Source of the DNA: Leidyana gryllorum EB-2025a
Taxonomy: Eukaryota > Protista > Apicomplexa
Assembly: GCA_048772705.1 (NCBI GenBank)
Contig: JBLWGC010000224.1
Coordinates: 186,001 to 250,000 of the forward strand
Reading direction: 5' to 3'
Length of the DNA stretch: 64,000 nucleotides
The notes below the pieces were generated by a model that saw only the letters and a list, made by a program, of their open reading frames with translations, had not been told where the DNA came from and made no database searches. A program made the translations under genes and the position numbers. Below, piece by piece: positions 1 through 64,000 of the stretch; within the stretch, counting starts at the first letter, position 1; every line of letters starts with the position of its first letter.

Positions 1-52
1 AAGAGTGTGATTTCCTTAGGAGGGATGCAAACTTGTTGATATCGGGGCTGCG

Positions 53-2008
53 ATGGCATCAGCGGACTTGAATCAAGCGAGCCCCATCTTGAGTTACAGT
101 CAAGGAGTGTATTTGAGTACATGGAACAACGCTGCTCGAACAGAGATAGCCGATATGAGTGTTCAATTATCTCAGGCGCGTGGTATCTGGAGAGGGTATT
201 TGTTGGGTCAATTGGCAAATGTTAGCAAAGCCGCGTTATGGTGGTCTACGTTTGGTATTTTAGCAGTTGCGATGCTCGAGAGTGATTTGGCATTAGCTGT
301 GACTCGAGCACCATTCAATTTGGCGCTTTTGATCACATCTCCAATGGCGGTGGCGGCCGCTGAGAAATTCAGAATACGACGACTATTGCTCGTTGCAACC
401 ACTGGCAGATTGATAGTGTGGTCCTTCTTTATCCCTCTCACCTGGATTATCGTCCGCAACGTTTTTGCCGACTTGTCAATCTTCTGGGGTCTGATGATCT
501 TTCTGATGTTCTGTGACGGGGTGCAAGTTGCCTTCTCAAACGCCGTGGACATAGACTGTGGAGGTTTAGATTCACTGTCCAATGCCTATGACTTACCTCT
601 CACTGACTTCTTGCGATACCGTTTCACCACTATACATCAACTCGTCTTTGACTCTTCATTCATCTTTCTGACCCCTCCAATCATAATGTTATTCGTCTTT
701 ATTTCAAGACACTTTCAGAGCGCTCCTGCCGCCACCGAATCGCCTCTGCTTCCTAACCACAACCCAACAGACTCCCACAACTGGCTCCACGCCCTCGCAC
801 GACTTATACCCACTCAAATAACAGGCCCAGATCCGAGTGTATTTGTACTCAGTCTGGGCATAGCACTCGTGTTTGGCGTACTCTCCTCTCTGTCACTGTA
901 CTTTTACTCAAAGTATATTCCCCCTCCTCTCCCCCGGCCCACTAATGGACACGCGGCCTCCCTCATCACCGACAACACCAGCGCCGCTACACGCTCGGTG
1001 CGCACAGAGGAGATCGGCTGGCCCTACGAACCGGTTGCCGCCCCTGCCAGCCTCCGGAAAGCTTACAAAGAAAAGCTGTCGGAAGTGGTGGAAGGCTTTC
1101 TCTTTGTCTGGAGAGACAGAGCTCTTAAATGGAGATTAGTCCTCCTCGCGCTCGAAACCGCTCTGGAAGACTCAATGGTCTCTGTCATTATTCCAATGAT
1201 AGGTAAGCCGCACGCCTCCTCTTAATCTCAATTTCTGCTCCCACCAGCCCTCCATGCCATATCGTTCCTCGGCCACACCACTGACCGAACTGTCGCAGCC
1301 CTCATCAGCGCTGTGGCCATCGCGGTCGGAAAACTCGGAGGTGTTCTTGCCGGTGTCTATCTGGCAACCAATTACAGCAATAACGACCAATCTCAAAGGC
1401 CTCCTCGACACCTATTCACTCATGTTCTCTTATCGAGCCTCTCTCTAATTCTTCTCCCTTGGGGATATATCACAGCTGAACGAGCTCTGATGCCAATGAA
1501 ACCCAACACTGCGTTCATACCTTCTCCTTCACCCCTCTTCAGCTGTGGTGCCGTACTAGTCGGTAAGCCCGAATAACCACTTTCGTTCCAATACCCACAC
1601 AGGCGTCTTCCTCTTCTTTGTCTTCTCTACCGCACCCAAAATCGGGTTCGCCAGCTTGATCCAGAGCCGAGTCACACAGGATGATCAGGCCGCTCGTGTA
1701 TTCGGATTTACCGGCATGTTCGTCACCATCACTGACGGCATCATGATCACCGTTATCAACTTGATCTTTTACTTCCCCGGCCGGGACCGCTTCGACCTCG
1801 CCTTATGGCTGGTCTTCGCCTTCTACATGATCCACGCCATCATTGAATGGACTTTAGGTAAGAATCAACACAAGCATTAGTCAAATCAGTTCACCAAATT
1901 CAATCAGGCCCTCGATTAGTTAGACAACAACCCATGATTGACCGATCCTCCTCAGCGCCAACTGGAGCGTCTCCCCATACTGACTCCACATACTGCTCTG
2001 GACCTTAA
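53..2008 (+). CDS. MFS transporter (DHA3/MFS_3-like), 4 exons
   Basis: Multiple hydrophobic helices and the central-loop motif EVVEGFLFVWRDRALK typical of DHA3-type MFS. GT-AG introns 1203-1247, 1563-1602 and ~1858-1907 join the ORFs in frame; stop TAA at 2006-2008. Confidence 0.7.
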
Positions 2009-2441
2009 GCTGCCTTGCGTTTGGTCAACTTTTGGTCACGCAGATTGCGAATGCTCGAATGTAATAAACTTGAACATTCAGTGAAGAACCGGGTGACTTC
2101 TATCATATACTCTCCATAAATGTGCCACCTCTGCCTTACCCTTGTTCTCTGCAACGTTATTGTACAGTCGCTTCGTTTCTGCGAATTGCGAGAGCGACGC
2201 CTTTTTGCTTTGATCACTTTCGCTCATCAATGAATCTAGAGTACGTGTACGTGCCTTCACGTATGCGGCGTATCCCTAGATATTGTCCACCGCATTGACC
2301 AAAAACGCTCGGTATCTCACCTCAATTTCCTTCTCACACGCTCGGGTGCTCGCCCGCTGACTTCCCGCACCTTCGACGACCATGTCTGTAGTACAAACAC
2401 GTGTTTGGGCGCGGGCGCGAACATGAAAAAAACGTGGCTCG

Positions 2442-4773
2442 ATGAGTCTGGACTTCTTCAAAGGCCTGCCAACGCTTATATCGTCGGGCCTCTCCACTGT
2501 CGTAACACAATCGCAATATGCGTACGATAAGACTGCCCTGGAGTCCTGGGGACCGTATGTAAAATGGAAGGTATAAGTCTCTGAATTGATGGATTGGCGA
2601 CTCCTTCACGTTGGTCGGCAGCATGTTCCCGCCAGATTCAAGCAGCAACCGGAACAGGATGTGTCGCTCTTCGTTTTCGATCGAAGTAGTCTCAACGATA
2701 TTCACATCCAGGATCGACTCTTGATCGACGCTATCAGACGCGAGGCGCAAATGTTGCAGCGCCTCCGTCATCCTTCGATCCTGTCTGTAGTATGTCCCTT
2801 CACTGAACTGAAGCAAATGCTTCTGATTGCGGTGAAGCCCATAGTTATGACATTGGACAGTGAGTGTGTTGTACTACCCACCTGAGGCACCCATTATCTT
2901 GCAACAGAACGGATGCAAAGCCATCCGCTCTCAGTTCTGGAAGTCAAATTGGGATTGCTTGACATTGCAGAAGCTTTGGAGTTTCTCCATGAGAGTAGGT
3001 GACCAGAATGATCCAATACTTTCCATGCAACTGGTCAACAGATGCTAATCTGTGTCATCGAAATCTGAGTCCTCACTCAATCTTTGTCGACCAAAAAGGA
3101 AGCTGGTTTCTGGGTGGCCTGGTGAGCGCGCTAGTAACACCTTCATTCGCCGGTTGCAGGGTCTTGCAGTGAGGGTTGTCGACGGTACTGGAGATTGTGA
3201 TCAACCAATAGGAGGGTGAGTTGCCTCCTGCTCATGCTACGTAAAGCTGCTATTCAGGCCGCGGCCTCTAAGCGATGGGACGTATGTCTATCTGGACCCG
3301 CCTGTCAATTACTGTGCCCCCGAACTGACCGAAGGTTACCGAAAGGGTCGGTGTGGCGTGTGGTCGGATGTATTTTCATTCGGGTTGGTGGCGTACGAGG
3401 CTTTGAGTTTAGCGATGGGTCACGCGGACAGTCGCAGTACTGCTCGACTGATGTCCCCGGACACGAGCATTGGAAGTCACTGCACCACTGCAAGTAGTCT
3501 GTCTGCTGTGGTCGAGGCAGACCGTAAACTGCATCCGGAAATCCGAAGTCGGATAGCCGGAATGCTTCGTCGGGATCCGTCGCAGAGAACCCCTTTGTCC
3601 GCGTTACGGGAAAGCGCAGTTTTCTGTGATGTAAGGAGTCGCCAAAGGTTGCCCATATCCTTCCGCATCAGGAGGCCGTTGAGGCTTTGAGATTCATGGA
3701 TCACTTCGCCGAGAAAGATTTAGCCTCCCGACGATCATTCCTTCAGAAGTTGTCGCCCATGTTGGAGACTCGTCCGGACTTCCAACAGGAGTACACCTTG
3801 TTACGCCACCGGGTGCTGCCGGCTCTCTTGGAGCTTCTGACCAGACAGAGTATTACAATCTGGGCTGACGTCTTGAAACCCACCTTTATGATAGTCGAGA
3901 AAGTCAGACTCCGGTGGCCGGGAGTATTTGAACCCGAAGTGTGGCCGAAGATTGTCCCCCTCCTCTCGGCTGAAGAGATATCAATTCCGACCGTTGTCGT
4001 TCTCGTTCGGAATCTGCCTCTGATGCTGACAGAGATCTCGACGGCTGTCAGTGGTGAATATCTGGTGCCCTTCATTCTGAAGTGCTTGAATATCCGGAAT
4101 GCCGACATTCAGAATGCAGTTCTCGACATGCTGCCCACCACCCTACGCTATCTACAAGACAGTCCGCTGAAGAACAGAGTTCTGCCCCACGTCCTCACCC
4201 TGATCAGCAGCGACTCGAGTAGGTGAAACCGCGTAACATTACTACGTCAAATACTGTCAGGCTCTCCGCCGTTCCGAGTTCGTGGACTTGGTACGCTGGC
4301 TAACCTGGCTACCATGTTTGACCGGGAAACTATCATTTCGCTCATAATACCCGCTGTGGCCGCCGCCTGCAGCATCGATCGCAATTCTGAAACCGTCATG
4401 GCGGCTTTCCACTTATTCAAAGCCCTATCTGTTAACCTGGGACCTGAATTGACAATGCAGCATATATTACCCTCCGCTGCACCCCTCCTGGGTGGGTTTA
4501 CTGCTAGGTCTACGATACTTCATTTTGGTTCAGTCAATCCCTTCTTGGACAGTGACGAATTCGAGTCGTGCTATGAGGTGGTCGAGCAGGCCTTATTAAA
4601 GGTGAGTGATCCGCTCAAAGCCAGAAACACACGTGTATGTCGGTGCTCAGCTGCGGTCGATCCGCAAGGGGAGCTCTTCACCGGTGTCTAAGGTGTCAAG
4701 AAGCACTCAGCAGGCCCACAGAGAAGTGCGGACGGCTCAATCTGAGATGCCACCCCTGCTGGACTTCACTTGA
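2442..4773 (+). CDS. SCY1-like (SCYL2-type) pseudokinase with HEAT repeats, multi-exon
   Basis: Spliced sequence WGPYVKWK|HVPARFK..VSLFVFD..REAQMLQRLRHPSIL..HRNLSPHSIFVDQKGSWFLGG..APEL..SDVFSFG, followed by a helical HEAT region (VLPALL, LVPFILKCL). Short GT-AG introns; last exon ends TGA at 4771-4773. Confidence 0.8.
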
Positions 4774-4858
4774 TTGAGGAGCGCGACTTTGAAGGAAAAA
4801 GTCCTGTAAGGCTAGGACAAACTCGGTGGCAACGACGTGAAGACGAATTGAGCACGGA

Positions 4859-6361
4859 ATGTGGGGATATGACTCTTTCTACAAGACACCGGGTGGTGGA
4901 GAGCCTCCCAAAGCCCCGTATTCGTCAGGAGTTCGACTGGAAGAGCTTTGGGATTGGAATCGCTGGAGGGTCACTGTGACCTGTCCTGGGCTAAGTGCCT
5001 ATCTGGAGGCGGTTGACGAGCCCTTTTTGGACGTGTTCGCAAAGTTTAAGGTTGAAACTGAGTTTTACACCGATTATGAAGTCAATTTTTGCTTGAGCAC
5101 TGTCCTGAAACGCCTACTTGGTTACGTGGTAAGAACACTCGATTTTGGCCATGACTGTCTGTGTGTTTAGAATGGATATGATAGCACTTTGGTGAAGATT
5201 TCTCGACGGGTCGGCCAATTTGAGTATTGCTTCAGATATGGAACCCTTTATTTTCATGTGTTGGCGAGTCCCGTTGAGCATGAGGTCCCAGCGAAAACGA
5301 TCTGGGAGCGCTCCGGGGTGATGCCGCCCGAGGAGCTCTGCTCCGAGCATTTTGCCCCCTTGAGTCAGCATCTGATGTCGGCCGGAAGGGGACGACAGCT
5401 GGCTCAGAGGGAGGACGAAAGAAGCTTAAGAAATGAGATGATCCAACTGTTGCGCCGAGTTCAATCAGAGCAGAGACGCGTTTTATTGCTGCGGAATCTG
5501 ACAAATAGAAATTGCAAGAGATATCTGGAAGACCTGATTTGGTCACACCCTGCCCCGCCAGCTCGCAGGGTGCGAGTGCGTCGAATACAAGTGGACAGCA
5601 GCGAGTCAGAGGGCGAAAAGCAGATGGGGGACGGGGTCTCTGAAGGGCGCAGGTCAATGCTGTCTGTGGTTTCGAGCGTCGACAATCCGGGGTCGGTGGC
5701 GGACCATTCTGGTAGACCGAGTTCAGGTCCATCCAGTCCACCAAGTCCACCAAGTCCGCCAGGTGCAGCACAAGTCTCTTCACTGGCTGCGGAGATAAAA
5801 GTTGCCCTTACCAGACTGATTGTGCCGCCCCCGGAGGAGCTCCGGTCGCCAGCACGACCAGCGATTATTAACGCAGAGCAGCAAGATGATGATCCGGGAG
5901 CCCCAGTCGCAGAGCAGAGCCAAGCCGGGGAAACAACTCTGCCCTCGAGTGAAAGTTCTGCCCAAGCGGCTGTGAATATTGCAGACAGCGACGATCTTGA
6001 GTGGGTGGTGCCCCACCGCACTTCGACCGTGAGAGACGTACTGATTGAGGTGCCAGGCTCATACCGTCGACTCCCACCACATCGTCACAGAAGGGAGCAG
6101 CACGGCGGCGGCACGCGGAGACCTGCGCATCTTACTACCTCTGCTGCCCGGCGAGCGAGACGCCGACGGCGGTTGCGACAACAAGAACGGCGGCGACACA
6201 GAAGATTACCGGACGATCGGTGGGGCGGGCCGAACTTTCCACCTCCGCCATCGTCGGCCGGAGGCGGAGGCGGGACGGGAGGCGGAGGTGGGAGTTCGGG
6301 GGCTGGTGGGGGGGGTGGGATGTCTGGGGGTCGTCGATTGCTCACTGTAGGATGTCTCTAG
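4859..6361 (+). CDS. Hypothetical protein, 2 exons; C-terminal Pro/Arg/Gly-rich low-complexity tail
   Basis: ORF 4859 (ATG) joins the ORF 5189..6361 frame through a 42-nt GTAAGA..TTTAG intron (5129-5170). No family recognised. Confidence 0.55.
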
Positions 6362-6891
6362 CCGTCATAAAGTTGCATGGATATATATTAGTTGTTTGGG
6401 GAATTAGCTCACATGTGCAGCAAGGTCGGAGACTTGTAGAGGCGCGTCAGCTTTGTCAAAGAGGCTATCATGATGCAGTGAGTATATTTAGAGACTCCAC
6501 ACCGACGCCCGCAGGCTCATCAGCTCTGTGAAGCGTCGAATGGTGAGGATTTGCCCAACCACGTCAATCTTTCCGGAAGGGGCAGAGCAGCCGAGAAGGG
6601 CATCATGCAAGCCAGCCGGACCATGCTCATGTAGCAACGCCCACGGCTCAACAGACCTTCTCTACACGACCCAGTTTTATCCCTCTTAACTCTTCTTCTG
6701 GTAAACATCATCGTCGTTCATGCCTTGCAACTAACCTCTACCCATGTCAAGGACACGAAGGGTCCGAGGACCCCTCTTCCCCGTCTAATCCCATCCAAGC
6801 ATCACAACCCCCGCCGCAGCCGCAACAAAGTCGGGGACGTGCGTCCATCCGTAGCTCGCAATCCGCTCCCCGACCGGCCTCGTCGGCTCCA

Positions 6892-9442
6892 ATGCTGCAA
6901 GCAAGTTCCAGCGACAACGTGTGGAGCAGCACCAGCGGATCCGCCCCCCCTGCCCCAACTGGCGGACCGGCCAGGTCAAACTCGGCTCAATCAGCCCGTA
7001 ATGCCAGCAAGCTAAAAGCGCCACAATGGGGGGGGAATGGGGACACTCCCCAGTCATCGGCCATCTGTAAGCTCTATTGCCTCGTTCCAACCAGTACTCC
7101 CCATTTGTTGACCGCACACCAGACTTGCTACAGCAAGATAGTTTCGGCGCAATTGTCAAATCCTGTAAGTCTACTGTCCCAACGCCACCCGCCCACTCGC
7201 TGCTGCGTCTCTAGGCGATGTGGCCAAGCCAAGTGAGGAGTTGCGGCCGTCATCTTCACCTTTTGGATCTTCTTCGCCTTCCAAGAAGACCTCGGAGTGT
7301 CAAGGATTGCTGGTGCGGAAAGCTTCACCCGACGCTTTTGCCCAAGAACTACACCTGCGAGGTATTCCCTAACCTAATTTCCCCCACCAAAGACGCCTCT
7401 CTCCCCTTATCACGCTGACCAACAAGATCATAGTATCCCACATACAATGCATCCAGCCTTTTATGCCCACCATCCCCCCCCGCTTCTGGGGCAACTTCAC
7501 TTTCGACTGCTTCAGAGGTGCCAAATCATGAAGTTTTGGAAGTTCTGCGTCGAAAACTCAACCTCTGCGCTTCGGTTATCTTCGACTTCAAGCCGAATAG
7601 CGCCGACTTGTGGCTTGACGCCAAAGAGGCCAAGAAAGCGACTCTGAATGAAATCCTGGACTTCGTGACCAACAGTGACAGACGATCTGTTCACCTCGAA
7701 CAGGTTGTGGAGGAGCTTATTGAGATGGTGAGCAATCACCACGAGTCGTGTGTGGTCTGTTCGTACTTGTGTGTGCCCGTGTGCTGTGCCGGAGACGGAG
7801 ACGTATGCCATCTCTTGCCACCGGCACCGTCCGACACTTACATCCATGCCTGTATATACTTCATCTTGACGTAAAGTCACTCGCGACCTTTATTGGTGGA
7901 ATCAAGATCCACGCCCACTGTTCAGATTTCTGCCAATATATTTCGACCGCTTCCACCGTCCACAAGCGCCACCTCTTCGATGTTACTGAACGATCCCGAA
8001 GAGTTGGAACCGATCTTGGAGGTTTCGTGGCCCCACTTGTCCCTGGTGTATGAGATCCTCCTGAAGTTTGTCATGTCAACCGAAGTGAATCCGAAGACCA
8101 CCAAGAAATATATTGACCACGCTTTCGTATTGAAAGTGAGTGGGTTTGTAGAAAGTAAATTGAGCTGTTTGTTCAGTTGTTGGAACTGTTCGCGTCGGAG
8201 GACCCGCGCGAACGTGACTACTTGAAAACGATCATGCATCGAGTGTACGGGAAGATCATGGCTTTACGAGCGTTCATACGGAAGGCTATTCAGCATGTCT
8301 TCTTCCGCTATGTGCATGAGGACGATAGCCAACATGGTGTGTCGGAGTTACTTGAGATTTTGGGTTCGATCATCAACGGCTTCGCTCAACCATTGAAAGA
8401 GGAGCACAAACTTTTCCTGAAGCGGTCGATGATTCCTCTCCACAAGTCGCGGCATTTGGTTTCATATCATCAGCAGCTCACCTACTGTATGACTCAGTGA
8501 GTGCCGGCCTGAGTCTGACGGATCGAGTGCATTTGTAATCAGATATATCGAGAAGGACAACAAATTGGTTGAACCAATTATCAAAGGGCTCCTGCGTTAC
8601 TGGCCTGTCACTAACACACCAAAGGAAGTCCTCTTCCTGAATGAGGTCGAGGAGGTGGGTGGAAAGTCCTAGCGTTATGTCCTCCTTGTGCTGCTTTACT
8701 GCGCATCATCCTGGGAGATACACACACATATACACACTCATTCCAGATACTGGAGCTAACTCCACCACCGGAGTTCGTAAAGATCATGGAACCTCTGTTC
8801 CAACGTATGGCCATGTGTATCCAGAGCCCTCATTTCCAGGTGAGCCGGGAGGTGTCTGATTGGTTGTTGTTGGCGTGCGTTTGTGTGTAGGGGGCCGGCC
8901 GCGCGCGTGTCTCCTTGTGTGCTCCGGGTGGGTAGTGGTCATCTCACGGTTTTGTGATTGAGCAGGTGTCGGAGCGAGTGCTCTTTCTGTGGAACAATAC
9001 GCGCATAGTGAAGCTGATCAACGCGAACAAAGAGGTACGACTTGATGGGTGCGGGGGATTGCGTATGCTTTGATGACGCGCAGCAATTATTCCCCATTGT
9101 GATTGGAGCCCTCTATAAGAATACCAAAGATCACTGGAACGTGTAAGACTTTGAGGGCGTTTGTTCCGACTTGACTGACGGCTGGTTGCAGAACGGTACA
9201 CGGGCTGACGTTCAATGTTTGTAAGCTCTTGGCTGAGGCGGATCCTCACTTATTTGATCATGTGAATGATGAAAATCTGAAGAATCAAGAGAGGTGGGTT
9301 CCGACGATTGGCGAGTTCCGTGTTTCAAGTGATGTTGTTGCCTGTGTGTGTTCTCAGAAAGCGAAAGGAGCGAGAGAGGAGGCGGCTCATGTGGCAGACA
9401 TTGAAGCGCACCTCCGAAGAAGGTGGTGCGGTGCAACGATGA
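6892..9442 (+). CDS. PPP2R5: Protein phosphatase 2A regulatory subunit B' (B56), multi-exon
   Basis: Diagnostic B56 motifs: [116 protein letters not shown]. The 5' start is tentative. Confidence 0.93.
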
Positions 9443-9568
9443 AAATGATAACTACTTTTTGCCGTCCATCCATCCGTCTATCCATCCCTCATCTGCCATC
9501 ACTCACCATCGAGGAGCTGCTGTTCTTGTGTGTTCTTTCTCATCCACCAAGAGAGGCGGCTTTCTCAA

Positions 9569-10537
9569 CTATATTTGTGGGCTCGGTAGTTGCACGGATA
9601 CGGGAGTTGCCGTTGTGTTAGTGTTGGTCCTGGGAGTGGGTGGAGAGGAAGAGGAAGCAGCTTCGGCGGGCGGCAAAGTACTGCTGCCGCTACCTCGTTT
9701 GACAGGGACGGACCCCGTCAGGTTCTGTATGGAGGAAAGATGATCCTTGACCGCTTGTTCCCTCTTCAGCATGTCGCCCTCCTCTTCATCCAACTCGGCT
9801 TCCACCCGCTCCAACTCCGCCTCCGCCTCTTCTAACTTGGCAAAGAAGGTCGCAATGGCGTTCAGTTGGCCTTGCACGCGGGCGAGCTCCTGTTGTGATT
9901 GAATATTGAGAAACACATCATCACAACTCGAGTGAGTGGGTAACGGGGGCGCCCGCCGGATTCAGACAGATCGCCCACCGACATACAGAGAGGGAGAAAG
10001 TGAGGGAAACAGAGGGAAACAGAGTGAGAACAGACTGCTCGCGAACAAACAATCCGTCCATTCATTCCTCCATCCCCGGCCGTCCGACCATTGCTCCACG
10101 CCAGGCCGTCCAACCATTGCTCCACGCCAGGCCGTTCATATGCATAGAGCGAGCAGCACTTACCTCCTCAGCCTTTGTCTTATCCGCCAGGAGTTCGCTT
10201 CGGCTTTCTTCGAGCTACGATCCAAAGTATGAGGGCGGTGTGTTACCGGTAGAACCGAATTGAAGGGACAGTCGCGGACATATCTCACCTTCTTCCGACG
10301 TTTTTGATGCTGGGGAGGAGGACTGAGTTTGCAGAAGAGAAGAGGCAGCTCACTATGATGCGTTGCTTAGCATTCTGAGCTCTGCGCTGGCGACAACGCA
10401 CTACCCAGGCTTCCGTGGAGTCCAAGGCATGCTTGATTTTGATCTCCACAGCTTCCGACTCACCCTTCCGCACCTCTAACTACAACATGACAGGACAGTT
10501 GCAGTCACACGCGCTCACGGGTACAACACCAAGCCAT
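9569..10537 (-). CDS. Hypothetical basic-region plus coiled-coil protein, multi-exon
   Basis: Assembled exons read MAWCCT|QVRKGESE..RCRQRRAQNAKQRII|HQKRRKK|LEESRSELLADKTKAEE|ELARVQGQLNAIATFFAKLEEAEAELERVEAEL, with GT-AG boundaries. Confidence 0.5.
10078..10135. repeat. 26-bp tandem repeat x2 plus a partial copy (ggccgtcc[g/a]accattgctccacgcca), intronic
   Basis: Directly visible; one mismatch between copies. Confidence 0.85.
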
Positions 10538-10642
10538 GAATTCAAAATTGCTTCCAGCTTTTTAGTCAGAGAGATTCAGAGAGGGGAGAGGGAGACGACC
10601 TATCTGTAGAGAGTGTATATATGGAGTGAGGCATGAGTCGTT

Positions 10643-12189
10643 CTAAAGGATACTGTCTCGCACAAATGGTCCCGCCGTGGACCATAATGTGTCGTACTCT
10701 GGTGCCACAAAATGGTCTGACTGAGACCCAAAGAGCCCCGCTGACTGAGAAAGTGCGTCTTGACTAGTGTCGTACGGCGTGGGGGCCGTGTCGTAATACT
10801 GAGAGGAACCCCAGCTACTCCCGGCAGCTGGCGGAGCCGCAGCATATGGGGCTTCTGCCGGCGGCGGAATCCAATCGGGAGCTGCCCCCCCCACTTCAGG
10901 AACCGTCGCTGCCTGTGGAGACGGACGCTTTACAACCTGGGTCGTTTTCATTACTCGATCTCGTGGTGTGAGCCGAGATCGGTTATCCGGCACCGCCTTG
11001 GGCGAGGCCTGACGTCTCGCCCCCTGCCGCGCTTGCTTCCCATTCCGAGATTCAACGAACCGTCGCGAGATGTCCAACGCCTTCGTCCACAGGTTACAGA
11101 TCTACAACACCGCTAAACACCAGGAAGGAGGGGGAGTGACTAACATTCACACACACACACACACTTGCGAACACACACCTCAGTGGCACAAGTCCCCACA
11201 TCCACACAGGAGTCTCACCCATCTTCCACACACACACCGTTACATAGTCGCACACAGGTCCACACAGCGTGAGAGGTTGTGTGTTCACACGACCTGCCAC
11301 AGTGGCACAGACGACCCACACGACCCATCAGGTCACACACACACACACACTTAAGATATTGATGTCAGAGGGAGACACACAAGTCGGAGACGGGGACTGG
11401 TGGATGCGAGACACACACACACAGTAGGAGACACACACACACATGTGCACAGGACGGCGGGCAGATGGCGAGTGTCTGGCTGTCTGATGTGTGAGAGAGA
11501 GCAAAGACAATGCGGGTGAGTGAGTGCGTGCAGGAGGCAGACACGGCATGATGGTAGTGGGTGGTGTACCGACCAAGGCAATTTTCAGGAGCTGTGGTAT
11601 GGTAGCACAGCGTAGCTTGGCAATATCGTTGACTCTGTTGAGTGAAAGAGATTGGAGTGGGGGTCGAGTGAGCCAGATTCGGCTCACCGTTCCCTTAGCT
11701 CTGGTTTATCTTTTATGGCGGCTCGAATAGCCGCCTTGAGCTCCATTCTCCCCTTTTCGCCGAGGGGGACTCGGTGGAATGCCTCGACATTATTAGGTGT
11801 CTCCGGTTTAGTTGCAGCCGACGGGGGAGGGGTGCCACCTATGCTGCTTGTCTAGAGAGAGAGAGAGAGGGCGAGCGCGCCGCGCACTTACTCTGCGGTG
11901 TCGCTGGGTCAAGCTGGTGATAGCAATAGGTGGCTGTGGGCTGGTTCTCGGAGTTCGCAGCGGTAGGAATATATTCGTGGGGCTTCGGGGGTGAGCCCGG
12001 TTTGAGACAAGAGGCATTGGTGGGAGTAGAGTAAGTAGGAGCAGTTGACGAAGCGTCGTAGGGTGTCCACTGGGTGAATGGGGCGGAAGAGGAAGTAGTC
12101 TCCGCGGGAGGTGGAGTTTCGCTCGACCCGGAGCCGCCGGCTGGGTAACCTTCGGCAAAGAGTCCCCAGCCATTTTGGTGTGGATACAT
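10643..12189 (-). CDS. HDP1-like homeo-like-domain DNA-binding protein, 4 exons
   Basis: Spliced domain RVPLGEKGRMELKAAIRAAIKDKPELRER|VNDIAKLRCATIPQLLKIAL|ICNLWTKALDISRRF resembles my recollection of the Plasmodium HDP1 domain (LGEKGR...VRRAT...CGLW). Introns ~11839-11891, 11635-11687 and 11102-11573; Pro/Tyr/Ser-rich flanks. Confidence 0.7.
11102..11573. repeat. (CA)n/(GT)n-rich 472-nt intron with several microsatellite runs
   Basis: Runs of acacacacac at ~11148-11164, ~11335-11351 and ~11411-11443. Confidence 0.8.
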
Positions 12190-12285
12190 AATCTGCTCTA
12201 CCAACTGGGAGAAGAATCAACAAGACTTATGTTGTACATGAAGTGCCGAGAAGGGAGGTGCTAGACTATTCAAATTTTTTCCTCC

Positions 12286-14366
12286 ATGCCAGGCCGAGAG
12301 AATGAGATCTTCGACAATCTTCAAACCTGCGAGTATATATTCCTCGTCGTCAATCCCACTTCTGGAGGCAATGCGGCTCAATTCCTGCTGGACATGGGGT
12401 TCAATTACCTCCATTGTACACATCAGACCTCCGACAGACCCCCAGTCCAAGTAAAGCTCCTCATTAGTGATATTCGCAAGGGAAACTCTGGCGATAAGGA
12501 CGTCTTCCACATTCTCAAAGCTGTCGCACACGTCAAAGCTCAACAAAAGTCCTCCTTCATACCTCAAGTCCGCTTGCTCGTAGCAGGTGGAGACGGCACA
12601 GCAATGTGGGCTATCTCTGAGCTTCTCAAACACAAAATCAATCCCGACCACGTCGTCGTCGGAGTCCTTCCATTTGGCACTGGCAATGACTTCGCCCACG
12701 CAATGGGCTCTCATTTACACTGTAAAATACCTCACGAGGACCCTTTGACTCTGTAAGTCTTTTCCCGCCCTCCCTAAAAATCTACTCAAACCCCTCAGTA
12801 TGCGACAAATGATTGGCGAATGGCTGACAATGATACCGACAAACTTTGATCTTTGGCGGGTCACAGTCAGACTGCGGCCCGACGGAGTTTTCAAGAAGAT
12901 TGACAGTAAAACACGCCAAAAAGTAAGTGTGTGCGCGCGTGTGTGCTCGATCAATCTTGTGTCAATTATTGATCTCAGAGGGTTGTTGAAGATGAGACTG
13001 GTCGAGCGGTCACTAAACTGGAGTTCTCCATGCTGAACTATATGAGTCTGGGGGTGGAATCTCGGATCGGTCTGGGATTTGACCGTAATCGTACCAAAAA
13101 TCCAGTATTGAATCGAGGCGTAAGTAGAGGGTTTTGAACGCGCCGCCCGCAATTGACAATCTTCGCACGCAGGCTTACGTGATGGAGGGACTGAAGAAGG
13201 CCTTCTTCCATCGAACGAAATTCATTGACAATCTGATCTCGGGTTTGTATTTGCAGCGTGCTCCTCAAGGTAGGTCCAAGTCTGGTTCGAAGACGACGAC
13301 TTCTTCTCCCGCCGCCCCGTTGACAGCACCCTTTGAGACTGTTTTTCGTTGTCGGAGAATGTTATCGAAGACGGAGAAAATTAAGGAACTGTTGAAACCA
13401 GCAAGTTCGATCGGAGGTGCCAGAAGAAGGGGTCGGATGGCCGCGTCAGATGGATCATTCCCAGCGGCCTCATCGCTGGAAAGCAGTCAAGATCTTGCGG
13501 CTACAACGGTTCAAGGAGAGTCATTTGAACAGGTTCCTGATGACGAGGAAGAGGGATTATTTCCCATAAATCCTGACAAAGACGCTGTCTTGGAACGTAA
13601 GTATGAATTATCGAACAGATTCGACCACCTCCTTTCTGCCCCTCAGCTTGCGTATCGCTTCTATTTCTCAATATCCCCAGCTTTGCGGGTGGTTTGGATC
13701 CCTGGGCAGCAGCCGCTGGTAAACTGGGTGTGCGACTGCCACCGAGTGATACTCCAGTAAAGTTGGAGATGCAGACCATAGCTGCTGAGCCCTGTCCACA
13801 AGACTATGGAGACGGGATGCTGGAAGTCATTGGCTTCCAGTCGCTGATGGAACTGAGTCTGAGTAATCTGCAGCGCATAATGCCCAACGGACCCGCTGGC
13901 TGGAGACTGTTCAGGTCCAAAGGTCGCTTTGTGCTCTCCTTCCGTCACCGACTTGACGGAAAGCAACGCATCTACTTTCAGGTAGATGGAGAGTACTTTG
14001 CGGCCACACGAATGAAAGAGTGAGTTATCTATCGCTTTGGCTGAGTCAAACAGTCAAACTCTCTCTCTGTGCAGCATTGAAATTCATCGAGAAGCAAGAG
14101 TCCGCGTGTTGACTCGACCTGATCGCGCACCGCCACAGACTTGTCCTTCTCCAGTGATTGCCAAATGGTCTCCATTCGGCAGTCCCCGTGGGTCGTCAAG
14201 TTTCGCGCAAGACGGCGCGCGTGTCGGCAGTCCTGTGGCCATGTCACCCCGGACCACTCGACCTCCCCATGTCGGCATCACTGAAACCCATGTAGCCCGG
14301 GTGGTCAGTGAGCATCTGATCCGCCAGATCCTGCCTGCAACCTTCACTTTGCAGCCTCATGTTTAG
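12286..14366 (+). CDS. DGK: Diacylglycerol kinase (catalytic and accessory domains), multi-exon
   Basis: VNPTSGG, LLVAGGDGT, VLPFGTGNDFA, NYMSLGVESRIGLGFD, FAGGLDPW, QDYGDGMLEVIG and YFQVDGE motifs. Confidence 0.9.
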
Positions 14367-14619
14367 TTAGATAGAAGGAAAGAAAAGCAATTGAGCTAAG
14401 CGAATGACTGCCTGTCTGCTTGACCACAGACGGACGGGCTGGTGGGCTGGCCGGCCGGCCGGCTGACTATTGAACGAATGAATCAATCAATCATCACCAC
14501 CCTCGCCAACCCCAGGCAGCAGAAAAAGAATCAGTACACACACGACGGGCGACTGAACACACACACACACATAAGAGGTGTGTGAGTGAGTGAGTGAGTG
14601 AGAGAAGAAAGCTGTTCGT

Positions 14620-16550
14620 TTAGAGTACCCAATCTTCGGGGAGCAAATCGAGCGCTTTACACTCGGGGATGAAGTATGACTCCAGATTTTCCCGAGCAGC
14701 TGGGCAGTCGATCAATATCTGACAGATTTACAGTTTGTCCGGAGGCTCGGTGCGGAGCGAGCTTACGTCTGGCAATCGGTCCCTGATCTGGTTGAAACCC
14801 TTGAGAATGGCCTCGGGATCGACCTCCTTCTCATCTCGAAGGGTCATCAGGAAGGCAATGGAAACTGTTTTCGCCGGTTACAAAGGGCAGTACATAGAAT
14901 CACTTACGAGCCCATGAGTCTTTGTGACGGTCCAGAGCGTATTGCAACACTTTGCGGATCGCTTCAACCTCCTACAGAAGAAAAGGAGGTGCGACGCAGC
15001 GGCTGGGAAGGACCTTACCTGATCGGGAGACATGTCAAGAGCGTTGAAAAGAGTCAAGGCTGTGGAGACATCAGCAGTGTTGTAATACTCGTAAATTAGA
15101 TCCTTCAACTGTAAGAGGAAATGTGTGTTCGCGTGTGTGTGTGTGTGTTCGTTGACATTACCTCCCGTTTGAATTCCTCCACTTCGGGTCTGTACCCTTC
15201 GGTTCCAGTCCACACCTTGGTGAACCGTTCGGACAAGAGATGATGTTTAGCACTGTCTGTCATCCAGCGGAAGGCGCGCCGGAGTGTAGCCACTCCGAGC
15301 GAGTCGCCCAAGTTGAGCCTCAAAAAATCGGAGACAAAGGCAGGCGGCAGAATATCATCGACGTTCATTCTGACGATGAAACTCGATATCATCTCAGAAG
15401 CCAATGGCACATCCAAAGTGAGGTCCTGAACCCCCGCTGCAGAGCCAATTGGTCGACGATCATTTTTTGATGCCGCTTACCGAGGAGTCTAAGGACACCA
15501 ACTTGAATGTCGTCAGGGCTGAACGTATAAGGCCCAGCGACATAGAGGTCTGACAGACAGCGTGAGACCATTTCACGATGGATGTTTTGTTGTCCAAGGG
15601 AGGCGGCGAGAAGACGTCGGACGAGTTCGTGTCTGAGAGTATCGCGAGTGATGGGCGGGAAGACGGCGACAGCATCGACTGGGCGCTCAACTTCCTTTTC
15701 TTGGCTAAAGAGCTCCATTTCCAAGTCTTTGAGGAAGTCTTGGATAATGGAAGGCTCGCCAGAGTTGAAGAACTCGGGCATGAAGTCGACGCAGCGTTGT
15801 TTGTAGGATTTGAGTTTCTCGATGTAAGGGATAATGTATGGCTCATTGTCGGTGATGGCGGGTGTGAGGTTACGGACGAGAGCCTCAGGGAGCCGCGTTA
15901 GATACTCAAAGTCGACCAGCGCATCTTCCACGGCAACAGAGAAGAAGCTGAATAATTTGTCTTCAACGTCGCTGACATCCTTATGCAAGGCTTCGGCAGA
16001 CTGAATGAGCTTTTCAAACGCGCGAGTGACCTGTGGCCGTGTGATAAGCTTCGCGTCATAGAGGACGGTGAGGAAAGAAGCCAAGCGACTTTGTGTCTCT
16101 TCACTCTCAGGCAACACTTTGAGAATACCGCGGGCAATAAGGAGATCGTGATAGAGAGTGCAATCGAGTTTCTTGAGTCCATCGACTGCGGTCGCGGAAT
16201 CATTGGTTCGTAAGAATTCGTCGATAATCAGCGAACTCTTGTGAGCAAACGAGCTAAGTGACAACATCTGTGCGGTGGTTTCAGTAAGCAATGGAACGCC
16301 CACTCACGGGTTGACCGGGAATTACGGTGTATCCGATAGAGAGATTGCTTTGAGAGTGGGTGAGGCCATGTTTGACATTGGCAGAAGGTTGAATGATTTC
16401 GTAAGCGCCCATCGTAGTAGTCTCATTCTGCCCCAATCAAAACACATTGTCGGCGGTCGTTGGCGTCGTGCTTACATTATTGTAAAAGTCTGTCAGATGG
16501 TCCCCTAAGGTATCGGCGACAGACTGTGCAATGGCCGATGGGTCGACCAT
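14620..16550 (-). CDS. MA3 (MI) domain protein, PDCD4/MRF-like, three MA3 repeats
   Basis: Three repeats starting IIDEFLRTND, FMPEFFNSGE and LIYEYYNTAD, each ending in a DV/DVP/DCP motif; RHELVRR..REMVSRCLSDLY, VDDILPPAF. Confidence 0.8.
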
Positions 16551-16599
16551 AGTGTTATCTATAATCGTTGGGTGTTAGTGTGGTTTGGTGGTTTGATTA

Positions 16600-16980
16600 T
16601 TAGTTTTTTTTCGGTGTTCGTCGAGATCGGGTATGACTGAGGTCGCTGCTCTCTTCGCCGTCAGACAAAATGCACTGTGCGGGTCTCTGAGCTACGTTGC
16701 TGCATCTCGCAAACTCGCCATCTATAAGAGATGTCAGCTGCTCGGCTGTCGACAGACGGGTGTTCAGCCGATTCAACACCAGCTGGTGTAAAGTCTCAAT
16801 TTCGTTCTCCAGGCTTGTCAACTCTAGTAAACTCGCAGTCCCCGTCGATGCCAGCTTTAGATACAACTCTCGTTTTCGGCTCAACTCCTCTTCAACACCA
16901 CCCAACATCCTCTCATACGACAACAATTCAGCTAGTGAACGCCCCGCCATCCCCTTCGTCACCACTTCGGGCTTCTCCAT
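16600..16980 (-). CDS. Small coiled-coil protein, possibly ING N-terminal-domain-like
   Basis: Single-exon ATG-initiated 126-aa helical ORF filling the gap between two genes; ends in a basic tail (RSRRTPKK). Confidence 0.45.
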   Translation of the reverse strand: MEKPEVVTKGMAGRSLAELLSYERMLGGVEEELSRKRELYLKLASTGTASLLELTSLENEIETLHQLVLNRLNTRLSTAEQLTSLIDGEFARCSNVAQRPAQCILSDGEESSDLSHTRSRRTPKKN

Positions 16981-16998
16981 CTCCCTTAGAAATTTATA

Positions 16999-18064
16999 AT
17001 GGCAGTCATTCAGCCATGGATGCTCGGCACCCTCGTCCTGCTCCTAGCCACTGTCTGCTGGACTATCGTCCGGGTTATTAAAGACACCCGCAGACGCCAG
17101 CGAGAAGCTGATGACTTTATGGAGATGGTCAATGACTCCATGAGCTTATGGCCCAACGCTGAGGCCGTCGCGCTCTACACCAACAAGAAGAAGGCAGTCT
17201 TCGACCAATTGCGTGAAAAGCACAACTGGCAACCCGAACGCCTCGAAGAAGACGCACTCGGGCCACCCGAAGACGCGTGGCAGAGGTATCCGACCCCTCA
17301 CTCCTACCCCCTCACTCCTAACCCCTCACCCGCAGAGAAATACCCAAAGATCAGTTGACTGCCCTCAAGACCGCCCTCATAAAGAGAGCCATGGCCTTAG
17401 TGCCACTCATTAACCCCTGTCAACAAGAAGTAAAGTCGCGATACAATCTGTTGCAGCGCGGACTGATAGATGAGAAGCTTTGGAATAAAACGGTCAGCTT
17501 GAATCAAGCCATCGTCAGAGAACTCACGGAGATACGAAACGAAGCAGAAGCTCTTGAGGAAAACTATGGCGTCCGTACGTAAACACACTGACACACACTT
17601 CGCAGTCAAACCTTCCCCTTGGGAAATCCGCAGAACACGGTATTATTCGCGATGCCCAGAGATTCTTCGAGCTCGAAACCGTCAAGGCTCGACGTGAGTT
17701 CGTTCTGCAGGAGTTCATCAAGATGGCCGTCGCCCAAGGTGTTGATCCCAAAGACGCTCCCAGAGTTGCCGCCGAACGCTTAGCTGCCCAGGAAAGGATG
17801 ATGGCAGCTCAAGCCAATAGGGGCAGAATGATGGCTGAACAACAACAGCAGCAACAGGGAGCGGTGAGGGTCTAAACTGAGATTGATATGGATGCAGGAG
17901 GAGAAAGAGGAGGAGGAGGTAGACAAGGATCCTGCTGTTGCTCTAGCTGTGGGTACCGAATGTAATAAGGTAACTTTGTCAAAGCTTACAGCCACAGCCA
18001 AGTCTGTTACAGAAGGCTGCTCCTGAAATCGAGCCCCCTCTTGCAACTGGGGGCACGCCAGTAG
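16999..18064 (+). CDS. SEC66: Sec66/Sec71-like subunit of the Sec62/63 translocation complex
   Basis: N-terminal TM helix, then LKTALIKRAM..LLQRGLIDEKLW..ELTEIRNEAEALEENYG, matching the Sec66 pattern (LKAALL.RA..LLQ.GS.GDD.W..E..EA). The 3' end is uncertain (17875 or 18064). Confidence 0.7.
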
Positions 18065-18319
18065 CGGGCAATGCCTCTGCACCTCAAACTAAGGCCGCAC
18101 GTAAAAAGCAACGAAGAAAAAGCAGATAGCGAGCATGTTAGGGAGCGCTGAATGTGTCTTACGTTCGACATTTGAGTGCGTGGGTGCATCACGGGTAGAA
18201 GTAACATACGTGCGAGACGCCAAAAAACGTGTGGTCCCGCGGCGAATCGAGTGCCGGTTTTTGAAAAACCCAAAAATCAGATCCGTGGTGGGGTGTCAGA
18301 TAGGTTTGATTTGAAAACA

Positions 18320-20410
18320 ATGAGTGGTTACTATCCGGCGATATGCGATGAGCAGGGAAGATTCAGTGCTAAAGCATTTCGGACTGTATTTCTTCAGTCG
18401 GTTGAGTTTCACCGACTTGACTATAGAAGGTTTCTTCCAGTCATTAGAATAAATGATGACTTACAGTTTGAGGAGCTCTCTGATATAGACGATGATGAAG
18501 ACACGACCAGCACCCCTGCCACCACCGCACCAAGCCCCTTAAAAATCTTACCTACCCCGAACAAACAACAGCACCCCAGGCTCAAGATTGTCTTCGACCT
18601 CGATAACACTCTGCTGCATGCTGTATCCCGTCTCCGTCTGCCTGGCGCGGATCTGACCTTAGATGACTTCCGGGACTCGCAAGACCGCCCGGAACTCTTC
18701 AAGTTCACCTTGCCACGCCAGAAACAACAAATCTATTACATCAAGTTACGGCCTGGGGTCAGAGAATTCATAAATGAGATGGTCAAGTACGCAGATCTGG
18801 CTATCCACACTAATGCGACGCGGGAATATGCTGACGTCGTCTTGTCTATAATTGACCCCGACAGGACGATTTTCGGTTCCAGGTAGGCATTGAGAGGCTA
18901 TCATCACTTGAAAACTAATTATTTATACTCAGGGTTGCAGCAAGAGACGATGACAGTGGTCAGAATGACCGAAAAGATATGAGCAGGTGGGCATTCTCCA
19001 ACTACTATGGGTGCTGCTGGCCTTTCTTAAAGTGGCAGCAGAGCCTCTTCCTTTACTGCTGCTGTTGGGCATCTTTGTTGCTCTTTGTTGTTTTCTGCTT
19101 CGATTGTTGTCTGGCTGATGCTGGCTACCACAGCACTGGTAGATTAAATCGCTTTGTTTCCCCGCACTGCCGCAACTTGACCCCTTTGAAAACTACATCC
19201 GGCCTTCTACTGAACAGCCACCGTAGACCGGCAGTGCGATGGAGAGGGGCGTTCTTCATCGGACCTTCGACTTCTCTTCTTCTTCTTCTTCTGTGTTTGC
19301 ATGACTTCAACGTGAAAGATCCTCAAGATATTGATGGTTGCAGGTTGTTCAGTGTCGAGAGAGAGAAGCTCCTGACAGACTGTCTGATCGTGGACGATCG
19401 TCGAGATGTTTGGGACAGTGTATTTGACAAGAACATAATCCAGTGCAACTACTATGAATACTTTGAAAGCCGTCGGGCTGTGCTCGTCAAGAAGTATGGC
19501 ACCGGTAGTGCGGTTTCCACCTCGACTGGTGACGGGAACGACGCTGTTCTAGACACTTACTGTCCGGTGGAGTTGAAAGAAGGGGCTGAACTGGATGAAA
19601 ACAACAATGCACTGGAGGATCACGATCGTCAACTTCCTTTTCTTCAACGGATGATTGTGGCCATTTCGACCCAATATTATGCGCAGCGGGCTGCTGGAAA
19701 GAAACCATCGTAAGTTTGTGTGTATTGAGAGCACCGAGTGAAAAGTTGTGTTCAGGATCAATACCTTATTGCAAGAACAGCGCGCGAAGATTTTGCATGG
19801 GGTAGTCTGTTTGATGACTGGATATCACCGCTTAGAACAGCCGAGTCAGTTCGGCATGTTGGATAATGGCCCTCAACATAGACGACGTCTGGAATACATG
19901 GGGGCTCGTGTTGTAGATCAGCCGTCAGCTGATGTGACACATGTTATCGTTATGAGGCAGACATTGTCGACTGACAAAGCTCGGTCTTTATGCTCTCCCT
20001 CTACTCACTTCGTGCATAATTTGTGGATATATGCGTGCGAGCAGACGTGGTCTCGGGCAGACGAGCGTTTCTTTGATGCGACTCACCTGCTTAGTCAGTG
20101 GCAGATGCCACCGCCCCGGCCCATATTTGACCATTGGCCTCACACTCGCCAGTACTTCGAGTGTATATCGTCGTCTGCTGACGAGGAATCGTCATCGACA
20201 ACAACTAGTCAACGACGGAAGCGCATGTTTTCAGCTACGGGGATGATGCGAGATGAGAGTAAAAAGAAGCCGAGATCGAATCGTGATTGGGTAGCTTCTG
20301 GTCTCTACTCTGACGGGGCAGAGGTCTGGAGCGCTCTGGAGCACGTTACACTCAAGTTTGATCCATCTCTATCTGCTGGAGTGGCGAGGAAAACGGCGAT
20401 GGTGACATGA
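18320..20410 (+). CDS. FCP1: FCP1-like RNA polymerase II CTD phosphatase (HAD/NIF domain plus BRCT)
   Basis: VFDLDNTLLH (DxDxT), YYIKLRPGVREFI, HTNATREYA..IIDPD, LIVDDRRDVW; C-terminal BRCT (MGARVV..VTHVIV..HFVHNLWIYAC..W.RADE). Confidence 0.9.
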
Positions 20411-21095
20411 TTCCGAAGATTACGATAAATTTGAGACGTTGTTCGAGCACTTTCGCATCCGAGGATAACAAAGATATGAGAAGGAGTGATAGGGGTGCGG
20501 AAACGTTGGCCAGATATTGGCGGATCAAAGACGGCTTATGTTCCATCACGAAGGACTGATTGCTGATTGATCGATTGATCGAGCGTCCACACTTGTCGCT
20601 CTCACTTGGAGCTGGCCAGACGTTGGGTTGAAACAACAACAACAACAAGATCACATCTTATATCAAATCGAATATACACACGAAGCACACGTGCACACGA
20701 TTTGGGAGTTGGCCAGGATCTGTCTATAAATCGCGTTCACCAATGCGAGTGCGCCGTTGGATGATTTTCTGATGTATTTGTCCAACAAGGGCGCTTGAAA
20801 TGCATGTTGCCTGCATAACAAAATTACGACATATCGTCAGTCACAGGGCAAATCACTTACTCCCATAGTCAATCCGATGTAAAAGTCAAAATTCTTGCGT
20901 GATCGACGCACTCGGCGAGCTTTGGTCAATTCTGTATCAGGGTTGAAGGGGAGCGTGGGCCGGCGAGACCAGTTGCTAGGTGGCGGTTGATAGGAGCACA
21001 AACCTCTCATCTCAAACTTGTGTGGGAAAACTCTGTCACAACTTGCTCGGAAGGAAATCTACGTTCGATCATTGCCATGCCGATAGTTCCGAAGG

Positions 21096-23533
21096 GTGAC
21101 TGAACGTGGAAGAAAGCGATTTGGAAGATCATCAACTGAGTTTTCTCTGGTGACCAGACGGCTGCCGGACTGCCAGAGCTGGGAAGTAAATTCTTTGTTG
21201 CAGCGCTATCCGCCAGTCAGTCAGTTGATGGCTATGTTTTTGCAGTATGCGCGAAACAGAGCAGCAGTACGCTGTGGTGTTGGGGAACAGAACACAAATC
21301 GCAATAAGACAAGCGGTCTAGGAATACAATCTGTTCAGGGCTTTATTCGTTTCTTGCTTGAATTGAGTGTTCGGCTGGGAGGCGATGGGCCATTTCGCAT
21401 CTTTGTAGATGACTTGGAGGTTAAAAGACATTACAGCAACCGGAGAGTATTTTGGGGTTCGTGTGTGGCCTTACTGATCACATATGGCGATTGGACTGCC
21501 AATCCTTGCGTCAATCATCGAATTGCTCCAAGTTAGCTTAACGAACAACAAGGACTCCTTGAGATCCTCATGAAGCTCCCCTCTCTATTTTTGATGGCAG
21601 ACCCTATGGACCCTTGGCCAAAGGGCAGTGCATCGTGAAGGGCAAAAGCGCAGATTCGGTCATGGGCAGTTCAGGTTTCCTGCTCGGGCCAACTGATTTG
21701 GGCCGCGATCGAGGGTCAACCCGTACTACCAGACAGTGTGAATCTGACACTGAAACAAGTCTTGTTGCCCATGTAATCTTTAGCCCTCTGACGTCACTGC
21801 CTGAGCCACCGCCCCCTATTCCACCATGGCCAGATGAAGGGGGCGATGGTGGTTTCCGCCTTCTTCATCAAGGGTTGATTTCGAGACTAAGCCTCGACGC
21901 AAAATCGAAGTTGAGACTCGCAACACCCACTTGAGACCAGTGCTTAATTGTTTTCTACAAGATTCAGGTTTAGACACCCAAGATCGAACTGAACTTTTTG
22001 ATTCCCGTGCCACACCGAGAGCTCCCGCCCAGGGCTCCCGAGTGATGTCCATAAAGCGTCACAATGGAAGGAACGACGGCTTTTGATCCCAGTCATCTGG
22101 TATCGTTTCGCAACGACGGAATGCCTGACTCATATGTGTGACCCCTGTTTGCCGCCATACCAACAGATCCGATTGGCTACAAAGGTTAACCTTTGGACTC
22201 TGAGACACATTTGGAATGCTTTCGGCCGCAGACTCCAAGATACGGCGACTGATCCGCGTTCCGGCGAGTGTACGAATGACGCGTCGAGGACCTCCACTAC
22301 CCCCCATCCCCGTCCCCCTCAAGCCACTGATACTCTGTTGAAGCTTGTCATCCCTCCCTTCCACCAACCGATTCTGGCCGAACTGCACTTACTGAACTCC
22401 AAGAGAGCAGCCAAAAGAAATGCCACCGTCTTGATGGCGATCGAGAGACAACTGCGCCTCTCGGCTCTGAACTTGGACACAGAGGGGACGATGATTGGCC
22501 AATGGACGACAGATTTCTTTGAGACATTGAACAACGGGACCGTTGAGAACAGATGTCTCGATGTACTGAAAATTGTCCTCAAGCGAAGCGGTATCGATGG
22601 TGACGAAGTTGAGGATTCTTCGGACCTCTCGAGGAGGATTTTCGTGGATCCAAGTACCCAAATGCCACTAGCCGTGTGACTCACTCAAAGGTCTGGTCTG
22701 CTGACCCACAGGCAAGAGAGAGGCAGCAGCCGGAATTGCGAATGATCAGATCACTATTGAAGGGTGAGATGTAACCGAGAAATAACTATGCATTTGTGTC
22801 GAGACCGCGAAATCACCGATACCACACCCCATTAATATCTGTCGTCCGCTTACACACCCCCATCGATCACTTTGTCAAAGATAAAATCTTACCGTCCACG
22901 GCAGCTGATGGAGGCGTTGCTGTGATCAACATGAGACAGTTCGGTCTAAAATTGCCCTTCAGAATTCGAAGGTGCTTTGCGAGCATTTCGTCATCAGCGA
23001 ATGAAACAGGCGGCGATCGAGGGAACAGTTCTCTCTCAGATCAACATAGAGATCATTGAGGATATATGGTCCGATAGTCTGTCGGAGACTATCACATACA
23101 AAGACTTTCTGAAGGCCCGAAATCGCTCATTGCGATGCCACAACATCCCACCGATTCCCGCGTCCTCTGCGCGCTCCGTCAAGCCGCTGACGCCGGTTTC
23201 CTACAATCAGTTCAAAGCCTCTTCTCATCCGATCTCGAGTACCATTGCGTTCTCCCGGAGCAGACGTCTGAGAGGGTCAAGAGATTGCAGCCCTCTTTCG
23301 GTGCAGACCGGGGAATCCTCGCCTTGTGCGCGGCTTTGCTGATCAACAAAAGCATTGCTGCCATAATTGTTCCCTTGTCAATGCAGCCGCCTCCTGAAGC
23401 CCGACGCTCTCTACCGATCCATTCACCCGGCTCCCTGTCGCCACTGCCTCCGGTCCGAACGCTTCCACCCCGCCACAGCGAATGGTCACATTCTCACCCC
23501 ATTCACCAGAGATACGTAGGATCAGCTGCTTGA
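21096..23533 (+). CDS. Probable multi-exon hypothetical gene(s); structure unresolved
   Basis: Chain of + strand ORFs (21096-21536, 22083-22679, 22796-23342) with protein-like composition and candidate GT-AG sites. No family recognised. Confidence 0.3.
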
Positions 23534-24236
23534 TTGGGCTGAAAATGTCACTGTCGGGGAAGTAAGCCAGGCAGAGTGGATTCGCTGGAAAAAGATAAGA
23601 TCATAGGTCAGTGGAAGCGATGAATCCAAGATTCAGTGACGAGATCGTCGAGGAGGCTCTCTGACCAGACGTCAGCCGGTCGACTTTGCCGCAATGGTCA
23701 ACTACATAGTCATTCGTCCCACAATCGTCCGAAGAAGTAAAAGCACGACGGCGGCGAAGCGACAAAGTCCTCTGCAACCAAAAGGCGGTGTTCTCCACCA
23801 GTCGATCTATCGTGGGTGCCTTCAATAGATGGTGAATCTGATTCCAAAAAGTGCGGATCGTCGATCTAGATCCACTCCATCGAATTCTTGCACAGGATTT
23901 TTTGGTTTTGTAGCAATTCACAAGCCCCCGTCGTTGATCCCAATCTCACATGACTTCCTCATTTGCACACACGTGTGTTCTGTCATCATAGGAGTTGCCC
24001 ACGTACGTTACGTTCGCCAGTAGAGAGGAGGTTGTGAGCCCCCCCCTACGGCACTTAGATGAGATGGAGCGGTTCTGAGTAGATGTTGGGGATTTTTATT
24101 GAATCGTTCGCAGGTGAAGGGGAGCAAACTTAACAAGACGGCCCAGAATTAGAAAAAAGACCGAAATGAGAGAAAAAGTGGTGATAGTCAGCGCAGCAAA
24201 TATAAAAATGGTGTGATGGTAAGAAAAAGATTAGAT

Positions 24237-26762
24237 TTAGACGAGGGTGACAGTGAAAGGCAGTCGCTCATCAGCGGAGTTGAAGCCGACCCAAATAGTA
24301 AAGGTGCCCTTCTCAACAATATATTCCAGCTCGGGGGTATAGAATCCGAAGTCTTCCATGACATCGAGCTCAAACTCGAAATCAGCTGAGGCATCAGCAG
24401 CAGCGGCAGGGAACTCAATTCGCTGGAATCGGCGAAGAAGCTTGTTCGGAGGGTTATAGGTGCGGACATCGTCACGAACATAGACTTGAACGATCTCAGC
24501 AGATGCGTAGGGGCCACTCTTATTGAGAGTTCCAGTGATTTTGATCTTGTCTTTCACTGTGACCTCCTCTGGAGTGACCTGTACGTTACTTAGAGTGTAT
24601 TGGTTATAATGCAGTCCGTGTGCGAAGACGAAGCGCGGATCGGCCTTGGAGTCGATGTACTTGGAAACATATTGGACTGAACCAGAGTAGTCTTCGTCAC
24701 AGAGATACTGCTCCTTGTACCATACGCCATTCTCGCCCTCGACATTGCGCTCGCAGTCAACACCGTCTTTGAAGATGTCCCGGGTCGCGTTGGCTTGGTA
24801 GTAGAAGATGGGGATTTGGCCGACGTTCCTTGGTTGAGTGAAGGGAAGACGGCCGGTGGCGTCGTAGTGTCCAAACAACACATCGCGCAGGCCGGGACCT
24901 CCCTGATGGCCGGCAACCCAACCGTATACGACGGCATCGAGGTGCTCGACCTCCCATTCCATAATGTTTGCGCGTCCAGTAAGGAAGACTGCGATCAATT
25001 TGGGGCGTGTGGCTTCTGGCATGGCCTGGGCAGCGTCATAAGAAGCTTTCATGAGATCGAGCTGAGTGCCAGTGAGAGTCAGATCAGTACGGGACGTGGA
25101 CTCGCCGTTCATGACCTCAAGATCGCCGACGAAGAAGAGAATGTGGGTGAAGTCTCCCGAAGTGACCTTCTGGATAGTTTCGTCCCAGTTGCGCTGCATT
25201 GTTTCCTCGCCGTAGATGTCGGGGTAGAAGGGGTGAGTGTAGCCGGGAGTATAGTCACATCTGAACGGCGCGTTTTCAGTTTCCTCAACGGTGCCACAGA
25301 AAGAGCGTCTGTAGGTCATAACCTTGCTGGGATAGCAGTCCGAGACCATAAAGGCGCGGCCGGGCCAGGAACCAATCATGTGACGGGGCTCGTCAGCCAG
25401 ACTTCCGACCAACAGTACGTTAGTGGATTGTGTGTTGGGCATAGGCAGAGTCTGATCCTTGTTGGTGACCATGACAACGCTCTTGCGGACGGTCTCACGG
25501 GCGACTTCCATGTGGTTATCGTGACAGAAGAGGGAAGCATCGTAATCCGGTTTGTACAAAGTCTCGTTATCGAAGAGTCCGAGTCTGTCTTTGAGGGCAA
25601 TGACACGCTTGGCGCTGAGCTCGGCGTATTCGTGGTAGGTATGTCCGTCGGGAGCGATTTCGGCACCGACGGCATCGAGGTTGTCGAGGTAAACTCCGTC
25701 ACTCATGGACAAGTCAACACCCGCGTAAACACCTTTGCGAGCGGCGTCCTTGGCGTCTTCGGCAACCCAGAGAGATTGGAGATCGTAGACCGCAGTGTAA
25801 TCGGCCATGACGACACCGTCCCATCCCCAGTAGCCACGGATAATGTCGTTGATCATGAAGCGGTAGCCATGAGCGGCCATGCCATCCATAGCGCTGTAGG
25901 AAGGCATCCAGGTCCAGGACTCGAGAATGGCGGGCTTCATAGCTTGGAGGAAAACATTCAGAAGTTCAGAGAGGTCGAGATTGGCAGTTTGATAGTCTTT
26001 GCCGCCTTCAGGGAGACCGTAGGCAGTCACGTGCTTGATGCAGGTAGCCACACCTTCGCTCTGGAAAGCGCGGACGTAAGCGGCCCCGAGCACACCAGTG
26101 AGGTACGGGTCCTCGCCACTGCCCTCAGAAACACGGCCCCAGCGAGGGTCGCGGCCGATGTCGAGGTTGGGGCCGAAGGTCATGCGAACACCCGAGTTAC
26201 GAGTCTCGATGGCTGCAATTTTGGTGCCTTTCTCAATCAACTCGGGAGAGAAGGCCGCCGCCATTCCGACATTTAGCGGGAAGGTAGTTGCCTGGCCGTG
26301 AACGGTATCGTTGGCAAAGAGGATCGGCACATAACCAAACTCGGTGGCCATTTCCTGGACTTTATCGGTTTCAGGGCGCTCTTGCATGTTGAGGAGCGAT
26401 CCCACCAGGCCTTGACGGATGTAATCGCGGTAGTTTTCGGGGTCAAAGCCGCCGTCCTGGTTGCGCTCCCAGTCAAACTGACTCATTTGACCGTAGACTT
26501 GGCGACGAGAAAGAGAGTTGAAGGCTTTACGACCAGCCGCAGAGGTTTTCCATTTGGAGAAGATGTCATCCTTGAAGGGGTCGTGAGGACGAATGTTGAC
26601 CGCGTAGGTGATTTGATTAATTTCGGTCTCGTCAGTTAGAGTAAGCGGTAGAACGATGGCCAGCACCAGACACACCAAACCCAAGACTCCGGCAAACCAA
26701 ACAATGGGCTTGCGGATGTGGTAGGCAGACCCACCATCAGTAGCACCCTTCTCGCTGCTCAT
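24237..26762 (-). CDS. GH3 beta-glucosidase/xylosidase (BglX-like) with N-terminal membrane anchor, intronless
   Basis: DTVHG, TFPLNVGMAAAF, RDPRWGRVSEGSGEDPYL, CIKH, VVMADY (nucleophile), NGESTSR (acid/base), GRLPFT..RNVGQIP and a FnIII-like EIVQVYVRD domain; TM helix at aa ~19-41. Confidence 0.95.
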   Translation of the reverse strand: MSSEKGATDGGSAYHIRKPIVWFAGVLGLVCLVLAIVLPLTLTDETEINQITYAVNIRPHDPFKDDIFSKWKTSAAGRKAFNSLSRRQVYGQMSQFDWERNQDGGFDPENYRDYIRQGLVGSLLNMQERPETDKVQEMATEFGYVPILFANDTVHGQATTFPLNVGMAAAFSPELIEKGTKIAAIETRNSGVRMTFGPNLDIGRDPRWGRVSEGSGEDPYLTGVLGAAYVRAFQSEGVATCIKHVTAYGLPEGGKDYQTANLDLSELLNVFLQAMKPAILESWTWMPSYSAMDGMAAHGYRFMINDIIRGYWGWDGVVMADYTAVYDLQSLWVAEDAKDAARKGVYAGVDLSMSDGVYLDNLDAVGAEIAPDGHTYHEYAELSAKRVIALKDRLGLFDNETLYKPDYDASLFCHDNHMEVARETVRKSVVMVTNKDQTLPMPNTQSTNVLLVGSLADEPRHMIGSWPGRAFMVSDCYPSKVMTYRRSFCGTVEETENAPFRCDYTPGYTHPFYPDIYGEETMQRNWDETIQKVTSGDFTHILFFVGDLEVMNGESTSRTDLTLTGTQLDLMKASYDAAQAMPEATRPKLIAVFLTGRANIMEWEVEHLDAVVYGWVAGHQGGPGLRDVLFGHYDATGRLPFTQPRNVGQIPIFYYQANATRDIFKDGVDCERNVEGENGVWYKEQYLCDEDYSGSVQYVSKYIDSKADPRFVFAHGLHYNQYTLSNVQVTPEEVTVKDKIKITGTLNKSGPYASAEIVQVYVRDDVRTYNPPNKLLRRFQRIEFPAAAADASADFEFELDVMEDFGFYTPELEYIVEKGTFTIWVGFNSADERLPFTVTLV

Positions 26763-27020
26763 GAAAAATGCTCAAAGTAGAAAGCTTGGCTCGATGATCA
26801 AATCTGCTGCAGGAGGCGGACTGCTTCGATGTTTTATTACAACTTGTCAGTCGTAGATCGATGTGTGCGGATCCCAGATTTTGGGCCATGAATCTGGTTC
26901 GCACACAAGGATGATCTTTTACGTTGTTGACAAAGTCAGTTCAGCCAAGCAACTCACTCTTACTCTTCTGGGCCTTTTTACAGTCGACGTCGTCAAGTTT
27001 TTATCTGACTACTAATCATC
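26763..27020. promoter_or_regulatory. Candidate bidirectional promoter between divergent GH3 genes
   Basis: 258-bp gap between divergent ATGs; AATCTG motif three times (26801, 26875 reverse, 26891); inverted repeat ccagatt-N10-aatctgg. Confidence 0.45.
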
Positions 27021-29639
27021 ATGAGCGGTAATTACGCGGTTAAGCGGCCCATCGCTTGGATTGGCGGGCTAATCCTCTTGGCGCTAATTGTTCTCGCCAT
27101 CGTTCTTCCCATTACTGCTCGGAAGAAGGAAGATGTCATAATCAGTCGCTTCGAAGGCCACTACGAAGTCTTCCAGCCCTTTGCCGGAGACAACGATCCG
27201 TTCGCACTGCTCACTAACGAGCAAAGAGAACGTGCCCAAGCCGCCTTTGACAGCATGTCCGAGGAGCAGAAGCGCGGACACATCAACGTCTACCCTACTT
27301 ACGGCCTCCTCACCGGACCGCCAGTTGATGGCTTTGATAACACTCCAGCTGGCTTTGAGAAAATGATCCGCGATGGGTTGGTTGGGGCTTTCTTGAACTT
27401 TGTTGACCCCGAGGAAATTACCGCCATTCAAACCAACGCAACTGAGGAAGTGAGCGACAACTCTGGCTACCCTCTTATGCTCGGATTCGATATTATCCAC
27501 GGCTTCGCTACAATCTTCCCCGTCAACTTGGGTATGGCTTCCGCCTTTGACCCGCAAATGATCTACGACCACGCTGCCTGGGCTGCCCGTGAGGCCCGCT
27601 CTGTCGGTGTCAACTGGAACTACGGTCCCATGTTGGATGTGGGCAGAGATCCGCGCTGGGGACGTGTGTCTGAGGGCAGCGGTGAAGACGCTTATCTGGC
27701 TGGTACTTTGGGCGAAGCTTACATTCGAGGTTTCCAGGACAACAAGGTCGCCGCTTGTGTGAAGCACGTTGGTGCCTATGGCGTCACTCGCGCAGGACGC
27801 GATTATACTTCGGGTGAAATGGGCCGTCTGACTCTGTTCAACGACTACTTTGAGGCTTACCGTCGTGGTTTCAAGGCCAAGCCTCTCACTGCGATGGCTT
27901 CCTTCAACGCTGTGTTCCGCAACGCTGCCCATATGAACCGTGAACTGCTTCAAGACATTCTCCGCATCCAGTGGGGCTTCGACGGCTTTGTAGTCGCAGA
28001 CTGGAGCGGTCCGACCGATATGTTTGCCATGCGTGTCGTTGAGAACGGAAACCTGACTCAAGCTGGCGAGGCTTCGCTTGAAGCTGGTGTTGATATGAAC
28101 ATGTCTGATATGGCTTTCTGGACCGGTCTCGCCGAGAGCGGCAAAAAGCGCGCCAAATCCACTGGCCGCACCTTCCAGGACCACATCGACTTGGCCGTCA
28201 AGAGAATCTTGGCTGTCAAGGAGCGCATGAACATCTGGGATGAGTACATTCCTTCTGCCACAGCACCATCGCTTCCCTTCGATGACGCTATGGACTTTGC
28301 CGAGAAGGTCGCTGAGAAGTCTGCCGTTCTCCTTAAAAATGGCGAGTTCAATGGTGAAAAGGTCCTTCCGCTCGACCCGTCCCTTGATAAAGAGCTGTGG
28401 CTGGTTGGCTCCATCGCCGAGATTCCCCGTGATCATCAGGGATCCTGGTCCTCATCTGGTGTTCCCTACAACTCGACGGTTGTCACCGTCAAGAAGGCGC
28501 TCGAGCAACGCCGGCCCCTCGAGGAAGGCGGAAACTGGAAATACTTTACAGGATACAACACCACCTGGAGAGACGAAGACAACGAGGACGAAGCCGAGGC
28601 CTTGGAAACTGTTGTGGAGGCCTTCCGTGCTGCCAACCCCAAACCCGACACTGTGGTCTTTGTGGTGGGCGAAAACTCCAACCAGAGTGGCGAAGGAACT
28701 TCTCGAACCAACTTGACTGTCTCCGGCACCCAGTTGGTTATGGTAAAGCGCATTCATGAGATCAACCAAGCCATCGAAGATGAGACTCAGCGTTCCAAAC
28801 TGGTCTATGTCGTCATGGCTGGTCGCCCTCTGACTATCCCCTGGGAGGCCGAAAACCTCGACGCCATCCTCTACGCCTGGAACAATGGCGCTCGCGGCGG
28901 ACCCGCCATCTGGAACCTCCTGTTCGGTGACAAGAGTCCCAGCGGAAAGCTTCCCATCACCATGGCACGCAACGTTGGCCAATTGCCCATCTACTACCAG
29001 TACCGCGGCCATCGCGCCCAGTTGAACAGCGAGCAGTGGGATCACATCCTCGACCCCCACTACTGCCTCTGGGATGACAACAAGGAAGATCACCACCGCT
29101 ACCCCATTGGAGGCCGCTGCTACATGTCCAACTACATCGACTCCCAAACCAGCCCTCTCTACTGGTTCGGCCACGGTCTCACCTACTCTGAGTTCAAATA
29201 CTCCAATATTGAAGTCTCCCGCGATCAAATCGGTCTACAAGAGATCTACGCAGAGCACCCCAACGTCACTGTCAGCTTCCAAGTTGAACGTGTCGGCGGC
29301 AGACGCGATATCGAGGCGACTGAGATTGTACAGATTTACGTCCGCGATGTCGTCGCTTCTGTTATGCCCGCCTGGAAGAACCTCCGTGGATACACTCGTG
29401 TCACCTTCCCTGCCCTCGCTACTGCGGACGCAGACGAAGAGCCCCAGACCGCCAGCGTCGTCCTCAACCTCTACGAAGACTTTGGCTTCTGGAACGAAGC
29501 TATGGAGTGGGTTGTTGAGCCTGGCCGCTTCGACATTATAGTCGGCAAGAGCGCTCGTGATGAGGAACATATCGTGCCTTTCTATGTGATCGACAACAGT
29601 GGTAGAACCAACCTCCCGTTGGGTGCCCGAGCTGACTAA
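27021..29639 (+). CDS. GH3 beta-glucosidase/xylosidase (BglX-like) with N-terminal membrane anchor, intronless
   Basis: DIIHG, IFPVNLGMASAFD, RDPRWGRVSEGSGED, CVKH, FVVADW, SGEGTSR, SPSGKLPIT..RNVGQLP, LYWFGHGLTYS and a FnIII-like domain; TM helix at aa ~10-32. Confidence 0.95.
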   Translation: MSGNYAVKRPIAWIGGLILLALIVLAIVLPITARKKEDVIISRFEGHYEVFQPFAGDNDPFALLTNEQRERAQAAFDSMSEEQKRGHINVYPTYGLLTGPPVDGFDNTPAGFEKMIRDGLVGAFLNFVDPEEITAIQTNATEEVSDNSGYPLMLGFDIIHGFATIFPVNLGMASAFDPQMIYDHAAWAAREARSVGVNWNYGPMLDVGRDPRWGRVSEGSGEDAYLAGTLGEAYIRGFQDNKVAACVKHVGAYGVTRAGRDYTSGEMGRLTLFNDYFEAYRRGFKAKPLTAMASFNAVFRNAAHMNRELLQDILRIQWGFDGFVVADWSGPTDMFAMRVVENGNLTQAGEASLEAGVDMNMSDMAFWTGLAESGKKRAKSTGRTFQDHIDLAVKRILAVKERMNIWDEYIPSATAPSLPFDDAMDFAEKVAEKSAVLLKNGEFNGEKVLPLDPSLDKELWLVGSIAEIPRDHQGSWSSSGVPYNSTVVTVKKALEQRRPLEEGGNWKYFTGYNTTWRDEDNEDEAEALETVVEAFRAANPKPDTVVFVVGENSNQSGEGTSRTNLTVSGTQLVMVKRIHEINQAIEDETQRSKLVYVVMAGRPLTIPWEAENLDAILYAWNNGARGGPAIWNLLFGDKSPSGKLPITMARNVGQLPIYYQYRGHRAQLNSEQWDHILDPHYCLWDDNKEDHHRYPIGGRCYMSNYIDSQTSPLYWFGHGLTYSEFKYSNIEVSRDQIGLQEIYAEHPNVTVSFQVERVGGRRDIEATEIVQIYVRDVVASVMPAWKNLRGYTRVTFPALATADADEEPQTASVVLNLYEDFGFWNEAMEWVVEPGRFDIIVGKSARDEEHIVPFYVIDNSGRTNLPLGARAD

Positions 29640-30578
29640 CTGCCTGGCAAACTGACTGACTTTATGCTCAACAAGAAGCTTAACAAGTAACAGCGCAGCA
29701 GCGTCTACTTCTCTCCCCCTCGATCTCTTATCACATGCTTTGGACTCAATCCTCTATACACACACACACGCTCGATTACCCTCTATCCACTGTTCACAGC
29801 ACCATTTTTTGCTCCTTTTTATTCACATTCACCACTTTTTCACTTCTTAACCTAATTTGATCATTCTAATCAGTCCAAACATCAAAATGCACCGCAACAG
29901 TCACTCACACTGGGTGGCAGTGCCCGTCAACAGTGCCCAATTCCTTGATTTGATCTCTTCTTTACCTCGTAGTTGCTATGATTTGTTCACCTGGCGTTGC
30001 GACATGCATGTTGCCTGCCAAAACCATTTGTCTAGCTGTGAGTGTGTTTCTTCTGCCCTGTGACTAGCATGTATGTATCTTTACTTTGGGCGCCCGGCAC
30101 TTCCTGCGGCGACTATTGCTGGCTATGGATCGCTCGGGCAGAAGCTTGATGGGATTGTACCGGCAACGACAAGTTTGTGCGGACCGAGGCAGTAAAGTCG
30201 CACGGTCCGCGGCTGGAGCTAAAAATTGATACCTTTTTCTGTGGTGGTATTTCATCAGATCTCCGTACTCTGGGGTGACCGATGGGAACAAAATAGTCAA
30301 TCGTGTACACGAATGCAAATACATAGAGGGGATATGGTCGTTCCACCAACTCTGTTGTACAACGGCCATCAGCCGGGTTCCTGCGATAGAGGTTACTGGC
30401 CTTTTCACGTCGAATTGTGTATCGGTGATCTGCAATTTCTTGCTTTCGGACGATCTTGTATCGGTGTGTGCGTGCGTGTGTGTGTGTGTGTGTAGACCGC
30501 CGGTCGCTAGATAACATATCTGGCGGATTTGATGTAAGATAGCCAATTGGCCGGAAACGTCATCATTGTATAGTATTT

Positions 30579-33308
30579 TCAAGTGACCGTGACGTTGAGG
30601 GATTGGATGGGGCATTGTGAGTCGAAACCAACTGAAATTTCATATGAGCCAGGTTCAATGACCCATTCCAAGTAATCATTGTAAACGCCAAAGTCTTGCG
30701 GATCCCCGAGCATTATGAAGGTACCGCGGGTGCTTTCTTCAGCGGCGAACCCAATCCGCTCAAAGTATTTCAGGCGTTTGACTGGCGCGACGATGTTGGA
30801 ATTAGTTTTACGCATATATAATTGCAGTACAACGTCAGCAGCCCATTGGTAGTTCTTGCGAACGTTGACAGAAATAATAAACGGTCTCACAGATTTGGAG
30901 TTCCATATCAAATCCGAGGATTCGGCCCCAAAGATTTCGAACTCACCATAGCTCATTCCCCAGCCAAATTCAACCAATGGCTCCTCGTCGGCGTCAGCAT
31001 AGACAGGTCTATCATAAGGGTCCAAATCGCCCGCGCGGTAACCCGCAGCGTAATGTGTAGGAATTTGGCCGACACTGCGAATAAGGCTCATGGGCATCCG
31101 CCCTGCCGGGGAAGTATGGCCCAGAAGAAGGCGACGGAAGGCCAATCCGCCGCGAGTTCCAGCGTGCCACATCCAGAGGACTGCATCAGCAGCCTCAAAA
31201 AGCTCCTCAAACAAGATCGGCCGGCTTGCACACACGACAACAAGTAACGGCACTGGTGGATCGTACTCATCCCTCATTTCTATGAGTAACTTGCCCAAAC
31301 GTACTTCTTTGGCGTCGAGCTCGAGGAATGCTCTGCTTGACTCCGCCTGCTTAGCAGTTTCGCCAATGAAAAGTATCAGCAGACTCGGGCGGCCTTCGCC
31401 AACGGTATTCCGGAGATCAGCGGCGACCTTTTCATCTTTCATGGCTTCAGTCATTCGCGGTTTCGCCGCCTTTGTCTTTGTTGTTCCCTTCAATGCTGAG
31501 AGCGGCTCTCCATTTTCGTCCTCCTGCTCGTCATCGTCGTCATCGTTCGGTTCCCGATAATAAAGGATACCGAGATCGGGGTCAGTGTCTCTGGGGGCGT
31601 TCATTGACGATAGATCCTCGCCGTATGCCACTCGCGAGGGGCCGCTTACGCCCCCATTCCCGTTCTCCACGGCGCTCACATAAGTGGTAATATGATCGGC
31701 ACACCCGCCGTCTTCCAACAAGCGGAGACCTGCAACGGGCTGGGGTCCCAACTGGTCGACTGGGTCGTCCGCCTTGGATCCGCCAATCACTACCCACCCG
31801 CCCGTCTTGATCGGCAAAACTTGATTGTCATTCTTCAACAAAACAGCCGAACGCTCCGCGGCCATCTGTGCGAGAGCCAAAGTACTTTCGTCACACAAGG
31901 ATCTCTGAACAAACGCCCTCCTCGTCATATCGTTCCCCTCCGCGTCGGCTTCGACGTCGACTTCGAATCCTACAGAGAAACACACAAATGTCATTCATTC
32001 ATTCATTGTACTCGAAATCGCCCTTTGGCCTCGGCCCCAAAGATAACACACACATACAAACTTACCACCAGCTCGCGTCTTTGGACCGCGGGACTGTGCC
32101 TCCTCTGTCAATATGCCCAAAGAGTATTTCATCTTGATCATCCGCTTGGCGGAGAGATCGATGTGCTCCTGGATCTTGTGTCCCTCATTAGTCACACTGC
32201 CCGCGATCGCAAGTCCGTGGTCAATTACTGCTCTGTCGCCATTGAAAACGTCAATTCCCGCATACATTGTGCCCGCCAAAGCAGTTCGCTCTGTGGCATA
32301 GACACCACGTCGCAACAATGCCTCAATCGCTCGACTTCCGCCTATCATCACCCCACGCCACCCCCACATCCCTCGAACCAAGTCAGATAGAATGTCATGA
32401 CTATCATGCAGTGCACGCCCGCCGTGAGAATGCTGCGCCACCATCGCGGCTGAAGCGTAAGAAAAGGCATTACGAAACGGATTGAGGTAATCAAAGTAGA
32501 ATTCGTTCAGATGAATGGCAGCCTCTCCGAAATCACGACCTCCGCGGACAGTACTCGGTGCCCCAAATTGAGTCACACAAGCCGCCAAACCCTCTCGCTC
32601 GTACCCCCGAACCATACTCACAGCCATCTCCGATGCCAGGTGGGTATCTTCGCCGAAACTCAAACTCGTTCCGGACCAACGGGGATCTCGCGAAATCGCA
32701 GCCGTCGGACCCAAACCCATATGGATGCCGACACTCCTCGCTTCCCACGCTATCACCCGTGCCACATCATATACAAACGCGGAGTCAAATGTGGCTGCCA
32801 AACCCATCGGCGTAGGAAAGATCGTAGCGAATCCGTGACTCAAAGTCGTCGCGAACAATAATGGCGGCGCACCTTCGGAACTCACTGCTGCCTTCACGCT
32901 CCGAATTTCATCATAACTATGCATGTCAATTATACCTCCCAGCGTTCCATTCACTGCGGCTTTCCTCAACTCCTCCACCGAATAATCGTTGTAAGATTCC
33001 AACCGCAACTGCGCCACACGCTCAGCCCCACTCAGACCCTCATACACACGACGGGCCACCTCTAAGGTTGCTGATTCAAACGGATCTGGAAGATCGAAAA
33101 CATCAATATGGTTTATCGGGCGCCGTATAGTCACCAGTGTGTCACCACACCCTACTTGCGTCGCCAGTGCCAAGTACACTACCACCATCAACACGATCAA
33201 TGCCGATATCATTAGCGGAATCAATATCCATATCCATCGTTTCGCCCATGTCACCTTGCTCCCGCTCACGGTACTGACCGTTCGGTGAGTTCCGTACTCT
33301 TCAGACAT
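30579..33308 (-). CDS. Divergent GH3-fold protein lacking catalytic residues (pseudoenzyme), 2 exons, membrane-anchored
   Basis: A 96-nt GTAAGT..GTAG intron (31970-32065) joins the two ORFs into ~877 aa. GH3 scaffold motifs are kept (FATIFPTPMGLAATFD, RDPRW, SAVLLKND, SPAGRMP..RSVGQIP, FGWGMSY), but KH becomes TQ and the xDW nucleophile motif becomes GGS. Confidence 0.85.
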
Positions 33309-33571
33309 AGTATTCAGAGACAAGACAGGTAGTCTACAAACCAATGATCTTTACTTCAAAAAATACACCACACAGCTCCCCAACGCCAACAATCTTGAGC
33401 CTGACACAATCAACCCACTCATGTCCTACTCAGCGGACACCCAAGCCACCGGGAAACGCCCCCAACACTAAGAAGCAAACAAGCCCCATTGAGACGCCCA
33501 TTGTGATGTAACCGTCACCCGATCTGGAAAAATAAACTGGTTCAAGTAGTGCAACTGTGTCAACTTTATCA

Positions 33572-36104
33572 TCACCCATGCAAAAAGTCCTGCACCGCCA
33601 TATGACCCTCTCCCAAGGTGTCCGAGACCGCCGAAAGAACCGGGCTGAATGGCGATCGGCTACTCGGAGTAGAACGCGCTCGTCGCGGCTCCTTCTCAGA
33701 GGCAAATCCCGGACCGATCCAAAGGATTTCTTTGCTATTTGCAACGAAATACTCGTTCCTGTCAGGATCGAAGGCTATCGTGTGCGGTGTGCCAAAAGTC
33801 GCAGGGATAGTCACCAGTCCCAAAGGCCGCCCGACCTCCAGGTCGAACATCAAAATCGCTGGCAACACTTCATCACTCTGTGGAATGTCTCTGCGGCTGT
33901 CCAACGCTATCCTCTCGACATGGCGACCAGTGGTGTCATCGTCAAACACCACTCCAGGCCTCGCGGTCTCCTTCGGGCAGAAGCTTGTTCCTCCGTTGCT
34001 TCCGGTGGAATAGGCAATCAGCCGAGGCGAAGAACTATGGCCCCGACGTCTTTGACATTCCTCGGCAGCGCGAATGTGCTGTCTTAAGAACCGGTCCTTG
34101 GATAAACCACACGCGGTAGAACACATGCTAGCTCGCCACCTATCCATGTTCAGAGACCTTGAGCGTCTAGCTGAGCTGCGATCCGAACCTCCCAAAGACT
34201 CTCTGGTACTGAGCTGCTCCAAATCCGGCAGTTGCTGTATAGGCCTACTTGGGGGCGCCAAGGTCCGATGATGTGGATGATTTAAGGAAGGAAGTGGTGT
34301 CCCATCCTCACTGGTTTCGGTGGCTTGGGATGAAGAGAAGCCGCACCAGCCAGTCGCACCTCGACTGAATGACGTGACAGTGGGTGTTACCGGCGCAGGA
34401 GCAGTCCCAGACAGGTTCAACATATCAAAAGCCGACGTTATACTCAAAGCGTGTTCTCGAAATGCTGCCTCTGAGAACGTGTTGGCAAGCTGAGGTCGAT
34501 GACGTGGTCTCGGTCGCTTGGTCGCCATGGTTGTTTGGTTTTCAAGACGAAGCGGGTGAAGCTGAGACGTGTTGCTGGTGTTGGGTCGCCCACTGCGAAT
34601 GCTTTGAGAGTTGGTGGTCATACTTTCCCGTGTTTCGAAGAAGGTGCTAGCGGTTTCAAATGTAGACAATAGTTGATCCAATGCAGTTGTTGACGACAGA
34701 CTATCTGCTCTTTTGACGACTGGCTTCCGATTCTTGATGTACATCAGCACCACAGACTGAGAGTGAAGGACTTGCGGATGCGAATCTGAAACTCGATGTT
34801 GACAGTAGAGCGCGCTCCTTACCGATCAGTGGGGCTCCGATCAGTCCAAAAGAGAGCAGCTTTTGCACTTCAGATTCGCTGCAGACATACAACTCCAGAT
34901 TATCATGACTTAACGCGACGAACTTGGTTAGCTCTCTTGCCTTGCCTAAGTTGCCATCCCAGACACTCTTTGACTGCCGAGAAACGCATAAGGGGGACGA
35001 CGTTGTAGCACGAATCTTACTGGCAGGAAAGTAACAGCTTGAGGATTGAAATCGGCAGTTCCTGAGGCTTCCATGATACTTCCAGTGGCAAGATTGTGAG
35101 CTCTTAAACGCATTCCATCTTGCTTAAGCAAAAGTAAAGATCCACATAATTCGACTAGCTTCAATGCTCTGTTTTTATGCAGTGTAACGCTTGTATCCGC
35201 CTGGAGCTCAGCAAGTGGGTTGGGAAAGCCTATATCACTCACAACGCATTCTCCATTTCGGACTTGAAACAAACGCACAGGTAGTGCTTCAGGGCTAGGA
35301 GGCCTGAGAGAAGGATCACCAGGTTTCTCGATGAGGGACCTACTGGAAGAAGGCAACTGTATCTCTAGAAAGACGTAACTCCTGGTGGTCCACGTTGCTG
35401 GTGACAAAAAGTGGCGCGTAATCCCGCATGTCCCAGAACGTGAAAGAGCCATTCTGTGGGGTAGAAGTAACAATCCAGGCATTTTGCTCTGATCGCGGCA
35501 GTTAGTTGATAGGCATGCACACTATCGTCTTTCATACCTTCAAACTCGATGAAACCAGGATAAGGTACCACTAGACTCTGCAGCTGCCTTCCCCCTTCGT
35601 AGGGTACGAAATTGCCTTGTGTTAGATCTACGCGGTTGATGATGTGAACCTTCAATCCACGATCCATATAGCCCGAGTGCCAAATGGTGAAAATAGTATC
35701 GTTCCACTTATTGTAACATACGGACCGTACAACTGAAATAGTCTTCAGCAAACGTTTGATCGTCTCACCTTGCCAGTCGTTCTCCAGAAGACTGCCTATT
35801 TGACTTCCATCTTTTCTGGCATAGACCATTGCCGATCCTTGCTTAAACCTGGAGACGGCTTTCAGGAGGTCGTGATCCAATCACCCACAGTGCAATCACA
35901 ACATCTTCAGCTATAATCAATTCCACGACCTGGTAATCGTTCTCCACCCGAGTGAATCGTTTCCGAGCACTGGATTAGAAAGCAAATTGGATCTAATCTT
36001 CAAACTCGGACTCACGCCTGGGTTGGAAAAGGCGGCTTGACGGCTGTCAGGCGCCGTCCTCGTTCCTTCAGGTACCTCAGTTCATTATAGCGCGGGAGGA
36101 ACAT
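33572..36104 (-). CDS. Uncharacterised WD40-like protein (plant At3g54190-like family), multi-exon, with a long disordered insert
   Basis: VVRSVCYNKWND, YPGFIEF, LHKNRALKLVELCGSLLLLKQ, NPQAVTFL and IAFDPDRNEYFVAN parallel the recalled family motifs VIRSLFYNKNND, WPGFVEF, LHRNKKVDFIEQFNEKLLVKQ, TPSAFIFL and LFYDEERNEIYTGN. Confidence 0.65.
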
Positions 36105-36164
36105 GAAGCGGCCATTGGTCAGGTGCGTCTCGTGTCAAACAAACTTTTTCGCACGTGTGTGTAG

Positions 36165-37909
36165 ATGCTGGGCTCAGATGATTCGAATGCCCACAACGTT
36201 GCACAAGGGCTATCGGCCATCTTCGGCTTGTCATTAATTACAAAGGTTGTGAGTTTCGGTTTATCATGTCTAGCCATACCACTCATGACGCTGCCGTGGT
36301 ATGGCGTCCATGCAGTTCATTTGTTCGTATTTGTGACGCTGACGTCGTGGCCGCGAGTCGAGTGCTTTCGCAAGGTCATTCTGAGGTTGTCGCATGCTAC
36401 TGGGGTCGAGAAAGCTTCGCGGACTAATCTGGAACGAATATCCATGATACTGACTTTGGCGGTTACATCGGTGGCGGCCATGATTTGGTGGTACCGGCCT
36501 CCCGAATTGGTGCGAGAGAGTCAGCAGCTCATTCGAGACATATATAATGTCAGTATCGCCTTGCATGTTATTGCCAGCGTGATAACGGCTTTCGGGGAGC
36601 GGCTTTACTTGGAGTTATGCTTTGCGGAGATGTTCAGGAAGAAAGCACACTTGGATACATTCGGAGCTATCATTTGGGCTGCGTCATTTAACTGTCCTTT
36701 CCTCGTCTTGCAATTTCTAGATCGCCTGGATATGGCGCCGATCGTACTTCTATTGGTGTCAGGATTGTCACAATGCATATGGGCTCTGGGAACCATGATC
36801 TACACTGCGTGGGTACTACGACAAGGTCCCGTAGATGTACTTGCTGGCATCTGGGATCAAATCAAGTTTGTCCGTATCATCGACACCCAGCGGAGACTGT
36901 TGGTTGAGGCTCATCGCGAGTTCTTGATGGTTGAGCTCGTTACGTCAGTGCAGAAGTACGTGGTGGCGGAAGGAGATAAGTTACTGATGATGCGATATCT
37001 CGGGCCGGAGTCTCAAGGAGCAGTCAGCCTGGTTCAGAATCTTGCAAGCGTCCTGCTGAGAATGTTCTTCTTGCCTCAGGAAGAGATGCTGGCCATTCAC
37101 TACAGTGCCAACAATATGGGACAAGTGGCAGGCGAGTGGAGTGTTGGACAATGGTTTACCTATCTCGAGGTGTTCCGACTAGTTGCATTTGTGGAGTGGA
37201 GTCTGGGGCTCGCGGCAGCTGTTTTCGGCCCGCTCTTCGCATCCTCAGTGATGTTGTTTGCATTCGGATCAGAGGCTGCTGAGTCGCAGAGCGAGTTATT
37301 GGCGAGGTGAGTTGGACACTGATACAAATATCTCACATACGGCACAGATATTGCTGGGTGATTCTTGGGGCTGGAATATGTGGCGTCATGGAAGGTTTCT
37401 TGAACAGCAGCGCATCTGCGCACTGGTTGCGCATCAACCAGAAGTTCAGTCGGGTGTCTTGGCTCGTGATAAATGGAGTGGCAGCAGGATTATGGGAAGT
37501 ACAGCGGAGGACTGGTGACTCGATATTTGGCTGGAAGGACACCACCATTTGGGTCTGGGCGAGCGGTATGACCTTTGGATCACGAGCCATAATTCCATTG
37601 GTGATGTTGACTCGCCACATTACGCGTGCCCCAAAGTATAAAGGCCTACGGGATTTAGTGCGAGTGGTGTTCCTGAAGCAATGGATGCTCATGTTGGCAG
37701 TACAGCTTGCGCTATCTATTGCTCTTCGATATGCCCCGACAGTGCACGCGCTGGAGCGGGTCGCATTGCTGGCACCGGAGAAATTACGTCATCGGCTGGA
37801 GGTCAGCAGGTTGATGTATTGCGGGCTGACTGGAGGCTCAGTGCTGCTCTTGGCAATTCGTCCGGCGTGGCGTCATCGCCGCTACAAGTATCACTCCAAG
37901 ATGGTGTGA
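36165..37909 (+). CDS. RFT1: RFT1-like oligosaccharide translocation protein
   Basis: Polytopic; KYVVAEGDKLLM..QGAVSLVQNLASVLLRMFFLPQEE matches RFT1 K.LLTEGD..QG.Y.L..N.GSL..R..F.P.EE; ECFR motif; GVMEGF. One short intron near 37307. Confidence 0.8.
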
Positions 37910-38458
37910 CTAGTTGGAGCATCAGCTTGGCGGGGATGCTTTGAAATTTGATGGTAGCTCAAATGGCCGAGGTCTCGACAAGAAACCATGCATTGAGGGC
38001 AGACGTAACTGTTAGCAGTAGCTGCGGGCCAGAGAAGGTTGTTAGCGTGGAGATAGATGAGCCGAATCTTGGGCCTGCGAGGAGAGGCATCATCTGAGCT
38101 TTTATCAATAGCAGCGAATTTGTCCTCCCGAGCAGACCAATCGACTTTGGAGCCCACTGCTAACGATTCGTATGCTATGAAGAGAGAGCATTTCTTGCAG
38201 TAGTGTCGACGCTGTCGTTCAAATCCGTGTCCTGAAGGTACGCGTGTAATACTTGGTCCAGGTTTGGTGTCCATGATAACCTGAGTGACTTTTGATAAGG
38301 GGTGAAGCAGAAGGCACACTCACGGTGCATGTCTTTGGGTTGAGCACCCTGTCGGGTCTATTGTTCCTCTTTGGAACCAAGTGCACATCAGCGTCGGTGC
38401 TGACACCAAGTGTGCCACATCTGCGGCAGTGAATAGTGACGAGCCCCGTGGATTTCAT
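37891..38458 (-). CDS. STEEP1: STEEP1/CXorf56 (UPF0428) homolog with a C-terminal C2H2 zinc finger
   Basis: HCRRCG..VPKRNNRPDRVL..GFERQRRHYCKKCSLFIAYES matches CXorf56 (YCLCG..LPMR.RD..GIERQYR.KC.KCGL.LFYQS); tail CPQC-x12-HQISKH. The 3' end overlaps the RFT1 stop by ~19 bp. Confidence 0.72.
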
Positions 38459-38482
38459 TGGAGGGATAGTAAAAAAAAGGGT

Positions 38483-39364
38483 ATGAGCTCTCGCTTGAAG
38501 GCAGCCAAGCGCAACCTCGAGTTCTATCGGGTGGCTTTCGGAATCGAGCCGCCCTACAAAGTGATTGGTAAGGAAGATGGATTGAGAGTGGTGCTGCAAA
38601 TAGCCATTGTAGTCGATGGTCCTTTAGTGGCTGCCTGTTTGGCCCAGAAGTTGGACCCCATCACGGTTATATCGAAAATACTTGGCAACAAGGTTGAATT
38701 AGGTAAGGGGGTGCAACAGCTACTCACAATTGCGTTTGCAGTGACGACGCGATGCGGTCTGGCCGAAATTCAATCATTGAAAGGTATGATGAAGGAAACC
38801 GTTGACTGGGTTACGAAGAATCTTCCCAAGTTCAATTGTGTCCATAAACGGCTGCTGGAGAATGGTGAAGACCAGCAAAAGGAGGAAGAGGCAGCAGATG
38901 TTGAGGAGAGTGATAAGCCCTCACCTGCAGGGCCTGCCAAGACGATCAACTGCTATCAATGCATTTGCGACCTGAGTGGTCGTGGTAATCCGTTGCGTTT
39001 TGTTTACGCCGTACAAGACCCTCGGTTAGTCAAGGTGCTCAAAGAGGCTATGGGAGTACCTTTGGTGGTGTTACAAGGGAACCGAGCAGTACTGTGGCAG
39101 CCAAGTGAGCGGTCGGAGCGCAAACACAAGAAGCGGGAACAACGTAAACTACACATTGCGGCCTGGGAAAAGGAGGTGCTGGAGGGCGAAGCAGCCGATG
39201 AAGGGGCCGCAAAGAAGAAACGCAAGGGGCCAAAGGCCCCAAATCCACTTTCGGTCAAGAAGCGACGGACGACAAAAGATGGGCAGCAGAAAGGTTCGGA
39301 TGCAGCGGGTGGAGAGAAGAAGAGAAGAACGCGTTCCAAGAGCCACAGAACTCCGAAAAGTTGA
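38483..39364 (+). CDS. UTP23: UTP23 rRNA-processing PIN-like protein
   Basis: FYRVAFGIEPPYKVI|VDG, VTTRC, CVH..C, YAVQDPRL..GVPL, KKKRKGPKAPNPLSVKKR; introns 38568-38612 and 38703-38741. Confidence 0.9.
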   Translation: MSSRLKAAKRNLEFYRVAFGIEPPYKVIGKEDGLRVVLQIAIVVDGPLVAACLAQKLDPITVISKILGNKVELGKGVQQLLTIAFAVTTRCGLAEIQSLKGMMKETVDWVTKNLPKFNCVHKRLLENGEDQQKEEEAADVEESDKPSPAGPAKTINCYQCICDLSGRGNPLRFVYAVQDPRLVKVLKEAMGVPLVVLQGNRAVLWQPSERSERKHKKREQRKLHIAAWEKEVLEGEAADEGAAKKKRKGPKAPNPLSVKKRRTTKDGQQKGSDAAGGEKKRRTRSKSHRTPKS

Positions 39365-39441
39365 GGGAGGAGGTCTTGGGGATGGAGGATGGTCTTTGCT
39401 GGACACACACATTGAGTCAAACACACGGACGCGGCTGTATA

Positions 39442-42183
39442 ATGCGGTTGTATCTGATCAGCTGCTTGCTTTATTTGGTTGGCGCTGAAGATATAATTGC
39501 TGGACCATATGAGAATGAGGTAGCTCAACATATGGCGCGTTTGATCCGCGGACTTCGGTCCGAAACCGTGGTTGACGTACCGAGTCCATCGGTCCGTATT
39601 GAAGGTAGTGATGTGATACTCGATGGACCGGTGGACGATCCGTACGTGTGGTACAAATTCGAAACGACGAAACGCGATGCTTATCTGGCTGGTCGAGTGA
39701 TCGGTGCGAGTGACGAGGAAATCGCACATGGATTCTCCATTTTATGGTCCAACCTTAGCCAAGACGAAATTAAAGCCCCCGAGGGCTTCACATATCCCTC
39801 TAATTGGATTCATCCCGAGCATCTGCGCGATCATCCATCGCTGATGTTGATGCCGAAGCCTGAGGCTGTGATCATCAACGACATAAACGGCGACACTATA
39901 TATCATGACAGGAGCGATCCCTGGGCTCCGATAATCCGTATCACGGACTCTAGCAGCTTTGTATCCCGCCCCTACACCCAAGGTCCCTCGCCGATTCGCG
40001 CTTATGCAGCGAGATGGGCCGCTGCAGAGCGCGCCTGGTCTCGAAAGTCCTCCCCCGCCCGACCGAAACCTGAACCCGAACCCGAACCATATCGCAAGGA
40101 GTCGTCAGAAGGCGGATCCTCCCCGGCCAGTGATGATGGTGAGGCCGCTGTGGAAAGCGAGTCCCTCCCGCCGATGGCGGAGGAGAGTGCTGAGAACGGT
40201 ACCTCAGTGTCACTGCACGGGGAGGCACTGACGACCGCCGGAGACGCCGAGTCCGCCGCCACTTCCCCTCCTCCAAGTTTACCTGATGACGACGTTACCC
40301 CGGCTGTAGCGAAATCTGATGACGACGTTACCCCGGCGGTAGCGAAGTCTGCTGACATGCGGTCATACGTATTCGATATTAAGGCATTTTCTGCCACATT
40401 GGCGTCGAAACCCGCATCGGAAGAGAATACTAATGTTGAGGAGACACCAGCTGTCTCTGTTGCTGACGATGATGATGATGATGACGAAAAGGATGACGTG
40501 AGTAGTGATCCCGACAAAAGCACCGAGCTTATGAACGCGGCGTCTTCACAGGGTGAGACTCGAGGCCTTGCCTTGAAGTACGTGAACGCTCCCTCCTCAA
40601 CGCTGCCGTTACCGTCTCCGTCGACTACGATACGGCACAGTGCCGACTCTACTGGTAGTGGCAGCAGCAGCAACGGCAACGGCAATTCGCGTTTCGATTA
40701 TAATGCCCCATCGGAACCGACGTTGGAAGGCTACAAGAAGCCTCACCTATTGATCACTCCTCATATCGCCAATCCCGCACAGTTCCACACGAGTACCCAT
40801 CCACCCCTGGCTCCCCCGGTGGATATGCAGTTTTACGAGTTTGTTGAGGAGTGGGAGGGTAAGTCCGGCGCCACCCACACCACCACTGCCAGTCCCGTTG
40901 TGGAGCAGCTCAAAGGTCAATGGTTCCCAGTGGATGACAGTTATAGTCTGGAGACCAAACTGGGATTGGCCAAATGGCTCGCTCGGCACGAGGCTGCGCC
41001 TGAAGTGTCCTACGACTCACTTTACGTCCCGACTTCCTCTCCCCATATTCACCTTCAGCAGCCGCCCCCACAGCCCAAACTTATCAAACCCGCCATTCTG
41101 GACGGCGAGTTTGTTCCTTTCAAGCGGATCGGAGGGGTTAAATTCCTGCCGCAATCTTCAGAGCTCCACAAATCGTCGTCTCGCTATCCCATTAGCAGCA
41201 ACCCGCCGCCGATGGAGCCGCCCAAATTCCTCCCGCCGTCTTTGGCTAACATTCCTCCACCACCACAGCCAACAGTCGTCCAGAGCCCTCTGTCACCCGC
41301 TGTGCAGCAGCAACAAGCTGCTGAGACAAACGAGCTGTTCCCTCCGACCATTGTCGATCTGATCCCCGCCCCTCTCCGGGAACCGCTCCTCAACTCGCCT
41401 GCTGCCACAGTTGCCGCGCTCTTACAGCACCTCGGAACCACCACTACTAACAGTAACCCGGCGGCAGCACCTGAGCCTGCCGTTCCGGACTCAACAGTGC
41501 AGAAGAGCGACACGGGCAGTGTGTTGATTGGCGAGACCCCCTTGGCGGCGGCAGCTGAGTCTGCAGCAGTGTCAGGAGGAGTTGCCCAAAGTGACCGCAA
41601 TGACTCAGTTGAGGTCACCCAAGCGAGCAACGACAACTCGCTGCTGAAGAAGAAGCTTTCTGAGGGAATGACAGACGCGACTGAGGGGGGAGAGAAACAG
41701 TTGCTGCTGAATGAAAGCCCCATTGAGGCCAAGGCTGAGACTATGGAGGCTGAGAGGCAGCAGGACACAGAGACGGCTGAGGGAGGACGAGCAGAACTTG
41801 ATAATGTGGACCGGAATAGCCCCGGAGAAGGTGATGGTGAGGCAGAAGCCTTCGGATTGAAGAGACTGGGAGGGTATCGACCCGGAGTGGAGATCGGGCC
41901 TGTTTCTCTGTTGGATCCAGAACCTGATGCTGTGGTCGTTAGGGTTGGTGAAAACCTTCCGCCTCCCGCGGGAGTGAGTTATGGCACTATTTCTGTGGTG
42001 ATCCCCGAACCTTCCCGGACAATTGGAGTACCGCAAGTGCAGGAGCGATATGCTCTGGGATGTTGTGCACATGGTGTACGAGGAGCGTCGGAAGATCTTT
42101 TCCCAATTGCTGGTGACGGAGTCATGTCGTCATTCTTAGTTTTGTGGACCGTTGGCCTTATCGCGTATGTTTACATGTTATAA
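39442..42183 (+). CDS. Secreted/surface Pro-Ser-Glu-rich protein, candidate GPI- or C-terminally anchored
   Basis: Signal peptide MRLYLISCLLYLVGA; ~910-aa open frame; hydrophobic C-terminus SSFLVLWTVGLIAYVYML. Confidence 0.7.
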   Translation: MRLYLISCLLYLVGAEDIIAGPYENEVAQHMARLIRGLRSETVVDVPSPSVRIEGSDVILDGPVDDPYVWYKFETTKRDAYLAGRVIGASDEEIAHGFSILWSNLSQDEIKAPEGFTYPSNWIHPEHLRDHPSLMLMPKPEAVIINDINGDTIYHDRSDPWAPIIRITDSSSFVSRPYTQGPSPIRAYAARWAAAERAWSRKSSPARPKPEPEPEPYRKESSEGGSSPASDDGEAAVESESLPPMAEESAENGTSVSLHGEALTTAGDAESAATSPPPSLPDDDVTPAVAKSDDDVTPAVAKSADMRSYVFDIKAFSATLASKPASEENTNVEETPAVSVADDDDDDDEKDDVSSDPDKSTELMNAASSQGETRGLALKYVNAPSSTLPLPSPSTTIRHSADSTGSGSSSNGNGNSRFDYNAPSEPTLEGYKKPHLLITPHIANPAQFHTSTHPPLAPPVDMQFYEFVEEWEGKSGATHTTTASPVVEQLKGQWFPVDDSYSLETKLGLAKWLARHEAAPEVSYDSLYVPTSSPHIHLQQPPPQPKLIKPAILDGEFVPFKRIGGVKFLPQSSELHKSSSRYPISSNPPPMEPPKFLPPSLANIPPPPQPTVVQSPLSPAVQQQQAAETNELFPPTIVDLIPAPLREPLLNSPAATVAALLQHLGTTTTNSNPAAAPEPAVPDSTVQKSDTGSVLIGETPLAAAAESAAVSGGVAQSDRNDSVEVTQASNDNSLLKKKLSEGMTDATEGGEKQLLLNESPIEAKAETMEAERQQDTETAEGGRAELDNVDRNSPGEGDGEAEAFGLKRLGGYRPGVEIGPVSLLDPEPDAVVVRVGENLPPPAGVSYGTISVVIPEPSRTIGVPQVQERYALGCCAHGVRGASEDLFPIAGDGVMSSFLVLWTVGLIAYVYML
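40285..40350 (+). repeat. 33-bp coding tandem repeat x2 (DDDVTPAVAKS)
   Basis: Directly visible; copies differ only at synonymous positions. Confidence 0.9.
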
Positions 42184-42270
42184 ACTGATCCCTAGTTGGT
42201 TTGGGCGGGGCGGTGTGTCCCGAGAGTAAGGAAATGCATTTTGAGGTGCTCGTGGTGTCTGAAGATTGAA

Positions 42271-45200
42271 ATGACCGAGATCTCATCGCAGAAACCGCTT
42301 AATGCTATAGACTGTCGCGCAGAAGCTGTTGCCGGTAAAGATATTGCTTGCCTCCCGCGGCGAAAGTTGGACGACGCGCGCGCCCCCCAAGTGAGTGGCA
42401 ATTTGACATCGAACACACGCATATCACCCATACACATCACAGAGTTTGCAACGTCTCCCTTTCCATGTTGGGGCTAAACACCACCATAATCGACTGCCTG
42501 CGGAGCCCGTCCGAGGCATCCCAGCACACAGCAGTGGGCACCCGCACACTGCTGAGCAGACGTCTCCAGCCTCTGTGGGTCTCACCATGGAACCTTTTGG
42601 GGCGCCGTCTCAACTGCAATCCGCTACTAATGTTCAGGTCGATCTTCCGATGATGGACGACGACGCAGCCTCGGCCACGGGTCATCGACGTACGACTATT
42701 ATAAAGCGAACTCGCAAGCGACCGCACACAACCACGACGACCACCTCAACTACCACGACGACCACGGCCACCACCACCGTGCCGCGACATCGGGCGGTTC
42801 AAGACAGTGAAGAATTATCGCTATCCGCTGATCCCGAAGAAGATGAAGCAGAAGAGGAAGACGAAGAAGGAGAAGACTCAATGGAGTCCAGCACTGGTGA
42901 TAATGACGCCGTGATGGATGATGAAGACGAAGACGAAGCGGGGGAGTCTTCATCGTCGTCGATGAGAAGAAATAGCGACCGGACGAAGAAGAAGAAGACG
43001 ACGACCACCAGTGGCAGTCTTCGACGCCGTCGACCTTTACAAGTCGAGTTGGGCTCGCCGGCGAATATGCAGACCGATGATCCTTTGTCAATGAGTACAG
43101 AGCTTCCGTCATTCTACAACGACGTTGAGGCCACTGAGGAGCCCGTTGGGCCGCCGATGATGCCCGGAGTCCAGAAGCATTGGCTGCACAAACATATCCA
43201 CGCGCCCATAGTCATGACTCCGACGCATCCGCCACCGGCTCCGCCGCGAGAGGAGCCGCGGTGGCATCACTGGTTTGAGATCTTTCCGTCGAAACGGCTG
43301 AAAGATTACGACGACGCTCTGGACGATACAGATGACCCCGTAGACGACATGGAACCGATATTCCGAGATGATATAAAGGTTTGGCCCCCCAGGCACGAGT
43401 CCGAAGAGGACAATTACAGTAGAGAGGTGCAAGAAGTGGAGTCCCGCTGGCAACATTTCCTGCACCACCATCAGCCGCATAAGGAACATCATCTAAAGCT
43501 ACCCTCCTGGCTCCGTCATCCATTCGGTGGAGGAGGAGGTACCGAAGATGCCGATTTTCCAGTAGTTCATTTGGGTCATCCTTGGGCTGAACAAGACCCC
43601 AACACTGACCAATGGGGCGATGACCCAGAGACTCTTATGGTAATGGGCATCCTTTCTGGAACAGTGGTGGTGCTATCAAGCTTCCTCCTCCTGCTACTGT
43701 GTATGCTGGCTCGCCAGACCAGACGCCGCCGCGCATGTGAAAGCCGCTGTCCCCCTCCCCCACCCTCTGATGAGCAGCAGTCCTCGTCTTCGGGCCGCCC
43801 GAGCAGCTCAGAGGACGACGGCATACCGCGTCTCGACATTAACACGCGTCGCACAGAACCGCCGACGCTGATGGGGCTCGACCCGCCAGACGACTCCTCA
43901 CGCGGCGGTGGAGGGGGACTGCGGTGCTCTCTGGGCGGCGTCGGGGGCAATAATAATCATCTTCACGGAGGCAACTCATCGAGCGAGAACATCTCTGCCT
44001 CCAGTCCTGGGGGTGGATTCAATTGTGCAAACGCTGTTGAAGAGCATCGACAACAGTTACATCGGGAAATTCAGCTCTTACAGCAAAAATACAGTCCACC
44101 AGCTGCAGTCTGTGGCCAAATTGATAACGCTGTCGTCTGCATTCAAGTGGACCCCGAGGAGGACGACGAGAGAGACTTAGCAGCAGCAACAGAACACCTC
44201 CACTCCCCCACCAGACGACGACAACAACAAAACCCCCCCCATTCAGACGAATGCTGCTCCTCTCCCGATCCAAAATGTCAGCCTGAGTTCGAGCATCAGG
44301 TCCTGAATATTGCTTCCGCCAGCCGTGCTGCCACACCTAGTCGGTCTGCCGCATCCTGTTGTTCGATCATCAGTCATCATAACAATCTTGGAGAATCACG
44401 GACTTGTGCTGTCCCATTGAACGTGCCGATCCAAAGACGACGACGGAGACGACGTGAACACCACTCGCTACCCTCACAGCGCTCCAGCAGGGATCTGTCG
44501 TCCCCGCCCTCAGTCAATCGCCGTCAAACTCAACAAGACTTCCTCCCGAGCTGTCGATCACATTCTCCATCTCTGTGCCGTCCAGACGATCACACACCCC
44601 TCCATCCGACCTTGGAGCTTCCAACAAAGGCGCAAAAATGTCTAACGTCGCTGCCGAGTAGGATTACTCCATCTTCTTGCGTCTATACTCCACCATCTGC
44701 CGAGCACTGCCAGGCGCAAAGAATACCCCATACAGCGGCATGCCGAATTCCAAACCCTTTCACTACAGCTCCTACAACCGCTCCCATCCCTGAAGACACG
44801 TGTCAGGTCCTGCCACACTTCCCAGACACGGCCCCTCTTCCGTGCCCCGGACCAATTGTGTGTGCTGAAGTGCAAATACCGTGTGATGATGGCCAGTCGT
44901 CCTCTGCACCGCCTGCAGAAGACAATGCGACAACGTGTTACTGCGACTTGAGCGCAGCATCAGTCTTGCGGAGGTCGCGGGTGGCTGAAGAACTCGATCA
45001 GCTGCGACCTCCATTACGGCACGAGCTCGAAGGCCGATGGGGGGGCGCTGGACCCACGGGCCAATGCTCCTCGTCAGTGCATTCAGCCGCGGCAGTGGAC
45101 AGCACACACAGCGACTGGAAGACCCCTCGGGAGATCGATTCTTCAGTTCGAGTACCAGCAAGCTTTGGCGACTGCTTTGACAAGCTGCCACGGAGACACC

Positions 45201-45979
45201 GCGCGTCGCGTTCGACAATGTCTCCGACTTACACTGCCCGGCGAGTTGTGTCATTATCGTTGGATCGTCGATGCGTGAAAAGCACGCCCGCATCCTCAGC
45301 AACTTCGCATTTGTCAAACGACAGCCTCATAAGAGCCGGGAACGTCGACGCGGGTCTCGATCGCAGCTTGTTAGCACACACAGCACGCGCCTTGCTTTTG
45401 AGGCATTTGGAGAACAGACCAGGTCGGCCGCCTCGACCCCCTCAACAACAGCAGCAGCAGCCATCTTCTTGTCACCGGAAGCAGTCGTCGTCGTCTCAGC
45501 AGCAGCAGCAGCAGAGTCATCGAAGTACTCCCGAAGAGGCAGATTTCGTTCGTTTTTTGGAGGAGAGCCAGCATCGTAGAGGTCGGAGGCGCAGTCGGAG
45601 AGCGGCGAGGCCGTCTTCGACTCCGCCCGAGCTTTGTTGCGTTGTTGGAAACCGTATAATCCGAGTATCTGCTGCTGCTGCTCCTGTAGGACCATCAGAT
45701 CCTCCATCACTGATCAGTTCCACATCCTCAAGTTGTTGTTCGGACAGCAGCGACGCCGCAGCTCAGTTCTTCTTAGCCAGTACGCCTGGTGGTGGTGACG
45801 AAACCGAGCTTACCTTCCCGTCTTTCAGCTCTGACCTCAGTTCCAGCAGCTCGCCATTTGATGACCTCTCGTCCCATGTTGTTCGCCCGCCGAATCGGAG
45901 GCGCTGTCAGTGTCGCACACCAGCAGTGGGAATAGTCAAGGTCCATCGGAGGACCTGTGCACAGCCAAGAGAGCCCTAG
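42271..45979 (+). CDS. Large single-pass membrane protein: poly-Thr/acidic/His-Trp-rich N-region, TM helix, long Ser/Pro/Cys-rich disordered tail
   Basis: 1177-aa ORF; TM LMVMGILSGTVVVLSSFLLLLLCML followed by ARQTRRRR; candidate intron 42391-42442 adds an upstream exon. The 5' end is uncertain. Confidence 0.65.
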
Positions 45980-46154
45980 TCTAAAAATCGATATATATGA
46001 AAGCCAGTTTTACTTGCAGATCAGTTTTCGAACAACTTCTCACCTATACATTGAGATACATACACATACATATTCATCAAGTTGACATCAACAGCAGACC
46101 ATCAGACAGGTTGCAGACGGAGGGGAAGAAATATGTAGTCTCAGCCACCAGGTG

Positions 46155-46631
46155 CTAAAAGTAACGCACAGCCACACACTCAGACAGCAGCGTTGAAGAC
46201 AGTGTTGCATAACATGGAGATTTCGCATCGGTCCATTCTTGTAAGCATAGATCGTAGGTATTGGGTCTCGCCGGGAAGGACAGCCTCTTCTTGCAGGCGG
46301 TTAATAGCGATTGAGCCGCGTTTCGGGCAGTTTGGTCAAACACCAGCCATCGATCTTCTTCGGCTTCATTGGTATTTTCCTCGACCTCTTCGTCTCTTCG
46401 TGGTGTTGTTGAAACTGGAAGTGTTGCGGGAGTCGACTTCATCATCAGCTGGTCATTCCCACTAACAATGGTCAGCTCGTGGAGATCGATCGGGCTGTAG
46501 GCACTTGACACGCTATCTTTGCGAAGTACCCGTACGTCTCCATTCAGCATTTCGAGCTCGGGAATCACCAGAAAGCGATCACCCACACTCAATTGAACAA
46601 GTGGAAGCAGTAGCGAGAGTCGCAGCATCAT
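46155..46631 (-). CDS. Small secreted protein with a 4-Cys C-terminal module
   Basis: Signal peptide MMLRLSLLLPLVQLSVG; C-terminal ACKK..LCLQ..PCYA..ECV. Confidence 0.55.
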   Translation of the reverse strand: MMLRLSLLLPLVQLSVGDRFLVIPELEMLNGDVRVLRKDSVSSAYSPIDLHELTIVSGNDQLMMKSTPATLPVSTTPRRDEEVEENTNEAEEDRWLVFDQTARNAAQSLLTACKKRLSFPARPNTYDLCLQEWTDAKSPCYATLSSTLLSECVAVRYF

Positions 46632-46664
46632 AAGACCAAAAACGCGCACAGCACGCAAATCTAT

Positions 46665-48316
46665 CTAGACGAACGCTGTCAATGCCCAGGGACGCCGCAC
46701 CGGTGTGTACGGACCGAAACGAGCTCCGAGTAAATTAGCTGAAAGTGTTCCAACCGCCCATGACATTGGAGGTACCAGAGGGCTCCATAATCCAACATTC
46801 GGCCGCCCGAACCCACTCACGATTTGGACCAGCCACAAGCACGCCACGATCCCAACAAACCCCAGGATCTCATTCCGATTATGCAATGCCATACACCACC
46901 TGCACAGTACAGTAAGTAAGTGGTACAACAACAGGGATCAAACAGAAAGGGCACACACTGTGGCAAAAGGGGACCAGATACACTCGGGTGGAACGACAAA
47001 GGAAGACACCCCACAGCCGAAGAAAGACTGACAGACAGACGGAGAGAGAGGAGAAGGAGACACTCTGTAGTTACCCAGCAGATATCAGGGGCGCGTATGT
47101 TAGTGGCAATGATATCAGCGCTACCACGGTTTGCACTCTGCTCGTGAATGCCGTACTCGACGTGGCGATGCAGGCCAAACAGCCACACAGCGAGCATCCG
47201 TAAACGTAAGATTTGCGAGGCAGTGTTCTCAGCCTTGTCGGCCAACAGACAATCATTACGCTGACAGTCTGAGGGAGAGGTCGCCATGAGAGAGCAAGAC
47301 AGATCCTCACCACCCAAATACAGCCCATCAAAAATAAGCTTGGGACAGCGATGGAAGATATACTAGAAATGCAGCCAACAAAGGTCGGGGTACATGGCTC
47401 ATCATATTCCATAGGATGTGCGAGTTCTCCCCCTCGTAACAGTGTTAAATAAATGAAGGACATTGAACCTCCCCCGAAAGACACCGACGCCGCCGCGGCT
47501 GTATACACATATGGGAGATCTCTTGAACCAAAACCGACCTGAAATTCGCAATAATCGTCCCAAAGTAACCTGTCGACCCTGGTCCGTGGTGAAGTCAGAT
47601 CGGCAGAAGGCCATGGCAAACAGGATACCCAGAAAGCTCCCTTGAACCACATGTACGAGTCCTAGTGTGTCCATCGAGAGGAAGAACAGTGTTACTCCCA
47701 GGAAGATCTGCGCATAAACAACTTGCCCCGGAAGCACCGTAAGGGTGAGGGCAGATAGCCCAGAGCACACACACAAACACACACGGAGACATGCGTCGCG
47801 GGCAGGAACAACGTTATCAGCTCATTACGGCGGGACGGGAGGACGATGATTGGATACAGACGGCACAAGACGCGATGATCGCTTTCAGATCTCGATTATC
47901 GAGTCGTGGGGGTGGAGGATTGGTGTGAGCGGTGGTTGGTGGTTCGAAATACTGATGCGACCGGACAGATGCAGAGCCAAACGACGTTGAGGGTGGACTG
48001 ACATGGATCGCGGCGCCGAAGGCCGTCGCTGAGGTAGCCGCAAGATTAGTTATAGCCCATTTTCTTCTCTGTTGGGATGGAGGGCTGGGCGGCGGCTGTG
48101 GCGAATTGTGAGCAGCATTCGGAGAACTAGGGGCTTCGTCAGAGGCGGCCTGCTGAGTCACTGCGGCTTATGTTTCAAAGTGTCCGGACTGCTCTTCACC
48201 TCCAAGTCTTTCTCATCTTCAACTGAGGTCACATCCATGGGAAAAATCTCAGATGTTTGGGGGCCATGAGAATCTGACTTCTTGTTGCGGCCTCTCGCTT
48301 TGTCGGCTACTACCAT
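46665..48316 (-). CDS. Hypothetical polytopic membrane protein, multi-exon
   Basis: Ser/Pro-rich N-terminal ORF followed by a chain of hydrophobic ORFs separated by short candidate introns. The start could be 48316 or 48238. Confidence 0.5.
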
Positions 48317-49338
48317 TGACGTTCTCCGCTATCCACGTAAGAAGGTCCCAACACGCAGCAGCATGAATAAGAGTTGCAGTGCCTTGTTGCTATAGCGGCC
48401 GGATTTTTGTTGGAAGGGGTACCGAAGAGCTTCGCATTAGGAGTCGGCACAGTGCAGGCGACATGCTTTCTACTTTTATCATTCTGTTGGACTTCGCGTG
48501 ATCGGCATGGGGCCTCTCTGGCGCACGCTCAGACTTTCTTAGGTAATCTTTGGTTGGGGCCGAAGGGGAGTATCTGCCTGACGCTATCCAGGACTTTTCG
48601 GTTCCCAGTTATTGACTTTGGCTCTGGCGGCTTCTTGCGTGAATTGGCTGACGATAACTCGTCATTGGTCGAGCAGTTCGCTCCTGCTGGGGGTGACGCA
48701 GGAGATGTGTGAAATGTATTCGGTTTTCGGCTGCCTGTACCAAGTACCCAACGTTTTGGTTGTCATCTATTGTGGTGTCGCTGCGATCGATCTCGTGAGT
48801 CTGCAGAGCATTGAATGACGCTTGTTTGGTTTCTTCTCTCCAGTTGGCACAAATCACAATTTTGGTATTCGTGAAGTCTGCCAGACGCAGGTTCGCACCT
48901 TGTTGGGGTTTAGTTTTCATTATATTGAGTGGACATTTATGTCTGTTATGTGGAGCCTTGTTAACGGGCGGCTCAGTGACCTTAATGCTGCTTGGATTTC
49001 TGTTCTCGCAATTGGCTTTCTTGCCACTACTTTCTGTCTGGTGGTTCGAAACTTTGTCCAGGAGGCCGAACAACACCGCCATTGTAGCGGGCATTGCCAC
49101 CGTTGCCTTATTGGGCACTGCCTTCTGCTCTGGAGTCGAAACCTTGGATACCTACATGTGGTTGGCTTTGACGCTGACTTCGTATGGGTCGTGTCTGGCT
49201 GGCACCAGTGTTGCACGATGGACGGTTGAACTGCGACCGTTACGTAGAGTTTCGAGCGGAGTTAGCGACATATGCTTGCATCCCGTACCCCTTGCCACTC
49301 CCGAACCTATGGTGATACCCAATGCTTACAAGGTTTGA
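48253..49338 (+). CDS. Hypothetical polytopic membrane protein, multi-exon
   Basis: Hydrophobic ORFs 48374-, 48612- and 48811-49338 with GT-AG junctions. The start is tentative. Confidence 0.45.
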
Positions 49339-49374
49339 AGGGCCAAATTTTTTTTGACGGTTCAGTGGCTGGCC

Positions 49375-52300
49375 ATGGTCAAGGCGTACCTTGCCCACCG
49401 TCATTTGGACACCTTCGGAGCGGTGGTCAGTCCGTCGTGCAACATTGTTTGCCACCCCACCCGGCTCCTCTGTTTCACTGGCGGCAACGAAGCCGTTTTG
49501 ATATGGGGCTTGAAGGACAATGGCCACCCAACAAAATTGTTGGTCCCCCCCAATCCCGTGGAAGGCGTGCCGAGATATGACAGTGTGACACAGATCGCGC
49601 CCATAGCACCGGTCAGAGGTACTTCAGACGTCATAGTTGGCTATTCCAACGGTGATATTCGTCAATGGGATTTTGACAAGAAAACAGTCACAGCTCGGTT
49701 CCAAGGACATAAAGGACCCATCACAGCCCTCGTACAGAGCTGTAATGGTGAAATGATGGCCTCCGGCGCAAGCGATCATGATATCATCCTTTGGGATATC
49801 TTCCAAAACTCTGCCCGCTTCCGACTAATTGGACACACAATGCCAGTCACGGCTCTTCAATTCCTTTATCCCCTGGTGGAGGAACACGATGACTATCGCA
49901 AATTTGGGGGCAATCCCACTCACCTCCTCAGTGGCTCCTTGGACGGCCACATCCGTTTATGGCACCTAGAATCCCAAAGATGTGTACAGGTCATCTCCAC
50001 ACACTGCACTGGCGCCGTGCAATCAATGCTCCTCATGCCCGATCAGACCCATCTCGTCATCGGATTGGCGAGTCGAAACCTCGAAGTATTCTCAATTCGT
50101 TCCCGGAACGACCAGAAAGGCGACGACCGTACCACCCTCGATGCTGATTACGTGCTAGAGTACTCCGGCGGCTTACAGCGCCATTCTGCAGCTCGCAAAG
50201 TCTCATCTTTGGTACTTATGGGAGCCGCTGGCCGTGAGGACCAACCGCCTCTCCCCTCCGGCCATTCCACCCTTTCCACGCTACCGGACGGCACTTTGGT
50301 CAACGACGAAGGCACTGAACGATACGTCTACGACCAAAGAGCTCTACTTTTTGTCGGCGCATACTCAAAACAACTCGAGATCGTTCAGGTGAACGATGTT
50401 AGATTACAGCAGCGCCGTCAACTCCGGATACTCCTCCGTCGAATCGAAAAACTCAAGAAGAAGAGCAACAAGCTCAAACAGGGTGGTGACATTGACAATG
50501 AGTTACGAGCTCTCTTAGGACCCGATTGGAGGTCAGTGCATGCTGACTCCGAATCCAAGAAGATCAGCGATATCGATCGGGCCTTGAAAGTCCTCAAAGG
50601 GGCGGTGTCCAAACGCTCGACTTTGCCCAAAACAGAGTCTAAATCTGACACCTCCACTGTTGATACCCCGCAAAAGACTTCCAAGAAGAGGAAGTCAGCT
50701 GACACTCCAGTCCAAGAGAGCAGCACTGAGGCACCAGAAGAGGACTCCAGTACGAGTTTGCTGACATCCACAAGTGCTTCGGTGACCTTCTCAATGATGA
50801 CTGAGCGCTTCGAAGTGATCGATCGGGTGGTCTCCATGGGTCTGCACAACCGAACCCTTACAGTTGGCACCACCCACAATACATTGGAGGCTTATACGCT
50901 TGATGCTGATGCGTTCTTCAGCAACGACGACGACAACAAGTATACACTGGTTCAACGTTCGGCAAATACCCGGGCGCGTCTGGGCCTTTCGGATGGCCTG
51001 AATGAGGTCGCCACTCATCTGGCCGTCTCGCACGATGACCGAACACTGATGTCTCTATCAACAGGGGTGAGTCGCAATTCATTTGTGAGCCACACACGTG
51101 TGGCGGCGGGTTGACCGAATCAACTATACATCTGCTGCGCGCCCATGTCTTCTGACTTCAACCACTGCAACAATCTTTCCCTTCTCCTCAGCAAATTGGT
51201 ATCTGGGATATCCACGAAAGGCGAGCCAGGTTGAGATTGGACGCGACAAATGTTGACGTCGGGAAGGACTACAAACCATTATGTGGCTTCTTCCTGGCTG
51301 GTAACGACTTGATAATGGTTGGGGACTCAAAGGGATGCTTGACTGTTTTCCATCTCCCCTCTGTTACGCAAGTGTGCCAACAACAGGTGCACGAGGGTTC
51401 CATCGTTGCCTTATGCAATCATCCCCACCACATCGGTTTCGTTTCCGTTGGGGCGGACTTGAAGATGCGGACGTATCAGTTCGTCCTGTCCGAGGAGGCT
51501 GAGGGAAAATCCAAGTTGGATTTCGAGCTTTTGGAGGAGATTGAGTTGCCAGACCGGCCTCACGATGTCAAATACAGCCACAATGGAGACTACATTGCGG
51601 TGGCAATGGCTAACAATTCTGCACAGGTCTTCTATGCAGATACGTTGAAGCTGCGCCTAACGTTGTATGGCCACAGTCTACCGGTGACATCGATCGCATG
51701 GTCGACTGACGGCCAGATGTTGGCAACCGGCAGCATGGATCGGCATATAAAGGTTTGGGACACGGAGTTCGGCAACATTCTCCGGTCTCTGCCTGCGTTG
51801 AGGAGAGGATTCATAACTCGGGTCGCTTTTGCGTTTGACACGCACTATATAATGAGCGCACATTCGGACGGGACGCTAAAACTGTTCGATTGTGACTCTG
51901 GAGAGCGTATCACTACCCTGGGGGGTACGGGTGTTGGCGGAGGTCCCGAGTTAAAGGGTCTGGCAACAACTCAGGACAGCGACCTGATATTCGCTTCTGG
52001 GTCGGATCGTACCATTAAAGTGTGGGAGCGGACGTCGGAGCAGATGTTTTTGGTAGAAGAGCGAGCGCGAGAAGAGAACGCCGCAATGCTCAATGAAATG
52101 GCGCGTGCTGATGTGGATTTGCCGACGGCGGGTACGCGGGATGTTATAGCGAGTGATCGCCCGACAAAGAAGGGGATTGAGACTGTGCGGGATACCGAGC
52201 AGCTAATCGAGGCTATTGAGTTGGCTGAGGCAGAGAGGGTGAATCGTGAGGGGTATTTGAAGGCAGTTGAAGACTGGAAGAAGTCTTCTTTCCAGATAGC

Positions 52301-52898
52301 GGTCGCCAAGCCGCCTCAGCCATCTCCTAAGCCGGAGCTGCTGGGAAAATCACCCCAGGAATACATTTTGGCAAATCTCGCGACCCTAAGAAGGGATTCC
52401 ATGAACGAAGTACTGTTGGGTCTGCCCTTTGAGCACGCACTGAAAGTAAGTGGACAGCCCGAACACGTGTCTGCTATATTCAATTTCGCTCTGTCAGTTG
52501 GTGCGCTATGTAACGAATGCCTTGGAAGAATTCTGTGTCTGCTTAGACGAGAGCGCTACAGCAGCTCCGTTGCTGATGATGAACGCAGAGACCGCTTGTC
52601 GCATTGCTTCCACTATTGTGCACGCTCACAGAAGGTAAGACTCCTGTCATAGTGACGGAGACACACGCAATTTGTTTGTGACAGATTCTTGGGATCCGCG
52701 CGAGAGCATCGGGAGTTGTTGGTGCGACTGGCTAAAGCGAGTCGAACTGCGATAAATTACGAGCTGGTGAGTGTACAGAGTTTGTTTGTGTGTTCGAGGA
52801 ATATCAATCGGCCATTTTAGGATTTTGTTCGTAGAAACGTCGTGGCTACGGGTTTCTTGGGCCACGTGTGCGCTGGCAGACTAGTTACGCAGAGCTAA
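49375..52898 (+). CDS. UTP12: UTP12/DIP2/WDR3 SSU-processome WD40 protein
   Basis: N-terminus MVKAYL..TFGAVVS; WD repeats; VFYADTLKLRLTLYGHSLPVTSI, ATGSMDRHIKVWDTEFG, EQMFLVEERAREE, LLGLPFEHAL (Utp12 domain). Confidence 0.92.
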
Positions 52899-52930
52899 GA
52901 TCAACAGACTGATGCATACCTGCTGCCACT

Positions 52931-55900
52931 TTATATGCACATCATCAACTCGGGACAGCTATAGTCATTGTTCTCGTCATTGGGAAGCGCTGGGTAAAAC
53001 GCAACCAAAGCGTCATTATGCCCAATATAGACACTGTTATATATCCGCCAATACACTTCCCGTACCTGCAATTCAGTTTGACACATTTGTTAATTTATAT
53101 ATCGCACTCACCCTTCTGGCGGGATGGAAGAGCCCTTGAAGGAGGTACTGCAGCATGACAGCGGGTCCCAAAGAGACCCGGAAGCCGCTGATGGCGTCGA
53201 AGGTTGCCTGAATCAGATGTGAGGCGGTCTCGAAGATGTTGGGCCAAACAAAGTTCAGCAGGTGTTGAAGTGCGTCCTCACGACTCAGTCCATGAACACC
53301 TGAAAAGCAATACTGTGATAGCCGTTTTGTTCTTCACTCTTACCCAATGCCAGATGCTTGCAGGTCCATGCGGCAGTCTGACGATGAACTATGTCCCGGT
53401 CCATCAGCGCGTCGCTGAGAAGGGGAGTGACTGCGTAGGCATAGTCACGTCCCATTTCTCCGATATATTCGAACAAGAAAGACAGAGCTTTGAGGACGCC
53501 ATGTTGCACATTGACATCCGGAATCCTGCGAGGAGAAGATAAACAAAGGCAGCAAGCAGACCAAACACTTACTTGTACTCGTTCATGAGAGCTGGTAGAA
53601 CTGTGTACGGAAGACAGGTTTCGGCGACAATGGCAATGGCCACAGTGGTACACACACGGAGTTGGCGTTCTTGGACCCGCAGATTATTGAGGAGTGTAAC
53701 AATGACATCGTGGGGACCGATGGTCCGCGCAATGTACCCAAAAGTGTTGACCGTGGCTCTTCTGATGGCCTTCTTATGTGCCTTGAGGAGCTCCAGGAGG
53801 TCAAAGCAAATTCTATCCCATTCTTTAGGAGAGACCAAATCGCCTCCTCGATCGGCAATTCTGCGTGATGATTGATGAGTGAGTGTTAAGGGGTCTGTGT
53901 GTCTGCCTACCGTCCGATGAGGTCTATTACGTTCTCCTGCACCTTCTCATGTCTGTTTCGTAAGATTGGTGTCAGGCGCGGCAAGAGGTCTTTGATAGAA
54001 GGCGTCATACTCCGGATACTGATGACATTGATGATGGACTTGAGTGCACATAGGATGGATCCGAGGACCTCTGGGTACTCTTCACCCAGAAACTCGTACA
54101 GGAAAAGCCCAAAATGGGCCAATATCTGTTCCTCTTCACACTTCTTGATGACTCCCGCGATCCGACTGACCACATCAGCCGCTTGTTGGCGGATTCGGGC
54201 ACTCGGAGTGTTCAACCGCCATCTTATGATGCCTGAGTGACAAGTGGAATACGTGTGTGCACACACGCGCGAGGCTTACCTGCAATTTGCTTTAGATAGG
54301 GCTTGACACGAATACCCAAAGCATTGACGATACTTCCAAAGGCATTGAGGACAGTACTTGTTTCCTCATTGGTTTGGTCCTGGAAACAGAGTACAAGACG
54401 ATCGATCAATGCCTCCTCGAGCTTCTGGTCAATGTCGGCGACTCCCAAATTGAGGACAATCTGTTCGGCAACCTCGAGGGCCATCCGTCGGAAGTTCTCA
54501 TTTTGGTCTCTAAGAGGTTCCAGTAGTCGGCCCAGAATCTCTGCACCCCCAACTTTGTTTGCCAACTCAACGGTAGTCTCAACAACTTGTTTACGATTAG
54601 CTCGGTCCACTGCGTTCCGGACGACCAGGAAGGACTGACAGTACAGTGGAAGGATTTCGCGGACGATGTACTGTGCGTCAACTCCTTCGGTCGCGACACA
54701 GAGCTTGACAACTTTGAGGACTATCTTTTTCATCTCCTCATCGGGGGTGCTAAACTCGCGCCGTACGATCTGCATTACTTCCTTTGTGTACGTGTTGGCG
54801 TGCTCGCCCTCCATCAAGGGGATGATTAGCCCAATGGCTTTGAGAAAAGCGGCCAGCCCCTTCCCGCGGTACTCCTGGATGCCTTGCCATAAGGGACGCA
54901 CGACACAGTCAAAGGCCTCAATACCGTAGGGGTAGCTCGCTTCAGCCAAGGCCGCCAAAGCCAGAGCAGTGATTGTACGCACTTTCTGCTGCTCGTCTTG
55001 CAGCCCGTGAGCGATAATCTCAACCAAATGCTTGAGGTGCGGTAACACCGCACAACCCATCAGTATAGCTATCTGTTGAACAATCTTTATACCCGTGTGC
55101 CGTGCTTGCCAACTCTTCTTGGACTGACACACCGCCTTGAGAAAAAGTATCAAGCTCGGAATCCCCAAAGCAGACGCTACCACAGCGAAAGCCCGAGCAG
55201 TCGTGTTCCGTACGTACTCATCAGGGTGATCAATGTCAGGCCGCATTGTCGCGATCATTGAAGCCAACCCAGCAGCCTTCGCGAGGTTCGATATGATCTC
55301 ACGGCCTTCCACTCGCGCATAATAGTCTTCGTCTATCAGGAGGGGCTCAATAACTACTAAGATTTTGTGTACAAAAGGGCGGACCAAGTCATCCAATTTA
55401 TATAGCACACGGTCAATCACTTTGACCAACAGATGCCGCTCCTGATCTTCAGCTGCACTCTGCATCATCAGAGGTAATATCTGATTGAACAGAGGAGCCG
55501 GACCGAACTCTCGGGCCTTCTCAGTGATCTGCTTCAACGCCGCTCTCCGTAAGGGGGGGGTTCCGTTCTTGATCTTTAGCAACAGCGCCGCTATACGCCG
55601 CTCCTTCAACTCGTCAACACTCAAGGTGTCCTCATCAACGTTCTCGAACAGCTTATGGAAGAAATCATAATCTTCCTTCTTCAGACTTAAGTCATTCACG
55701 TTTATGTCCGGAGCTCCGGGAATGTGCGTGATTTCACTTGGCAATTCATACAGAGGCGTTTGGTCGCCACCCATTGCCGTATAATCAACTCGAGGCTTCG
55801 TCGCTGGCACATAGCCAGGAGGAGGCTGCACAACCTCATAACCCTCAGTAGGGAGGATTTCGTCTAATTCCTCGTCACTCAAAGGCTTGTTCCGTGGGTC

Positions 55901-56233
55901 TAACATCATAGCGGCCTGGGTAGCACTCGCCGCAGATACACCACCACCCAGCGGTGTCATTGGCGTTCCAATACCGGTCATCCCGGGCGCCGCCAAAGGA
56001 GTAACTCCGGGACCTCCGAGGTCGGTTCCCCCTCCCATGTCCCATCGACTCCTCTTCACCGCCCCGGACTCCTCCACTATCGCAGCAATTGGGGTGGCCA
56101 CATCTGCGCCGGATATACCCACCACAGGTGTTTCTCCATTAATGGTGTCCTCTTCGAGCCGCCTTTTCTTCCGATTACGCTCCTCTTCATTCGATACAGC
56201 GCCAATAACTGGCGTATCCCACTTCGAAGACAT
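52931..56233 (-). CDS. SF3B1: Splicing factor 3B subunit 1
   Basis: [82 protein letters not shown]|VREVYW. Confidence 0.97.
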
Positions 56234-56252
56234 CCTGGAGCCGCCCAAAAAT

Positions 56253-57929
56253 TTATTCGCTGCATTCCTTGAAGGCCCATACTTTAATCTGCCTGAGATG
56301 TGAATCTTCTCCGTTCAACCTGTTAGCGTTAATCCGTATCTGAAGCACCCGTGCTGGACAGAAACACAACGACAGCCGCTTGCAATCTGCCGCGTTAAAC
56401 TCCTTGGCTCCGCTTAATTCCCTTCTTATTTGACACGTGGTATCTATCCACTTTGACGCCACCACCTCCCAAAGTGCTACTGGCTCCGGCTTGCTGCCCC
56501 CGGACTTGTCTGAAACGTCGCTTTTGCGATGCATCCGCATCTTCAGAGGAACAAAGCGTCGGGAATGCCTGTGGTGGCTGTGCCTTGGAGTAAAAGTTTC
56601 TGACTGCATCTCCAGACTGTCGCTATCAGCTCCTTCGGCACTCGGATGTCCGGCACTCGCGTCCACATCATCCGTGAGGACCACAGCAACTTCTTCCATA
56701 CTATCGTCGTCGTCGAACGGTAGGCGAGTTCGATCTAAGCCCGGACCCCCAAAGTCTGGAACACGTGTGTGCAAGGGTTCCCCGATCGGGAAGGGCGCGT
56801 CTGGCGTCAGCCCGATACTGGGGTATGAGTGCGAGCTAAAGTCTATCGTAGGTGCCCTAGGATCCGGGCTCCTTTCGCGTGACCTGCCTGGGGCAGGCGT
56901 CAGATTATTCGCTCCTCCAAAGTTCGTTGGCTGTTGGACGGGTGTTCCTGGTTGTGTTTCGTCAGTATCATCGTTGGTGGCTGCAAATGCAGGCGCTTCG
57001 TGGGGCGGCATCAGAAGAGGTGTGGTATCCGGTGCGTCATTATGCTGATGTCCCAGGTTGAAGTCGCGGAAGATATGTGCGTCTCCCACAAAGGCGCGAG
57101 CGAAGTTATTGTGCAGGGAGCTTCTGGCAGGGATTGGGGTCGATTCAGGGGAGCGTTCGAAATGGAACCAGGCTGAATCCATGGAGGGTTGTCGGACAGG
57201 CGATAGTGCGGCAGTTTGATTTGCTGTGGGAGTTGTTGAGGTTCGTGAGCGGGTGACGGGGCGCAGATGTCGCATGAAACGGTGAATAGTTCCCGCTGCT
57301 CGACGCAAGCGGGAGTGTAATACCTCTAACTGTCGTTCGCGATGTAAGAAGGAATCAGGATTGAGAAAAGCATCGTGTACAGTGTCAAGGTGTCGGGTAA
57401 TGGGAGATTCCTCGCTCAGTCTGCTGCTAGGGGTCATCAGACGAAGACGGCACAATCGATGATACGGAATGTGCCTTTCCATGACGAAATTGGATATGTA
57501 TGTGACCGGATCCAACCAGAGCTGCTGCCAGCCCTCCAAGCGGTCTTGATCGAATCTGACTAGAAAGACTTGTGTCTGATAGGGACATGAAAGATGTGGA
57601 AGGGCCCGCGCACCCGGTCACACACTCACTGTTAAAGAGCTTTTGTCCGGACCCAGTCCAATCTGAAACTCTGTGGGAGTGTATGTTTCGTCGAATTGTG
57701 TTTCAACGTGTATGTCCACTCTCGCTATTCGCTTGGTCTTTGAGAAGTGTGCAGTGACCGTATGCGGAAGCTTGTGATCGGTTTGGCAAAATGTTGTTTC
57801 ATCTCCATCCAGAAGCCGAGTCACACCGGCGCTGCTGCGAGCAGAGCTCAGTTCCCACACAGCTTCTTGGGTAACATCTTCGAGGAAAAAATCCTTGACC
57901 AACGGGGGGTTCCACCTTCCAGGGGTCAT
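56253..57929 (-). CDS. APC10: APC10/DOC1 homolog with a very large internal insertion, 2 exons
   Basis: [41 protein letters not shown], and finally [23 protein letters not shown]. Confidence 0.8.
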
Positions 57930-58021
57930 CGTCGCACACGCCGGCACTGCACCCTCCCTACCGGCCGTCCAGCAGGTCGTCTTGTATTTGCTGTTGGAAA
58001 AATCATCAAGGCGACCAGTAA

Positions 58022-61000
58022 CTAATCCATTACCTCCAGTAGATGGGCGCGTCTCTCATCACTTCTAATCAACACTTCATCTTCATGCACTCCTTGCGTG
58101 CGAAGTTTGCGAGCGAACTCTAAAACCTGTGCCTCCGCTTCTCGCATCCTCCCCTTTCGTCTCTTTTCTGTCTCTGTCAATTGTGGTTTCACTGTAGGCC
58201 GAGATGTCGACGAATCGCCAAACATATCGTCTTCGTCTTCGTCCCCATCGACGGGCTCCATGTTCTGATCGCCCCCAGCGGCAACGGCACTGCTGCCGGC
58301 CAGCTGCTGACGAGCACTCTGCTCTGCCATCAGAACGTCCGAAATTGAAATAGTGTCATCGGGTATGAGAAAAGTAGAAATCTTTGTAACATTCTCCGGG
58401 TCTATGGGGGTCATGGCTGGGGAAGCCGCCGCAGACATCGCCTGACTTCTTCCTTTATCCTCCACCGTCCCCTTCTCCGCCGTCTGTGGCGGCGGACTCG
58501 CCGACCCGCCGAGGACATCCTCCTCTTGGTGTCCATGAAAGTCCTCCTCGTCAGCCGCCTCCAGGCCGACTGTCGCCGAAACGTTCCCGGCTGGCAGAAC
58601 TGACTCGCTCAGAACGTTTTTCCGCTGCGAAGCCAAAGCGTCGTGGCCAACTTCCCGTATCAATCAATAATACTCACGCTGAGTTCCATTTTATGTCGGA
58701 CATAGGTTGCCCGAATGATCAAACGTCGGATCAAAACATCAGTGTCTCCAGTGGGGTTCCGCGATGTGCACACACCAAACAAATGGCACAGCTTCTTCAA
58801 CCCCACCAAGTCATCTCGAACTTTCAGCCATTGCTATCAAGAAAAAGACGATCACAAAGACGTTATAGACCCCGCATGACTCACCATCAGGTCACGCCGC
58901 AGCCACACCGGAACTCTCCCGAGATCCTCCAATAACCAGTCTTTGGACAAAGGCTCGCCATCACATTGCTGATTCAGTGGTGCCGTGACTGGTGGATCAG
59001 CTATTTCCAAAAGCTGTTCCAGATGACTCTCATCGGCAAAATAGTTTGCCTCCAACCCTTCGAGGAAGTCGATAGAGTAGATCGCCCACGAGTGCCACGC
59101 TGAAAGGACTGCCACTACACGAGCAGCGAATAATTGGGCCACAACGGGGTGCAGAGACTTGGAAACTGAAACAAACAGCAATGTTTGCAAGATGTGTGCA
59201 GAATGCCCCAAGCATGGAGACACGACACACTTACAGACGTTCAAATGCCTGAATACGTCTGGCAACTGGCGTTCCAGAGTCAGCCGATAGCTCCAAGCTG
59301 CATGACGCAAGGAGAAAGTGTTATGAAGAACATCTGATAAGAGATAAAGCCTTGCGATCTGTGATATCGAAGTTATACATCTTGAGTCAAGAACGATGGT
59401 GAGCTTACTTTGGCCTCCACATCCGATCGCTCATCGTGTATTGCATCAATCAGCATTCTGCTGATAGCTATAGAGCTATCAGCTTTGAGCATACAGAACA
59501 TCATGGCAGATTTGATCGAGGGTCTGGATCTGTTCAGTCTCTGTAATTTCCACTTGAGATCTTCCCGGTCGCCCACAGACAGCGGCTGTCGGCCAGCGCC
59601 CACCAGCCCGGTTGGAATGCCAGCGGCGTCAACCGTTTGAGTGTCGGGCCATAAGGCCAGCACCGCAGCTCTGACATTGGAATGGCGTGTGGACACACAC
59701 AAATGTGGGCTTACGAAGTTTCACAAGCCGTTGCAGGTGGCGGTATCCACGTTCTTCCGGCTGGAAATAGCTGAAAGGGGGTGGTGTTCCAGTGCCGGGT
59801 GGTTTCCCCTTGAGCTTCGGACATGACACGCCAGCGGAAATAGTGATACTCAGGGTGATTGGGGTCGCTCAGGAACGCATACTCGGGGTCAGCACCTTTG
59901 ACTTTGTAGAGAGTCGCTTCAAAAGAAGCACCGTTCTGGTAGAAAAGCGGGGTGTGGTGTGGTAGTCGGACCATTGCTCTCACCTCTGCCACATATTTGG
60001 CCACCAGATCAATTTGCACTCGTCGATAGCGATTTGCGGGTACTGCGATACGGATGGTTTTCACGTCCTGTTGAGGAGTGTCTGAAGCGACGTCCTTTTG
60101 GGCAGAAGCCGTGTCAACGAGATAAGACTGTGTGTCCCCAACTTCCACTTTACCACCAAAGTCATCGAAACCTCGATCACGAATCCGGGCCATTGTCGCG
60201 GAGGCCTCAGCAGAGGAGTTGGGTGCACCGCCTGAGGTTCTCGGCAGCGCTTTGCCCCATCTGTGTGTGCGTGTGTATACATGGGATGAGAGTGTGTATG
60301 TGGAGTTTACCCTATTTTCATTGGCATTCCACCGATTTCTTTGCCATCGAGAGCGTCCTTTGCCTGTTGCGCTTCCGCGCGTCTTATGAAGGATACGAAG
60401 CCGCAGTGGCGGCCTCTGAGTTGTTCTTGTGGCGTTCGGGGGTACATGATTTTGACCGAAGATATGGTTCCGAAGCGGCCGAAGGTCTCCAGGAGAGCTG
60501 CTTCAGAGACAGATGGTGACAAGTTGCCAATGTAGAGATTGGTCGTATCATCAGCTTCGGGTAAATTGAAGTGGGTGTTGCGAATGGCCTCCAAGTCTAT
60601 TCGCGCTTGTGTGCGCTCGGCTTCGGTGACATCAGAGGAATTTATCACTGAAACGAGCCGTCGTCTCTGTTCCACGAGTGATTGACGCTGGCGTATCTCC
60701 TTCAACACGCTGTCAATCTCTCGCGGTCCTCCCGGAGGCTTCGCGCTTATGGTGGTGGCGGTGGAGGAGGGCGGCGGCGGTTCCTCGAGCTCCTGCATGA
60801 TATCATCAGCAGCTGTTGTGGACGACCCCCAGTGTAGTTTCTGCGGGCGAGGAGGATTGAGAGGACCTGTTGGGTGGACTGACTGACTGACCTTTTGCGG
60901 AGGAAGAATTGGGGCGGTGTCATTTAGAGTTGTTTCGTTGGTGGTTATGAGGGGGGCACCAGTGCCCGCTAAGTAGTTAAACAAGGTGTGCTCAACATTA

Positions 61001-61213
61001 GAACAGAGAGAGAGTTCTTGGCGAAGAACGGCCAAAGACCCTCACCTCGTACAAAGGGTTGAGACTGCAGATGGTCTTCCGCATCGAATGATTTCAGCAA
61101 TTCCATATACGCATCCTGTAATCAGAACGTCAATCCCATCTCGTATACGTAAGGACCTCAGAAGCAGCCGATGTTAAGCCATTCTCATCGGAAGGCAGCT
61201 TTCGCTTAGTCAT
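58022..61213 (-). CDS. U2SURP: U2 snRNP-associated SURP-motif protein (SR140), multi-exon
   Basis: RRM TTNLYIGNL..FGTISSVKIMYPRT..RHCGFVSF; SURP (GASFEA..YAFL..YHYFRWR); CID (IKSAMMFCM, LYLISDVLHN, VLSAWHSWAIY); cwf21-like REAEAQVLEF. Confidence 0.92.
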
Positions 61214-61239
61214 CTCGGTGGAAAAATATACAAAAACCC

Positions 61240-63459
61240 ATGCAAGGGCTCAAGCTAAGGCAGCTCTCAGCTGCCCTTGTCATTGCTTGTGTCATCACAC
61301 TCACAGGCACCATACTCTTTTCAGTTCAACAGGGTGTCTTCTTCCCCTTTAAGTGGACCGCAGACTATCAGAGGGTAACTAAGATCACCACACTTTTGTC
61401 CCAGATTCTTTCAGCAAGATTACGGCATAACTATTGATGCCGGAAGTCATGGCACCCGCGCCCATCTCTACAAATGGGCCGGCCGAGTCGAAGACCCCTC
61501 CCACCCCCTCCAAAGTATGTACCTCAACTCTCCGCCCCACATTGCCTCAGGTCCCGTGACTATCCCAACCGAAGTTGCCACCGTTGCCCCGCCCGAGGCC
61601 GTTGGCGTCGCTGACTATTTGGATATCCCCTCCCTCGTTGGCGACAACGTTCTCAAACCCATCGTCCAGGGTCTCCAAGACCACTTATTACAGCTGGGCG
61701 TACCCCCAGCTGAATGGCACAAAATTAGACTCTTCTTCAAAGCGACAGCCGGATTACGCAACACTGACGCTGACGCTCGCGATGCTCTCATGGACCATAT
61801 CCGATCGTGGCTTCGCGACCCCCAAAACTCTCCCTTCTACTTTGAGTTCCCCTGGGCGCGCGTCATCTCGGGAGAAGAAGAAGGCACCTTTGGCTGGATA
61901 TCAGTCAACAATATCGCCGGCACTATCCTCTCTCCAGCCAACGGGACTATTGGGGCCCTCGATCTCGGTGGAGCCTCGGCACAAATGACCTTCATGCCTA
62001 CACACACTTCTGTACTCGAAGACTACTATGAGCTCCAACTTGGACCCAACCCCGTCAGACTCTATAGCCACTCATTTCTCGGCTACGGATGGGAGGACGC
62101 CCTCTCACGCCTCACTAGCCGCCTCGGACTCGAAACTATCTTCTCCATGTTAAGTCAGGACCCCAACCTCATTGGAGTCCCTCTCAACAGCGCCGACGTC
62201 CCACAAGAGATAGAGGCTGACAATGTACCCAACATCGCTATCGACACCAAAAAACACGATCCCGAAGGAGCTGAACAAGTCGCCATTGTCGCTGCAGAAC
62301 ACCCCTGCTTCCCCATAGGATATAAATATACATACGACCTTCCAGATGCTGTCTATCCGGATGGAAGATCATTCCTCGATCTCGATATGAAAGCAGTCCT
62401 CGCCTATATGGCCGCCGCTGGCATCGACCTCACCTCCCCCATCATTCAACGACACGTCCCACCACAAATATATCAAGCTGCACTCTCCACACCATTCTTC
62501 GACTACCCAAATCTCGAAACAGTCGCACGCCAGCAGAGTGCCGCTCGCAGCCCCAAACATAACTACTCCGCCCCCGCACCAGCGGAATTGTCGCCCTTCC
62601 AGCCCTGGGCTGAACCTCTCCCCCGGGCCCAGATCCGATACAGAATCCATTTCAAAGGAACCGGAGACTTCTATGCTTGCCAAGAAAAGGCCAAAAGGTA
62701 AACTCAACTCCACCATCACCTCCAACCATCTCTCCCGCAGTCTATTCTATCAAGAGCCCTGTTTCCTCAACACCTGCTCCTTCAATGGCATCTACCAACC
62801 GAGAATCGCTGAAAGCCGGTGAGATCCGACCCTTGTGCAAACCCTTCGACCTCTTCTTCCTCAGCTTTCTGGCCCTCGGACAATTCAGCAAAGTCAGAAA
62901 CGCCCTTCAAATCCCAACTTCGGCCACTCCCAATACACTGGAGAAAGCGGCTGCGAAAGTTTGTGGAATGGAATGGACAGACGTGCAAGAGCTGCAGAGT
63001 CAAGGGGCATTTGCGCCTTACGGAAAGGTGATCATCATCCACCACCTTCCTTAACACTTCTATTCTACAGGGAGGAGTTGCCAAGTTGTGCTGGAAAGCT
63101 CTGTGGGCACATAGCATCCTCACACACGGTTACGGACTGGACGGAGAGTCACGAGCTGTCACCTTCTGGACACCCCCCAATGGAGACTTCAGCGAAGCGC
63201 CAGGATGGGCTTTTGGATCAATGGTAGCTGAGATCAGCTACTTCCCGTGGCAGAATACCAGAGGCCGCTTTGTTGCCCCTTATTGGTGGGCGCTCTCGGC
63301 TATCATAACCCTTGTAGCCCTCGGACTCCTACAACAGAAAAGAGTGAGCTCATCAAAACTATTTCGTCAATATTCGATCTTCAGATCGACAACTATAGGG
63401 GCAAATTAGCCTTCTTGAAGGTCAATCGCAGTGATATATATGAAGAAATAGTCGCATGA
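61240..63459 (+). CDS. GDA1/CD39-family NTPDase (apyrase) with N- and C-terminal TM helices
   Basis: ACR1 IDAGSHGTR, ACR2 ATAGLR, ACR3 ISGEEEGTFGWISVN, ACR4 DLGGASAQ, ACR5 WAFG; CSFNGIYQP; hydrophobic termini. Confidence 0.93.
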
Positions 63460-63523
63460 GCTCCTTCATGATGCACCCTTGTGCATTTTAACTGACTTGC
63501 ACCGTTCATCATCGTGTATGCCT

Positions 63524-64000
63524 TCAGGGCTTAAAAAGAGGGGACAAAGAGGCCAAGGGCCGGAAGTCTCTAAGAACTGGATGCCCGGAGTCAGTATACC
63601 GAGCTGTGGAAGGCAGAGACCGACCAAACGCACCCTTCTTGCGCTCCAGGTATTCGATAATCTCTGCTGAAGAAGGCTCGTGGGGTAACTTGAGCTTGTT
63701 CAAAGATGTCCACATGCCGCGCTGGGGTGAGCCGAACGGGGCTGACATTCCTTCGAGCATGGGAGTAGCGGATGCCTCCGCAGCTTCCACGGATTCTACA
63801 ACTTCCGCTTCCACTTGGGTCGGATGTGGATCCGTTGGTCCGTCATCGTCTGCTGCGCTCACGGATGCAAGATCCTGAAGTTCCTTGCTTGAGAGTGCTT
63901 GATTTGCTGCGTCAGGCAGAATGAGCAGAGAAGTGGTGGGAGCTGGAGTGGTCGAGGTTTGGCGTGCAGACTCGAGGTCTACCGCATCACCGCCGAGAAG
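63524..64000 (-). CDS. 3' part of a hypothetical protein running off the window end
   Basis: Acidic/Ser-rich open frame ending LSPLFKP-stop at 63524, apparently continuing to the window edge. Confidence 0.45.
   Translation of the reverse strand, partial: LLGGDAVDLESARQTSTTPAPTTSLLILPDAANQALSSKELQDLASVSAADDDGPTDPHPTQVEAEVVESVEAAEASATPMLEGMSAPFGSPQRGMWTSLNKLKLPHEPSSAEIIEYLERKKGAFGRSLPSTARYTDSGHPVLRDFRPLASLSPLFKP

Follow-up and report, generated by a model that had tools for sequence, protein, structure and literature searches.

The locus at positions 24237–33308 of the window, by which we mean the whole 64,000-nucleotide stretch analysed here, raises the question of how a group of bacterial-type glycosidase genes came to lie in the genome of an apicomplexan-type organism, and what their products may do there. 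Through a reading of the open reading frames together with Pfam, three full-length GH3 genes were identified in this region. A sequence-only reading had recognised three such genes in the same place, two of them without introns and the third with one, and this gene count and structure were borne out. The genes g1 (24237..26762, minus strand; 841 aa) and g2 (27021..29639, plus strand; 872 aa) are each intronless and contained in one open reading frame, and both are predicted to encode active BglX-like exo-beta-glycosidases. Gene g3 (30579..33308, minus strand) is made up of two exons that together give an intact frame of 877 codons. Exon 1 (32066..33308, minus strand) encodes the anchor segment and the GH3 N-terminal domain (PF00933), which appears to be catalytically dead, and exon 2 (30579..31969, minus strand) encodes the GH3 C-terminal and Fn3-like domains (PF01915, PF14310) and holds an acidic low-complexity insertion. 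The 96-nt intron between them (31970..32065, minus strand) is in frame, has the form GTAAGT...TAG and contains a TGA stop. Its removal costs no conserved GH3 block in the alignment, and its GTA...AG form matches that of other introns in the window. All three Pfam domains scored above the curated cut-offs in g1, g2 and g3. For the Pfam analysis, searches, alignments and trees g3 was entered as two exon pieces, the joined exons being used only for length, hydropathy and sequon counts.

The start codons of g1 and g2 are divergent and separated by 258 bp (26763..27020), a region presumed to act as a shared promoter; the repeats found in it are short and of chance-like size, with nothing beyond these. 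Genes g2 and g3 are convergent neighbours. A search of the genome showed the cluster to be part of a larger family: the genome contains exactly five GH3 loci, three in the window and two (g4 and g5) on a separate contig of 318 kb (C33). The latter two are arranged head-to-head with start codons approximately 50–70 bp apart, g4 appearing dead and g5 active-looking. Identity between the paralogues is 23–36% (approximately 35% overall for g1 and g2), and they are thus as distant from one another as they are from bacterial proteins, which indicates that the family is old.

The affinity of the active-looking copies to bacterial BglX, proposed earlier from motifs, was evident from sequence matches, profile models and predicted structure alike. 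The motifs RDPRWGRVSEGSGED, R-N-VGQ-x-P and GE-x-TSR are all present in g1 and g2. The best PDB match of g1 was BglX of Pseudomonas aeruginosa (E 2e-100), followed at a distance by plant (E 1e-34) and fungal (E ~1e-17) GH3 enzymes. An AF2 model of g2 (pLDDT 86.6, pTM 0.88) was matched by Foldseek (E 9e-71, target-normalised TM 0.91) to 5tf0, 5xxl, 3u48 and 6r5i. These structures, of enzymes from B. intestinalis, B. thetaiotaomicron, compost (JMB19063) and P. aeruginosa (BglX), respectively, share the three-domain architecture and fold with the genes described here. BglX (NF011678) was also the best NCBIfam model for g1, g2 and g5 with 403, 422 and 413 bits. All three fall under the curated BglX equivalog cut-off of 666 bits, and for this reason the substrate specificity of BglX is not simply transferable to them. 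The genes also differ from bacterial BglX in that they are only 30–41% identical to it and lie on a eukaryotic chromosome, in that two of the five paralogues appear to be catalytically dead, and in that an N-terminal helix of 22–25 residues replaces the bacterial signal or lipoprotein peptide.

Alignment with characterised enzymes shows that the catalytic machinery is complete in g1, g2 and g5. The catalytic Asp of these three copies aligns with D286 of the P. aeruginosa and B. thetaiotaomicron BglX enzymes (PDB titles describe D286N as inactive mutants), and the Glu of the GE-x-x-SR motif, the Lys-His pair and the RDPRWGR motif are likewise held in common with BglX. In g1 the residues retained are D321 (25800–25802), E554 (25101–25103), K243/H244 and R204, and in g2 they are D327 (27999–28001), E558 (28692–28694), K248/H249 and R209. 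The third gene of the cluster had also been presented as a glycosidase, a claim that its active site contradicts. At the nucleophile position g3 has Gly324 (32337–32339), the Lys-His pair is represented by Thr246-Gln247, Thr155 stands for the Asp of the D-x-x-HG motif, and RWGR has become RWSG. The acid/base site of g3 reads AESSR, and its Glu, aligned in one alignment and gapped in another, may have been kept. Given the loss of the nucleophile, of the Lys-His pair and of other pocket residues from a frame that is intact over 877 codons, g3 is by its residues a pseudoenzyme, and g4, also with an intact frame (~790–804 codons), is to be judged catalytically dead in the same way. With 149 alignment columns conserved in the bacterial homologs as a reference, g3 kept 92 and g4 kept 73, compared with 103–112 in the active copies, and the losses that g3 and g4 have in common fall mostly in active-site motifs. 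Both form the longest branches in the trees, yet their frames are intact.

The origin of the family was approached through database searches and phylogeny. The best matches in libraries of 5.8 billion proteins and of 1.84 billion representatives were bacterial BglX proteins with 30–41% identity, as judged from the best 120–150 matches per search, which are mostly unnamed and in which the sampling of eukaryotic GH3 proteins is not controlled. Every match that could be named or placed in context was prokaryotic; the few named taxa were Saprospiraceae and Muribaculaceae, and in the large tree the closest representative, P0157, is encoded within a prokaryotic operon. No close relatives of g1 and g2 were found in JGI metagenome contigs, and the protein atlas returned generic GH3 clusters only. 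Trees were constructed with FastTree on 100 rows and with mixture models on 41–44 rows, and were rooted with distant GH3 proteins of Anaerolineae. In these the five paralogues formed one clade (support 97, 100 and, under LG+C20, 99) nested in successive bacterial BglX clades (support 98–99), and this nesting persists both in trees built without the pseudoenzymes and in trees built without the active copies. On the donor side, sequences of Gemmatimonadota, Bacteroidota and Pseudomonadota type meet in a polytomy. On the eukaryotic side, the contig of g1–g3 also carries the eukaryote-only genes RFT1, FCP1, WDR3 and SF3B1, and alveolins and AP2 domains, an apicomplexan-type gene set, are encoded elsewhere in the assembly. 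GC composition and codon usage of the GH3 genes are host-like, with GC3 slightly raised in g1 and g2; a distinctive codon bias, considered as a sign of recent transfer, was rejected on this account. Since the paralogues form a single clade nested in bacterial diversity, and since flanking genes, intron and codon usage are all eukaryotic, a single ancient transfer from a bacterium to a eukaryote, followed by duplication, is well supported by these comparisons. This agrees with the earlier proposal of horizontal acquisition and duplication, within a phylogeny (support 97–100) whose eukaryotic sampling is, as above, not controlled.

Two other accounts of how the genes came to be here have to be weighed against this. 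That the locus is bacterial contamination or a chimeric assembly could be suggested by the fact that the best database matches are all bacterial among the best 120–150 per search, but we give this almost no credence. Genes g1–g3 share one contig with RFT1, FCP1, WDR3 and SF3B1, which flank them, the intron of g3 is of the GT..AG type also seen in the neighbouring genes, GC content and codon usage match the host, two further paralogues are found on another contig, and no bacterial protein comes closer than 41% identity. The GH3 genes are physically integrated in the eukaryotic genome. Vertical inheritance from an older eukaryote or alveolate, or an older transfer shared with alveolates, is harder to dismiss but still quite unlikely. 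It would fit with the distance between the paralogues, which equals that from bacteria, and with the fully host-like composition; eukaryotic homologs may also fall below the best 120–150 matches, and GH3 is mentioned in the dinoflagellate literature. Against it, an exhaustive HMMER scan gave no match above 41% identity among the 1.84 billion representatives, all matches that could be named or placed in context are prokaryotic, the solved GH3 structures of plants and fungi match far less closely than those of bacterial BglX, and the clade lies several supported nodes deep in bacterial sequences.

Besides their catalytic domains, the three genes of the window have in common a short N-terminus followed by one hydrophobic helix, as had been noticed from the sequence. 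The helix measures 22–25 residues, with a Kyte-Doolittle mean of approximately 3.0. In each gene this segment is predicted to be a signal anchor. It occupies residues 20–42 of g1 (26637..26705, minus strand; 23 aa, 19-mer mean 2.96), residues 11–32 of g2 (27051..27116, plus strand; 22 aa, mean 3.02) and residues 25–49 of g3 (33162..33236, minus strand; 25 aa, mean 2.99). The net charges of the N- and C-terminal flanks are +2/-3 in g1, +2/+1 in g2 and +3/+1 in g3, the N side being the more positive in all. In the AF2 model of g2 a helix spans residues 11–33 and is followed by a predicted stalk with pLDDT below 50 (residues 35–54). The anchor motif attributed to the two intact enzymes, Y-x-[IV]-[RK]-[KR]-P-I-x-W ... 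VLAIVLP[LI]T, is indeed common to g1 and g2, whose anchor regions are identical at 14 of 32 positions, including the VLAIVLP-x-T block. From the sequence and the model we infer that the helix of g1–g3 is an uncleaved type II signal anchor, which would place the catalytic domains in the lumen or outside the cell. With regard to the type II anchor named in the sequence-only reading, helix length and charge asymmetry both fit, and that the helix stays uncleaved is a prediction. The anchor is not a feature of the whole family, since the g5 frame has no N-terminal hydrophobic segment (an upstream exon encoding one was looked for and none was found) and g4 has only a shorter, signal-peptide-like N-terminus with a hydrophobic core of approximately 15 residues. 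The N-glycosylation sequons that had been listed for g1 and g2 do exist, but their numbers are at the level of chance in shuffle tests (g1, P = 0.51; g2, P = 0.06), and they were rejected as evidence of glycosylation.

The role of the anchored enzymes is most readily approached through what else the genome encodes. Well-studied apicomplexans import ready-made sugars and, to our knowledge, are not noted for GH3 enzymes. No GH1, GH5 or GH16 genes were found in the genome under study and at least eight sugar-porter (Sugar_tr) loci were present, which makes the harvesting of sugars at the cell surface a plausible role as judged from gene content. We favour, at a probability of roughly 0.55, a reading in which the genes form a five-member BglX-like GH3 family that an apicomplexan-type lineage, probably of gregarines, acquired from bacteria by one ancient transfer, that was then duplicated, and that took on a sugar-harvesting role at the surface. 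According to this proposal, the anchored proteins would have a short tail in the cytosol, a single membrane helix and a flexible stalk of approximately 20–40 residues, and their catalytic domains would lie on the lumenal or outer side. Host and microbial enzymes in the gut would release short oligosaccharides and glycosides, from which the active copies at the parasite surface would clip terminal beta-linked glucose (or, less likely, xylose or arabinose), and the sugar porters of the parasite would import what is released. The dead paralogues would act as non-catalytic partners or sugar-binding subunits.

This reading depends on the enzymes being held at the surface, and two alternatives differ from it on that point. 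Should the N-terminal helix act as a signal peptide and be removed, the products would be soluble and secreted to the gut lumen of the host or to a parasite compartment. The homologous N-terminus of g4 does resemble an ordinary signal peptide, a small residue (Ala) lies just past the helix of g2, and the signal peptide of the bacterial homolog P0121 (lipoprotein-like by sequence) aligns with the anchor region, so that the anchor segment may itself derive from a signal peptide. Cleavage in the present-day proteins is nevertheless unlikely in our estimation. Cleaved signal peptides typically have a hydrophobic core of 7–15 residues, compared with 22–25 here, the n-regions ahead of the cores of g1–g3 measure 10–24 residues, and a nine-residue block is near-identical between g1 and g2 despite an overall identity of approximately 35%, as fits a retained functional helix. 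The other alternative accepts the anchor but places the enzymes inside the cell or at particular stages, either resident in secretory or endolysosomal compartments or active at certain stages in remodelling glycans that the parasite makes itself (those of the gametocyst or oocyst wall, of the glycocalyx, or glycolipids). A type II topology is the standard layout of Golgi enzymes, and Golgi proteins that process glycans classically consist of a short tail, a single TM helix and a stalk that carries the catalytic domain; in bacteria, the substrates of BglX are endogenous glucans of the periplasm. We hold this role to be possible but doubtful. Neither a match to GT48 (beta-glucan synthase) nor a cellulose-synthase-like GT2 above the cut-off was found in the genome to make an endogenous beta-glucan, and both are weak negatives, the GT48 search having had no positive control. 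The segments of 22–25 residues are at the long end, where proteins of the late secretory pathway or the plasma membrane are more typically found, and three active paralogues together with a large set of sugar porters fit nutrition better.

Surface sugar harvesting has a working analogy, and no more than that, in sucrase-isomaltase (GH31) of the animal intestine, a type II-anchored brush-border disaccharidase. In this enzyme an uncleaved anchor and a stalk hold an exo-glycosidase at the absorptive surface beside sugar transporters ('membrane digestion'). Fold and family are unrelated to those of the GH3 proteins, for which topology and location are predicted only. With regard to the transfer itself, lateral transfer has also brought glycosidases of bacterial type into rumen ciliates. 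Blastocystis gained GH29, GH33 and GH95 enzymes, likewise of bacterial type, by the same route (PMC5608401). As in those organisms, prokaryote-derived glycoside hydrolases have here been integrated in the genome of what is probably a gut-associated eukaryote, presumably to exploit gut glycans; the present case differs in the family (GH3), in the apicomplexan-type host, and in the five copies with predicted membrane anchors and conserved dead paralogues. A literature search found no paper on a gregarine or apicomplexan GH3 or beta-glucosidase of this kind, so that this is gene capture of a familiar kind for which no report was found in the present parasite group. If correct, it would represent a clear and datable bacterial gene capture in a group whose genomes have barely been explored. 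Three apparently active and probably membrane-held beta-glycosidases, the lack of endo-glucanases and the many porters would then point to a specific feeding strategy, based on beta-linked oligosaccharides freed in the gut by the host and its microbiota.

At each of the two loci, an active GH3 gene is paired with an adjoining, conserved dead one. The dead paralogues were probably retained because their products work as partners without catalytic activity or as subunits that bind sugar. It is conceivable, since the solved BglX-type enzymes are dimers, that active and dead copies form heterodimers at the surface, in which the dead subunit would bind carbohydrate, present the substrate or attach to the host, in effect as an enzyme-derived lectin; we consider this arrangement improbable. 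If true, such a heterodimer would be a quaternary design that a eukaryote invented around a captured bacterial enzyme. No matching report was found in a literature search on GH3 pseudoenzymes, and the enzyme and dead-enzyme lineages offer a natural pair for studying why pseudoenzymes are retained. An insertion also separates active from dead copies. After the VGQ-x-P motif, g2 has an insertion loop with two Cys (29013..29114, plus strand), which corresponds to residues 665–698 of low confidence in the AF2 model. In the alignment it is absent from g3, g4 and the bacterial homologs, and equivalent two-Cys insertions are present in g1 and g5, so that the loop is an addition to bacterial BglX found in all of the active copies.

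The GH3 cluster of the window comprises three full-length genes, referred to here as g1 (24237-26762, minus strand), g2 (27021-29639, plus strand) and g3 (30579-33308, minus strand). The first two are single ORFs of 841 and 872 aa, and g3 is made up of two same-frame ORFs parted by one TGA codon. This codon lies inside a 96-nt stretch (31970-32065, minus strand) that opens with GTAAGT and closes with a run of pyrimidines and TAG, a form matched by other introns within the window. Alignment indicated that no conserved GH3 block is missing from g3 without this stretch, and its predicted splicing would give a product of 877 aa. In Pfam, GH3 N-terminal, GH3 C-terminal and Fn3-like domains were identified in all three genes above cut-offs. 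The ORFs and domains confirm the three genes proposed by the sequence-only reading, the GH3 motifs it quoted were found in the g1 and g2 translations, and its single intron in the third gene agrees with the predicted splicing. The exon pieces of g3 were entered separately in every search, alignment, tree and fold, and were joined solely to count length, hydropathy and sequons.

Bacterial contamination as the source of these genes was effectively excluded by their neighbours, the gene set of the genome and their composition. The contig also bears RFT1, an FCP1-type phosphatase with BRCT, WDR3 and SF3B1, each in several exon pieces, and the genome has alveolin repeats at 15 or more loci and at least four AP2 domains, which is an apicomplexan-type gene set. 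The GC content of the GH3 genes is 52-55% and their codon usage correlates with that of neighbouring genes as highly as the neighbours correlate with each other, with GC3 slightly raised in g1 and g2 only (0.64-0.65 vs 0.52-0.58).

Searched in six frames, the 15.5-Mb assembly yielded exactly five GH3 loci. The two further paralogues, g4 and g5, form a head-to-head pair on contig C33 (locus L009, G000:C33:168000-177900), at 2063-4477 (minus strand) and 4466-6838 (plus strand) of that locus. Only about 50-70 bp separate their ATG codons, so either the 5' gene models or the promoter arrangement is unusual or incomplete. The homologous N-terminus of g4 is shorter and signal-peptide-like; the g5 ORF lacks a hydrophobic N-terminus, and a search for an upstream exon found none.

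The best matches of g1 and g2 in a search of 5.8 billion clustered proteins were bacterial BglX proteins at 30-37% identity, and when 1.84 billion representatives were scanned exhaustively with HMMER, no match exceeded 41% identity. The few top-match clusters with a taxon name were of Saprospiraceae and Muribaculaceae, and a scan of JGI metagenome contigs found no close relatives. Among solved structures, the best E value was obtained with bacterial BglX (1e-100), compared with 1e-34 for a plant and about 1e-17 for a fungal GH3. The window rows were monophyletic in FastTree trees of 239 rows (support 97) and of 100 rows (support 100; 76 of these rows being named genomes from a GTDB scan), and in an IQ-TREE LG+C20 PMSF tree of 44 rows (support 99). 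The nearest representative in the 239-row tree, P0157, is located in a prokaryotic operon. With the root placed on distant Anaerolineae GH3s, the window group was nested in successive bacterial clades with supports of 98-99. When the catalytically dead copies (g3 and g4) were left out, g1, g2 and g5 formed one clade (support 100), and when the active copies were left out, g3 and g4 landed in the same bacterial core. This nested clade, the BglX best matches and the five loci uphold the earlier proposal of horizontal acquisition followed by duplication. They support a putative single, ancient bacterial transfer, the sampling of GH3s from other alveolates being the main weakness of these trees. 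The events would be old, given that identity among the paralogues is only 23-36%.

Catalytic residues were read from an alignment to bacterial homologs and to BglX of P. aeruginosa, with the nucleophile position taken from the PDB titles of D286N inactive mutants. Gene g1 retains D321, E554, K243-H244 and the RDPRWGR arginines, g2 retains D327, E558 and K248-H249, and g5 appears active from its sequence. In g3 the nucleophile position is Gly, Thr-Gln stands where active copies have Lys-His, the Asp of D-x-x-HG is replaced by Thr, and RWGR has become RWSG. Of 149 alignment columns with a conservation of 85% or higher across 56 bacterial homologs, the active copies keep 103-112, g3 keeps 92 and g4 keeps 73; the columns lost by both g3 and g4 yet kept by g1, g2 and g5 are mostly active-site motifs. 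As g3 has lost its active-site residues while keeping most conserved columns and an open frame, it is predicted to be a pseudoenzyme with an intact frame. A decaying gene is argued against by its 877 codons, which are still open although its branch is among the longest in the trees. In both g3 and g4 the His of the Lys-His pair has changed to Gln, and the two also cluster together in a tree without the active copies (support 98) and in the 100-row FastTree tree. The dead lineage probably had a single origin, this grouping being provisional because it joins long branches.

The active copies carry an inserted loop after VGQ-x-P that is absent from g3, g4 and the bacterial homologs in the alignment; it holds two Cys residues in each of g1 and g2, and two or more in g5. 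In g2 it was placed by alignment at residues 665-698 (29013-29114), where AF2 confidence is low, and it may represent a loop that is stabilised by a disulfide and particular to the eukaryotic enzymes. An acidic low-complexity insertion in the C-terminal domain of g3, a run of Asp/Glu at and around 31528-31546 in exon 2, has no counterpart in the other paralogues or bacterial homologs.

The N-termini of g1, g2 and g3 each consist of a polar stretch of 10-24 residues with basic residues at its end, followed by a hydrophobic segment of 23, 22 and 25 residues, respectively (Kyte-Doolittle mean near 3.0). The charges of the N-side and C-side flanks are +2/-3, +2/+1 and +3/+1, the N side being more positive in all three, a pattern that marks a predicted type II signal anchor (N-in, C-out). 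For g2, AF2 modeled a helix at residues 11-33, a low-confidence stalk at 35-54 and a confident catalytic body from about residue 60. In the anchor region g1 and g2 have 14 of 32 residues in common, including the block VLAIVLP-x-T, compared with about 35% identity over the whole proteins, which would fit better with a helix kept in the mature protein than with a discarded signal peptide. Hydrophobic cores of cleaved signal peptides typically span 7-15 residues, fewer than in these segments, and a cleaved signal peptide is a less likely reading of g1-g3. The proposed type II anchor is backed by helix length and charge asymmetry, with retention of the helix a prediction. The N-glycosylation sequons cited alongside it do exist, but in a shuffle test their number in g1 and g2 was at the chance level set by shuffled sequences. 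The RFT1 gene (36165-37307, plus strand), whose family comprises flippases of the N-glycan precursor, lies 3 kb from the cluster; its presence indicates that the organism probably makes dolichol-linked N-glycans, and its position beside the GH3 genes is probably coincidence.

The modeled fold and the residues of the pocket match exo-acting beta-glucosidases of the BglX type, and BglX was the best NCBIfam model at 403-422 bits, below its 666-bit cut-off. On these grounds, beta-glucosidase is our best guess for the active copies, with exo-beta-1,3/1,6-glucosidase or beta-xylosidase/arabinosidase as possible alternative specificities. A search of the genome found no GH1, GH5 or GH16 genes, and MFS sugar porters (PF00083) were identified at eight or more of its loci, including a tandem pair at C180:23112-26522, one at C224:29660-30916 on the contig of the window, and others on C92, C104, C169, C194 and C230, which seems many for a genome of apicomplexan type. 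This pattern fits a lifestyle of trimming and import, in which the organism would be unable to cut polymers itself, its GH3s would trim oligosaccharides or glycosides that others had made available, and the released sugar would then be imported. Remodeling of an endogenous beta-glucan fits less well, as the genome yielded no cellulose-synthase-like GT2 above cut-off and no GT48 glucan synthase in a search that had no positive control. Since the location of the GH3s is only predicted, both this and a Golgi or endolysosomal role are real rivals to trimming and import. A type II layout is usual among Golgi enzymes that process glycans, and brush-border disaccharidases of animal intestine, with their own type II anchors, offer an analogy for a surface role.

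To our knowledge GH3 enzymes are rare in well-studied apicomplexans, and within the library searched there was no publication on GH3s or beta-glucosidases in gregarines or apicomplexans. The window proteins are GH3 members that are BglX-like but not BglX equivalogs, the eukaryote-specific additions of the parasite family being the predicted anchor, the Cys-loop insertion and the conserved dead paralogues. Rumen ciliates too have laterally acquired glycosidases of bacterial type. That gut protists capture such bacterial enzymes is itself well established, Blastocystis being one example (PMC5608401).

Elsewhere in the window, the plus-strand ORFs at 39361-42183 and 42446-45979 (940 and 1177 aa) had no Pfam match at E <= 0.001. 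The interval between the FCP1-like gene and g1 (20411-24236) holds short ORFs only, and the two tested, 22083-22676 and 23135-23530, had no Pfam match. A (GT)15 microsatellite occurs at 30464-30493, within the 940 bp that separate the 3' ends of the convergent genes g2 and g3.
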